64,000 bases of DNA from Cenococcum geophilum. Taxonomy: Eukaryota. Location of the stretch: the NCBI GenBank assembly GCA_050273025.1, contig CP158635.1, positions 17,298,001 to 17,362,000 of the forward strand, read 5' to 3'. Positions 1-64,000 of the stretch are shown here, piece after piece. The notes beneath the pieces were generated by a model. That model worked only from the letters and a program-made list of their open reading frames with translations, searched no databases and was not told the origin of the DNA. The stretch's first letter is position 1. Each line of letters starts with the position of its first letter. The translations under genes were made by a program, and so were the position numbers.

Positions 1-3000
1 GCCCCTACAATATAAGATATTGCCTAAATTAAGACTAAATAAAATATATAAACTGCTACTAAAGTATATATAAGGCGTAGAAGAGAGAAGACTATATTAA
101 ATATAGGAGATAGAAGGTAAGGGCTTAATAGCTGCGGGAATAACTATACGCTAGGTTATATAAATGGAAATAATAGGCGATAAGCTAGGGGGACGTAGGT
201 ACCTTTTTAGCGTTTCCTACCTTTAATACTAGAGGGCTAGGCTAGCTATCCCAAGCCTTAACGGGCTAGAAGTAACGCTGCGCGATATTACTAGACTAAT
301 TAGGGATATAAGGGTTATAGGGGACACAAGGGAGAGGACGCCCTATAGAAAGACCCCTATAGACAGTAATAGTAGGCTTAAGACTAGGATAATTAAGAAT
401 TAGACTTAATGCGGTAAATATAATATTTATAGCCGACCTATAAAGGGTATATAGCTAACTAGTAAGAATAGGGGAAGAACTGGTAATAATAATAGATTTA
501 GATATAGAAGCGCTAATAGGAATACAAGATATGGGAATAGAAAGCTCTATATAAAATAAGTAGTAACTAGGGTGTAAATATAAGAGATAAAAGCTCTAAA
601 TATTCTAAAAAAAGTAGAAATAAAAGAAGTAAGGAATAAAGGAGAGTTAAAGGACCCTTGCTAGGGGTTCGCTACCTATCTATTATATAGTATAACTACG
701 GCAACACAAACCACTACCTCGTAAGGCCCCTACTAGATAGTCTAGACCTAGAGAAATATTATATCCTTGCTATATAAGAGCCGTATTATAATACCTTTAT
801 ATAATTAATATACTGCCCCTAAGGATTCTAGCTCCTATATAAACTAAAAGCAGCTATATATATATGCTTTATAATTAGCAAGGCTATTAGCCTATCCTTA
901 TAGTTATAGCAGGTAGTTAACCTAGATATTATAGTTATAATAATCTAAATATATAGGGGACTGGTATAAATTATTAATATATATAACCCTAGGGTTAAAG
1001 GGGTCCTATAAATAGAGAATATTATATTAGTAATAAGCTTACTAGAAACTAAAGGTATAGAGTTTATCCTATTAGGAGATATAAACCTCTACTACCCACG
1101 GTAGGGGGGTATCTATATTACTGTAGATTAATAGTTAAAGTGCCTACTAAGAGCTATAGATATCTGGGGCCTTAAGCTAGCTACCCCCCTAGGAGCAATT
1201 ATATGGCAATAAGGCACCGCTAGAAGTATAATTAACCTTATATTTATAGATAAAGGCCTATATTAAAGACTTAAAAGATATAACCCTAAAGAAGAATAGG
1301 CACTTACCCTAGACTATATCCCTATCTAGATATAGCTAGACCTAGATACTAAAGCGTAACTAAATAGAAAAAGATATATAATAAGGAAGCTTAAGATAAA
1401 CAGTTTCTTTAATATAGTTAAATAATAACTCTAAGACCTAGAAAAAATCCACCTAATACCAAACGAGCGAGGCTTATTAGCTACCCCTAAGGAAATTAAT
1501 TAAAGACTAAAAAGGATCTAGGCAGCAATTAAAAATGGGCTAGAAGAGCACTGCCCGATCTTAAAACTGGGCCCCTATGCGCAACACGTATGGTCTATAT
1601 AATATATAGTTTTAGTTACCAGCTAATAATAAGTAAAAAGAAAATATATAAGTAGCTATAACCCTAAAGATAAGAGACGATATAAAGATATAAGAAACTA
1701 GCTAAAGAATACCCTAAAAAAAGAAGTAAGGAATAACTAGAGACGGTTTATAAATGAGTATACTTCTAACCTAAGCCTCCCCTATAATAAGGGCCTTTAG
1801 GCTATAGTAAAATAGGTAAAGAAAAAGGTAGGGCGCCTAGCAGAAGACTTATACCTACTACCCCTATAAAGAGTAGGAGAATTATAGGCTATAAATGATA
1901 ATAATAAAAAGGCAAAGATTTTTATAGAAAGGTTCTTCCCCTAACTAGCTCTAGTAGACCTTAGTAATATTATGGGCGAAACACTAGTAACTTACCTGTA
2001 GGTTAACAGCGATATAATAACAGAGGAAATGGCTAGAACTATTAGCCGCCTTTTAAATAATATAGTATTAGGACTAGATAGGATTCTAAATAAGGCCCTA
2101 AAAACCTATGGGCCACTTATAGCACTTTAGCTTATAGATATAGCCAGAGTATGCTTTACTATAGGCTACTACCCATAACTTAGAAGATCTATAACAACGG
2201 TTATCCTATGAAAAGAAGGTAAAGTAGATTACTTAATCCTAGGAAGCTACCGCCCTATTGCCTTAAAAAACACCCTTAGTAAGATCTTAGAAAGGGTAAT
2301 AGCGGAATATATAGTAGATATAGTAGAGGAACACGCCCTACTACTATAAAGCTAAATAGGGGTAAGAAAGAACCGCTTAACACTATTAGCACTTACGCTA
2401 CTCGCTGCCACTATTAAATCTACATAGGCGATGCGAAAGGACTTTATAGTATTAATGCTTAGCCTAGATATTAGTAGTGCCTATAATAATATACCCTATA
2501 AGCGTCTCTTATATATCCTTAGGGTAAAGGGCTTCCTAGAATAGATTATATAATTTATCTAAAGGTTTATAGGCTAGAAAGAAATATTACTGGTCTTTAG
2601 TAGATACTAAAGCCCCCCTATTATAGTTATAACAGGAATACTATAAGGATTACCCCTTTTACCTATACTTTTTCTTTTCTTTATAAGCAACCTACTTAAC
2701 TCCTTTAAGGAAGGGGTAACCTAGGGGATAGGCTTTGTTAATGATATAAACCTAATTATATACGGGCTAATAGCCGTAGAAAATTGCAGAATACTAAAGA
2801 AAGCCTATAATACTTATATAAAATAGGCAAGACGTTATAAAGTCTAATTCTTACTAGAGAAATACTAGCTAATCTATTTTATAAGAAAATATAACTAATC
2901 TATAGATCTCTAGCATATAATTTATATCTAAGGCTTTAGGGGTTAACTAGTTTAGGGCCTAAGGGTATTAGGAGTATAGGTAGATAGTAAGCTCCGGTAG

Positions 3001-4386
3001 AGCGTATATGCGGCGTAAGCGGCCTATAAAGGCTAAGTATAGTTTATTGCTTTATCTAGGATTGTTAATTCTATATAGGGTCTATACTTTTAAAGGTCAC
3101 GCCTACTATATATAGTAGTTGTCCGGCCAACTATGATATATAGATCTAGTATTTAGGCTATTGGAGAAACTAAGAAGGGCCCCCTAAAATTACTCCTTAA
3201 ACTACTTTAAAAGGTCTAAACAGCCTGCCTTTAGAGTATTATAGGCGGGTATAAGCGAACGGCCACAGCACTACTTAAGAAGGAATTTAATATTCCCCCC
3301 CTATAGTTATATATTAAAGCCGCTATAATATAAAAAATATAAAATAAATACAACTCTAATGTTATAAAGTATATTAAGATACGCCTAAGTAAACTATAGA
3401 GGGACCCTAGGGTGCCCTATAGGAGAATATACCAACAACCCTAAAGTAGGGAAGAGATATTAGAGAAACAGGTAAAGAAAGTAAAAGAAGAATAGTGTTG
3501 CTTTAGGGCCTAGGCCTATATAGAGGAGAAAGGGAGACACGTAAGAGGTTAGTAAAGATAATAGTAAAATAGAGAAAGGAGCTAAAGTAGAATATATAAG
3601 AACGCTAGGAAACCATCTACCGTAATATAATACTGGTTAGACTAACGCTAGAGAGGTAAATAGGAGTTAAAGGTACAGAGGCTAACTTAGGTAAGACGAA
3701 CCTAAGCTATAGTATAGTTAACGCTATAGGAGGTAAATACTTAAGGGCTCCGAGAAGGCCTAATAAAGGCAGAAAATATAATAGCAACACTCTTAAGAAT
3801 AGGGGTAATAGGACTAAAAGATTGGCTTTACTAGGTAGGTGTTCTAGTAGGTAGCCTAAGATGTAAATATAGCTAGCTAAGATAGACACTAAAACACGTA
3901 ATACTGCTATGCCCCTTACGCACCAATTAAGAAATAATGCTCTTAGTAGCTAGTATAGAGAACTATAATATACTACTCTTAATATAAAAAGGCCTTAAGG
4001 CGGTTACCTAGTGGCTTATTAGTTAAAATATACTAAATTAGTTCCGGGTTATAAGGGAAATAATAATAGAAGACAAGGGGGCAAGTAGTAGGTGCCCCTT
4101 AGTAACTCTATAGTAGTAGAGTAAAAGTTTATAATACTAGCGCGTCTATAGGCTTATTACAGCAGCAGTGGTTCCTAAAGAGGTTAAATAGTAAGGTAGT
4201 AGAGCACTATAGGCGACTTATAGGCGCTAAGTAGGCGAGTCCCAAAAGGCGGGGAGATGGATTACGGGGTTTTCTCATTTTTCTTAAATAGAGTTTTCTC
4301 CCTATATATAAATAAGGAGTAGTCCGCGTAGGCCTAATAGGGATCTAAATCGGACATTAAGTAATGAATTATTATTATTATTATTA
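1..4386 (+). mobile_element. Tad1-like LINE (LINE-1 here), RIP-inactivated, 5' end outside the window
   Basis: APE endonuclease motif LGD(M)NL(HH)PRWGG at ~1070-1110. RT motifs GSYRPIAL(E)NTLSKILE at ~2242-2292 and GFV(D)D(T)N at ~2731-2751. C-terminal C-x-C...H...CP at ~3861-3915. 3' stem-loop GTCCG...CGGAC and (ATT)n tail at 4368-4386. Confidence 0.92.
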
Positions 4387-4388
4387 AT

Positions 4389-4776
4389 ATACCTTATTTT
4401 TAAATCTAGAATTTTTATTGTTGTCCTAATGGTCCTAATGGTCCTAATAGTCCTGATAGTCCTGGAGGTCTTAGAGGTCCTAGAGGTCCTAGTGGTCTTA
4501 ATAGTCCGGGCGACCTCCTAATAGGTTCCTAATAGGATGCCGAGTATAAGTGTCTCCTAGAGCTCCTGACAGCCCTGATAGGAGCTATTAGGAGCTGTTA
4601 GTACTGTTAGGAGGCATAAACATTTTGCTAATGCTGTATATTATTGATAAACGATATCGTGTGAGGAGCTATATAGGAGGTGAGGCGGTATATATACATG
4701 TCGCTTAGGGGTCAGGTCCGTGCTCATGCATACGCGTACACGAGCCATAATAACGCGTTAGGTTAGTGCCGTGACA
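4389..4776 (-). mobile_element. LTR fragment (starts TGTCACGG on the minus strand), cut by the LINE-1 tail
   Basis: GTGACA terminus at 4771-4776, TATATATA at ~4688, and a 9-bp tandem repeat (GGTCCTAAT/GGTCCTAGA) at ~4423-4510. Confidence 0.6.
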
Positions 4777-5480
4777 ATTATAAAGGGTTATAGGTTATTT
4801 TAATTTCTATTAAACATTATAGGGTTAGGGAGCTTTTTAGATTTTATAATAAGTATTAGATTTATTATAGATATAGGTTAAGCTATTATTACTAGCTTAA
4901 GGTTCGTGTTTAACAGGTTAGGCTTAGGTATAGTTATTTTAATCTTATTTATAGAGGGTATTAGTACTAGGGTCTTTAACGTAAATACTTTAGCGTTATA
5001 GAGTTCTTTATATATTGCTTTAATTAATTACTAATACTAGGCTTTTAGTATAGCTTATTACTAGGCCAAGGCATCTATAAAAGACTGTTATATTATAGTT
5101 ATTTATTCCCTAACTAGGGCCATAATAGTTAACGTGGTAGATTTAAGTTTATTTATTATTTTAAGGGTATTAGTATTAACATAACGTAATATAAGGGCGC
5201 GAAGAGGCTTTAAGGCAGATTTAAAGGAATAATATAAATTCTATCTAAATCTATAGGTATAGCTCTTATAGAGAGTAAGACGTTATATAAAGAAGAGAAG
5301 GAAATAACAAGAGAATTATATAATTAAATAGTTAGGGGTCTTAGTAGTTAATATATGCGTATATACGCACGCGGTCTTTAATAAACTTTAGTAAAATTCA
5401 ATTAATCTAGCAGAACTTGGCAGAAGTTAATTAAGCTATTAAAATTCGGCAGAATTTGGTCAAAGCGTCGGAATTTATCT
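4777..5480 (-). mobile_element. Gypsy fragment related to family B: gag N-terminus plus truncated 5' LTR (from ~5190)
   Basis: The layout ACATAACGTAA|TATAAGGG with internal AAGACGTTATAT mirrors the family B PBS/LTR junction. GCAGAA repeats are present as in family B LTRs. Confidence 0.5.
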
Positions 5481-5489
5481 GTTAAGGGT

Positions 5490-7601
5490 TTCACTAAGAC
5501 ATTCCTACTGTAACTGGGTTAGTCCTATTACACCTCTACTCTACTAACTAATAGAAGGATTATTGGCATAATTAAGAAGTAATAAATTGCGGAATCCATA
5601 CCTAGGGCGAGTTATTCTTCTTATATCTATCCTTTTATTAGGCTATACTCAAAACTTTACTAACTATTTTACCCGGCTTTTTAGTCTTTATCTTTAAGGT
5701 ATAAATATAAAGCGTTAGGTTCTATTACTACTTTATAAACTAGGGCTTATTAACGGATATAAGGCGCTAAACTACTAGAAGATAGGATTAGCTAAACGCC
5801 CTAAGGAAGGTTATAATACTAGCGGCGGATATACTAGTGCTAATATTATTAAAGACTTACCTCTAATCAATGTCCACTCTTAATAATATCTATATTATAT
5901 ATAATAATTTTAACTACCTTAAGTAAACATAATATTAGTTAATTAGAGATACTAGTATTTTTTATTCCTATACTACTGAAAAGCTTATCCGCAGATCTTA
6001 TATTCCCCCTAGCAGCCTTCTTTAAAGTATACTATATAACTAAGTATAGCTTTAGATTAAGGATATTACTAAGGCGCCAGGTAATATATATAATAGCGTT
6101 TAAAATTAAAAATCTATATTTATAATTGCAGATACTCTCTAAAGCGTATATCCGGCCGCTATAAATAGTATTTTTAAATTTAATACCGAGCTTAAATATC
6201 CGCGTATACTAGAGATTAATATTCTATTATTTATAAAGATAACGTATATAAACCTAGGCCCTATTATAGAGAGCAAGGCTTCTATAAATGGTAACTACCG
6301 CGTACTTAAGACGATCTTTTTAAAGTAACTATAACTTAATCGCGATAATAATTTCTAAGGCTAATTATATCTAGTATATGGTAATTAGAAAACTATAAAG
6401 CTTATTTATACTTATAAGCGGGAGCAGGCGGAGGCTACGCTCCTATATAATAGCTACCGTTAGGTACTACCTATTTTAGGTCTTTAGTACCTCTAGTTAA
6501 ACTTTCTATATATAATTATAAGGACTTTCTTTAGTAGCGAGTAATATGCGTAGTAGTACTCTACGCTCTACACTTATATAAATTACCTTAGGCGACGAAT
6601 TATTTCTATAGAGCGCCCTCCCTTTTACTATCTTAAGGAGCTAATACTATACAGTTTTAATACCTATATTATTACGCTCTTCTTAATATATATCCGCGGT
6701 AGGCTTAACATTTATAAAGAAGGTACAGTTAAAAGATATATTAAATCCTTAACGCCTAAGCAGTTTCTATAGTATATTAAGGATATCTATATAGCAAGTT
6801 TTAGCTCTAAAGTCGGCTAAGAGGCTAATAAATTAATTTTTTCGTACCCCTCTACCCGCGGAGGTTCTTAGATTATAGATTAATTACTTATAGTGCCTAG
6901 CTCCGCTACTACAAGCCAGCCTACTTAGATTGTTAATATAAAGTTCTTTAATTATATTTAGTATCTATAGGTAGTTAAATAAGAGGCGGAGTAGGCAGAC
7001 CCCTAGCCGGATATATTAGTTATCTAAGAGCCGAGGCGGAGGGACTAAGGAAATACAATATACACTATAAAATCCTACTACTTAGTGTATATAGGAGTAG
7101 GCAATATAAGGGTCTGCTTTTATATAAATAAGGCTATTAATATAAATAAGTGGGCGCCTATACACTACTTAGCGAATATATATATAATTAAGCTAGAGGG
7201 CTACGAGAGAACTATTTAGATTTATAATATTTATAACCCCTAATAGATAAATAGTAGTATCTATATGCTACCGGAGCTGCTAAGGGCCGAAGGAGAATAT
7301 ATACTATTAGGTGACTTTAATCTATATAACCCCTTTTAGGGGGGTATAATAGTAATATACGCGGACAACGTAGCGGATAACCTTATCCGCGCTATAGAGG
7401 TAGCTAGCCTAAGCCTAGCTATTAAGGTAGGTATAGAGATATAGGTAAAGGGCATATTAAGAAGCACGCTAAACCTAGTATTTACCTCCCCCTAGATTAC
7501 TAATAGGCTGCTATAGAGTTAAAGATAAGACCGCTGGCATATAGGGTTTAACTACTTTTCTATTATTATAGGGGTGGACGTAAAGGCGCTAAAGGGGCCC
7601 C
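5490..7601 (+). mobile_element. Tad1-like LINE-2, 5' part (ORF1 remnant and APE endonuclease)
   Basis: LLGDFNL(HH)PFWGG at ~7303-7345. The sequence resumes at 16513 after the gypsy insertion (TSD GCCCC). The 5' boundary is approximate. Confidence 0.8.
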
Positions 7602-8849
7602 TATAAGGGGATCTTGTAGATAAGGGGCTATAAGGACACGATTGGAATAGGATAGATTGGTGAGAGAGACAAATCCTTAAGGAGGTAAGGCCTCTAGGAT
7701 CGTGGAGACTATATACTATGGGCACGTACCTCCGGCACGTGACCGGCGACCATCTAAGGGGCGTCCGGGGGTTGTCCTAAGGGCAACCTAAGGTGTCTGT
7801 AATAATATCCCTTACATTACCCCCCCCTTCTTACAGTTGGCCCCCGATTGCTATTACCTTATAGTAGGGAGATTATAAGGGCTTATCCCGGAAGAGGTTT
7901 GGAGAGATATTAGAGAGGTATTAGTATACCGCTGTATATTATCTATCTATCTAACCCCTACTTTAAACTCCTAAAAAACCTTAATAAGGAAAAAACATAA
8001 CTAGAGAAAAGACGTGAGGATTGCCAGGAGACCTATTGGAAGCCTACTGGAAGCATGCTGGTAACTACCTAGGCTAATATAGGGATTTTTATGCAACTCT
8101 GCTTTTAAGCCTTTATGCTAGTCTATAATTAATTACGAGTATTATAGGTAATTTAGTATTCCAGTATAGTTCCGTAAAACCTTTGGTATAGGATTTAACG
8201 TATAGAGCCTTAGCTTACCGTCGTCTTTAACTACTAAGATATGGTCTATAATCCTTTTCTTATAATCCCCTGCGTCACTAACGCATTACTCCCACATTTA
8301 CCCTTAGGTTATTAAATGCGGTTAAGGTATTAATTAGTCAGTTAAAGAGACTTATCTCTTAAGATTTAGTGCATATAGTTTTAAATCTAGTAGTCCTATA
8401 CCGTATATTTGGCGTAGCTCTACTACCTAGTAAATAGGGACATTTCGCGATAGCAATTGTAGCTATTATGTAATTGTCAAGAACATCTATAACGTTGTTC
8501 TTTAATACTATAGTATCGTTTTAGGTCTAATTTAACCTATATACGTCTTTAATTTAACGTCTTAATTGCCTTCCCCCGGCCGCGTAGTTAGTTTTTATAA
8601 GGAAGTAATAGTTAAATAACTTATACGCGTGTTTCCTTCCTTTTAAATAGCGCTATTATAACGGAGTTATATTAGTAAGGTTGCGGTTATTTACTGGAAG
8701 GGTATTAGAAGGTAAAGTATAAAGACACCTTACTTATTAAGCTGCTCCTTTTTTTAAACACCTTACTTCTCGCTATTAACCGTCGTCTAATTTTAGACGT
8801 ATCTTCAATATATTATTAAGATTTTCTTCTTTTTCATCAATAATTTAAT

Positions 8850-9967
8850 ATGCCTCTTTATTCTCCTACTAACTACTCTTCTAAGTAAAATCCACAGCGT
8901 ATCCTAGCCCTGCCTTTACACATAGAACCCTAACCCCCGCTAACCCATAACTGGTGCTGGTCCTACCTAAATAATTTTGCCTACATGTCTTTAAAAGACT
9001 AGAAATCTAATAATAGGATTCTGGAGACTTATAATAAGACGCACTGCGTTAGATCTAATACCTTTAGTCCTTATAATCGATGTATGTGTACTAAGAGCAG
9101 CAGTTATATTAAAGTAAGTTTTTCTATCCTTAATAGATTTCCATTACTAACTTTAAGCTTCAATAATAGCCTAGGCCTAAGTAGTAATGTTCCTTTAATA
9201 TCCTTAACTACTACATCGCTTAGGCTCTCTCTTATTCTAGCGTAAATGCTAAATAACTTAGCCGAATTCGAGACTATGCTACGGCTATCTATATTACCTA
9301 TAATTCCTAGCAAGCTAGCTAGTAACGCCTAATATAAGAGCAAGGTTAGTATACTAAGGATAGGGTAAGGAATGGGGGTAATAAGAAGAAGGTTGCTGTC
9401 TATTATAGAAAGGAGTTCGCGTATACGCGTTAAGTTTTAAAAGAGCATAACATAATGCGGTATTAGGTAGGTTACCCTTCGGGTACCTAGTAGATAGGTA
9501 ACTAACGGTTGCCGTAGCAAGGTCTTGGTGGTTCTAAACTATACTAGCCAGCTAACATCTCTATTTATTCTAGGCTTAAGCGTATCTTTATTAACTATAA
9601 GCTTACGCCGTAAGAGCTTTATTAGTATTGGTTTAGACCTAATATTAGTGTTAAGCGTTTAAGAGTCTCTACTCTAGCTATACCTTATCGTCCTACCCTT
9701 ATTTTTATGCCTACTCGTACGCTTACCAAGGCATCTAGATCCCATTCTCGTTAGCTATTACTTAGTGGCCTAATAGATACTAATCCTACTCCTGATGATA
9801 ATGGGGCGTAGTAGCTTTTTAGATTGGGCATTTATGGTTTAGACTTTTAGAATTCGTTCTTATACATAGTAGCAATTAAGGACCTCGATTAGGTACTCGG
9901 GAAGGCCTTAAAAGGCTTTTAGAAAGGGCTTAGGAGCCCTAAAAACAATATTCCTAGTATAGATTAA
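8850..9967 (+). pseudogene. Extra antisense two-exon gene inside gypsy A, encoding a Cys-rich (Zn-finger-like) protein
   Basis: ATG at 8850, in frame through WCWS(C)...(C)..THC...P(C)NRC.......(C). Intron 9114-9169 (GTAAGT, ACTAAC, TAG). Exon 2 keeps one frame to ~9811-9967 with only RIP-type stops. The same splice signals are present in copy 2 (28624-28666). Confidence 0.7.
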
Positions 9968-10089
9968 TGAATAGGAATACAATTCTAGCAAAATGCCCTA
10001 TTAACTCTATGCTATGTACGTAAAAAGGCTAAAAACCCGTCCTGCCTTAGGCTATATAGCCCTAATCCTTATAGTTTCCAAAGCTTGTC

Positions 10090-13000
10090 CGTTCTATATC
10101 CGATTTAACCTATTTACTCTTTTCGCGAGTTTTCTTCATAGGTCGCGATAACACCGTAGTATTAGAGCGCTTTTTGCGATTTGTAGATTGTGGACCTTGG
10201 TCCCAATATTCTTTTAAAATATCTTCGCAATAATTAAGGTAATCCTCTAGTTCCTATGTAGAGTCCTTAGCAGGCTAGCCTAGCCATTTAACTTTAAATT
10301 AAAGCTTGTTCTTAATAGACTTATAATATAGTATAGCTTTAACCTCATACCACTCGCCCACCACCTTAGGGTGTTTAATTAGGCCTAAACGGAAGTTCTT
10401 TTCCGGCGGTGGTCTATGCTATAGCTTTAGTAGGTTTATGTAAAACACTAAATATATATAGGCCATAGATAGGGGTAGCTAGAGACGATAGGCTAGCTTA
10501 CTAATTCGTTCCTTAACTTAGAAGGGACCTAGGTATCTTACATTAAGCTTCTTTAATAGTCAACGGGTCTTAATATTCGTTAAACGTAATAGAACCTCAT
10601 CGCCTACTCCAAAATGCTTATCCTAGTACTTACAGTTATACCAAAGTCTCTGCTGCTCTTAGGCATCTTATAGGCTCTACTTTACATACTTCCATTACTC
10701 CTTTTATTCCTAGAGGTATCCTTATACTCTCTAGTAGATATCCTTAGACTTCCCAGTAGGATCTTATAACTAATTATGCGGCTTTAGCTAGTAATTATTG
10801 GGTATACTATTAAACCTAAATAGTTAGACGCTATAGGCAATCTGGATTAGTGCATATTTATACAATATATGTTGCTTTAAATTATAAGCGTACTCTATGT
10901 ACGGAAGTAGCTTATACTAGTTGTCTTGCTAGTAGTTTAAATATATCCGTAGGTAAAACTCTAGTTCCTAGTTCTAGCGTTCCGTTTGCCCATCCGTTTA
11001 TAGGTGGAAAGCTATACTATAATAGTGGTCTATCTTTAAATGGAAGTATAGATCCGACCAGTACTGGCTTGTAAAGACGCTGCCCCTATTAGTAATAATA
11101 GAGTGCGGCTAATCTACTTTAAGAAAGCATTTCTCCTTAATTAGGTTGGCGAGCTCTTATACGTTAATTGTCTTATTAATAGGAAGGTATTAGATATACT
11201 TTAAAAACCTATTAATAAGTACGAGGACCGAATCGTATATTCGTCCTTAGCCATCTTTAGATAGTAGGAGATCCGTAATAAAGTCTATGGCGTAATATTG
11301 CTATAGCTTACTAGTAGGGGGAACTAATTTAAGTAGACCCTATAGCTTATGCCTGTGGATCTTATATACTTAACACTTCTTATAATAGCTGATGTACTCC
11401 TTTGCTTCCTAATTAAGCCTTAGCCAATAGTATTTACGCTAAAGTAATTCCACTGTCTTTGCTTAACCATAGTAGCCGCCTAGGGGATTATCGTAATTCT
11501 TTATAAGAATCTTCTATTATAGATTTGCTTCTTATAGCACCCAAACCTTACTACCTCTACGCAGTAGGCCCATTAAGTCTAGTTCCTAATAGTGGCGCCT
11601 AGCAGCTTCCTTTCCGTTATATTTCCGGTCTACTTCCGCATTAAGAATGGCATAGGAAGCGTCCCTCCGTTGCACCTTATGGATAAGATCCGTTAACCCT
11701 TTAGATGGTTCCTAGGTGAAAGCTGTTTTATCCTATACTACTCCAAGTACGAAACTAGATAGTACTATAGATCTTACAACTCTCTAATACGCGTATGTTA
11801 GGAAGGCCGCTACAAAGTTAAAGTCCTTTAGTTATTACAGGGCTCTAAGTTCTAATTACTTTATAGCTTCGCTATTGGTTTAAAGGGATAGCTTAGCAAT
11901 TAGGGATGGTGTATTACTAAGTTCCAAGAATATATTGGGGACGTCCTATCTAGGTATATTTAGACCCTTATCGGCAACGGACCAGGTACTAGCTAGAACA
12001 TTAGTGGAAACCAATAGGGTTTATACCGCCTAAGACTTAGTATATAAAGCTATAGGTACTCAAGCATCCCACACCTAAAGCTTATTCTGTAATATAGGGA
12101 GTAAGATATTTATTATCTGTTTTCCTTCTCCCGTTTTAAAGCCTTTAGTATAATCTAGCCGTCGTAACGGTTTATTAGCAGGGTTGTTTTCCCCTAGCTT
12201 ATATTTAATCTTAAAATTAAATCGCGTAAGCTCCTCTGCCTATCTAGCTTATTAAAGTATAAGCTCCTTTATAGTTATAAAGTAGCGTAGATTATAGTAA
12301 TCTAAGAGTACACAAGTGATATAGCTCGCGTGCTCGAGGTAATATCACCACTATTTAAAGCAGTCGACTATAGCTAGCAGTTCCTTATCGTAGGTATAAT
12401 ACCTAACTTTAGGTCCCTAGAATTTTCTGCTATAAAATGCTACTAGTCTTTAATAGAGCTAGGTAGCGTCCGGATGCCTATTAGGTTATAGTAGAATACT
12501 AGCAAAGGCAAAATTCAATACATTAGTTATTATTATTAATAGCTAATCTGGGTCGAAATACCGCAGCAATAAAGCTTTTATAAACTTTACGCGAAGTTCC
12601 TAAAAGGCCTCCTAAACCTTTCCGGGCCATAACTATAGCTTATACTATTTAGTTGGTCCCTTCTTAGTTTTCTTCCTTACCGCCTTTAAGCTTTTTACTC
12701 CTTAGGTCGGGTCTTGGGAAGCTTCTGTAATATAATTAAATAGGTATCGGGCGACGTCTAAGTAGTTATAGATAAAGCGCCTATAGAAATTGGCAAAGCC
12801 TAGGAACACTTAAACATCCTAGTAGCTCTCTAGCTCCGGCCACTCCTAGATTATCTACACCCGTACTAGGTCTATAACTACACCTATAGGCGTTATAATA
12901 TAACCTAGGAACTCAACCTACTTGGTATTAAAGATATACTTTAACGCTTTAGCGTAGAGGCCCTAATTATCTAAACGTTCCAGCACTTCGCGGACGTGTT

Positions 13001-16000
13001 ACTCATATTAATCCTCGTCTTTTAAGTAGATCAAAATGTCATCTAAATAGACGACGCATATGCGGTCAACTAGTCCCCCTAAGGCTCTGTAAATATACAA
13101 TTAGAATATTATAGGCGCATTAGCTAGCCCAAAAGGCATCACTAGATACTTAAAGTGGCCGTATTAGGTCTTAAAAGCGGTCTTTCACTTATCCCCTTCT
13201 TTAATACGGAGCCTATAATAGGCGTCTTGTATATCTAACTTTATAAAGATCTTCGCCCTAAATAGTTAATCCAGCATTTTACTAACCAGTAGTAGTAGGT
13301 AACGGTTCTTAATTATAATCTTATTAAGACCGCGATAGTCTATATATAGCCTTATAGTTCTATTTAGTTTTAGGATAAAGAGGATCGGCACGCCTAACGG
13401 CAACTTACTAGGCTAGATCCATCCCTTTTTTAGTAAGCCATTAAGGTACTCCTATAGGATCTTAAGCTCTTTACGCAAGAGGTTATAGATAGGAAGGTTC
13501 GGCGGTTATTTACCTTCTTCTAAATTAATTACGTGATCGTACTCCAAGTTCTATGGTAGGACTTTAGCTCTCCTACCTAAAAATACCCTTAGTAAGTCCC
13601 TTAGGCCTACTAGAATATTTAATAAATCGGGGTCGTGTTTGTCCTCCGCGTTATCGTTAGGTAGGTCCCGGAGCTCCCTTAGGATACTTATAGGCAGCGT
13701 TATACGCTATAGTAGTTACTTATTTATAGTTGCCACCATATATTAAACCGTTTCATGTGGTAGCCAATAGAGGGTAGGGAACTCCTTAACGCAGCGTTTA
13801 AGGTGCCATAGTATACTCTTTGTATATTACTTAAGCCAGAGTAACCCGTAGCGGTTAAAGTATCTTATAAGATTCTTAAGATCGCCGCCTCCCTATAATA
13901 TCTCCGCGACCTATCCAGTAGTTCCCCATAGGGTCTCCATTATAAAGGGGTTATCACCTATACTAAGCTCTATACCTATCTTACTATTAAATAGGGGTTA
14001 GATCCGATACTCCTTTAGGTATAGAGCGTATACTATTTTACCTAGGGCTACATTCTCTAGGATGTCCTTTAGGCTTATTAGTAATATACGCCCTTCCAAA
14101 TCTTTATCGTTTCACTATTTAAAGGCTCCTGTCTTAAAGTATATCTTAGGATCTGCTTCCGCAAGCTAAGGGTATCTAAGGATAAGGTTATAACCTACAA
14201 AGTTAGCCGCCTAAAAGGGTTATAGGCTAACCGCCTTAGTACGGTTGTGTATATTAGCCACTAACACTATAAGCTTATAGGCACTATATAGCTTGATCCA
14301 ATACTTATCCAGAAAGCCTATAATAGGTTTCCACTACCTTTACAATAGGATAAGTTTATGCTCTTTTACTAAATCATATTATATAAGATTAATTTCGGCG
14401 CTATTATTATATAGTACTTATAACTATTATATCTTACCTATAGGGAGTGTTATTTCTAGCTTAACAGCAATACGGAGAGTCTTTCCTTCCGTATCTTACC
14501 CTAGTTGCAGCTAAAAGAGGTCCGCGACTAGGGCTTTTCTTTTTTTAGATTGTTAGTGCGGTTATTACCCTACTTATTTTTCTAATAAGATCTACCTCTA
14601 GAGTTTTCTCTTAACTTCTTAAAGTATTCCTATAAAGGTGCTAGATGGGTGTCGAGTTAGCCCTAGGAGTCTTTCCCGTTATTTAAGGTTCCTAACTTTA
14701 ACCCTTCTAAAGTTCTCTTTAAGAACGGCTTCTTTAAAGGTTAGGTCTGCCCTACATTACTACTAGAGTGCCCGCGCTTTTAGTAACCCCCTAGCTTCCT
14801 ACCGGAAGAGGTCTAGTTCCTTACCGCGTCTTTAGCGTTTAGAACTACTCGTTCGAAATCCGTATATATAGTAATCCGCAATAGGGCTCCCACGCGCTTT
14901 ATTTCATCATAAATTGCTAGCTTAATTCTAGCCCAAATAAACCCAATCTTCTCCTTCTTATAGATACTACCGTCCTTATTTTTAAAGGGCTCTAGATCTA
15001 TTTATTAAGCATAAATTTCTACAAAGTTTATAAACTGGCGGAAGTTATAGCGGTCCAGCTATGTCCTATTCTAGAATAGCTCTATATTATTATATTGTAC
15101 AACATACGGATCTTAAGTCCATTTCTTTAGGAAGGTTTGCAGCTATGGCTATATAGTAATTTACTCTTTATTAAGCTGATTAAGTGCAATCTAGTTTAGC
15201 GATTAGCCTTTAATCTTGCTAATAATCCAGCATATACGCTCTTTAGTATCATCTTATATCATTAGCATCTTAAAGAAGTTGTCTACCTTACGAACCCAAT
15301 CGTCTAACTATTAGGCGTTAGGTCTATAGCGGAGTTCTAGACTACTAAAGGCCTTAGCTAGTTAGTCTATGTCCTTTTTCTATTTATAGCGTAGATAACT
15401 CTCTAAGTCTTCCACACCTCCTTAGGTAAATACTAGGTAGCTCCCGGAAAGCCCTTAGCCTTAACTAGGTTATAAAAGAATTTACCTAGCTTAGATTAAA
15501 CCCTGCTAGATCTGGATTTGCCCTTAAAGGGTTCTAATATATTTATTAGTAGCTTCCTCCCGCATGGCTTCTAAGAGCCTTACGACAGCTTCCTAATATC
15601 CGTTTTAAAGGAGATTAATATAGGGCTCTTAACCTTCCGAACTCGGGCCTAGGGAGGCTCCTGCTATAGAGGTAGTATTAATACTAGTAGCTAGTATAGG
15701 CTTCCCAACAAGGCTCGGGTCCTAAGTTAGTAATTAGCTTAGATTACCTAAAGGGGTAGGCCCGCTTGGCTTATAAGCAGTTTATACACCGCCACTATAC
15801 CGATTATAGGCTAGTAGTATTCCGGGAGGGTTCCAGTTGGTTCCCTAGTTAGACGCGTTAGTATATTCCTCTAGCATTTCTAGCTTAGGGGAAGATCTTA
15901 GAGTCGCCTCTAGCGCTTAATCTTCTAATTGGCCTGGGTAGGGCCAGAGGGGTTCCGGTTGCTTTCTAGCAGCGTTGTGACCGTTATAGAGGGTGTCTGT

Positions 16001-16100
16001 ATTTTCCTTAGCGGTGACTATAGGTGTGCGAGAGTCTTCGAGCTCCTAGAGCATCTAGGTATTAGGGCTTATTTAACCGTCTTACCTAGAGGGTTATATT
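10090..16100 (-). pseudogene. gag-pol of gypsy A (gag, PR, RT, RH, IN, chromodomain)
   Basis: CVVYLDDILIY at ~13028-13060, integrase GPF motif at ~10522-10533, chromodomain-like region at ~10200-10350. Ends are approximate. Confidence 0.9.
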
Positions 16101-16512
16101 GTCGCAATCTCTCACTATTAGAGGGACCTTCCTGCCTTTACGCGACGGCTTTCTATAAGGTATCCGTAGAGTTTCCATTTAGGTTATCGCGAGATTTTAA
16201 GGGAAGATGGTGGTTATTAACAAAAGATATAAACAAACAATCTGGTCCTTAAAGCCGACTACCCTTCTAAAAAAGAGTAGGAAGGATTTAAATATAAGGG
16301 GATCTTATAGACAGGGGGCTATAAGGACACAATTGGAATAGGATAGATTGGTAAAAAAGACAAATCCTTAAGGAGGTAAGGCCTTTGGGATTGTAGAGAC
16401 TATATACTACAGGCACGTACCTCCGGTACGTAACCGGCGACCATCTAAGGGGCGTCTAGGGGTTGTCCTAAGGGCAACCCAAGGTGTCCGCAATAATATC
16501 CCTTACAGCCCC

Positions 16513-19500
16513 CTTACCTAAAAGACCGCTATAAAAGAAGGATAATTAAAAGGTAGTGTAGAGCGAGCTAGAGGGCTAACTCTAGCCCCTATATAGACTT
16601 CTATGTAATATAAGAGACGAACTAAACGCGCTAGTAAAGGCTATATACTAGGCGATTAAGAATACTATAGTAAAAATAGTACCTAACGCGTGGCCCTCGC
16701 CGTAAGCCTTTAAAGTATAGTTAAAGGAATATATAAAAGTAGTAAAGGAAACCTAGTAGGCCTTTTAGGCGTAAAAGGTCTTTTAGTTAGTACCTAACTA
16801 GATTAACTATAGAGTCATATAAAATAAGAAGAAAAGGGTAATCTAATAAGAGGCTAATAAGCTATAGAGGAGGATCGTTAAAAAGTTAACAAATAACCCT
16901 AAAGGGATGTAGAGAATAGTAAAAAGGGCATATATAGCGGACGGGAAGCCGAAGGCCCTACTATAGTTTCCTCCTATTAGCAGACTAGGAGAGGAGACCC
17001 TATACTATAATAATAAGGAGAAGGCTACTATCCTTATAGAGTAGTTCTTCCTACTACCTATAGAGGCGGACCTTAGTAATATACTAGGGTTTATATACCT
17101 AGAGCCACGAATAGTAAAGGAAGTAGTTAAAGAGGAGGATATTATTACAGCCTTAAAGGTACTTGCCCCTAATAAGGCCCTAGGTCTAAAAAAGATTACT
17201 AATTAATTCCTTAAGATATATAGAGAGTAGCTAGCCCTAGTATTAGCTAAACTCTTTAGCAGCTATATAGTAATTAAACATTACCTAAAACCGTTTAAAA
17301 ACTCTATTATAGTAGTCCTCCAAAAACTATAAAAGCCATCCTATACTATAGCAAAGGCCTACTAGCTAATTGCGCTGCTTAATACTATTAGGAAGCTATT
17401 TAAGAGAATAGTAGCTAGCTAACTATCTAAAATTACGGAAAAGATGGGTATGCTACTAGCTAGTTAGATAGGAGTAAGGCTAGGGCGCTTAATATAGATA
17501 GCACTAGAGCTATTAACCTAATAGGTATATATAGTATAGAGGAGTAACCTAAACCTAGTAGCCTTATTACTTAGCCTTAATATTTCTGGGGCCTTCGACT
17601 AAGTCTTTTATAAAAGAATAATCTATAATATAAAGGCCTAAGCCGTGCCCTATTAGATAGTATAGTTTATAAAGTCCTTCCTTAAGGATTAAATAATAAG
17701 GCTCTTAATTAGAGGATATATGGTATAAATAATATAAATAAATACTAGTATACCCTAAGGCTTAGCGCTGTCGCTAATTCTATTTCTCTTTTTTACCTAT
17801 ATACTCCTACTAGAGCTATAAGGGGGAACCACTATAGCATTCGGATTTATTAATAACTTTAATATACTAACGTATAGTAAGACTATAGAGGAGAACTATA
17901 GAACTATAGAAAGGGCGTATAAGGTATATACGGTATAGGCACGCCAGTATAGGGTAGTATTTGCCCCTAAAAAGTACTATTTTATCTATTTTATAAGGAG
18001 CTATAAGAAGTTTAATATAAAGGCTATAGCTAATATAGATAGCTTTACAGAAGGCTTAGTTAGTAACCTACGCGTATTAGGGGTATAGGTTAACTTAAAG
18101 CTTAAATAGGGACCGTATGTTAACATTATTAAGATAAAGGTAATTACTTAAATAGCCGTACTAACCTAGCTTACGGCCTTTATATAGGGCGCCTCCTCCT
18201 AGAAGGCGCGGATAGTATACTCCGCTATAGTCTGGCCGGCAATCTTATATAGATATAGTACCTAGTACTCGCCACCGGAGTAGATAAAGCCTAAGGAGAT
18301 AAGCAAAACTAAGCAGTGCTAGCTGGGCGTAGTATAAAACTTATACCTCCGCGCCATTTTAGGGGCGCATAAATTAACGCTAATAGTAGTACTGGAGCAT
18401 AAGATAGGGTTTTTACCGCTTTAAATACACCTTAAGGAGCTAGCTATAGCCTATACGGAAAGGACTCTAAAAGGACTAGTAAGAGAGTATATTAAGAGGG
18501 AGTGTAATACTATATAGGCTATAATAGCCTACTAACTCTGGCCTAAAATAAAGCTATTAATGCGGCCTACTAAACGGGATAAGCTTAAGAGGATAGCGGC
18601 TGCTATTTTAGGGACAGATATACGGCTAATAAACTTATCTAAAGCGTAGTATAAGAGAAGTAGAAGGGCTAGGGTATAAGAGGCGTTTAAGGAGTAGTAG
18701 AAAAGGGAATAGGAAAAGTACTAAAGTAAGCTTACCTACTATACAACGGCCTAGGCCAAGCTATAGAATAAGGAAGTCTTTAAACGCCACGCGAGGCTTA
18801 TAAAGGTAGAGAGTATAATTAATATACTGCTTAGAACTAAGTATATAGGGCTTAATAGATACCTCTACTACTAAAAAGTACTAGGGCACCTAACTCCGGC
18901 CTGCCTATACGGCTATAGCCAACAATTAATAATATATATAGTGGTATTCTGCCCTAGACACGCTACTAGCTAGGCGGAAATATATTACTATGCTAGAATA
19001 TCTTTATATAAAGAGCTCCTAACTAAGCTAAAGGTTGCTAAGGTAGTTATAAACTAGTTTATATAGATAAACCTTTTACTAAACCTTTTATTTGCTAGAG
19101 AGCTGGCTAGAGTAAAAAGAGGAGGCTAGGAAGTGCTTTAAGAGGCGGAGAATAAATACTATAGGGATAGTAGGATATAGTAGAATTTTATAGGTAGCAA
19201 TCTAGTAGAAGTTAATAGAACTCTAGCAATCTAGTAGAATTTAGCAGAACTCGTTAACCTAGTAAAATTTAGTAGAGTTTGGCAACCTAATAGAAGTTAG
19301 TAGAACTTTAGCAACCTAATAGTATTTAGCAGAGTTTTGGCAACCTAATAGAATTTAGTAGAGTTTTGGCAACCTAACAGAAGTTAGCAGAATTTTAGTA
19401 ATTTAGTAGAATTTAATAACTTAATAGAATTTGGCAGAACTTTAGCAACCTAGCAAAATTTAGCAGAATTTAGTAACCTGGCAGAATTTGGAAGAAGTTA

Positions 19501-19920
19501 ATATCTTAGCAAAACTTAGTAAAACTTAGCAAGTTATAGAGCTGCGGACGTTAACGTAGATGTAAATGACGGAACCTTTTACACCACTACTAGCCTTATA
19601 GGCCACCGGCCTACGCCCTACCTAGATAACTAGAGCAGCTAGGAACGGAACCTAGGCCCTAGCTATATACCCTACTAGATAAACCTAGGAGTACGCATTA
19701 AGATGGCTTTTCTATAGCGCCTTAAAGAGACGTTTACTTATGCTTGGCAGTTACTAATTAGGGGAGAGGCTATATAGGCTGTATAACAAGAGAAGGAGAG
19801 GTTTTATTTAGCCCTAGCTATACGGTTCCCCTCTTATATATATATATATATACCTATATAGACCCGCTATATAGGCCCTAACGGGAGCCGCAATAGCGTA
19901 ATTAAATATCATAACATAAT
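16513..19920 (+). mobile_element. Tad1-like LINE-2, 3' part (RT, C-terminal Cys motif, long 3' UTR)
   Basis: AY(RP)IALLNTI(G)KL at ~17357-17399, AFGFI(DD) at ~17837-17858, CP(C)GY...H...FCP at ~18901-18955. 3' stem-loop and (CATAA)-like tail at ~19860-19920. Confidence 0.9.
19195..19540 (+). repeat. Degenerate minisatellite (GGCAACCTAGCAGAATTTAGCAGAA-type units) in the LINE-2 3' UTR
   Basis: Directly visible tandem units built on GCAGAA/GTAGAA. Confidence 0.85.
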
Positions 19921-19924
19921 ATAT

Positions 19925-20560
19925 AGGTAGTTAAAATATATAAAGTATTAAAATACGCTATTAAGTATGCGGATATTAGCCTTTTAAAGCGTACAATTAC
20001 TTATCTTTACCTTTACTTTGCCGGATTAAGGAGCAATAACTATATATTTAAAATAATATACTTTTAGAGGTTAATTATAACGGAGGTATATAACTTAGTG
20101 CTTTAATGGGCTGTACTAGTAAATAGGCTAATTAATAATCGCGGAGAGCTAAATAGCTTTTTTAAAGCTGATCGACTTAATAAACTACTAAATCTTTAGC
20201 TAAAGGAGTTACTTTAATTACACGGAAACTTAACCTTTAGAGTAGACTCTCTATTTAGGTAGAGTGTTCTTACTATAAGCTATACTAGACCTCTTTATAC
20301 TAAGTTTAAGGACGCGTTTAGTAAGCGGACAATATCTAATTATATAATTAAGTTTCCCGCGGTTAGTGTTTAGTCCCTTATAAATATAATTACTAAGGAC
20401 TTAATTATGCGTTAGTATATACAGGACGTTAGGTTTAAGGCACCTACTATTCTTTAATTTAGATTAGAGCGGCTCTTATAGGGTAGTATTACTAATTTTA
20501 ATATATAGATATCCTATATTAGCGGTTTACTATACAACCCTTATAAGGACTGATTTAATA
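19925..20560 (+). pseudogene. C-terminal part of a DUF6589/Academ-type transposase
   Basis: RIP-reversed translation HLYFAGSRSNNY.FEM...LANGLVNNRGE.NSFFEADRLNELLNLQLK matches the vN..G....f..D...E..N...K pattern. The family assignment is from recall. Confidence 0.7.
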
Positions 20561-20952
20561 AGGCTATAGATAATATACTAAAGGACTTTTAAATACTTAG
20601 GCTTATAGTACGTTTCTATCTTAATATATTAAGCTAGTTCTTTTTATTAATATTAATTCTAGCTAGCGTATAATCTTCTTAATGTATAGTATATAACGTA
20701 GCAGTTAGCTATTTTATAGTGCGGATATATAAATCTCTTTATTTTAGCTTATATAGATATCTTTACCTTAACTTATACAGATATCTTCACCTTAGCTTAT
20801 ACGGATATTACAATATTAATTAAGTATATTTGTTAAATATAAGTTAAGACTTAATTCCTATATATATAGTAGTAAAAAGGTAAGAGCTACTATTTTATTA
20901 TTATAAACCCGTACCAATAGCTAACATATAGTAATAGCTAACTTATATCTAC

Positions 20953-22496
20953 TCATTTAATATCTAGTAGCCTAGTATTACGTATAAGTGCAATAACACC
21001 ACACCTTAGGAACGCAAACTTATCCTTTATCTTACTTAAAGAATCTCTAAACTTATTTAACCGGCGGTCCATAGCTTAAACATCTTTCGCTATATTAGTT
21101 ACCCATTTATAAACTATATTAACGCGCGTAGAAACAGCAATTGCTAAATATACCCTAATAGATTCCGTGCTAGTAAAAGCGGTAGCAGTAATAGTAGCAC
21201 CTAGCGTGCTAGCAATTGGTAAAAGAGTTAAAGGAGCAGTAGTAAAGTAGGTGCCTTTACGGCCGCGCGTACTACTATAAGTAGGAGTCTTAATAGGGGG
21301 GGAGGTCTTAGTGGGGGGGGAGAGGCGTAGTAGCGTGGGTGGAGATAGTATGAGAACGAAGCTATACGGATATTAGTAATATCCGTATTATTAATACGCG
21401 GATATTATACCTTCTTAGCAGGCGTTTTAGCTAGACTATTAGCAGAAGCTAACTTTATACGTTTTTTTACCCTAAAGTATAACCCGCTCTAGATTTAGTA
21501 AACTTTTTTATACGCGTATTAGTTAACAGAATAATAGTATACTATTAGCACGTACCTTTCCGCACGACCTACTACCCACATAATATCTTAAGCACGTACC
21601 CTTAAAATAAGGCCTAAAGTCCTTTTTATAAACATAATATTTGTGGCTATACTTCTTATATAGAGTATATAGTAGGTTACGCAGCTTACTAAAGCTACCC
21701 TTAATATTCTAGACGTGTGTTAATATCCGCTAGCAACTTTCCTTTATATTTTCCTTTATATTAGCTTTTAGAATATACCATTTATTTGCTAACGGTACTT
21801 AGATAAAAAGGCGCTTATTTATATTTATGGTACTGCGGAGATTATAAGGGCTGCGGAGATTGCGAGGGCTGCGGAAATTGTAAAAGTTGGCGTTATTAAG
21901 ATCTTTATCTTTACCGCTATTTAAAGGTTTGCTATCTAAAGGGACCTTATAAATATTTAGGTTACTATAAGAGGTAAATTAGTAGATAAGATATTAAAAT
22001 AGTATAACTAATATATATAATTTAATGGCTATCTTAGCCTTTAAATTTATATTAGCAGCCTTTTTAGCCTACTTTTTAAGAAAAGAAGATAAATAAGCCT
22101 TATTAAGTCTCCTTTTAAAAGTATTAGGTAGTGGTAATAGGGAGGCAAATAGCAAAGAAGCGGATAATAAAGTAGTCTACGGCAAAGATGCAGGCAATGG
22201 AAAGGCAGGCAGTAAAAAGGTGCGCGGATTTTTAGCAAATTTTATTTTATCTATATTTTTATTATCTACTAAATCCTATAAAGAGCGCTTTAGTATATAT
22301 TTTCTAAAATCACATTAGCTATAGGCACAATTTAGTACTAGAAAGCTTACTCTGTAAGAACAGAGTCTAAAGGCTTAGTAAGAGCTTTTATAGCGTACTT
22401 AATAGCATCCTCGTTTATTTCGCGTATATTAAGTTTCTTAACTACCTAGCTGCTGTTATTCGCATTAATATCGTTTATAGGTATAAATAAAGGCAT
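20953..22496 (-). pseudogene. Intron-containing gene with a Zn(II)2Cys6-like motif and C-terminal coiled coil, tandem copy 1
   Basis: ATG at 22496, Ser/Pro-rich region, GT..CTAAC/CTAAT..AG introns. Cys motif at ~21556-21690 ending GTC.R(C)....RSC.K|GTACGT. TGA at 20953-20955. Confidence 0.6.
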
Positions 22497-22918
22497 TATA
22501 GATAGTAAAATACTAAGGGATAGTAGATAAAACAACAATAATAAAGTTTATAGTGCGGTCCTATAAAGTAGAAAGTTAGTAGAGAAAGAAGAGGTATAGA
22601 GGTTAATTAAAGGTAAATATCCACGCTACTAATTTTATTAAATTAGCTTACTAACAAATAATTGCTACTATAGTGACTTACCTTAGTAATTATTAATGGT
22701 GCGGATATATAAATATCTTTACCTTAGCTTATATAGATATCTTTATCTTAGCTTATATAGATATTATAATATTAATTATATCTATTAAATATAAGGCAGA
22801 GACTTAATTCCTACATATATAGTAGCAGAGAGGTAAGAGCTATTATTTTATTACTCTAAACCCGTAATAATAGCTAACTTATAATAATAGCTAACTCGCA
22901 GTAATAGCTAACCGGCAT

Positions 22919-24439
22919 TTACTTAAATTCTATATTTAGTAACCCGGCGTTATATATAAGTGCTATAATACTACGCCTTATAAACGCAAGCTTATCCTTT
23001 ATCTTGCTTAGAGAATCTTTAAGCTTACTTAACTAGCGATCTATAGCCCGAATATCTTTCACTATCTTAGTTACCTATTTATAAACTATATTAACTCATA
23101 TAGAAATAGCAATTGCTAAATACACCCTAATATTTTCTATACTAGTAGAAGCAGCAGTAGTACCGGAAGTAGCACTAGGCGTACTAGGAATTAGTAAAAA
23201 AATAATAAAAGTAGCGGTAAAACGGGTGCCCCTATAACTGCGTATATTACTATAAGTAAAAGTCTTAGGGGAAGGGGAGGTCTTTAAAGGGGGGATAGTG
23301 CGGGTATAAAGCTATGCGGATATTAGAAATATCCATATTATTAAGATGCAGATATTATACCTTCTTAGTAGGCATTCCGGCTAAACTACTAGTAGAAGCT
23401 AATTATATACGTTTTTTACGCTAAGGTATAACCGGCTCTAGTCTTAGCAAACTATCCTATATATAGGTTGGCTAATAGAATAATAGTATACTATTAGTAT
23501 ATACTTTTTTACATAACCTGCTACTTAAGTAATATCTTAAGTATATACCTCTAAAATATAGCCTAGAGTTCTACTTATAAACGCGATATTTATAGTCTTA
23601 CTTAACGTATAGAGCGTATAGCGGATCGCGCAGTATACTAGAGCTACCTTTAATATTCTAGATATAGGCATATATCCACTAGTAAGCTTCCTTTATATTC
23701 TCCTAAGCACTAGCTTTTAGAGTATACTATTTATTTACTAACGGCACTTAAATAGAAAGGCGCTCGTTTATATTAATATCTAATATTATAACTTAGGCTG
23801 TCTGCGTACTATAGAGCTTATAAGGGCTATAGAGATTATAAAAGAATAGAGGAGGGCTTTTAGGAGAGTCGGCATTATTAAGATTATTCTCTTTATTATT
23901 ATCTAAAATCTCTAATATTTCTATTAGATTACTATAAGAGGTAAATTAGTAGATAAGATACTAAAAGAGTATAGTTAATATATACGATTTAAAGGCTATC
24001 TTATACTAAACATTTTGCGTAATAATTTTATTAGCTTATCTTTTAAGAGAAGCAAAAGTATAATAAGGATTAAACTTTCTAGAAGTAGCAGGCAATAAAG
24101 AAATAAGCGGCTTAAAGGTAGGCGGTAAAGAGGTAAGTGGTAAAGAAGTAGGCGGCAAAGAGGTAGGTAGTAAAGAGGTAAACGGATTTCCGGCGGATTT
24201 CGTAATAACCTTATTATAGTGCTCTGCTAGATCTAATAAAAAGTGCTTTAGTACATATTTCCTAAAAATATATTAGCTGTAGGCATAATTTAGTATTAGA
24301 AAGCTTACTCTTTAGGTAGAAATTCTAAAGAATTAGTAAAAGAAAGAGCGTCCTTAATTATTTCATCGTTAACGTCGCGCGTATTAAGTTTTTTAATTAA
24401 ATAGCTATCGGACGTATTTAGAGGTATAAAAGAAGGTAT
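22919..24439 (-). pseudogene. Intron-containing gene with a Zn(II)2Cys6-like motif, tandem copy 2
   Basis: Colinear with copy 1 (units ~20718-22696 and ~22697-24620). RIP-reversed consensus (C)AL(C)VEQGHKCRV.KRNSGL.FRGTCSRCHSSSRSCEK. Confidence 0.6.
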
Positions 24440-24699
24440 TATAGATAGTAGTATACTAATAGATAGTATATAAAATAACAATAATAAAGTTTACGGTATA
24501 ATACTATAAGGTAGAAGGTGTGGAGGTTAATTAAAGGTAAATATCCACGCTATAGATTTTATCGAATTAGCTTACTAACAAATAATTACTATTATAGTGA
24601 CTTACCTTAGTAAATATTAACTACCTTATATACGCTTATTTGTAACGCGCAAATCCTTTATAATTAAGTTACTACTAATTAAAGTAATTAGGCGCTGTC

Positions 24700-27140
24700 T
24701 AGTTAACTTATAAAGTAATATTAATATAAAATTACCGCTTAATAAAGGTGCTAGAGAAGGGTTATAAGCGGATATTAGGTTTACTTAGTAAGCGAATTTC
24801 TTACTTTTAAAGTGCGCAGATATATTCTTTTATTTTCTCTTACTATAAGGCGGATCTAATATTAGCTAAAAGGCTTAAGGTATAGTAGCTTAAGAAGAAC
24901 GGATAATATCTGGTTAAGAGGATTATAAAATACTTAAACTAAATAGCTAATATAATATAGGTTCTATAGGTTTTAAGAGCTTTTAGTATAAACTCTAGTA
25001 TCTCTTTAGATAAAAATCTAATAGACTATATAAATACGTATACGGAGATTAACACTTAACACCTAGATATTAATTAGAGCTCTACCCTAGCCTTAGGATT
25101 TTCTAGAAGCGGAGATCTAATACTATATTACGATTTCTAAATTTCTAGATTTCCTACTACCTAGGAACTGGTACTACGCTATAGATCTTAAACTTTAGAA
25201 TTTTTTGTAATTGGAGATCTAGCGCTATATTGCGAATATTAAACCTTAGGCTTATCTAAAAGTTAAGACTTAGTGTTATACTATAAGCTCTAATACTTAG
25301 GCTGCCCTAAGGATTTAGATTTAATACTGCGTTATAAGCTTTAATATCCGGATTGCTTTAAGGCCTAAGACCTAATACTACGCTATAAGCTCTAATATCT
25401 AGATTATTCTAAGGGTTAAGATACGGAGCTACCTTATAAGCTATAATACCTAGCCTACCCTAAAGACTAGTTTCTAATACTATAATATAGACTTAGATAT
25501 CTGGGAGCTGTAGGGAGTTAATATCTATTATTATAGTATAGACCCTAATACCTAAGAGGCCGATACTTAATACCTAATAATAACTGACGCTAATTGTTGC
25601 CCTAGGGCTGTTAATACCCGGCCTAATTTTGGGATCCTAGATATCCGCCCTATATTAAAAACTAAACCTAACTATCGCGTTATTAGGACTAATATCCGTT
25701 ATAGGGTGTTAGTATACTTAGCTTAGAGGTATTCTACTAGCTAAAGTTTAAGCTGGCTAGCTACGCGTTCCTACTAAATATAGGCTAAGAAGGTAATAGT
25801 ATTAGCAGCCCTGTATATGGATTTTCGGTGGATATTAATTAAGGTAGCTAAGCTACTTATATTTACAAACGTTAAGCTACTAATACTATTCACCTCTCCG
25901 CTACTCTAGACTGTGGTAATATCCGCTTTACGCTATCTTTTAATTTACTTACTAACACTAATAGCTAGCTCTCTGCCTAATTTGCCTTTTCTACCTTCGC
26001 TTAAATAAAGGTAATAAACTTATCTAGACTATTACTAAGCTAATTATAATTATAATTAGGTAGGTTTTTTTTAAGCGCCTTATAGCTAGTTATATACCAG
26101 GCGTAGCTATAGAGGGTAGTAATTTGCTTATTGGATATAATATAGCTTAAGGTTAGATTTTAAACAGTGTGCTAATATTTCTTCTCTATTTAGTTATAGA
26201 ACTAGTTTTTTTATACTTACAGCAAAGGAATTTTAGTATATCTTCCTTAGAATCCCCTTTATATGCGGCTTACGGATATTAAACTTTTTAAAAGCCCGTA
26301 AAGTAGAATTATAGTTAAAGTAATAACCCTAGCTACTAGTAGACGGAGACTATTCCTTATAGTTCTCCAATATAACCTTTTATAAGCAGCCCTTTTTCTT
26401 ATTTATAAGAGCATATATATAATAGGAGAGAGCTACTCTTTTCTTAGCTTTAGTCTTTAAGCGCTACGCTAGCTTCTTTAGTAGAATATCCGCAGGTAAA
26501 ACTACGGATGTTCCACCCAAACTAAGCTCTTGCCCTATATTAGATGCAGATAGATTAAAATTAGCATTACTATATATAGACACCCTTAAAGATATATCGC
26601 TAGCAAAATTAACAGCCCTATTTTTTATAGCACCTATCGCTTAATACGATATTTATAGCTAAGTTAACTTAGCTGAGATTAGAAGGCCCTACTAGTACAA
26701 CCGCGATTTTTAGCTAGCCTAGTAATATCCTTATATAGACCTTTATACCAATCCTTAATTAGAAATATTGCTATACCTATTTAACTACTACTACGAGCAC
26801 TGTGTCTAAGTTGTTGCTATAGTATATTAATGGACTTGTCTTTATATATACAATACTACGCAACATAGTTAATATTAGAAATATTAGCGCTATAGGTAAG
26901 CGCGTTAAAGGAGAGTAAAATATAGATTTCTAAGTTAAGCTTTCTAAACTCCTTATATAGTCTGTCTTTATCTATAATAGCTAATAATATATAATAAAGC
27001 TAAACAGCTCTTTTAGCCTATACTTTCTAATACCTATAATATACTAACTATAAATAAATTAAGTCCCTATATAGTAATATTAGGTCCTTTAAATTAAGAA
27101 AGATAATTATCTTTAGGATTTAGTAGGGAGTTGGCGTATA
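24700..27140 (-). pseudogene. RecQ-like SF2 helicase (HelicC domain plus long C-terminal extension), N-terminus cut by gypsy A copy 2
   Basis: RIP-reversed I(P)K(T)IIFF...V.LY(H)....KDRLYEEFRK...IRILLS.DAL..GADI.DIDYVAQY.....WQRLGR.AR....G.AIFLIEDW at ~26745-27120. The 3' end is uncertain. Confidence 0.8.
25114..25560. repeat. 51-bp period tandem repeat (17 codons), about 8-9 units
   Basis: Unit starts at 25114, 25165, 25216, 25267, 25318, 25369, 25420 and ~25471. Confidence 0.8.
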
Positions 27141-30100
27141 TATAAGGGGACTTTATAGACAGGGGGCTATAAAGACACAATTGTGGAATAGGATAGATTG
27201 GTAAGAGAGACGAATCCTTAAGGAGGTAAGGCCTTTAGGATTGTAGAGACTATATACTACGGATATATGCCTTTAGTACGTAACTAGCGACCATCTAAAG
27301 GGCGTCCGGGGGTTGTCCTAAGGGCAACCTAAGGTGACCGCAATAATATCCCTTATATTGCCCCCCCCCCTTCTTATAGTCGGCCTCTAATTACTATTAC
27401 CTTATAATAGGGAGATTATAAGGGCTTGTCCCGGAAGGGGTTCGGAGAGATATTAGAGAGGTATTAGTATACCGCTATATATTATCTATCTATCTAACCC
27501 CTACTTTAAACTCTTAAAAAACCTTAATAAGAGAAAAATATAACTAAAGAAAAGACGCGAGGATTGCTAGGAACCCGCTAGAAGCCTATTAAAAGCCTAC
27601 TAGTAACTACCTAGGCTAATTTAAGGATTTTTATATAACTTTACATCTAAGCCTTTATACCAGTCTATAATTAATTATAAGTATTATAGGTAATTTAGTA
27701 TTCCTAATATAGTTTTATAAAACTATTTAGTATATAGCTTAATATATAGGGCCTTAGCTTACCACTGTCTTTAACTATTAAAATATAATCCGTAATTGTT
27801 TTATATAATCCTCTACGTCACTAACATATTATTCCCGTATTTGCCCTTAGGTTATTAGATATAGTTAAGGGATTAATTAGTTAATTAAGAAGACTTATCT
27901 CCTAAAATTTAGTATATATGCTTTTAAATCTAGTAGTCCTATACTGTATATTTAGTATAGCTCTACTGCCTAGCAAATAGGGACATTTTGTAATAGCAAT
28001 TGTAGCTATTATACAATTATTAAGAACGTCTATAATGTTAATCTTTAATACTATAATATTATTTTAGGTATAATTTAACCTATATACATCTTTAATTAAC
28101 GTCTTAATTACCTTCTCCTGGCCGCGTACTTAGTTTTTATAAGGAAGTAATAGTTAGATAACGTATACTTATATTTTCTTCCCTTTAAATAATGCTATTA
28201 TAATAGAGTTATATCGGCAAGGTTGCGGCTATTTACTAAAAGGGTATTAGAAGGTAAAGTATAAAGATACCTTTACTTATTAAGCTGCTCCTTTTCCTTA
28301 ACACCTTACTTTCCCATTATTAACCTTCGTCCAATTTTGGACGTATCTTTAATATATTATTAAGATTTTCTTTTTCTACTAACTACTCTTTTAAGCAAAT
28401 TCTATAGTATATCCTGGCCCTACCTTTATATATAAAACCCTAACCTCCGCTAACCTATAACTAGTGCTAGTTCTACCTAAATAATTTTGCTTATATATCT
28501 TTAAAAGACTAGAATTCTAATAATAGAATTCTAGAGGCTTATAATAAGACGCACTACGTTAAATCTAATACCTTTAGTCCTTATAATTAATGCATACGTA
28601 CTAAGAGCGGTAGTTACGTTAAGGTAAGCCTTTCTATTCTTAATAGATTTCTATTGCTAACTTTAAGCTTTAATAGCCTAGGCCTAAGTAGCGACGTTCC
28701 TTTAATGTCCTTAACTACTATATTGCCCAGGCTCTCTCTTATTTTAGCGTAAATACTAAACAACTTGGCCGAATTTAAGACTATACCACGGCTATCTATA
28801 CTGCCTATAATTTCTAGCAAGCTAGTTAGTAACGCCTAATATAAGAGTAAGGTTAGTATACTAAGGATAAGGTAAAGAATAGGGGTAATAAGAAGAAGGT
28901 TGCTATCTACTATAGAAAGGAGTTTGCGCATATATATTAAGTTTTAAAAGAGCATAATATAATATGTTATTAGGTAGGTTACCCTTTAGGTATCTAGCGG
29001 ATAGGTAGCTAATAGTTACTATAGTAAGGTTTTAGTAGTTCTAGATTATACTAGCCAGCTAACATCTCTATTTATTCTAGGCTTAAGTATATCTTTATTA
29101 ACTATAAGCTTACACCGCAAGAGCTTTATTAGTATTAGTTTAGACCTAATATTAGTGTTAAGCGTTTAAGAGTCTCTGCTCTAGCTACACCTTATTATCC
29201 TACCCCTATTTTTATGCCTACTTATACGCCTACTAAGGGATCTAGATCCCATTCTTATTAGCTATTACTTAGTAGCCTAATAGATACTAATCCTACTCCT
29301 TTTTTTTATTTTTTATTTTTATCCGTTGTATTATACTACGTACAATACTGCGCATGCAGCCTTTAGGCTATAGCGCTATAGTTCTATATACATAAATCCT
29401 TTCTAGGCAGCTTAATATGTACTAGTAGCTATGTCCTAGTAGTTTATAAACCCCTAAATTAGGAGTTTATAGTTTCCTAGTAAAATACTAAGATACTACA
29501 ACTACTAGGGAATGAGAAAATGGTAAGAAAAACTGTAAGAAATCCTAACCCCTGTCCCTGTCCTTTTGCAATTTATTTCTATCCTTTTGCTCTCTACTAT
29601 CTTTTACCTAAAAGCCTAGTAGGAGTTACCTCCTTCTAGACTCCTATTAATTTTATTCTTCCATAGAATCTTCTACGCTAGTACTATGTACTAGTTTAGC
29701 TGCTCTAAGATTCTTGCAGTCTTTACTATTAGCAAAGTGTTTTTCTTTACAATTAATGCAAAGAGGGGTGGTATGCTTGCAAGACCTGCCGCTTATTAAG
29801 CAGGTAGGACAGCAGTGGTCTTTAGATAGATGTGTAGCCGCACAATATCTATAGGCCCTATTAGAGCATCTGTCTCCTATATGGCCAAATTTTTGGCAGC
29901 TATTACACTGCGTAGTAGGAGAGACTTCGAGGTATTTTACTACCTTAGTAGCTGTACCTGCAATTGATATCTCTTTTTGCTTAAGGATTTCTTGTCCTTT
30001 TTCTTTATTCTCTATAGTAAAAACTATGGAGCCAAATCTGGTCTGTGGATCGTGTCTTTTTACACTAGATAAGATCTATCTAGGTAGTCCTTGTATCCTT

Positions 30101-32443
30101 ATAGGATTAAAAGTCTTAATTTCTTCTTTTAGAAGCTTAGAGCCTCCTTCTCTTAAGAAAGGTAGGGTAGGAACTCCATGGGCTATAATTTAAACCTATA
30201 GTTCTAGTTTTTGTTCTCTTTAAAAGGTAAAGCAGTTATGCTAGATTTCCTTATATTTAACTAGGAAATCTACATTATACTCTTCCGTAGTCGTAAGGAG
30301 AATATTTTGTTTTCCTTTAGTTCTAGCTATAGATGCTAAAACCGGTTTTTCTACTTGCAGTTTTGATGCAAATAGTTAATTAACTTTGTTTCGTATAGAG
30401 AAGGTATCTAAAGGTTGGTCCTTTTAGTCTGTAATTAAGACTAGCTTTCTTTCTTGTAGCTGCTTTTTCTTACTTCTAGTAGAAGTAGGAGTAGGAAATG
30501 GTAGTGACAAAGAGAGTAAAGAGGACGAAGTAGGGAGGTCCTTTTTTAGCCTCTCTGCGTAGGTTTCTTTAGTAGGGGCTACCTCCTTACGGAGAGCTCT
30601 TACTTCTTCAACTAGTCCTTTTCGGACATCTTTTGTCTTTTCTTTTCCTTTTATAAAGGGATTTTCTCCTGCTAGGACACTACGTGTATTGTCCTCTAGC
30701 TGTTTAACTTGTTCATTTCTGTCTTCTTTTTCTTCTTTTAGCCCTTTATAGACCTGGGTTAGGCTATCTAGAGCCTTTTATAGGTATTATTCTGGAGAAA
30801 GGGGAGAGAAAGATATACTAGGTATACCAGCCGTAAAAGTTATTAGTTTAGTTGTCTTTTTTGCAGGTTTTTGGTTTTCTTTTTTAGTAGAAGACTAAGG
30901 ATGTCCTCTTTTTTCTCCTGTCCCAAATAGGCCAGGAGAAGGAGAAGGGCCAGAAAAAGTGAATGTAGATATAGACTCATTATCACTTATTTCTATAGGA
31001 GGTTTCTTTTTAGGCCTACCGGGCCTTGGCATTATGTCTCTTATAGGGGGGTTTTCCTAGTTTTTACTATCCTTATACCCTTTCTCCTTACTAATCCTAC
31101 TGGGAGATTTCTGGGGAGATTAGGCTAAGAGGTAGTAGGGAAACTAGCCCCTATTTTGTGGTTTTGGTATTGGTGGTATTGGTAGTAGTAGTAGTAGTTT
31201 TGGTGTTCCTGTCCGTGCCTCGCTTATAAGCTAGGGCCACCCTTAGAGAAATTTTTCTGTTGGGAGAAAGGGGGTAAAACGACAAATAAATCCACCTCTA
31301 GCTCGCTAGGCAGTAGGAATTAGGTCTTGAAAGTTAGAAAATCGATTGTTTTTGATGGTAAGATGGGTATGCGTAAGTTTTGGAGTGTGGCGCTACCTTT
31401 TGGTAAGGTTGCATGTGTGGTGAAGGTTTTAATAATCCTACTCCTAATAATAAGGCATAGTGGCTTTTTAGATTGGGCATTTATGGTTTAGACTTTTAGA
31501 ATTTATTCTTATATATAGTAGCAATTAAGGACCTTAATTAAGTGCTCGGAAAGGCCTTATAAGGCTTTTAGAAAGGGCTTAGAAGCCCTAGGAATAATAT
31601 TTTTAGTATAGATTAATAAATGGGAATATAATTCTAGTAAAATGCCTTATTAACTCTATGCTACATATATAAAAAGGCTAAGGACCCGTCCTACCTTAGG
31701 CCGTAGCCCTAATCCTTATGGTTTTTAGAGCCTATTTGTTTTATATCCGATTTAACCTATTTACTCTTTAGGGCCTCTTATGGCCTACTATAAGCTTTCT
31801 TTATAGGTTGTAATAACACCATAGTATTAGAGCGCTTTTTGCGATTTATAAATTATAAACCTTAATCCTAATATTCTTTTAGAATATCTTTATAATAATT
31901 AAAGTAATCCTCTAGTTTCTATATAGAGTTCTTAGTGGGCTAGCCTAGCCATTTAACTTTATATTAAAGCTTGTTCTTAATAGACTTATAGCGTAATATA
32001 GCTTTAACCTTATACCGCTCGCCCACTACTTTAGGGTGTTTAATTGGGCCTAGACCAAAGTTCTTTTCTAGTAGTAGTCTATACTATAGCTCTAGTAGGT
32101 TTATATAAAACACTAGATATATATAGGCTATAGATAGGAATAGCTAAAGATAGTAGGCTAACTTACTAATTTATTTTTTAATTTAAAAGGGACCTAGGTA
32201 TCTTATATTGAGCTTCTTTAATAGTTAACGGGTTTTAATATTTGTTAAATATAATAGAACCTTATCGCCTACTCTAAAATACTTATTTTAGTGCTTGCGG
32301 TTATACTAAAGTCTCTACTACTCTTGGGCATTTTATAGGCTCTACTTTATATACTTTTATTACTCCTCCTATTCCTAGAAATATCCTTATACTCTCTAGT
32401 AGATATTCTTAAACTTCTTAGTAGGATCCTATAACTATCATAT
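27141..32443 (-). mobile_element. Gypsy family A copy 2: 3' LTR, antisense gene and end of integrase; truncated at the Crypton
   Basis: LTR at 27141-27357 plus PPT. Colinear with 7602-10775. Interrupted at 29301-31432. Confidence 0.93.
29301..31432 (-). mobile_element. Non-autonomous non-LTR element encoding only a gag-like ORF1
   Basis: 13-bp TSD TAATCCTACTCCT at 29288-29300 and 31433-31445. A-rich tail at 29301-29322. ORF ~31032-29696 with zinc knuckles QCNSCQKFGH, CRYCAATHLSKDH, CPTC and CINCKEKH. There is no room for an EN/RT ORF. Confidence 0.88.
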
Positions 32444-32666
32444 ATCGAGGGGGCTGATTTGGCGCGGTTACGACCCGGGTTAATACGAGGTTAGGGCCAC
32501 CCCTACTAATAACGCACCCGAACCCCGCATAAGGTCGCGCAGCGACCGCCCCCAAGTACTTTCGCACGCGATTTTGAGCGAAAAGGTACATAATTTGTGT
32601 TAGATCGGTACTTCTGGACGGTCGCGTAATATTACTCTAAATTTATAACACCTAAACGGGCTCTAT

Positions 32667-32976
32667 TCCTATATTAAGGCGTTTTAGTTACTATAGTACA
32701 GTCTAATATTAAGACGTCTCGGTTACTATAGTATAGTCCTATATTAAGGCGTCTCGGTTAATATAGTGCAGTCCTATATTAAGGCGTTTCTGTCACTATA
32801 GTGCAGTTATACATTAAGGCGTCTCGGTCACTGCAGTGTAGTCCTATATCGAGACGTCTTAGTTACTATAGTGCAGTTATATGTTAAGGCGTCTTGGTTA
32901 CTACAGTGTAATTATATATAGAGGCGTTTTAGTTACCGTAGTGTAGTTATATAAAGGCGTTTTAATTACTGCAGTA
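32667..32976. repeat. 35-bp tandem repeat, about 9 units, subterminal in the Crypton
   Basis: Unit ~TCCTATATTAAGGCGTCTCGGTTACTATAGTGCAG. Confidence 0.9.
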
Positions 32977-32987
32977 AAATAACTATT

Positions 32988-35900
32988 TAGATATTCTTAT
33001 AAAGCTAATCCAAAGAACGCCGACCTCGTAGCTGTTCTAGCTAGTTAATAGCCTATCTCTTATCTCTTACTATACCGTCTTCTACGCGCCATCTTACATC
33101 CTTAATCATTCTACGGCGACGGCTATAGAATATAGCCTCGCTATTAACCCGCTAGCGTGCCCCCTAGCAGTAATTAAGAGCTTTAATTGACGGCCTACCT
33201 ACTAGCCCTAAAGTCCACTTAGCCTAGAGCTAGAACACCAAATTACCGCCCTAAAGCATCTTATATTTCCTTAGTGGCGCCTATAGGTTAAGAATAAATA
33301 AAAGAGGCTAAATATTAGCCTATGGTAGCTGCGGCGTATTACGGGACTCACACGTTCTTATATCTCTGCGCGCTTTAACATTCTTAACCCGTGCTTACAT
33401 TCGTCCCAAGACACCTACGCACGTTCCCCTATAACCCCTATTTATACCCATACCTAACCTATTCTATTCTGTTCTGCATCTAAATGTCTTTATATTAACT
33501 ACGTATAGTTACGCGTACGTAGCCTTCTTTAATTACTACCCCGTTTAGTATATTATATTCCAGCTTATACCCACTTCTATAATACTATATTTAGATCCCT
33601 TTTCTATACCTAGCGGGCCTATAGGCTACTAGTTACGGAGTATACCTTTCTACGCCTAATATAAGGGTAGATATAGGAGCTGCTGGCTGCAGGTAGACTA
33701 AGACGCTAGGGTTCTAAACTAGTACGACAAGTCTTTGTGCTAATTTGCATACGGACCTAATAATAAGACACCACGCCGATACGCCTGTAGAATCACAACC
33801 TGCCGATAAGATACCGCGCTGATATGCCTACGACCTCAATAGCTTACACCCTACTGCTACCGATTATAAATAGGCATATTACTGCCCCTTAGTTTAACCT
33901 AATAGCTTGTATCCTACTACTATATAAACACAAACACGGAAGCTGGTATCTTACTACTGTCCTACCGACCTATATATACTGCCCGACATACTAACAAGAC
34001 CTTACGCCTATACGCCTGCGAAACGACCCTAATAACCTATTATGCCGATACGCCTACGACCCTATCGCTTATATTATACTACTACCTAAACTAACAAGCC
34101 TTGTGCTAATATGCCTACGAGCCAAATATAACTAGGTAGAGCCTCGCTCCCTAGACCCCCGAACCCGTCACTTATATTATATTACTACCTAAACCAATAA
34201 GCCTTATGCTAATATGCCTATAAGACGACCTGTCGCTGGTATTATACTGCTACCTACCTAAACTAATAAGCCTTATGCTGATATGCCTACAAGACGACCC
34301 CGTTACTAGCACCGTACTACTACTACATAAACTAATAAGCTCTATGCCGATTCGCCTACGGAACCCAAATACATTGCTAGCACTATACTATTACCCAAAT
34401 CTAATAAGATCCTATACCGATATGCCTATAGAACCTACGCTAGCACCATACTGCTACTAATAAGAACCTACCTATAATATAAATACTATACCGCACCAAT
34501 AAGAACCTGTTAAGAATATGCCTTACTACGACCACGAATACCGTACTAACCGTACTATACTACTATTTAGGCCGATAAATACTACCTAAAATGCCTATTT
34601 TGGACTAAAAATCGGGGTAATTTTTTAGGGGGACTTAGAGTATAGGAAGGGAAGGCCGTAGAGCTACTAAAAGCGAGAAAGGAACTGTATAAGCTTTAGC
34701 AATGCGTCTCTAAGTAGTAAGAATAGGAGTGTAGCTGGCGATAGAAGCTAGGCTATGCTTTAGGCCTAATAAGTTAGTGGCCTAATAATTAAATATAGAA
34801 GGACTAAATTGGAGGAGCCTGTATAACAGAGGACGTAGAAGGGCGGAGAAGGCTAACGATTTTTTTTTCCCTATATTAGGTTTTTTTCTAATATATACGA
34901 TATAACACGCTTTATAGGAGCTCGGAAGTAAGGGGGGGGGGTACTGTTACAGAACTTACACGTTCTTACGTCTCTGCGCGCTTTGACGTTCTTAACCTAT
35001 ACTTACGTTCGTCTCGAGACACCTACGCACGTTCCCCTATAACCCCTATTTATACCTATATCTAACCTATTCTGTTCTATTCTGCATCTAAATATCTTTA
35101 TATTAACTATGCATAATTACGCGTACGTAGCCTTCTTTAATTACTACCCCGTTTAGTACATTGTATTCTAGCTCGTGCCCACTTCCGTAACACAGCGGGG
35201 GTATAGTAAACGTTATAGTAGATGGCTAAGCAGGCTCTGTAGTAGGCTCTATAGCAGGCTTTACGGTAGTAGACAGTTAAAGACCCCCTAGTATCTCTGT
35301 AGGGGTTAAATATATAGGAGAGAGTTTATCTAAAGACGGAATTTGGCCGTTAACGCGTTTAGGAACAGACCTAGGTATAGGTATAAGGCCGTCTAAAGAC
35401 GGATATATAGACTCCGTAGGCCCTATCTAGATGCCCGTCTTCCCTTACTAGATCTATATAGGTATAAACAATACTAATAACCTTTCTATCTCGCTAAGGC
35501 GTTCTAAGATCGTCTGCACGCGTAATTAAACCCCCTTTATTTTAGAAATCGCGGCCTTATATCTTAGCTTAGCTACTACCTTATAGGCGGGCCAGTATTT
35601 CCGCATTATTAGCTTATCTAGTATAACTATATTAGCTAGTAAGCTTTCTACCTACGCAGCAAACCTCTAGTACTCCTCGCAGCTAAAGAGGGGGTCCTTC
35701 TATAGGGGGTAAAGCAGGAACTACTTACGTAGAATTACTAAGTCCTATAATAGGATTACCCTAAGTGCGTAGAGGAGGCGTAGAAATCCTAAGCCTATAA
35801 GGTTAAGCCGTATAACCTTATTATCGGCCCTACCTAGGTAGTAAGCCTCTATACGTTTTAGCCAAACGTTAGTCTTAGGCCATATCTTTAAATAAAGGGC

Positions 35901-37396
35901 CTTCTTCGGTATCTCCTATACGCGGGGAAGAAAGTAGCCCTTTCCTTCCTTTAGGAAGCCGGTAATCGACCGTATAAACGCACGGGGTAGGTAGTTAAGG
36001 TAGGCTCCTATTATTACGTCTATATTCCAGCGTCCAGCCTATCTAATTTAGGTCTCCTTAACGCTACTAAGCTTAGCATACCAGACGCTCTACTTATAGG
36101 CGCTATAGGTTTTCTCCTTTAAGTAAATTCCTACCTCCTAGAATATCTTTTTATTTTATTTAAACTACGTATAATAGCTTAGCGGCCGTTATAGTACTTT
36201 AATACTACTAGGGAAGATGTATAGGTTATAGTAGTCCTTTAGCTATTAAAAGAATAGGAAGCTCTTAGCGCCGTCTTTACCCTAGCGGTTAAAAAAGTAA
36301 AAGGCTATTATAAAGAGGGGGTAGAGAATAGGGTTAGTGTTCTATATATAGCCTATATACTTAACCTTACCGTGTTAATTCTGCTTCCCTTATATTATCG
36401 ACATAATTATATATAGCGCTAACTCGTCTAGTTTAGGCCCTTTATTCTCTAGTTTAATAAGGATAAGATTAATAAGCTAAATATCTTATCTACTTTTACT
36501 ATAGGTAATAGTAGTATGGCCTAAGGAATGGTTTAGAAAACAGTAGCTATATAGACTAAACAGGGTATATACAAACCTAATAAATACTCGGCTGCAGTTT
36601 AAAGGTAAGACTTAACTAAACCTAGTATCTTAGAGCCTGTCTCCTAGCACTAAGTAATCGCCTTTTTAAGCCCTTTAATATTATAGCCGCTAGAAATTAT
36701 AAATAGGCCTTAATTAATAAAGTTAACGCGTTAAATCCGGTCCTTATTATAGCGGACGCTGTCTAGTACTACTAAAAGCTTTGCCCCCCATAGCGGCTAT
36801 AAGGTCTTACCTTTTAACTATTACGTATAAAGCTCAGTAATAGCGGAGACGTAGCTATTTATAACTAAGTATTAAACTATCTCATTAAATAGGGCGTCTA
36901 AGGCCTCCTTATCCCATATCTCCCCTTCCTCCCTTATAGCTTCCTCCCCTATGCCTACGGCTGCCCCTATAGCTGCCCCTACAGCTACCTTCCCCCCTAG
37001 CTACCCTACCCGCTTAACTATCTTCTACCTCTTCTTCGCCCGCTCACCATCTTTCTATATCTCTTTTTGTTTTAACTTCCGTTTTTAATAGCTAGCAACC
37101 TATAATTTTTAGTTAATAACTTACTGCTCTAAAATTAGGCAAAGCTTATCTTTTGTTACCTAGGCGCCATTTATATTACCTTCCAATCTTATATACTAGT
37201 CTTCCCACTCTTTCTACTTTAGCTCGTATGCCCTTATAATATTCTTTAAGCGCTAGGCCTTATAAATATTATATAGCTATACTATCTAGGCCTTAAATTC
37301 GCTCTAGAGGCTATAGGGGGAGGAGGCTAAGGGGGCTTCCGTTAACTATAAAGTGGACTATAGGGTAAGGAGATTCTTAAAAGACTTTATATCTAT
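32988..37396 (-). pseudogene. Crypton tyrosine recombinase with C-terminal GCR1_C-like domain, split by the 33337-35192 insertion
   Basis: GKQN(Q)HGKV.Y.G..RN..P.L(C)PL, EKT(H)SA(R)K, QIR.AGRWN....GAYL.YLPRAF.RSI.GF...GKGYFLPR at ~35900-36400. LWAEWTLGL.G.PSI.AL...WG.RWR....FYSRRR at ~33000-33280. Confidence 0.88.
33337..35192 (+). mobile_element. Non-autonomous LTR element (1856 bp) with a non-coding internal repeat array
   Basis: 248-bp LTRs at 33337-33584 and 34945-35192. TSD CGGCG/CAGCG. PPT AAGGGGGGGGGGTAC. Removing it rejoins the Crypton ORF. Confidence 0.9.
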
Positions 37397-37777
37397 AGGA
37401 GGTAAGAGGGAGACGCGTAAGCGCGGTATAGGTAAATAAAGTCATTAAACATATAAATATTAAAGGAGAAGAAAAAGAGGGCTCTATATTATACAATTAG
37501 AATTACAGTAGGCCTTTCTATATAAAATTAGAAGCCCTATATAAGCTAGCGCGGGCATAAGGATAGGAGAGGGTTGGAAAATATATTATTAAGGCGATGG
37601 TAAGGTTAAAGGCGCGCTAAGGCCCTCTATACTAACCTAGTACTAACCTAGGCCTCAAAAACGCGTCTAAAAAGTAGGGGCCACTACTAAAGGGGGGGGG
37701 TAATATTTGGACGATATGTCGCGGACCTTAGGGGGTTATATATAACCTGAGGTTATGCCAAGCCTAACCCAGACCTC

Positions 37778-39802
37778 TAATACCTGGACATCTATAAACG
37801 GAATGTTACTACTTAGTATAGTGCCTCATTTTATTAATAAAGGTAGAAAGCTTTAATTAGTGCCTTTGGGCCTTTTATAACTATAAGGATTATACTATAC
37901 TAAGAATATAATAACGGCCGTAGTGTTAATAATTTAAAAGTATTAATTTAATTATAAGCTTGGCTCCTTAATAACTAATAACACTAGTAATAATAATAAG
38001 CTCTATAATTACCTCTTATAAAGCCTCTTAGTGTCTAAAAAGGAGCGGCTTTAATGCGTTAGCTATATTATTAACCTTATTGTTAAGGCTTTAATATATG
38101 GTAAAGGTGTAAGCAAGCTCGAATGTTTAATAATTAGCGTAAGCAACTATATTATATTTAATCTTATACGGCAGAGAGGCTTTATAGGTAAGCTTTATAA
38201 TATTATTAAATATATTATGCGATTAATAAGACGCTATAAGAACTTTACTAAGAACTAGATTAAAGCCTACATTAAAAACAATCTTTTTAATTAAGTAGAG
38301 CTTCTACTCGTTAAAGATAGAGGTATTTAATAGAATTTAACCTACTTTATGCTCCGCCGTATATTACTTCTTTATAAAGCGATTAACAAATATCTACTAG
38401 CTTAGAGGAAGCCCGCTAATAATAGCTACAATTTATCTTAAGACGCGCTTACTAATAAAGATTAATAGTAGGTAGAGTAGCTTATTAAAATTCTAAAGCC
38501 TTTTATATTAGCTATAAAGCGTATAAAAGGCAACGCTAATAGTCTTAGTGTTAAAGGTTTATATAACGCTCTATAGGAGTCGATTGCTAATATAGAGCTC
38601 CTCTATTAAATCCTCTAGCGAACTTAGCTAAGCCTTAAAAATAAATGCGACTCCTTCTTTAAATTAGGTATTAATATAGCTATTAAAAAGAATAATGAAT
38701 ATTTTAATAAAATAAAGGCCAAGAGCCCTTACTATTTTGCCGTAGTAATTCTTTATCCATCTCTTAAACGCGTCTACTTTCGCGATAAATAGAAATAGTA
38801 GCCCTAATAGTAGAAGCACGCCAAGCGGCGCATAGAGACTCTATTTAATAACTATATTAATAAGTAAGTAAATAAGGAAAATTGGGAACCAGTTAAGCTA
38901 TAATATAGGAAGGTTCCTTATAAATCTAATAATAATTTAGCTAATAAATATATATAGTTCTTAGTCGTAGATAAGAGCCTTACTTTCTTAAAGCGCAATT
39001 AAAAGCGTATTAAGCTTACTAGTAAGCTTAACCGCTACTATAATATAGGCCCTAAGTTTATTAAGATCTATTCTAATAACAGTAATAAGCGAAATAATAT
39101 TGTTTCTAATTCTCTTAACTAGTGGCTTAAAATCGGTTAAATCCTTTATCTAACGCTTACTAAGATTACTTTTAATATATTCTCTATACCGGCAATAAGC
39201 TCTATATATAAATAAGCCTTTAGTTAAGCTAAAAAGATTATTATTAATAAGCATAATAGACTCTTAGTCAACATAATTAAAGCAGATTAATGTTAGAAAT
39301 GGTAGTTAATTAAAGGCCTTTTATTAAGTAGTTTAATTAACTATATTAACTCTAATGGAGCTTTAACTATACCCTAGTTAGCGAGCTTAAATATTAATCT
39401 TACTAGCTATAAGCTAACTACAGAGGCAAGGAAGCTAGCTTAGTAAGGCAGACTTAATAGAGCTTTATATTTAATTAAATCTAATATAGAAATAGAGCCT
39501 CTATAGGTACGGGACGAATTTAGCTATATTTAGATACTATATTAAGTAAATTAGGGCTAAATTTTAATTAAGTAATGTTGATATTTATATATAAAGAGGT
39601 ACTGCCAAAAATCTAAAATAAAACAATATAAAGTCTATCAATTTTTCCTAATTGGGACAGCTAGCTAACAGCTTAATAGTTAGCGTACGTTATCTAACAG
39701 TTAGCAGACAACGAACGATCCAATTAACGCAGTTAGTTAGCTATTTTTCTTAAACTCGCAGCTAGGCTGACTGTTAGATACACTGTTTAGGTATTCCCAC
39801 TA
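37778..39802 (+). mobile_element. hAT transposon, 3' portion (transposase from the first catalytic motif to the dimerisation domain, plus right end)
   Basis: (D)TWTS.NG..LL..V.HFI at ~37780-37835, RC..HIINL.VKA at ~38055, (W)W......YPTL.KI.F..FSIPA(M)SS..(ER)AFS at ~39120-39225. Subterminal CTAACAG repeats; end ...ATTCCCACTA. Confidence 0.88.
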
Positions 39803-39947
39803 CTATTATTTATCTAAGCATTCTTCTATAAGGAATCCTTTTAGTTAAAGTATTAAGTTATCTAACTCCTAGACTTCTACTAGATGCCAGCTATATATAC
39901 TTAGTATTTTTATATTGTTGCTTATCTAGCGCCTAATATATTCTTAT

Positions 39948-40107
39948 CCCTTGCAACGGTAGCGTCCTATGAGAATTAGACCGTGCGCCAAACACCAAAA
40001 ACCGGAACCGCAAGTACGCGTATTTTCCATCACGGAGCCTTGATACTACAGATCCTATTAAACAGCTCTTATTAATAACCGTAGGACACATTTTACCGTT
40101 GTAAGGG
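39948..40107. mobile_element. CCCTT...AAGGG MITE, copy A (piggyBac-like ends)
   Basis: Bipartite TIR CCCTTGCAACGGTA-GCGTCCTAT / GTAGGACAC-ATTT-TACCGTTGTAAGGG, flanked by AT on both sides. Confidence 0.8.
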
Positions 40108-40111
40108 ATAT

Positions 40112-43100
40112 TATTAGTCACACAGGGTGACTTACTAATAACGACTACTCGAGTAGGGTTACAGTGATGTTGGTTGATAAAGCTTATTAATTAAAATAAG
40201 GGAGGGCGAGGAACTTAAGGCTTCTCACCACGCTAGTACCGCGGCAATATATGATGGCAACTTACCATTACGTGACGGCAGTTTGCCGTACGTGGCGGCA
40301 ACTTACCTCATTCCCGACACTAGCAACTCTTCTTTTATGGTTACCATCTATATATAAATACTGCTTAACTATTATAACAAATATAAACCCTCCTTGCTTA
40401 CTATTACCATTATAGTATAAGTCTTGCTGTCCCAAAATTTGCCTCTTAGCACGCGGTGCTTTCTTACTAAGGAGTTATAGGTAGATATTGTGTTAGGGCC
40501 ATTAGGGCCGCTAAGGCGCTAGCTATAAGCAAGCTAATAGCGATTTTCTATCCCGGGGATGGAAAATCCTAATTAGCTAGTTTAAGTTAGGGTCTACAGA
40601 ATCTAACTAATTAGATAACTTTGACCGCCAGTTAAAGTTCCTGGATATTTTAAGGCCTTACGTAACTAAGATATTTCTAGGGACTCCCTTTTTACCTAAC
40701 CTTTAACTTATATATATAGAGTATTTGTGTTAACAAACGTCTCTAGTGCCTTATTTAGGTTCGCCTTTGTTATTATATTTACTGGGTTATCTTAGCCATT
40801 AATTTATTAAATTTTAAAGAGTTTTTAACGTTTATAGGATTAATAAAGTACCATAATGTCGATTATAAGGCGCTTCTCCTTTATAGTACTAAGCTTAACT
40901 AAACACTTATAGAGGGAGTATAAGTTGGTATATATAATTATAGGGATAATAGGAAGTTTAAGTCGATCTATAATTATCTTTAGGGTAGTTCCAATTATAA
41001 TTACTATATTAACTCCGCTAACTATTTTATATATCTTTAACGCTAGAACGCTTTAAGTGACGCGCTTACTCTTAGTTAAGCTCTAATAGATAAGGTTGCC
41101 GTAGATCGTAAAGTTATTTTCTCTAGTAGATTTATTCGCGATAATAATCTTATATCCTAACTAGGAGCTAAAATCTTTATTATTTATAAACGATCTATTA
41201 ACAAATATAAAGAGCTTAGTAGTAGGAAGACTAATAGGCATATAGAGTAGTCCCTAATTAAGATGGTTTATTTGCTAGGAAAGACGTTTATTTAGGGCAA
41301 GAACGTTATCCTTAGTTAGTTCTTAGTGTTAGGCGGCAATAAAGAGATTAAATAAAGCCTTAGGTTAATAGATAAAAGCAATATAAGCTCTGTAAGCGCG
41401 TTGCTCTATATATCCTTACTTTAAGAAATTAACATTAATAACGTTAATCTTCTTACCTTAACCCTTCTAGCGTAAAGCAATAACATCCTTATTTAGGGAG
41501 AGGATGCATTTATTAAAAAGTAATAGTGTTATTAAATTAAGCTTTTCCTTTAGCTTTGCTATAAGATTTGCCCTTACTAGCTTATCTTCTTTAAGGGCTA
41601 AGAATCGGTCGTCTCCTAAGATAATTATATTATTAGTTTATATACCAATAATTCCAAATAGGGTTCCCGTAGTTATAATAAGGAAGCATGGATTAAATAT
41701 AGAAGTAGTTATTAAAAGTTTCTCTTTATAGTGCTTGCTGTAGGTAGCCCACTAATAGGTTTCTGCCTTTGCGATTCTATATAATGGCTTAAGCATAACT
41801 ATAATTATATCCTTAGGATATTAGTAGCAAATTTGCTTTGGAAGGTATGCTAATATTAAGCGCTAAAGGTGCATCTCTAATTAGGTATAGGCCTAAGTAA
41901 TATCTTATAAATAAACCGCCATTCTATTCTTTATTAAGGAGGGAGCTAGCGCAATAATAACTTGCTGACTAGCTTGTTAAATTATAGGAGATTGCGTAAG
42001 AATTACCTCCTTACTATTGTTGTTATAGCCTTAAATAATAAGCCTTAATTTCTTAAATAGGGCGTTAGTAGCTTTACCCTTAATCTTGTTAACTATTCTT
42101 AACTTAAAGATACGAACTCCATTAAACTTAGTATAGTTATACTTCTTAAATTTAAAGACTCCTCTTGTAATAAGACCATCGATCTCCTACTTATTAGATG
42201 CTTAGAAAGGAGCTTCTAGAGTTATAATATAACCTTTTTTTAGAGCTATTTTACGAGCTTAAAGTCAGCCTTCTCCTTAGTTATTATAAAGGCCATTAAC
42301 AGCTTAATTCCGTTCTCAATAGCAGCAACAAATTACTCTTTAAAATTAATAAAATATTAGCAGTTTTATAATCCCTTTAAACAACCTCTACTGCGTTATA
42401 GTTATGGTATATCTACTATAATTATATTAGAATTGTTGTCGCCTTCTAGAGCACGTTAATTGTAGCTCTCCTCTAGGGCATTTTCTATAGCATTCTGCAA
42501 AGGCTTGGAACTATTATCTTTATAGTAAAACTTAATAACAGTTAAACGGAATTAAGTAGGTCTGTAAGGTATCTAAATAATATAAGTCTAACCATTAATT
42601 ATAATAAGTTAATGTGGGCCTAACTATTCTCCCTTTTTACGCTATACGCGTACCTTAGACTGGAGTGGCAGGTCGAGCGTAGTTAAGGTATTTAGGCTAT
42701 TTCTTATTCCTAGTACGTTGTTAACCTAACGTGTGGCGTAAAGACGTTATACCTCCTTTATTGCCTTATAAATAGCCTTAGCTCGTTATATAACGGAGGG
42801 AGATAGTAGAGAATTATTAGTTATTTAAGGGTAGGCGCTAAAGACTAGTAATATGGGTATAAGTCCATCTAAGCCAGCGGAATTGTTAACGGCTTTAATA
42901 GCTATTTATAAGGTAAGTTCTTTACTAGTATCCTCTAGTTCTAAAGAAATAATCTTATATACGCGGTATAATAGCGCGTAATATTATTCTACTTTTCTAA
43001 TACTATTATATACCTTAATAGGGACTTCCTTAACCTTAATTGCTATTGCCTTTATTTATTATTAAAACTCTATAGATAAGAAGTTCTTTCCTACGTTATA

Positions 43101-46100
43101 GACGATTTAATTAGGGGGTCTTAGGTAGATATTAATCCAGTATAGTTAAAGGGTATCCTATATGTTCCTAGTTAATATATCCTTTAAGAAACGTACGGCT
43201 TAGAAGGAGGTTAAGAAATTAATAACTTAGAGTACTAGCTTACCGCTAAAATATATAACGTTAACAATAATATAGAAGTTAAAGTTATAGTTATCTTTAA
43301 GGGTAAACTTAAATCGGCTAAGGAACTTCTAGTTTATTTAGTAGTTATAGTAGTACTTTATAAGGTGCTTAATTGCCTTAACCTTAACTTTATAGCCTAC
43401 TTACTAAAGAACCCTAAGCAATTAATAAACGGATAGGTAACTAAAATAACGGTATAGTTAACGTAACTCTAACTTAGTTAGGTGGCTCTAAGCAACACTC
43501 TTTTCTAGTTAATGAAAAAGTAACTAGGGGTAACCCTACTTACGCATAACGGGTACCCAATTATCTCCCTAAATAAGTATATTTTTAAGGTTATTAAGCT
43601 TAATACTTAATTTATTTATATCTCTAATGCAAAATAGAAATGGGGTATTTATAGGGACAATATAGAAAGTAATATACCCTAGGGGGGTTTGGACCCTAAT
43701 TATACTAAAAGAGATTATAGTACCCTTGCTAAAATAAATCGTGTGTTGGCCTGCCGTTAAATGGTTAATCTAGATAGAGCTATTAAGCTGCTAAAGGGCT
43801 TAAATTTAAGGTTCTCCTGCTGTAGATACTCCTGCGGCTCTAGTATCTGGTATAATACTATAGAAGACGTTCGCCGAGTATCTGTTATTAAAGGAGAACG
43901 CGGAACTCTCCCTTAGCTTATTAAAGATATTTGACTTTATAATAGAATAGAGCGTAGATTAGTTATTAAAAATAGTAACGGTTTATATACCATTCACCTC
44001 ACTATACTTAGTGAAGTATTAGTTAGGAGAGTAGTCCTTAATTTCTATATCTATAAGGAGCTGTTCGGCCTTATTAACCTTACCCTTAAGATCTTCTACG
44101 CCTTTGTATTAAACTAGGAAGCTTTAGAAGTAAGCTATAATAGCCTTATAATTTCCAACGTTTTTTATACTCTAGCGAAACTTATTATATACCTCCTTTT
44201 GCTTATTAAGAGAATGCCTAGTTAACTAGTAATTCAGTTTCTTACAAATATAGCACTTCTTCTGGCAATTACTTTAAAATAAACCTCTATAAGGACCTCT
44301 ACCTTTACCTTATAGTTATTAATTATACCCTCTACCGTATTACCTACTACGGCCACTATATATTTAATTAGTCTAATTATAATTATATTAGCCGGGCGGG
44401 TTAATTAAAGTAGGTTAAAGTTAGGCGTTAAATTATTATACTTTTTAAAAGCGTAGAGCGGTGCTAATAGAAGATCTTAATTAAGTATACACTCCTTTAT
44501 AAGTATTTACAGGATTAAAAAGAGTAAGGTTACATTCTTTAACGCCTTAGCATGCGCTAATGACTTAATTACATAGGCTAAAATCCTCTTAATATAATTC
44601 GGATAAACTACGCTAAATTATCTAAAGTTAATTAAAGAGCTTTTAAAGACAATTAAGCTAAGGGATACCTAGGTTTATAGCAATAATCCTTAGGAAGGTA
44701 GTCTCTCTCTATTCTAACATATACTGCTACTTATTCTCTTTTATTTTAAAGTGGCATCTTAATATATATATTATACGGTTAAAATTATATCCTTTTCCTA
44801 CTAAATAATTATAATAGAAGGTACTAGCTTGGCCCTTAAGCATAACAGAATAGGCGTTATAGTATTAATTAGACTCTATTCCTACCTTTTAGTAATAGTT
44901 ATAAAAGATACGCAATTTCGAATTAAAAGCATTATATAATTCCCTGTTAAACTTCTTCTTCTAATCCAAATAGAGCTTTATAAGCTCTATAAGTAATTTT
45001 AAACTACCTTTGATTTAAGATTAAGATAGAGGAGGTAGGAGTTATATTATAGGCTACAGTAGGGATATAGGTCTAGTTAATAGAGTCTAAAGGGTATTAA
45101 ATTGCAAAGTAATGGGATCCTATTTATGCTCTTATTGGGGTATAATATCTAAAGTTAAAGTTATAGGTTAAATTGGATATAGAGGAGCTAAAGGCAAATA
45201 TAGATTTGTCTCTAAAGGTATATTACTTAAATTCTATTATAAGTTGAGCTTCTTTATAGTGCGTAGTTAGTGCTTAATCTCTTATAGAGTCCATTTATGC
45301 TCTTTTTTTACGTTAATAACCTACTCCTAAATGTTGTTTTTAATAGTACCCCCGTCCTTAAGGACAAATACTCTATTCTCCTAAAGAAAGTTACGGAAGT
45401 CCTATACAATATCCTTATTTATAGGGGCCTATATTTCCTTTATCTATCTAATAAAGTCCTCCTTTATATATTCCTATAGCGCGGTATTATTATATTTACT
45501 ATCCTTATAATATGCTATATAGTATAATAAAAATCTATTTAAGTCTTATTCATTAGCGTTTGCAAGGTTAATTATAGCTTTATTCTATATCTTTAGGTTA
45601 ATATCTTCCTTATACTTCTTTAGGTAGGTTAACGCCATAGTAGGTATAGAATTAACGGGGTGTCGTACGTCAAAGGTAGGTAAGATTTTCGGTTTTATAG
45701 GATCTCGTAGGTTTGCTATTAAGAGGTAGGTAATTTAAGATGTTATTTAACGCGTTTTAGACGTCGTTTAACGCGTTTCGGACGTTAACTTAGGACCCTA
45801 GGTTTAGTAACACTTCTAACCTAAAGTACTTAACTAAATCTTTATAAACGCGGTTGTTCTACGTAATAAACGCAACTTAGTATCTCCTAGTACTTAGTAA
45901 TACTTCTATTACTAGTTTTCCGTAAGTCTAAGGTAGCACAGTATTGCCGGGATCTATTCTATATAAGCGCATATAGCACCCCTGCACAAAACTATCTCTT
46001 CTATTTAAAAACCTAGCTGCTCTATAGTTAACTGTGTATTTAACCACTAATTAGTGTTAGTTATATAGGGTAACTCACCAATAACAACTACTCGAGTAGG

Positions 46101-46262
46101 GTTATAGTAATGTTGGTTAATAAAGCTTATTAATTAGAATGAGGGAGGGCGAGGAACTTAAGGCTCCTTGCCACGCTAGTACCGCGGCGACACGTGATGG
46201 CAACTTGCCATTACGTGACGGCAGTTTGCCGTACGTGGCGGCAACTTGCCTCATTCCCGACA
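40112..46262 (-). mobile_element. Complete Ty1/copia element, copy 1, RIP-inactivated
   Basis: 208-bp LTRs at 40112-40319 and 46055-46262. TSD GATAT at 40107-40111 and 46263-46267. Domain order gag-CCHC, PR, IN, RT (QTDD type), RH. Confidence 0.95.
40431..40682. mobile_element. CCC...GGG insertion (MITE D) in the copia 1 3' UTR
   Basis: Absent from the equivalent position of copia 2 (~55455). Imperfect bipartite inverted ends. Confidence 0.55.
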
Positions 46263-46267
46263 GATAT

Positions 46268-46800
46268 AGTATTTCTTTTTTATTATTTACCTTTAGTGCT
46301 AAGTATATACTGTACTAATTATCTATATATATAGCCTATAATAATATATAATACGCTAGATGTCTTAGGTTAACTCTTAGCTTCTTTTTATTCTTAAGTT
46401 TAAACCTTTACTTAACTAATCTAGCTTCTGGCCTGCTATTAGTAAGTACTAAAATTTATTATTTACTTCTCTAGTCCTCTAATTATCCTTTTAAGTCTCT
46501 TAATATTATTATTAAGGCTCCTTAAATATAACTTATTTATTATTCCAATATTACTTAGTTTATAATAACTTATTTATCTAGCTATATATAGAAGTCTTCC
46601 CACTTATTATTATATTGCTGTCTATGCCACTTTTAATAATGCTTTATAAGTATATACGATCTATTTATAAGAAAGTATCTCTTTATTACTATATCGTTAT
46701 AACCTTTTATATATTATTTTTTAAACCTAGTAGAGATTCTAAAATTCTCTTTCTATTCGATTTCTTATAACTACTTTACCTTTAGCGTACTTATTTTTAG
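46268..46800 (-). pseudogene. Fragment of an older LTR-element gag-like ORF (continues at 39803-39947)
   Basis: RIP-reversed H.....(W)A.(C).DD.(C)..(H)...K motif at ~46290-46365. It is the target of MITE A and copia 1. Confidence 0.4.
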
Positions 46801-47294
46801 TGTTGGGAGTAAGATAAATAGTCGTCACGTGTTACTGTGGCACTAGCGTAGCGAGGAGCCCTAAGCTCCTCGCCCTTCCTTATTCTAGGAAACAACAAGT
46901 ATATTAACTAATATTACTATAACCTATTTAAGTAGTTGTTATTAGTAAGTCACCCTATGTAACTAATACTAATTAGTGGTTAAATATATAGTTAACTATA
47001 GAACAGCTAGGTTCTTAATAGAAGAGATAGTCTTATATAGGGGTGCTATATACGCTTATATAGAATGGATCCCGGCGATATTATGCTACCTTAAACTTAT
47101 AGAAAACTAGTAATAGAAGTATTACTAAGTACTAGGAGATACTAAGTTGTGTCTATTATATAGAACAACCACGTTTATAAAGATTTAGTTAAGTATTTTA
47201 GGTTAGAAGTGTTACTAAACTTAGGGTTTTAAGTTAATATCTAAAACGCGTTAAACAACCATCTAAATACCTTTAGTGTACCTTCGCAAACTAT

Positions 47295-47443
47295 CCCTTC
47301 TAACGCTGGCGTCTAACGAGAACGTGGTCTGTGCGCGAACACCAGAATTAAAAGTACGCGTATGGTCACGGAGCCTTGATCTAATTGATTCTATTAGCTA
47401 GCTCTTATCGATAACAGTTAGACGCAAACCAGCGTTGGAAGGG
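47295..47443. mobile_element. CCCTT...AAGGG MITE, copy B
   Basis: TIR CCCTTCTAACGCTGG-CGTCTAAC / GTTAGACG-CAAA-CCAGCGTTGGAAGGG. Internal motifs shared with copy A. Confidence 0.8.
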
Positions 47444-49044
47444 ATAGGATTACAATTACTACCTAACTATATATTAAACAACCTTTATTTCCCTTAATTT
47501 TTTTTATTCAAGCGCGTTACATAATCTTTAATAATAGCTATTATAGCGTTAACCTACCTAAAAAAGTACGAGGATAATATTAACCTAGAGATATAGAAAA
47601 CCGATATAATTAACCTTAAAGATGTTAATTAATAAGACTTAAACGAATTCTTATTATACCGTATAGTATACTATAAAGATAGCGAATATAATAACACTAT
47701 ACTATAGTACTGTATAAGGGAGGACTTTATTAGATAGATAAAGGAAATATAAACTTTTATAAAGAAGGATATTATATAAGACTTCCGTAACTTCTTACGA
47801 GAGTATAAAGTGTTTATACCTATAGATAGGGGTACTATTAAAGACAATATTTAGGAGTAGGTTATTAACGTAAAAGAAGAGCATAAATGGACTCTATAAG
47901 AGATTAAGCACTAACTACGCACTATAAAGAAGCTCAACTTATAATAGAATTTAAGTAATATACCTTTAGAGACAAATCTATATTTGCCTTTAGCTCCTCT
48001 ATATCCAATTTAACCTATAACTTTAACTTTAGATATTATACCCCAATAAGAGCATAAATAGGATCCCATTACTTTGCAATTTAATACCCTTTAGACTCTA
48101 TTAACTAGACCTATATCCCTACTGTAGCCTATAATATAACTCCTACCTCCTCTATCTTAATCTTAAATCAAAGGTAGTTTAAAATTACTTATAGAGCTTA
48201 TAAAGCTCTATTTGGATTAGAAGAAGAAGTTTAACAGGGAATTATATAATGCTTTTAATTCGAAATTGCGTATCTTTTATAACTATTACTAAAAGGTAGG
48301 AATAGAGTCTAATTAATACTATAACGCCTATTCTGTTATGCTTAAGGGCCAAGCTAGTACCTTCTATTATAATTATTTAGCAGGAAAAAGATATAATTTT
48401 AACCGTATAATATATAAGTTAAGATACTGCTTTAAAATAGAAGAGAATAAGTAATAGTATATATTAAAATAGAGAGAGACTACCTTTTTAAGGATTATTG
48501 CTATAAACCTAGGTATTTCTTAACTTAATTATCTTTAAAAGCTCTTTAATTAACTTTAGATAATTTAGCGTGGTCTATCTAAATTATATTAAGAGGATTT
48601 TAGCCTACGCGATTAAGTTATTAGCGTATACTAAGGTGTTAAAAAATATAACCTTACTTTCTTTAATCCTATAAGTACTTACGAAGGGGTATATACCTAA
48701 TTAAGATCTTTTATTAGTACTGCTCTGCGATCCTAAGAAGTACAGCAATTTAATACTTAACTTTAACTTACTTTAATTAAATATAACTAACACGACTATA
48801 ACTAGACTAATTAAATATATAGTGGTTATAGTAGGGACTATAGTAGAGGGTATAATTAATGTTAACTATAAGGTAATTATAGAGGTCCTTATAAAGGTTT
48901 ATTTTAAAGTAATTACTAGAAGAAGTGCTATATATATAGGAAGCTAAATTGCTAGTTAACTAGGCATTCTCTTAATAAGCAAAAAGAGGTATATAATAAG
49001 TTTCGCTAGAGTATAAGAAATGTTAGAAATTATAAGGTTACTAT

Positions 49045-49330
49045 CCCTTAACCCGCCGGCGTCCTACCGGAAGCTGGTCCGTGCTTAAACACTAGAATGA
49101 AAATAACATATATAGCTAATTACCATTAGCGATGCCTTCCCATCGTACTTCCAATGATATTGACTTTGTTCAACCGACTCAATATAACGTTCAGCCGAAT
49201 TGATGTGCTAAAAAGCCACCACCGAAGCCATGGCCGCTGCCAGATTTTACTCCTATGACGATTCAATTTAGTTAATCTGATTGGCTAGTTCTTATCGATA
49301 ATGGTAGGACGCATTCCGGCGGGTTAAGGG
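49045..49330 (+). mobile_element. CCCTT...AAGGG MITE, copy C, retaining a short ORF start
   Basis: TIR CCCTTAACCCGCCGG-CGTCCTACC / GGTAGGACG-CATT-CCGGCGGGTTAAGGG. The empty site is visible in copia 1 (~44130-44145). ATG at 49132: MPSHRTSNDIDFVQPTQYNVQPN*CAKKPPPKPWPLPDFTPM. Confidence 0.85.
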
Positions 49331-52205
49331 ATAACCTACTTCTAAAGCTTTCTAGTTTAATATAAAGGCATAGAAGATCTTAAGGATAAGGTTAATAAGA
49401 CCGAATAGCTCCTTACAGATATAGAAATTAAGGACTACTCTCCTAACTAATACTTTACTAAGTATAGTAGGATAGATAGTATATAAACCGTTACTATTCT
49501 TAATAACTAATCTACGCTCTATTCTATTACGAAGTTAGATATCTTTAATAAGCTAAAGAAGAGTTCCGCGTTCTGCTTTAATAATAGATACTTAGCAAAT
49601 ATCTTCTATAGTATTATGCCAGATACTAGAGCTGCAAGAGTATTTATAGTAGGAGAACCTTAAGTTTGAGCTCTTTAGTAGATTAATAGCTCTATTTAGA
49701 TTAACTATTTAACGGCAGGCTAATATACGATTTATTTTAGCAAGGGTACTATAATCTCTTTTAGCACAATTAGGGTCTAACCCCCCTTAGGGTATATTAC
49801 TTTCTACGTTATTTTTATAAATACTCCGTTTCTATTTTATATTAAAAATATAAATAAATTAGGCGTTAATTTTAATAACCTTAAGAATGTACTTATTTAG
49901 GGGGATAACTAGGTGCCTATTATACGTAAGTAAGGTTACCCTTAGTTACTCCTTTATTAACTAGAAAAGAGCGTTACTTAAAGCTACTTAACTAAGTTAG
50001 AGTTACGTTAACTATACTATTATTTTAGCTACCTATCCGTTTACTAATTGCTTAGGGTTCTTTAGTAAGTAGGCTATAAAATTAAAGTTAAGGCAATTAA
50101 GCATCTTATAAAGTACTATTATTACTACTAAATAAACTAAAAGTCCCCTAGCTAATTTAAGTTCACCCTTAAAGATAACTATAACTTTAACTTCTATATT
50201 ATTATTAACGTTATATATCTTAGCGGCAAGCTAGTACTTTAAGTTATTAACTTCTTAACCTCCTTCTAAGCCGCACGTTTTTTTAAAGGATATATTAGCT
50301 AGGAATGTATAAAATACTCTTTAATTATATTAGATTAATATCTACCTAGGACCCCTTAATTAAATTGTCTATAATATAGGAAAGAACTTCTTATCTATAG
50401 AGTTTTAATAATAGATAAAGGTAATGGCAATTAAGGTTAAGGAAGTCCTTATTAAGGCATATAATAGTATTAAAAAAGTAGAGCGATATTATACGCTATT
50501 ACGCCGCGTATATAAGATTATTTTTTTAAAACTAAAGGGCGTTAATAAAAAGCTAATCTTATAAATAGCTGTTAAGGCTATTAACAACTCCGCTAGCCCA
50601 GATAGGCTTATACCTACATTACTAGTCTTTAGCGCCTACCCTTAAATAACTAATAATTCTTTACTATTTCCCTCTATTATATAATAAGCTAAGGCTATTT
50701 ATAAGGTAATAAAGGAGGTATAACGTCTCTATGCTATACGCTAGGTTAATAACGTACTGGGAATAAGAAATGGCCTAAATACCTTAACTATGCTTAAGCT
50801 GCTACTCTAATCTAAGGTACGCGTATAGCGTAAAAAGGGAGAATAATTAAGCCTACATAAGCTAATTGCAATTAATAGTTAAACTTATACTATTTAGATG
50901 CCCTATAGACCTACTTAATTCCATTTAACTATTATTAAGCCTTACTATAAAGATAATAGTTCTAAGCCTTTATAGAATGCCCTAGAAGATATTTTAAAGA
51001 AAAACCGCAATTAATGTGCTTTAGAAGGCGACTATAATTCTAATATAATTATAGTAGATATGCCGTAACTATAACGCAGTAGAGGTCGCCTAAAAGGATT
51101 ATAAAATCGCTAATATCTTATTAATTTTAAAGAGCAATTTGTTGCCGCCATTAAGAATAAAGTTAAGTTATTAATGGCCATTATAACAGCTAAAGAGAAG
51201 GCTAACTTTAAGCTTATAAAATAGCTCTAAAAGGGAGGTTGTATTATAACTTTAGGAGCTCCTTTTTAAGCATCTAATAAGTAGGAAATTAATGGTCTTA
51301 TTATAAGAGCAGTCTTTAAATTTAAGAAGTATAACCCTACTAAATATAATAGAGTTCGCATTTTTAAGTTAAGAATAGTTAATAAGATTAAGGGCAAAGC
51401 TACTAACGCTCTATTTAAGAAATTAAGGCTTATTATCTAAGGCTACAATAATAATAGTAAGGAGGTAATTCTTATATAATCTCCTATAATTTAATAAGCC
51501 AGTTAGTAAGTTATTATTACGCTAGCTCCCTCCTTAATAAAAAATAGAATGGCGGTTTATTTATAAAATATTACCTAGGCCTATACCTAATTAGAGATAT
51601 ACCTTTAGCGCTTAATATTAGTATACCTTTTAGAGTAAATTCGTTACTAATATCCTAAAGATACAATTATAGTTATGCTTAAGCCATTATATAGAATTGC
51701 AGAGGTAGGAACTTATTGGTAGGCTACCTACAGCAAGTACTATAAAGAGAAACTTTTAATAACTATTTCTATATTTAATTTACACTTCCTTATTATAACC
51801 ACGGAAACCCTATTTAGAATTATTGGCATATAAACTAATAATATAATTATTTTAGAAGACGACCAATTCTTAGCTCTTAAAGAAGATAAGCTAGTAAAGG
51901 CAAATCTTATAGTAAAGCTAAAGGAAAAGCTTAATTTAATAATACTATTACTTTTTAATAGATGCATCCTCTCCCTAAATAAGGATTCTATTACTTTACG
52001 CCAAAAGGGTTAAGGTAAGAAGATTAACATTATTAACGTTAATTCTCTAAAGTAAGAATATATAGAGTAACACGCTTACAAAGTATATATTACTTCTATC
52101 TATTAACCTAAGGCTTCCTTTAATCTCTCTATTGCCGCTTAACACTAGGAACCAACTAAGAATAATATTCTTGCCCTAAATAAGCGTCTTTCCTAGTAAA
52201 TAAAC

Positions 52206-52450
52206 TGTAAGCTTTGCAGTGTGAGGAATTGCATAAACGACTTGATTGTAAATATAGCTCTAAAGCCTCTATATATACACGAAGAATGTGGAGGTAATAA
52301 GACATAATAGGGTAATAGGTAACTAAAATAGGAACAATAATCTGCAAGCAATATTAATCTACAATCAATATATAGGGTGGTGTTAACGCTGTCTTAGAGC
52401 CTTCCAAGCGGTGATCTTATATCTCAGTACAGTGTTGGTAGTTGGTTATA
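52206..52450. mobile_element. Solo LTR (245 bp) of a family not otherwise seen in the window
   Basis: TGTAAG...TTATA ends. TSD TAAAC at 52201-52205 and 52451-52455. Absent from copia 1. Confidence 0.85.
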
Positions 52451-52997
52451 TAAACCATCTTAACTGGGGACTACTCTACGTGCCTATTAATCTTCCTACC
52501 GCTAAGCTATTTGTATTTGTTAATAGATTATTTATAAATAATAAAGATTTTAGCTTCTAATTAGGATATAAGATTATTATCGCGAATAAATCTACTAGAA
52601 AGAATAACTTTATAATTTATAGTAATTTTATCTATTAAAGCTTAACTAAGAGTAAGCGCGTTACTTAAAGCGTTTTAGCGTTAGAGATATATAGAATAGT
52701 TAGCAGAGTTAATATAGTAATTGCAATTAGAACTACCTTAAAGATAATTATAGATTAACTTAAACTTCCTATTATCCCTATAATCGTGCGCACCGACTTA
52801 TACTCCCTCTATAAGTGTTTAGTTAAGCTTAATACTATAAAGGAGAAGCGCTTTATAATTAATATTATGGCACTTTAACAATCCTATAAACGGCAAAAAC
52901 TCTTTAAGATTTAATAAATTAATAGCTAAGACAACCTAGTAGATATAATAATAAAGGTAAACCTAAATAAGGCTTTAGAGATATTTATTAATATAAG

Positions 52998-55429
52998 TGT
53001 AAGGCAGTATTGCTAGGGTATATAGTAGGGAGCAGGTAAGCCGAGCATAAGTCACATAGGGAGTCGATAAAAGAGGACAATATGGTAAAGAGTAGGCAAT
53101 AGCCTTATACGGAGACGAACCGATGAGGAGGGAAGGGCTATAAGCCTGAGGTGCTTATAAGGAGGTGCCAAGGGCTAGCCGAAGGCTAGCCTTGGCGACC
53201 CCTAAGAGCCCCTAGGCGATACAGCCGAGTAAGGGCCAAAATAACCCTTACATTGCCCCCCACTTGGTTAGGGCTGGCCCCCAGCCCGTATCCCAATAGA
53301 TTGATTCTATATATAGAAAGGTAAGCAGTGCAGAAGCCTTGCTTGTACAGGGGAATAAAGAAATGGGGAAAAGGACCAGCCAAGCAGCCTTAATAAAAAC
53401 CTTAACCTATAGCCAAAACCCAGTGGGAAAAAGGGCCTATTTTAGGTAGGAAAAGAGCGTCTGCTAGTGGGTAAGACTTAATCGTATACGATCAGTCTTG
53501 GAGACAATCGCCTGCAATTAAGTCTTGACAGCTCTATGGCTGACAGCCAGATAGTCTCCACTTAGAGCCGGCTTAATCACAAGAATATCCCTTACTTTCC
53601 CCCCCCTTCTTGCGGTCAGCCCCCTCCATTACCTTACGGTAGCGGGAGATTATAGAGGGCTCGTCCCGGAAGGGGTTCGGAGAGATATCGGGTCTTATAA
53701 GCCTTTGAAGCAAGCTGGAGCTCTTGGAGCGACCAAAGCCTTGCTAAGAGATCGCGTACGATCTTTGTAAGACGTAGCTCTTTTAGAGACTTTAAACTGA
53801 CGTCTTAATTGCCTTCCCCCGGCCGCGTAATCAGTTTTTGTAAGGAAGTGATAGCTAAATAGCTATACGCGTGTTTCCTTCCTTCTGAATTACACTGTTA
53901 TTACGGAGTAATATTGGCAATAAGAGATCACGTAGGATCTAAGAGCTGCTGCCATTCTCTTGGGCAAGCTGTAGCTCTTGATGCAAGCTGGAGCTCTTGG
54001 AGCGACCAAAGCCTTACAGAGAGATGATCGCGTACGATCTTTGAGCCGTAGCTCTTGAAGCAAGCAGTAGCTTGTGAGACCACCTACGATCTCGATAAGC
54101 CGTAGCTCTTGGACGAGCCGTAGCTCTTGAAGCTGTAGCTATAGCTTAAGGATGGCATTTAACCGCAATAGGATCTCATAAGCTGAGCTTGTAACTTCAG
54201 AGACAATCGCGTACGATTAAGTCTCGGCAGCCCCATAGCTGACAGCCGGAAACTTTCCGGGTTGGGCCGTAGCCCTTGAGCGATCGCGAACGATCTAAGA
54301 GCCGTAGCTCTTGAGGCAAGCAGTAGCTTGCGAGACCACCTACGATCTCGATGAGCCGTAGCTCTTGAAGCAAGCAGTAGCTTGTGAGATCACATAGGAT
54401 CTCTGAGCCGAAGCTCTTGAGGTAAGCCGTAGCTTAATGAGACAACCGCCTGCGATTTAGTCTCGGCAGCCCTTTGGCTGATTGGGCAGTAGCCCTTAAT
54501 TGCATTTGATCTGGAAGCGCATAGTAGTAGCTATAGCTTTAAAAACTAGCCGTTAGTTCTTCGGATGGCCATTAAATAGCAATCGGATAGCCTCCAGGGT
54601 AGCTGCATCTCTTTAAGGACGTTCAACCTTCTAATCTCTGTTGGTGGGACCTCTATAGCAAGTGAACCGCGGTTAGCTATAGAGTGTTTACAAGCTTAAT
54701 CGCGTAGGATCCCCCTTAACTCCTACTAGAAAGCTTTCGGATAGCAATTAAATCGCCTTTAGGTCGCCGTCGGGGCAGAGTTGCACCGCTGCACTGTCAA
54801 TCATATGCGGGTATACTAATCGCGTCAAAAGATGATCGTGTACGATCCGGATAGCCCCAACCCTTAGCCAGGTAGCTACCGTCTCCCTTATCTCCTAATC
54901 CGTGTCTACCACCGTAAGCGGATGCGATCTGCTAGCGTCTGCTAGTGTAGCTGCTCTATAGCATACGCGATCGTCCTAGGTAAAGGTAGAGGACCTGATC
55001 TGTATTCCAACACCGTTATACGGATGCGATCTGCCAGGCGTCTGCTAGTGTACCTGCTGTATCGCAGTGAACGCGATCGTCCTAGGTAAAAATGGAGGAT
55101 CGTGATTTTGCTCAAGGGCGCAGCCCTCAGCTTGCTGCAGGCTACCACCCGTAAGGGTGTAGGATCGGTTCGAATGTAAGGCAGTATTGCTAGGGTGTAC
55201 GGTAGGGAGTAGGCAAGCCGAGCATGAGTCACATAGGGAGTCGATGGAAGAGGACGATATGGTAAAGAGTAGGCAATAGCCTCGTACGGAGACGAACCGA
55301 TGAGGAGGGAAGGGCTGCAAGCCTGAGGTGCTTATAAGGAGGTGCTAAGGGCTAGCCGAAGGCTAGCCTTGGCGACCCCTAAGAGCCCCTAGGCGATGCA
55401 GCCAAGTAAGGGCCAAAATAACCCTTATA
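52998..55429 (-). mobile_element. Non-autonomous LTR element (2432 bp) with a palindromic repeat array and gypsy-A-derived segments
   Basis: 255-bp LTRs at 52998-53252 and 55175-55429. TSD ATAAG at 52993-52997 and 55430-55434. PPT GGGGGGCAA. No retroelement ORF. Confidence 0.93.
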
Positions 55430-55513
55430 ATAAGTTAAAGGTTAGGTTAAAAGGGAGTAGGAGTAAGACTTATATTATAATAGTAATAGTTAATAGGCAC
55501 GTACTATACGCTA

Positions 55514-58500
55514 TATTAGGGCTTAGCAGAATCTAGTAAAATTTTATAGCTTAGTAGAAGTTAGTAGATATCACGGAATAAGCATAAGCAGTGATAATAT
55601 ATAGCGAAGTAGGTATTATTAAGCTATATATATAAACTGCGTGATAAAGTTAAGACGTTGCGTAAGGAAAGAAGGTAGGGAAACGGGAAGAAAGGGCATA
55701 TATTGTTGACTTAGTTGCTTAGTTAACACGTGCATGGGTAGAATAGGGTTTAGGTTGTGGTCCTGGCAGAACTTAGTAGAATTTAGTAGAACTTGGCAGA
55801 ATATAGCAGAATGCCGTAGATTGCCGTTAGATTGCCATTAAATTGCCGTCAAATTGCCATTTTACGGTTAGTCTTTAATTGCTAAGTCGGTAGAAACAGG
55901 TGGACGTGTGTAAGGTATTACGGGGGTGTCCCATAATAGTACCCCCCCTTTAAACTTAAGCTTCTGCGAAATGGGGCTATAGTAGTTCTAGGTGGAGTTT
56001 ATAAAAGTCTTCTGCAGCTTATATAAGTCCTATAGAGTTAACGGGTTCCTATAAGGACTTAGTAAAGCCTTTCCATTTCGTAAGATATATATATTGGCGT
56101 TTCCGTTTATCGTACTTAATATTATTAATTCTTTTAATAAAGTACTCGTTCTTACTATTTACTTTAACTAGTAGGGGAGGGTCTTATATCTGTCTAGGCA
56201 GGGCGTCTAATATAGGGGTAGTAGGGCAGAGGACTGACGTATAGAATATAGGGTAGATTTTAACCGTATTAGGGAGCTTTAATTGGTAGGCATAAGGAGA
56301 GATAACCTTTTTAACCTTATAAGGGCCAGCGTTCTTCTAATTAAGTTTCTTAGTAAGTTGTTTTATATTTAGATTTCTTATATCTAGCCAGACGAAATTA
56401 CTAATTTAGTAGGCCGGTACTAGGGTTCGTTTCTTATTCGCTGCGGCTTTATAGATAGATTAAGCCCATATTATCTTATTGGTAAGAAACTGTTATAGTT
56501 CCTCCATCTTCTCTATAAATTTATTTGCTTCTATGACTTATAAGGCGTAATAAGTGGGGTAAGGAATATTACTAAAGGGTTTAAAACCCATTTATGGGTG
56601 CTAGCCGTAATTGGCTAGGAATAGGGAGACTTTTGTGGTTTCTGAGACGGAGTTATTTATAGTAAACTTGGCGAATGCGAGCTAGTTAATCTAGTTATCC
56701 TGTAAATATAACGTGTATATCCGAATATACTGTTCCATTATAGCATTTATACGTTCTGTTTAGCTATCCGTTTCTAGGTAATACGCGGTAAATAATAGTG
56801 CTTTAATGCGGAGTTAAGTAGTTAGTTCTTTCTAGAATGCCGAGATAAACTAGCTGCCTTTATTGGAGATAATCGTTTTAGGGAGTCTGTAGAGTTTCTA
56901 TATATAATCTAGAAATAGTTAGGCAACGGTAGGCGTTAATATATTAGGGCAGGCGATTAAGTATCTTATTTTAGATAGTTGGTCTATAACTACTATAATA
57001 TTCGTGCAACCTCTACTCTTAGGAAGGTCAATAACAAAGTTAATTAAGATATCCCTCCATCTTCGGTCCGGAATAGGTAGCGGCTTTAAAAGACCGTTAT
57101 ACGTCTTATGCGAGGCTTTAGCTTATTAGTAGGTGTGGCAGCTAGAGATATACCTTTATATTATATTATATATATTCGGCTAATAATACTTTTATTAGAG
57201 TAGTTCTAGGGTCTTTTCTTGGCCTGGGTGGCCGGCGATAGGTAGATTGTATACGTATTTAAGGAGTTTAAGCTTAAGCTTATTATAATTAGGGATAACT
57301 AGACGGTTCTAGTAATATAAGCGGTTTCCGTAGGCTTCGCATTTACTTAGAGAAATCTTTTTAAAGCGTCTAATACTATCTTATATTAGCTTAAGCGTCT
57401 CTTAGATAAACTTATTATTTAGATATTCGTTAACTATAATCTATTCAATTAATTAATTAGTTATTTTAAGGACGTGTACCGTAAGATCTTTAGTAGGAGG
57501 GTTAAATAGTTTAGGGCGAAGTAGGGTCTAATTTTAGTAAGAGCGCGCTTCTTCTAAGGCTAGCGCGTCTTATAAGCATCGGGTTAGAGCATTAGGCTTC
57601 TAGCCTTAGACGCCTAGGTGGTATATAATTAAGAATTGGAAACAAGATAGATATTCTAACTAGTGGGCCTAATAATAACTTAGCTGTTTTATAGTTGTAA
57701 AGTACTATAGGTTCTTGTAGTTGCTAAGGACCTTAATTAGAAATCCAGCGCCTTCTAGTTTAGGTCGCCATTATTTAAAACATCTAATAATAGCTAACAA
57801 TTCCTTATTATAGATCTCGTAGTTACATTTAGCTGGGCTTAGTTGTTTTAAGAAGTATACTACGGGGTATAATACTCTATCCTCGTTATATTGAGACAGG
57901 ATGCCTCTAGTGACGTAGTTAGATAAATTGGCTTCTATAACACTTATTTGGTTTAGGTTAAAGTATTAGAGTACGGGCGCAGTAGTAAATATAACCTTTA
58001 GATAGGCAAAGGCCTTCTTATATTCCTTATTAAAGATAAAGACTTTATCCTTTTGGGTTAGAGCTATAAGGGGTAAAACCAGGGCGGAGAAGTTATTAAT
58101 AAACCGTTGGTAGAAATTAGCAAATCCTATAAAGGCTCTTACGTCCTTAACGTTCTTAGGTTTTTGCCAGTTTACGATTGCTTTGACTTTCTTTGGGTCT
58201 ATTTATATACCGTTTATAGAAATAAGGAGTTTAAGGTATAGGACTTCCGTTTTATAGAACTTGTATTTATCTACATCTAATTATAGACTAGCTCCGTGTA
58301 GGGCTTATAGAATAAGGTTAACATATTTCCGATATTCGGTTAGGTTATTACTGTATATTAAGATATCGTTAATATAAGTAGTATAGAAGATGTCCAGGTA
58401 GGGGCGTAGGGTGTTGTTTACATAATATTAAAACGAGCTTGGAGCGTTTGCGAGGCCAAATAGCGTCACTAAGTATTTAAATAGTCTATACTAAGTACAA

Positions 58501-61500
58501 AATGCAGTAAGCCATTTATCTCCTTTTGCTATACGGAGGCGGTTAAATGCAGAGATAATATTAAGCTTTGTATAGTAGCGAGCCTTACTTAGTTAGTTTA
58601 GTGTCTCCTATATTAACGGGATCGGATATTAGTTCTTAATGGTGACGGCGTTAAGAGCTTAGTAGTCTACACAGAAGCGTAGACCGCCGCCGGGTTTCTT
58701 AACAAAGATTACTAGTGCGGCTATAGGCGATAAGCTTGCTTTAATAAATCCTTTACTTAGGTTCTTATCTAAATACTTTTATAGTACTTAGAGTTCGTTT
58801 TAGGACATCCCGTATAAGGGTTTAAATCTAGGCTGCTTTCCTTCTTTAAGTACAATCTTATAGTCGTACGATTGGTATTCTGGTAGCTTGTCGGCTTCCT
58901 TCCGTAAGAATACCTCTAGGCGGTTATAGTACTCTACTAGTACCTTTATAGCAGGGTCGGTGTGCTTCTTCGGTGCTAAGGCCTTCTTAATATCAGCTAT
59001 AGTGATAGTAAAGATTGTATATTCGGGTTTCTTAGCAAGTTGCGCTAGCGGGGTAGCTCTAATTATGCGGATATCTAGGGTGCCAAGCTCGCTTGGATTA
59101 TCCATAGTTTCTTATTTAGGTTTAGGTTCGGTATTAGGTATAGAGTTAATATTAGATTCGGGTTCGGGTTCTTTAAGAATCCTTTTTATAGTGGAATACC
59201 AGTCCTTTTAGTATTTTTGTGTATAGAGCTTAAGCTTTTGCTTAGCTTAGGGCGGTGCAGTACTTGGGGCCAATTTGTGGAGTTTAGTAGAATTCCTAGG
59301 TTAGTAGAATCTGGTGGATTCCTTGGGCATAGGGTGGACATTAGTGGAAATCTTAGGCTGGTAGATCTTAGCGGATTTCCTAGATTTTAGTTTGGGGTTA
59401 AGGCGGTGCGTTATATAACACTTCTGCTTATAATGGGAGGCGGTAAATAGAAGCTTAAGGTTGTTTTAATTAATGGTTACCTTATATAGCTTTATCTAGG
59501 GTTATTTAAGGATTACTGGGTAACCTAGGGTAGTAACGAAAAGCTTAATTAGTTCTTTGTGGTTTAGGTATTGGAGTCTTAGGGCTACTACGTAGGTAAT
59601 ATAGCCTAAGATGGTGCGTTTACTATTAAATCCAAATACGTTAATATGCCGGTTAAGGGGGGTTAAGGTAAAACTATTATCTTGCGTAAAGATCCTATTA
59701 ATAAATCCTATGCCGCTAGCTTCTGTATTAATTAAGATTTAAGCGTTAACCTTTTAACTATTCTGCTAAAGGCGGCAGTTAATAGTTATGCTATGGTCCT
59801 AAGAGTCAGAGTTTATAACATTAAATATATTTAACGAGATCCTATAGCAGAGCCGTCCTAGAGAGCGACTTAGCTCCAGGACCTTTTTTTTAGAGGTAAT
59901 TAGGGCGGGGTTCTTATAGGACGTTAGTTGGAGCTTTGTCCTTATAAGTGGTGCTTACTAAATATAGGGCTGGAACCAGATGAAGATTAGGGATAGTAAT
60001 TAGAAGATCGATATGGTAAACGGCTGCCAGTGCTGGCCGTTTATAAATCGTTTTAGGGTATAGGGACGGAGCAGTAGTTTAAGAGGTGGGAGCCGCTTCT
60101 ATATTTAAAGTAGAGGCCTAGCTTAATGTGTTGTTCTTATTTAGAGGACCCTAATAGGGCGTATCCTAGGTTCCTAGTGTTAATATCCATAGTATTGAGG
60201 TGCTTAGGTTAAGACGATAACTTAGTAGGCGTTTATAGGGTTGTTATATTATACTAATAAACGGGCTTTAGTATAAGGCGTAGTATATTATTATACTATT
60301 TATTAATAATATTTATGTAAGTGTTAAGAGTTTCCGGGAGGTCTACGCCTATTAGGGAGGTTTTTAGTTTAGGGCTTAGGGATTTAATGAGGCTGTTAAT
60401 TAGTACGGAGTTATTCTAGCCTGTTTCCTTTGCGTAGCGGTTAAATTCAAAGAAGTATACTAGGAAACTTTTCTTTTCTTAAGTTATTTGGTTTATCTTT
60501 CTTTAAGCGGTAGCTTAGCAGTTCGGGTTACCGTATATAGCTTTAAGAAGTGTAACTAGGCTTTATACTAAGTTTAGTTAAAAAGGTTTAATAAGGTTAG
60601 CTGCGTCTCCTTTTAATTAACTTAGGGCGTAATAGAGTTAGTTAGCTTTGGTTGGGTAGCGGTTAACATTACCGGTTAGCTTATTCTTAAGCCGGCTTAA
60701 AAATAACTAAAGCTCTTATTATTTACTAATAAATACTAGGGGGTTTAGTAGTTTCTTGGATTGTTTTAGTGCGGTAGTTGGCTCTATAGGGTAAGTAACT
60801 ACTACTAATTTAGGGCTTGCGTTCCGCGTGTTCATCTCCAGAGATAGCGTTTGGTCTTAAGGCCTTAATATAGGCATCTTAAGGATGCGGACTTCTTCTT
60901 AAAGTGCTTTAATTAATTATTATTATTATGCTTTTTATTCGGCTTGCTATTAAGTTAAAGTGGCTTAGTGCTATGTAAGGGCGTCCGTAAAGGACTTCTG
61001 TATACCTACTAATTGTTCTTAAAGTGCGGCTATAATAGCATTAGCCGTTACGGGGGCTTTAGGGTTATTCTGCATTTTTAAAGGGTAGTGTAAGTTTTTA
61101 ACGTAATATAGTGTCACGGAGTGAGTATAAGCGGTAATAATATATAGCGAAGTAGGTATTATTAAGCTATATATATAAACTGCGTAATAAAGTTAAGACG
61201 TTATATAAGGAAAGAAGGTAGGGAAACGGGAAGAAAGGGTATATATTGTTAACTTAGTTGCTTAGTTAATACGTACATAGGCAGAATAGGGTTTAGGTCG
61301 TAGTCCTAGCAGAACTTAGCAGAATTTAGTAGAACTTGGCAGAATATAGCAGAATGCCGTAGATTGCCGTTAGATTGCCATCAGATTGCCGTTAGATTAC
61401 TATTTCGCGGTTGGTCTTTAATTGCTAAGTTGGTAGAAATAGGTGGACGTGTGTAAGGTGTTATAGGGGTGTCCCATAACAGTAGAACTCTATAGCTTAA

Positions 61501-61761
61501 TAAAATTTAGCAGATTTCTATAGCTTAGTAGAATTTAGTAGAATTTTATAGCTTAGTAGAAGTTAGTAAAACTCTATAGCTTAGTAGAAGTTAGTAAAAC
61601 TCTATAGCTTAATAGAATTTAGCAGATTTCCATAGCTTAGTAAAATTTGGTAGAATTTTATAGCGTAGTAAAATATAGTAAATTACGGCAAATTGCGGTC
61701 TTATAACTGGGCTTAATTAGTAGGCATATATAAGGTATTACGGGGTAGTCCTATAATACTA
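55514..61761 (-). mobile_element. Older solo-LTR-like insert rich in GCAGAA repeats, split by gypsy B (55514-55568 and 61487-61761)
   Basis: Candidate TSD CGCTA at 55509-55513 and 61762-61766. The right end resembles the family B LTR end. Confidence 0.55.
55569..61481 (-). mobile_element. Complete Ty3/gypsy chromovirus, family B, RIP-inactivated
   Basis: 370-bp LTRs at 55569-55938 and 61112-61481. TSD GTAGA. PPT AAGGGGGGGTAC. RT F(C)T.YI(D)DILIYS at ~58350-58390. Chromodomain NEYFI..I......Y.YL.KWKGF....(W)EP at ~56040-56150. Confidence 0.96.
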
Positions 61762-61844
61762 CGCTAGTTAAGCGGTATTTATATATATATAGCAACTATA
61801 AAAGAAGAGTTACTAGTGTTAGGAGTAAGATAAGTAGTCGTTAT

Positions 61845-62213
61845 TATTACGGGACACCCCTATAACACCTTATATACATCTACCTGTTTTTACTAACTTA
61901 GTAACTAAAGACTAACTATAAGATAGCAATCTAACAGCAATCTAACGGCAACTTACTACATTTTGCTATATTCCACTAAGTTTTACTAAGTTCTACTAAA
62001 TCCCACTAAGTCCTACTAGGACTACTACTTAAATCCTATTCTGCTCCGTATATATATTAACTAAGTAACTAAGTCTATAATATATACCTTTTCTTCCCAT
62101 TTTCTTACCTTTTTTCCTTATGTAACGTCTTAACCTCCTTATACGGTTTATATATATAGCTTAATAATATCTACCTTGCTATATATTATTGTCGCTTATA
62201 CTTACTTCGTATA
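61845..62213 (+). mobile_element. Isolated family B LTR in the opposite orientation
   Basis: Reverse complement of 61112-61481. It interrupts the copia 2 3' LTR, which does not resume afterwards. Confidence 0.85.
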
Positions 62214-62539
62214 TCGGTAAAATATAGTACCCTTTCAATGGCCTTAATGGTTGGTGGTTGACGCAATTGGCGCGCAGTTAAGGGCATTTAGCAACTCGAC
62301 CGACTAGCCTATATCGTGTTTTTTTGACACGCAGCCTGCGCGTAGCCTGCGTGTAACCTGCGCGCAACCTACGCATAACCTACTAGTAATCTGCGCATTT
62401 GGCAACCATAATTATATTTACCTCTTTTATACTAATAATATATTTTAAATAAATAAAAGCTATTTTAAAGCTATTTATAAGGCTAGCAAAATAAATATTA
62501 TTATTTTAGATAATTTAATATAATATAGCGATGGTTCTC

Positions 62540-62940
62540 TTCTACCTATTTACCTATTGACTTACCTACCTACCTACATCGCCTACCTATTTATATCGCC
62601 TACCTATCTACATCTACCTATCTACATTTGCCTACCTATCTATATCTACCTACCTATCTATATTTACCTACCCGTTAGCATTTATTTACCTATCTATATC
62701 TACTTACCTATCTGCATCTACCTACCTATTTATATCTACTTATCTATATCTACCTACCTATCTATATCTGCCTACCCGTTAGTATCTACCTACCTATCTA
62801 TATCTGCTTGCCTATCTATATCTACTTACCTATCTATATCTACCTGCCTATCTATATCTGCTTACCTATCTATATTTACCTACCTATCTACATCTACCTA
62901 CCCGTTAGCATCTACCTGTTTATGCCTACCTGTCTATGCT
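62540..62940. repeat. Degenerate (CTAC/CTAT)n microsatellite-like tract
   Basis: Directly visible. Confidence 0.9.
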
Positions 62941-62984
62941 ACCTTAATTCGATCGATTGATCGAATCGTTTATAATGTTGGCTG

Positions 62985-64000
62985 GCTAGTCGTTGTCGTC
63001 TAGCTCTGGCGACGGTTGTCTAGTTCTGGCAACGGTCGTCTGGTTCTGGCGACGGTCGTCTGGCTCTGGCAACGGTCGTCTAGTTCTGGTAACGGTCGTC
63101 TGGTTCTGGCGACGGTCGTCTGGTTCTGGCGACGGTCGTCTGGTTCTGGTAACGGTCGTCTGGCTGGCGACGGTCGTCTGGTTCTGGCGACGGTCGTCTG
63201 GTTCTGGTAACGGTCGTCTGGCTGGCGACGGTCGTCTGGTTCTGGCGACAGTCGTCTGGTTCTGGTAACGGTCGTCTGGCTGGCGACGGTCGTCTGGTTC
63301 TGGCGACGATCGTCTGGCTCTGGCAACGGTCGTCTGGTTCTGGTAACGGTCGTCTGGCTGGCGACGGTCGTCTAGTTCTGGCGACGGTCGTCTGGTTCTG
63401 GTGACAGTCGTCTGGTTCTAGCGACGGTCGTCTGGCTCTGGCAACGGTCGTCTGGTTCTGGTAACGGTCGTCTGGCTGGCGACGGTCGTCTGGTTCTGGC
63501 GACAGTCGTCTGGTTCTGGTAACGGTCGTCTGGCTGGCGACGGTCGTCTGGTTCTGGTAACGGTCGTCTGGCTGGCGACGGTCGTCTGGTTCTGGCGACG
63601 ATCGTCTGGCTCTGGCAACGGTCGTCTGGTTCTGGTAACGGTCGTCTGGCTGGCGACGGTCGTCTGGTTCTGGCGACGGTCGTCTGGTTCTGGTGACAGT
63701 CGTCTGGTTCTAGCGACGGTCGTCTGGCTCTGGCAACGGTCGTCTGGCTCTGGTAACGGTCGTCTGGCTGGCGACGGTCGTCTGGTTCTGGTAACGGTCG
63801 TCTGGCTGGCGACGGTCGTCTGGTTCTGGTAACGGTCGTCTGGCTGGCGACGGTCGTCTGGTTCTGGCGACGATCGTCTGGCTCTGGCAACGGTCGTCTG
63901 GTTCTGGCGACGGTCGTCTGGCTGGCGATGGTCGTCTGGTTCTGGTAACGGTCATCTGGTTCTGGCGACGGTCGTCTAGTTCTAGCAACGGTCCTCTGCT
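62985..64000. repeat. GC-rich minisatellite of mixed 20-bp (GGTTCTGGCGACGGTCGTCT) and 18-bp (GGCTGGCGACGGTCGTCT) units, running off the window
   Basis: Directly visible. It accounts for all overlapping ORF calls in this interval. Confidence 0.95.

Follow-up and report, generated by a model that had tools for sequence, protein, structure and literature searches.

Not many extra genes are known from LTR retrotransposons, and what they do in plants and fungi is unknown. The closest described system is the Boty element of Botrytis and Sclerotinia, which has an extra gene of unknown function, brtn, lying antisense in the interval from pol to the 3' LTR (Zhao et al. 2011; cited in PMC8365987, PMC7264820, and PMC4227169). 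Antisense additional ORFs (aORFs) between pol and the 3' LTR are also described for the plant Ty3/gypsy elements Grande1, RIRE2, Retand, and PvRetro13, where they are reported to be conserved within a family like the element's other proteins and likewise have no known function (PMC7264820). In addition, the figure legend and text of Novikova et al. 2010 (PMC2864245) present an 'add. ORF' without known function in certain gypsy elements of fungi, and extra ORFs in fungal chromoviruses had therefore been noted earlier.

Here, we describe a further fungal example from Cenococcum geophilum. The window, by which we mean the whole stretch of DNA that was analyzed, comprises 64,000 nucleotides (GCA_050273025.1, contig CP158635.1, positions 17,298,001 to 17,362,000 of the forward strand). 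On its plus strand, between the pol gene and the polypurine tract (PPT) of a chromovirus, lies a dead gene with three exons and two introns (8850-9967), which is very probably what is left of a genuine accessory gene that a fungal chromovirus carried opposite gag-pol and that was killed by repeat-induced point mutation (RIP). Its position and strand are those of the aORF type, with the gene at 8850-9967, the end of pol at 10113, the PPT at 7820-7832, and an orientation opposite to gag-pol. Boty and the present element are both fungal chromodomain-bearing gypsy elements with an opposite-strand gene in the interval from pol to the 3' LTR; like brtn as described in these papers, the present gene is missing from standard genome annotation. 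Unlike Boty, all copies here are RIP-dead, and the two systems are likened by layout and not by sequence. Position and orientation also equal those of the plant aORFs, which differ in belonging to plant, mostly non-chromovirus lineages; no sequence similarity to them was found in four protein database searches, which gave only copies of the present family. The architecture is of a known type, and the novelty implied in an earlier note on this DNA was overstated, as brtn of Boty and the plant elements are already published examples of an antisense gene at this position. New here are the precise three-exon model, the unmutated environmental relatives, and a first hint of splicing.

The chromovirus and its two copies

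The window consists mostly of AT-rich fungal DNA (GC 0.27-0.42) with a RIP signature. Copy 1 of the element is a complete, RIP-saturated LTR retrotransposon at 7602-16507 with gag-pol on the minus strand. Self-BLAST pairs its 215 bp 3' LTR (7602-7816, minus strand) with its 215 bp 5' LTR (16293-16507, minus strand) at 91% identity, and inspection of the sequence revealed a 5 bp target duplication, GGGGC, flanking the LTR ends. The PPT (7820-7832, minus strand) adjoins the 3' LTR as a minus-strand purine run with a final eight G before the LTR start. The pol gene (10113-14111, minus strand), which is convergent with the extra gene, encodes reverse transcriptase (RT), RNase H, integrase, SH3, and chromodomain regions; a Pfam analysis returned RVT_1 (1.4e-27), RT_RNaseH_2, RT_RNaseH, Integrase_H2C2, and SH3_Tf2-1, and the Chromo domain scored 26.9 bits against a cut-off of 25.1. 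LTRs, target duplication, PPT, and the order RT - RNase H - integrase - chromodomain are all present. Based on the Pfam matches to RVT_1, RNase H, Integrase_H2C2, SH3_Tf2-1, and Chromo, copy 1 is a Ty3/gypsy chromovirus. The longest ORF to survive between 7000 and 17500 has at most 107 codons.

Copy 2 (27141-29300 and 31430-32437) has the same spacer between pol and the PPT, split by a 2.1 kb insertion. In an alignment of the two copies, 295 of the 316 substitutions are C/T or G/A transitions. The final pol codon of copy 1 lies at 10113 and the gap to the PPT measures 2.28 kb, which, together with the matching spacer of copy 2, bears out the separation of about 2.3 kb previously reported for both copies. 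The extra gene of copy 2 was located on the plus strand in two parts, at 28381-29300 (alignment with copy 1; tblastn with the relatives P0034, P0045, and P0029) and, past the insertion, at 31431-31613 with the rest of exon 3 (tblastn with P0029; junction sequences). Both window copies of the extra gene are dead.

Several other features of the window were recorded. The 2.1 kb insertion, at 29302-31430, splits exon 3 of copy 2; it has a T-rich run at its start, is flanked by a repeat of ~11-13 bp (AATCCTACTCC), and contains Cys/His knuckle-like motifs in one minus-strand frame. It gave no Pfam match at E ≤ 0.01 and has the appearance of a non-LTR retrotransposon that is truncated at its 5' end and was inserted tail first. 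A GC-rich island (52998-55427, GC 0.44-0.50) lies amid the RIP-mutated sequence, bounded by 253 bp direct repeats of 94% identity (52998-53250 and 55175-55427), and may be a young element or a gene that has escaped RIP. The window also contains a large inverted duplication (40730-46197 and 46825-52991; ~5.5 kb per arm, 86-89% identity), a diverged tandem duplication (20750-22696 versus 22706-24620, 72%), and a dense tandem array at 62979-64000 with a GC of 0.62, a strong AT skew, and a period of roughly 60-120 bp.

A three-exon gene model

Exon 1 (8850-9113, plus strand) spans 88 codons and contains the start codon followed by a Cys-rich region with nine Cys and one His; it is supported by the transversion phase described below and by the relatives P0033, P0034, and P0036. 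As proposed earlier, the ATG at 8850 is present in copy 1, where it opens a plus-strand frame with 3 stops in 88 codons, but in copy 2 the ATG is missing, as a 34-nt stretch around it has been deleted. Across the 68 copies compared below, the start codon is ATG in 33 and ATA, its RIP product, in another 33. The exon 1 peptide that the earlier note had read by reversing RIP agrees closely with the unmutated relatives P0033, P0034, and P0036, with all predicted Cys present.

Intron 1 (9114-9169, plus strand) is 56 nt long and shifts the frame. It carries GTAAGT at 9114-9119, ACTAAC at 9146-9151, and TAG at 9167-9169, which is where the intron had been placed before, and in copy 2 the corresponding motifs are GTAAGC, GCTAAC, and TAG. 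The 3-nt indel claimed for copy 2 is seen in the alignment with copy 1 as a deletion within this intron. Exon 2 (9170-9466, plus strand; transversion phase and the relatives P0045, P0049, and P0050) has 99 codons, with a basic start and then a long predicted helix. It is followed by the in-frame intron 2 (9467-9517, plus strand, 51 nt; GTAGGT, then ACTAAC at 9501-9506, and a terminal TAG) and by exon 3 (9518-9967, plus strand), which consists of constrained coding sequence up to 9808 and a Pro/Ser/Thr-rich tail (9809-9967) of uncertain status. A single second exon of more than 600 bp had been proposed; coding constraint does continue past intron 1, but the exon is interrupted by the 51-nt intron at 9467-9517.

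The stretch upstream of the gene (7833-8849, plus strand) is non-coding. Shared transversions fall evenly over the three phases (11/345, 4/344, and 6/344 in 44 copies), and frameshifting indels at 8729-8791 are common to many copies. In P0033 and P0036, an open frame that begins at another Met precedes the ATG by 78 codons (8616-8849). This extension as coding sequence was ruled out by the shared frameshifting 1-nt indels and the even transversions, and the two relatives differ by a compensated frameshift upstream of the ATG; 8616-8849 is probably 5' UTR. The whole of 7833-8849 presumably holds the promoter and 5' UTR of the extra gene. A Pfam search on six frames of 7817-10150 gave no match.

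Transversions shared among copies reveal a coding sequence

Metagenome contigs were scanned with the read-through translation, which gave 185 pattern matches, 89 confirmed relatives, and 80 loci that were kept. All 80 carry the corresponding part of the spacer as far as the contig extends, at 80-90% identity. The 66 loci that span 8850-9967 were aligned with the two window copies (68 in total), and the 14 partial loci were excluded. It should be noted that the extra gene served as bait, so its presence in all copies holds by construction. All 68 copies are RIP-mutated (GC 0.30-0.41) and none is intact, with at least 10 stops in the extra gene of each of the 66 metagenome copies.

RIP makes only transitions and turns CAA, CAG, and TGG into TAA and TAG. 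For this reason, transversions common to at least three copies were chosen as the coding test. From 8850 to 9113, such transversions number 0, 1, and 7 of 88 at phases 0, 1, and 2, and downstream of intron 1 they number 5, 25, and 7 of 265. The third codon position thus shifts by one phase across 9114-9169, exactly as a 56-nt intron requires. By codon position (1/2/3), shared transversions amount to 2/99, 0/99, and 10/99 in exon 2 and to 1/98, 1/98, and 12/98 in exon 3 (9518-9811). Over the three-exon model, the totals are 3, 2, and 29 of 285 each, and a third-position share of 29/34 has a binomial probability of 5.8e-10. The pol control shows the same bias (7/600, 6/600, and 25/601), whereas the flanks are even (2/2/3 of 50, 3/6/4 of 100, and 11/4/6 of 345) and the introns have 0/0/0 and 1/0/1. 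With 29 of 34 transversions at third positions against 25 of 38 in pol, the gene is conserved like the element's own proteins among these gene-baited copies.

In the model frame, 27 of the 34 shared transversions are synonymous, including two CGG/AGG first-position changes, and the seven non-synonymous changes are mostly conservative (D/E three times, A/S, and A/G). The minus-strand frame that shares its third positions with the model makes 15 of the 34 synonymous, and the other four frames 1-3 of 34. A ratio of 27 to 7 in the plus frame against 15 to 19 in the best minus frame settles the coding strand as plus. Indels are in keeping with this frame: exon lengths are a multiple of three in 197 of 198 segments from the 66 metagenome copies, exon 1 being 264 nt in 62 of 66 (the remaining four lengths are also multiples of 3) and exon 2 being 297 nt in 62 of 66.

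Stop codons were then evaluated with RIP-aware column calls, in which C or G is taken wherever at least three copies keep C or G. The residual stops are 0 of 88, 1 of 99, and 1 of 98 codons in exons 1, 2, and 3; for pol, the true frame retains 4/599 and the wrong frames 23-37/599. The earlier expectation of an open spliced ORF after RIP correction is therefore borne out except for two TAG codons, at 9464 and 9809. Taken together, the synonymous excess and the transversion phase in the 68 copies (27/34 and 29/34) confirm that the element bears an antisense, intron-containing, protein-coding accessory gene, as the earlier note had surmised. The protein was under purifying selection between subfamilies while the family was active. 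Because this selection acts at the level of codons, the protein itself, beyond a mere antisense RNA, mattered to the element. The coding status is in this way demonstrated instead of guessed, although every copy examined has been wrecked by RIP.

Pitfalls of reading a single RIP-mutated copy

A single copy is a poor guide to the frame. Over 9174-9967, raw stops number 16 in 264 codons of a wrong frame versus 24 in 263 of the true frame, and by raw counts plus-strand phase 0 and the minus-strand partner that shares its TA dinucleotides appear the most open (19 and 20 stops versus 41-48). The frame with the fewest stops misleads because RIP-made TA dinucleotides share their phase on both strands. 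Raw stop counts had also suggested that intron 1 is an in-frame non-intron, which is ruled out by the transversion test. Openness after RIP reversal on one copy is nearly unfalsifiable, because almost any stop can be reversed (TAA or TAG from CAA, CAG, or TGG), and the proof comes from the 68 copies. Similarly, the window holds 4 patterns of the GTAAGT/ACTAAC/TAG type where Markov simulations give 2.25 ± 1.4, so the splice motif by itself does not exceed the chance expectation. Purine content at the three codon positions was of no help in telling the strands apart. Metagenome gene callers have deposited many wrong-frame ORFs of 9174-9967 (e.g., P0010, P0011, and P0014), and P0010-P0014, P0021, and P0025-P0027 were set aside as wrong-frame ORFs downstream of intron 1.

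Unmutated relatives and the end of the reading frame

Unmutated relatives of the extra gene exist in environmental data. P0033, P0034, and P0036 cover exon 1 in an essentially RIP-free form that encodes nine Cys and a single His, and P0045, P0049, and P0050 cover most of exon 2, again essentially free of RIP. P0033 is encoded on an 8,614-nt contig together with the wrong-frame ORF P0010. All predicted cysteines are carried by less mutated or unmutated relatives, and the Cys codons are thus real. A phmmer search against 1.84 billion representatives yielded 20 matches, all of them family copies with ORFs of 44-157 aa. When 5.8 billion proteins were searched with profiles, 1, 16, and 28 matches were obtained, all fragments of this family, and no free-standing host homolog was found in the four protein database searches.

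The relatives also bear on the two residual stops, which are accounted for only by sequences outside the 68 copies. Position 9464 is a stop in 68 of 68 copies (TAG, or TAA in two) and reads CAG in P0045, P0049, and P0050. At 9809, all 68 copies have TAG, with TGG or TAG as the next codon, and P0029, P0046, and P0065 read Gln-Trp at 9809-9814. Since these three read through 9809 and P0029 is open up to a stop at 9965, the ORF probably ended at 9965-9970 after ~336 codons, as had been proposed. The tail itself (9812-9967, 156 nt) shows no third-position transversion excess and no coding constraint; its length is divisible by 3 in 57 of the 68 copies, and it has been rebuilt with frameshifts in one subfamily. 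A safe coding core comprises 284 codons.

Conservation and probable splicing of the introns

The splice sites, which had been expected to be conserved, are so across the copies. Intron 1 has GT in 68/68 and AG in 68/68, and intron 2 has GT in 67/68 and AG in 63/68, the five AG exceptions being AA, a RIP-type change. Intron 1 varies in length among copies (46, 47, 53, 54, 55, and 56 nt), and intron 2 is 51 nt in all 68. For intron 2, the ORFs of the unmutated P0045, P0049, and P0050 all run into a stop within 9467-9517, and coding constraint returns downstream (1, 1, and 12 of 98). As stops occur here even in unmutated relatives and constraint resumes beyond them, the stretch must be spliced out.

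A hint that intron 1 is removed comes from a 151-nt contig of run X23 (depth 2.7), which aligns to 9060-9111 and 9168-9266 and skips 56 nt. Exon 1 ends in AAG in most copies versus AAA in the window, and given this AAG end, the contig is the exact GT-AG product of intron 1. In a contig of run X24, the 3' portion of the intron is retained. The RNA nature of X23 and X24 is a guess; three guessed-RNA runs hold patchy contigs of this family, and none of their contigs spans intron 2. No sequencing run recorded as RNA holds the stretch, and in the raw RNA run X21 only 8 reads matched, all less than 90% alike. We consider these data suggestive of splicing of intron 1 in vivo.

Introns that are antisense in the genomic RNA cannot be spliced from that RNA and so persist through reverse transcription. 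The earlier note had invoked this established logic for the survival of an antisense intron through retrotransposition, and it fits the presence of intron 1 in 68 of the 68 gene-baited copies.

Features of the predicted protein

The Cys residues of P0034 are spaced as C-x2-C-x5-C-x15-C-x4-C-x8-C-x2-C-x7-C, and the canonical Zn(II)2Cys6 spacing is C-x2-C-x6-C-x5-12-C-x2-C-x6-8-C. Assignment to Zn(II)2Cys6 (PF00172) was rejected, as the spacing of P0034 differs and neither P0033, P0034, and P0036 (E ≤ 10) nor 41 mutated copies gave a Pfam match to it. DUF3716 (PF12511) was likewise rejected, with no Pfam match at E ≤ 10 on mutated copies or unmutated relatives; an ESM Atlas cluster in which 28% of members are DUF3716 ranked 8 with a score of 0.79, under the lead threshold of 0.9. 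Pfam returned two chance rows only for the first database matches (E = 0.037 and 0.16), no family for the 41 mutated copies, and, for unmutated exon 1 at E ≤ 10, no zinc finger and one chance row, DUF3551 (E = 0.11). The best matches to PDB sequence profiles had E values of 0.22 and 0.99, and the best ESM Atlas scores, 0.84 and 0.83, were below the 0.9 lead threshold and belonged to ascomycete 'hypothetical' clusters.

The AlphaFold model of exon 1 had a pLDDT of 49.5 and was unusable. The model of exon 2 (P0045, pLDDT 60.6) contains a 34-residue helix (residues 3-36, pLDDT ~77-83) followed by low-confidence strands. From the pattern of Cys and His, the Cys-rich protein may bind zinc. In Gal4-type Zn(II)2Cys6 factors, a Cys cluster at the N terminus is followed by a short basic linker, a long pairing-capable helix, and a disordered, partly acidic tail. 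The extra protein is loosely like the Gal4 type (PF00172) in layout but differs in Cys spacing. Its Cys cluster, basic stretch, long helix, and disordered, partly acidic tail resemble, in layout only, those of a small DNA-binding regulator. A role as a regulator or anti-silencing factor, as suggested earlier, could be imagined for such a protein.

Discussion

The competing explanations can now be weighed against an accessory gene of the element. One could suppose that the gene is an artefact of RIP reversal, in which almost any TAA or TAG becomes Gln or Trp; for a claim made on one copy this objection is sound, since such a claim is unfalsifiable, the raw stops downstream of the intron favor the wrong frame (16 versus 24), and the splice motif is no rarer than chance. 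The transversion phase, the synonymous excess, the indel lengths, and the unmutated relatives refute it, and we give it practically no chance of being correct. Hardly more credible is a third ORF, env-like or other, on the gag-pol strand, of which the plus-strand reading would be a shadow. After RIP-aware calls an open minus frame of 271 codons does stretch from 9658 to 8843, and one minus frame in exon 1 keeps 0/87 stops. However, this openness results from TA dinucleotides in a phase shared by both strands, no minus frame is low in residual stops across all three exons, and the best one has 15 synonymous versus 19 non-synonymous changes where the plus frame has 27 versus 7. A sense-strand ORF also gives no account of the phase jump at 9114-9169 or of the variation in intron length, and it is disfavored.

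A more serious competitor, which we nevertheless regard as improbable, is a host gene that was captured antisense with its own introns and carried along as a passenger of no use to the element. The ordinary spliceosomal introns, the lack of similarity to retroelement proteins in Pfam, and a C-terminal tail that shows no constraint and has been rebuilt in one subfamily would all suit a passenger. On the other hand, the synonymous excess of 27/34 arose between copies and subfamilies, and thus post-capture, and it is as strong as that of pol; furthermore, the four protein database searches turned up no free-standing host homolog.

Our current hypothesis is therefore that of a functional accessory gene that RIP has since destroyed. 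Its transcription would proceed from the strand opposite gag-pol, from its own promoter, which we infer to lie somewhere in the ~1 kb that separates the ATG from the 3' LTR. The two spliceosomal introns, being antisense in the genomic RNA, would not be removed from it and would be copied into every new insertion, because antisense introns cannot be spliced from genomic RNA. The spliced mRNA would be translated into a protein of some 284-336 residues, whose N-terminal region contains nine Cys and a single His; a short basic segment and then a long alpha-helix follow, and the protein ends in a Pro/Ser/Thr-rich, partly acidic tail. As to what the protein did, the most likely role, which we put forward tentatively, may be that of a zinc-stabilized factor, probably a dimer, that bound nucleic acid or chromatin and affected either the expression of the element itself or silencing by the host. 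Still more speculative, and in our judgment unlikely, is the reading that the retrotransposon encoded a zinc-stabilized dimeric DNA-binding factor, like a miniature transcription factor, that drove its own LTR or blunted host silencing; by this reading, the gene would be carried by a lineage of ascomycete chromoviruses and protected from loss by its antisense introns, and the brtn-type genes of other fungi would then form one widespread family.

For RIP-rich genomes, the lesson of this locus is that stop-codon counts indicate the wrong frame, and that transversions common to several copies recover frame, strand, and introns. If a role as a regulator or counter-silencing factor were true, the extra gene would be an example of fungal transposons manipulating their hosts.

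Follow-up and report, generated by a model that had tools for sequence, protein, structure and literature searches.

Several described systems come close to the element analyzed here. LARDs are several kb long and combine a conserved non-coding interior and a predicted RNA structure with a presumed gypsy helper, while retrozymes are non-autonomous, Ty3/gypsy-dependent elements with a highly structured RNA and a hammerhead ribozyme in the LTR. Retroviral packaging signals such as MLV psi and that of VL30 RNA consist of hairpins with tetraloops in tandem and of palindromes that serve dimerisation, and the self-priming duplex of Tf1 is 11 nt long. For Tf1 and Tj1, the text of PMC4600332 describes a primer-binding site (PBS) placed right after the 5' LTR and complementary to an LTR-internal sequence. 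According to the text of PMC10886601, TRIMs are defined as shorter than 1000 bp, SMART and FRetro64 have short stretches in common with their presumed helpers, and it is unknown how a non-autonomous LTR element maintains its link to a helper. The main text of PMC13570524 presents the non-autonomous LTR families of sugar beet as modular and reshuffled, invokes template switching, and gives helper links for a subset of families only.

The window analyzed in this study (the whole stretch of 64,000 nt, with all coordinates counted from its first letter) contains at 52998-55429 a 2.4-kb non-coding LTR retrotransposon of the minus strand (Table 1). We consider it probable that this element is a non-autonomous, self-priming parasite of the Ty3/gypsy type, the RNA of which is made of small stable hairpins and the helper of which belongs to the lineage of gypsy A, a RIP-damaged chromovirus of the same window.

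Table 1. Coordinates of the element, its parts and gypsy A in the window.
Feature	Position	Strand	Remark
Left target-site duplication (TSD) ATAAG	52993-52997		same 5 bases at 55430-55434
3' LTR, RNA sense TGTAAGGG...CCTTACA	52998-53252	-	93.7% identical to 55175-55429
Own polypurine tract (PPT)	53253-53267	-	near-identical to gypsy A PPT/LTR junction (53240-53282 vs. 7804-7845)
Conserved 3' interior	53268-53479	-	found in nearly all copies
Last hairpin modules of array	53480-53575	-	
A1, captured gypsy A piece	53580-53689	-	in 58/66 interiors
Hairpin modules between A2 and A1	53690-53789	-	
A2, captured gypsy A piece	53790-53920	-	in 30/66 interiors
Main tetraloop-hairpin array	53921-54520	-	GAGC-UACG-GCUC, GGGC-UACG-GCCC, AAGC-UACG-GCUU, GAUCG-UACG-CGAUC and others
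5' interior	54521-55139	-	~110-bp duplication inside (54894-54999 / 54994-55106)
Leader hairpin	55140-55163	-	directly past PBS
Putative self-priming PBS TTCGAACCGAT	55164-55174	-	
5' LTR	55175-55429	-	
ATCGGTTCG, PBS complement inside 5' LTR	55293-55301	-	predicted RNA 5' end and self-primer (putative start site)
Right TSD ATAAG	55430-55434		
GATCGCGTACGATC copies	53480, 53750, 53926, 54026, 54078, 54205, 54282, 54334, 54388, 54698, 54834		
GCCGTAGCTC copies	54045, 54099, 54117, 54301, 54355		
Gypsy A, RIP-damaged chromovirus	7602-16507	-	SH3_Tf2-1 and Chromo domains

Anatomy, predicted self-priming site and genomic family

The window consists of AT-rich repeat DNA almost without ORFs, and its pattern of stop codons and C-to-T/G-to-A changes is one that we take to be fungal RIP. 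With a GC content of 48–50%, the element stands out from these surroundings. It sits inserted in the right-hand member of a large inverted pair of related elements (40725-52996, arms of 0.5–1.2 kb that are 86–90% complementary). At the far end (window positions 62524-64000), units of 18 and 20 bp are repeated in tandem with a strong strand skew, and GC reaches 62% in the final kilobase.

A first-pass annotation of this DNA had proposed a non-autonomous LTR element with its own LTRs and PPT, and this is borne out by two 253-bp LTRs (93.7% alike, with TG...CA ends), a PBS and a PPT adjoining them, a flanking TSD and the absence of gag and pol. The copy in the window has no ORF of 150 aa, and the longest ATG frames in other copies reach 190 and 153 aa. 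Orientation needed correction: with the purine tract on the minus strand, the RNA reads from 55429 downward. The same annotation had also recognized the palindromic repeats, while overlooking both their character as covarying RNA-type hairpins and the self-priming site.

The latter consists of TTCGAACCGAT directly after the 5' LTR and its complement ATCGGTTCG within the LTR, which pair as a 9-bp duplex in the predicted fold of two copies. Gypsy A carries a PBS and a complement at the same places, and three matched differences separate CGAACCGAT/ATCGGTTCG of the element from CGAATCCTT/AAGGATTCG of gypsy A. This complementarity points to self-priming of the Tf1 type, with a presumed start site and cleavage. 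Past the PBS, gypsy A and a second autonomous family each have a comparable leader hairpin.

Within the genome (178 Mb, 7 contigs), at least 79 LTR/PBS junctions of the element type were found (0 for the control). Most of the distinct junctions (72/78) continue into the hairpin array; the other six are truncated or fused, none of them runs on into a sense-strand gag/pol, and no long coding member was found among the 78. The sequence GAGCTACGGCTC occurs 230 times in the genome vs. 4 times for a control, and 18 of the 20 clusters fetched from the first 100 of these 230 places belong to the family (L110 and L114 lie outside). We extracted 66 complete interiors, which measure 1.13–3.0 kb except for three with large insertions, full copies being about 1.6 to 3.5 kb long; the 5' interior exists in two subtypes. 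The TSD is exact in 34/46 copies. No transversion separates the LTRs in 39/55 pairs of the element and 9/10 pairs of gypsy A, so both are young on this RIP-blind clock and of the same age class. Many solo LTRs accompany the family, including nine high-identity single LTRs considered as possible autonomous members and rejected as such (no PBS or PPT alongside, TSD-like flanks in most). Neither the LTR nor the interior of the element resembles the intact gypsy elements of contig C7.

Some copies deserve separate mention. Tandem copies with a common middle LTR occur at L036, L039, L049, L099, L102 and L159, the pair in L049 having the same module string and those in L102 and L159 nearly so. At L171:186-1270 (G000:C7:4459285 onward), one element LTR with PBS and leader hairpin is fused directly to a single-copy, non-RIP host gene (residues about 118–421; 469-aa relatives 85–88% identical; no Pfam match), and the exact junction is seen in RNA-library contigs of three studies (loose end at 55140). 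This represents an LTR-driven chimeric transcript shared between strains, in which either the promoter was taken over or an mRNA was captured. Near one end of C7, a cluster of gypsy and LINE elements (G000:C7:70000-1035000; L076–L079, L083, L116–L125) with open pol frames and LTRs 98–99.5% identical has apparently been spared by RIP or is very young.

Gypsy A pieces and the probable helper

By its SH3_Tf2-1 and Chromo domains, gypsy A can be assigned to the chromoviruses of the Tf1/Tj1 group, among those with Tf1-type self-priming. It shares with the element both LTR ends (TGTAAGGG, CCTTACA) and the PPT junction, the PBS begins with TTCGAA in both, and copies of the element are found inside gypsy A elements (L102, L108, L160). 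Gypsy A represents the donor lineage of A1 and A2 and is likely the helper. The evidence for the helper stops short of proof, because the LTR bodies are hardly alignable (score 49, about shuffled background) and the second autonomous family shares the U5/PBS junction, i.e., only that side, with the element. RIP-tolerant scoring of a low-RIP copy against three gypsy A copies and the second family revealed no similarity beyond A1 and A2.

Gypsy A itself has about 2.4 kb between chromodomain and 3' LTR (7912-10270), a region in which one plus-strand frame seems protein-like when read with X at stops and has no Pfam match. An antisense gene of gypsy A, assumed in the first-pass annotation, was not confirmed: translation of two frames with X in place of stops produced no Pfam match.

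The two gypsy A-homologous segments reported earlier were recovered as described. The match of 53580-53688 to 7801-7910 (80.5%, E = 1.5e-19, 90 bits) and that of 53790-53920 to 8547-8678 (84.8%, E = 5e-32, 131 bits) lie far above the best of 50 shuffled interiors compared with the window (32.6 bits; 49 gave a match), and each piece has a further counterpart in a second gypsy A-like copy (27341-27453 and 28091-28220). A1 spans the PPT together with about 95 nt on its upstream side and 13–18 nt of U3, and provides a second, internal PPT, while A2 originates from the region between pol and 3' LTR; both lie in sense orientation.

BLAST of the 66 interiors, from which the final counts are taken since an earlier A1 motif had missed the variant A1 of L097 and L165, found A1 only in 30, A2 followed by A1 in 24, A1 followed by A2 in 2 (L097, L165), A2 only in 2 and neither piece in 6; two interiors gave two A2 matches, one being a true duplication (L019) and the other split by an insertion (L099). 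Where both pieces are present (28 copies), the gypsy A order of A2 before A1 is kept in 26, and the spacing between markers varies from 227 to 660. Perfect TSDs flank L043 and L050, which have neither piece, as well as L097 with its reversed order. In a pan-sequence of 49 interiors, A1 and A2 are the only gypsy A pieces among the shared segments, and single-copy novelties are later insertions of other elements or local variants. This lends no support to a cassette that goes on collecting fragments. The view of the first-pass annotation that the gypsy A pieces are extra, captured components holds, given non-uniform copies, an array dissimilar to gypsy A and the reversed order in 2/66.

Relative to 14 gypsy A copies, the common versions of A1 and A2 carry fixed indels and transversions; they lie nearer to the variant found in L117. 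More donor-like versions with other junctions occur in L097, L165, L006 and L041 and represent either ancestral states or repeat captures. Short stretches identical to module sequence are observed at the A1 junctions, GACATCTCTC on one side and TTGCG on the other. Capture likely took place by template switching, and co-packaging of gypsy A RNA would be the simplest explanation for it.

Do these pieces matter to the element? Possibly, although we think it rather unlikely, they are selected helper cis-elements, with A1 priming the second strand as a central PPT and A2 providing a folded signal for packaging or export, so that carriers would have an advantage in access to helper proteins; such an addition would be compatible with a hairpin-RNA parasite of gypsy A. 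Such selection would agree with the presence of A1 in 58/66 interiors, nearly always in the same slot; with the predicted closed stem-loops of both pieces (z −2.8 for A2, −1.8 for A1); with a matched double transversion in a small A2 stem of most copies (TAAC/GTTA to TTAC/GTAA); and with the two versions of each piece having different junctions. In L151 (3431-4556), the 3' interior is gone and the captured A1 PPT directly adjoins the 3' LTR, which would suit a working PPT, but the flanks of this copy match at only 4/5 bases. Other observations speak against selection: A1 folds equally well on the opposite strand, a sliding fold of six RIP-damaged gypsy A 3' regions has no minimum at A2, six of the 66 copies do without both pieces (two of them with perfect TSDs), and descent from one founder could produce the high frequency. 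In our reading, A1 and A2 travel along as optional passengers and are of slight use at best (A1 as a second PPT).

The hairpin array, its shuffling and expression

The recurring near-palindromes noted earlier are indeed present: with up to 3 mismatches, GATCGCGTACGATC occurs 11 times within 53480-54847 and once elsewhere in the 64 kb (12220), two of the initial coordinates (53490, 54708) having been about 10 bp off. From their sequence variation, these "palindromes" appear to be hairpin modules with covarying stems. Matched variants include GAGC/GCTC, GGGC/GCCC and AAGC/GCTT, as well as the pairs CCGGAG/CTCCGG (35), CCGGAA/TTCCGG (10), AATCG/CGATT and AACCG/CGGTT. At the first variable stem pair in 63 interiors, A-U was counted 738 times, G-C 95 times and unmatched bases 21 times, i.e., 833/854 cases (not independent events) are Watson-Crick. 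UNCG loops, a class with extra stability in RNA, close 172 of 207 GC-closed 4-bp stems on the sense strand of 19 low-RIP copies (UACG, UUCG or UGCG), so that the N position (A, U or G) varies by transversion. The stem changes of the array are transitions only and stem from few ancestral events, and some of them can be mimicked by RIP and palindrome correction in DNA.

Folding of the repeat modules, as proposed in the first-pass annotation, predicted a string of short stem-loops for the sense strand of 53920-54520 (z −6.2 vs. −4.6 for the other strand), with a strand preference across copies that is weak or contrary. A global fold favored the sense strand in 0/7 copies scored (12 of 19 skipped), and a local fold did so in 6/14 by raw energy and 11/14 by z-score (8 shuffles, 5 copies skipped); predicted folding energy thus does not clearly pick the sense strand. 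An excess of G-U at the outer pair (435 vs. 6 A-C) was rejected as proof of the RNA strand, since the CpA that follows the stem, a RIP context, accounts for it. An Rfam search of 3 loci gave five weak matches, all below gathering score and none a ribozyme. The array would most likely serve packaging, dimerisation or RNA stability, and a packaging role in particular may be suspected for its hairpins.

The order of modules is highly variable. A RIP-tolerant, noisy tokeniser, which somewhat overstates the number of true architectures, distinguished 61 module strings in 66 interiors. All four combinations were observed for all 15 pairs of six markers in a four-gamete test of 54 copies (repeated loss can let presence/absence markers pass), and in the same set the point markers LTR type and leader loop gave combinations of 7/19/15/10. 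The 5' and 3' LTR types agree in 46/48 scorable copies. Mosaic interiors within matched LTRs and TSDs argue for recombination before integration, which fits template switching in reverse transcription, although gene conversion after insertion may also keep TSDs.

A separate observation concerns window positions 33339-35193, where a second non-coding LTR element with 247-bp LTRs has its own, unrelated internal repeat array; it matches L192 at 78–83% and does not match the element at 52998-55429. Two LTR families have reached the same design.

An unlikely explanation, to which we nevertheless give some weight, takes the array as a functionless by-product, in which small palindromes multiply and stay perfect through slippage, template switching or palindrome correction, conversion at the DNA level does the shuffling, and A1 and A2 are neutral hitch-hikers. 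The weak strand asymmetry of folding, the wide range of array length (interiors of 1.13 to 3.0 kb without insertions) and the exclusive occurrence of transitions among stem changes would all be expected from such a process. It accounts less well for loops that are non-random (UNCG in 172/207, with N varying by transversion), for the several modules kept even in the shortest copies, and for the own array of a second, unrelated family. If this explanation were correct, the element would represent a tidy but ordinary parasite family.

Expression is supported by public data. Between 21 and 24% of the element's words are present in 20/24 listed RNA runs; four of the 24 were aligned to the element, one of them as raw reads (12% of the run). 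Contigs of three studies, which may include DNA, cover 30/30 bins, and their joints display module orders other than that of the window copy. They differ from the latter mainly by A>G and T>C, indicating that less RIP-damaged relatives are the expressed ones. In the raw-read run, 505 reads aligned, mostly 90–95% alike and the majority on the LTR; first mates on the interior fell almost only on the plus strand in this one run, so the interior RNA would be of minus-strand, sense origin if the library is of the usual stranded kind.

These data bear on the earlier suggestion that the element is directed at gypsy A as a decoy, as a source of small RNAs or as a cassette collecting spacers, which we now regard as very improbable. 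Foreign pieces do lie between repeats, and a hairpin-rich RNA is expressed. However, just two foreign pieces are shared in 49 interiors, with no copy-specific spacers besides later insertions; both are in sense orientation, and 6/66 copies lack both; reads are one-stranded, with little opposite-strand signal; the stems of 4–8 bp are far shorter than typical Dicer substrates; and the element presumably depends on a helper. The alternative named alongside this suggestion takes the element for an ancient remnant left by colinear deletion in gypsy A or in a relative with the repeats already in its 3' region. It is refuted for practical purposes, since the A2-before-A1 order (26/28) and the common LTR ends and PPT junction are outweighed by an array and 5' and 3' interiors dissimilar to three gypsy A copies and the second family under RIP-tolerant scoring, by non-uniform copies without continuous alignment, by the reversed order in L097 (perfect TSD) and L165, by the variable A1–A2 spacing and by the lack of any long coding member found. 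True colinear deletion derivatives do exist here for contrast: L179 and L182 are short elements that derive from the second autonomous family and consist of blocks of it in their original order.

The favored account of a self-priming, helper-dependent hairpin RNA can be outlined as a cycle. Transcription would start from the 5' LTR and follow the minus strand, in line with the one-stranded reads; the RNA 5' end would pair with its own PBS and, presumably after cleavage, start reverse transcription in the manner of Tf1. Packaging and copying of this RNA would fall to proteins of the gypsy A lineage, as the shared LTR ends and PPT junction suggest. Template switching of RT between co-packaged RNAs at shared hairpins may then reshuffle, duplicate and delete modules, and switches onto co-packaged gypsy A RNA may have brought in A1 and A2, which later spread as two modules. 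A bolder and rather speculative extension, improbable at present, sees the interior as an evolving multivalent packaging scaffold that arose independently in at least two families here, its stacked UNCG hairpins outcompeting the helper for Gag, acting as recombination joints that generate new arrangements in each round of replication and repeatedly recruiting folded helper cis-domains into these joints; if true, it would amount to a natural selection experiment on retrotransposon packaging signals.

Comparison with known systems

No description of a shuffled tetraloop array or of a self-priming non-autonomous LTR family was found in the open literature. The main text of PMC13570524 never uses the word "hairpin", and the terms "non-autonomous" and "LARD" are absent from the main text of PMC12910237 on a TE-rich, RIP-bearing ascomycete, the TE library of which could hold the family. 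The family comprises dozens of natural variants in which defined modules are variously retained, missing, doubled or placed in another order, it is expressed in several public RNA sets, and its two short helper regions together with the hairpin class are candidates for helper recognition.

Two classes were considered and rejected. A CRISPR-like repeat-spacer memory array would have diverse copy-specific foreign spacers between uniform repeats, which the element does not; and a colinear deletion derivative of gypsy A would have ordered parent blocks and parent LTRs, neither of which is found.

With the self-priming chromoviruses of the Tf1/sushi group, the element has in common a PBS complementary to its own predicted RNA 5' end, but it has neither gag nor pol and hence no RT or chromodomain integrase of its own, and its duplex in the predicted fold measures 9 bp as compared to that of Tf1. 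Like TRIMs and other non-coding LTR families, it has two LTRs, a PBS, a PPT, a TSD, no coding capacity, tandem copies and solo LTRs. It differs from TRIM-type families in being, by its predicted PBS, self-primed rather than tRNA-primed and in having a combinatorial tetraloop-hairpin array as its interior, and full copies of about 1.6 to 3.5 kb are too long for the strict TRIM limit. Reshuffling is attributed to template switching here as in the text on the sugar beet families (PMC13570524), and short stretches are shared with a presumed helper as in the text on SMART and FRetro64 (PMC10886601). A non-coding interior with predicted RNA structure and a presumed gypsy helper bring the element near to LARDs, yet it is shorter (interiors mostly 1.1–3.0 kb) and its interior is shuffled instead of conserved, which places it outside that class. 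Retrozymes are alike in non-autonomy, in structured RNA (predicted here) and in Ty3/gypsy dependence (presumed here), whereas no Rfam family, the hammerhead included, reaches gathering score in the element, which carries its structure in the interior, not in the LTR. Tandem tetraloop stem-loops and self-complementary motifs, predicted here from sequence, are common to the element and to MLV psi and VL30, the element being distinct in its 10–30 hairpins of variable order. Overall, the element works like a TRIM/LARD-type parasite of a self-priming chromovirus, with a size outside both definitions.
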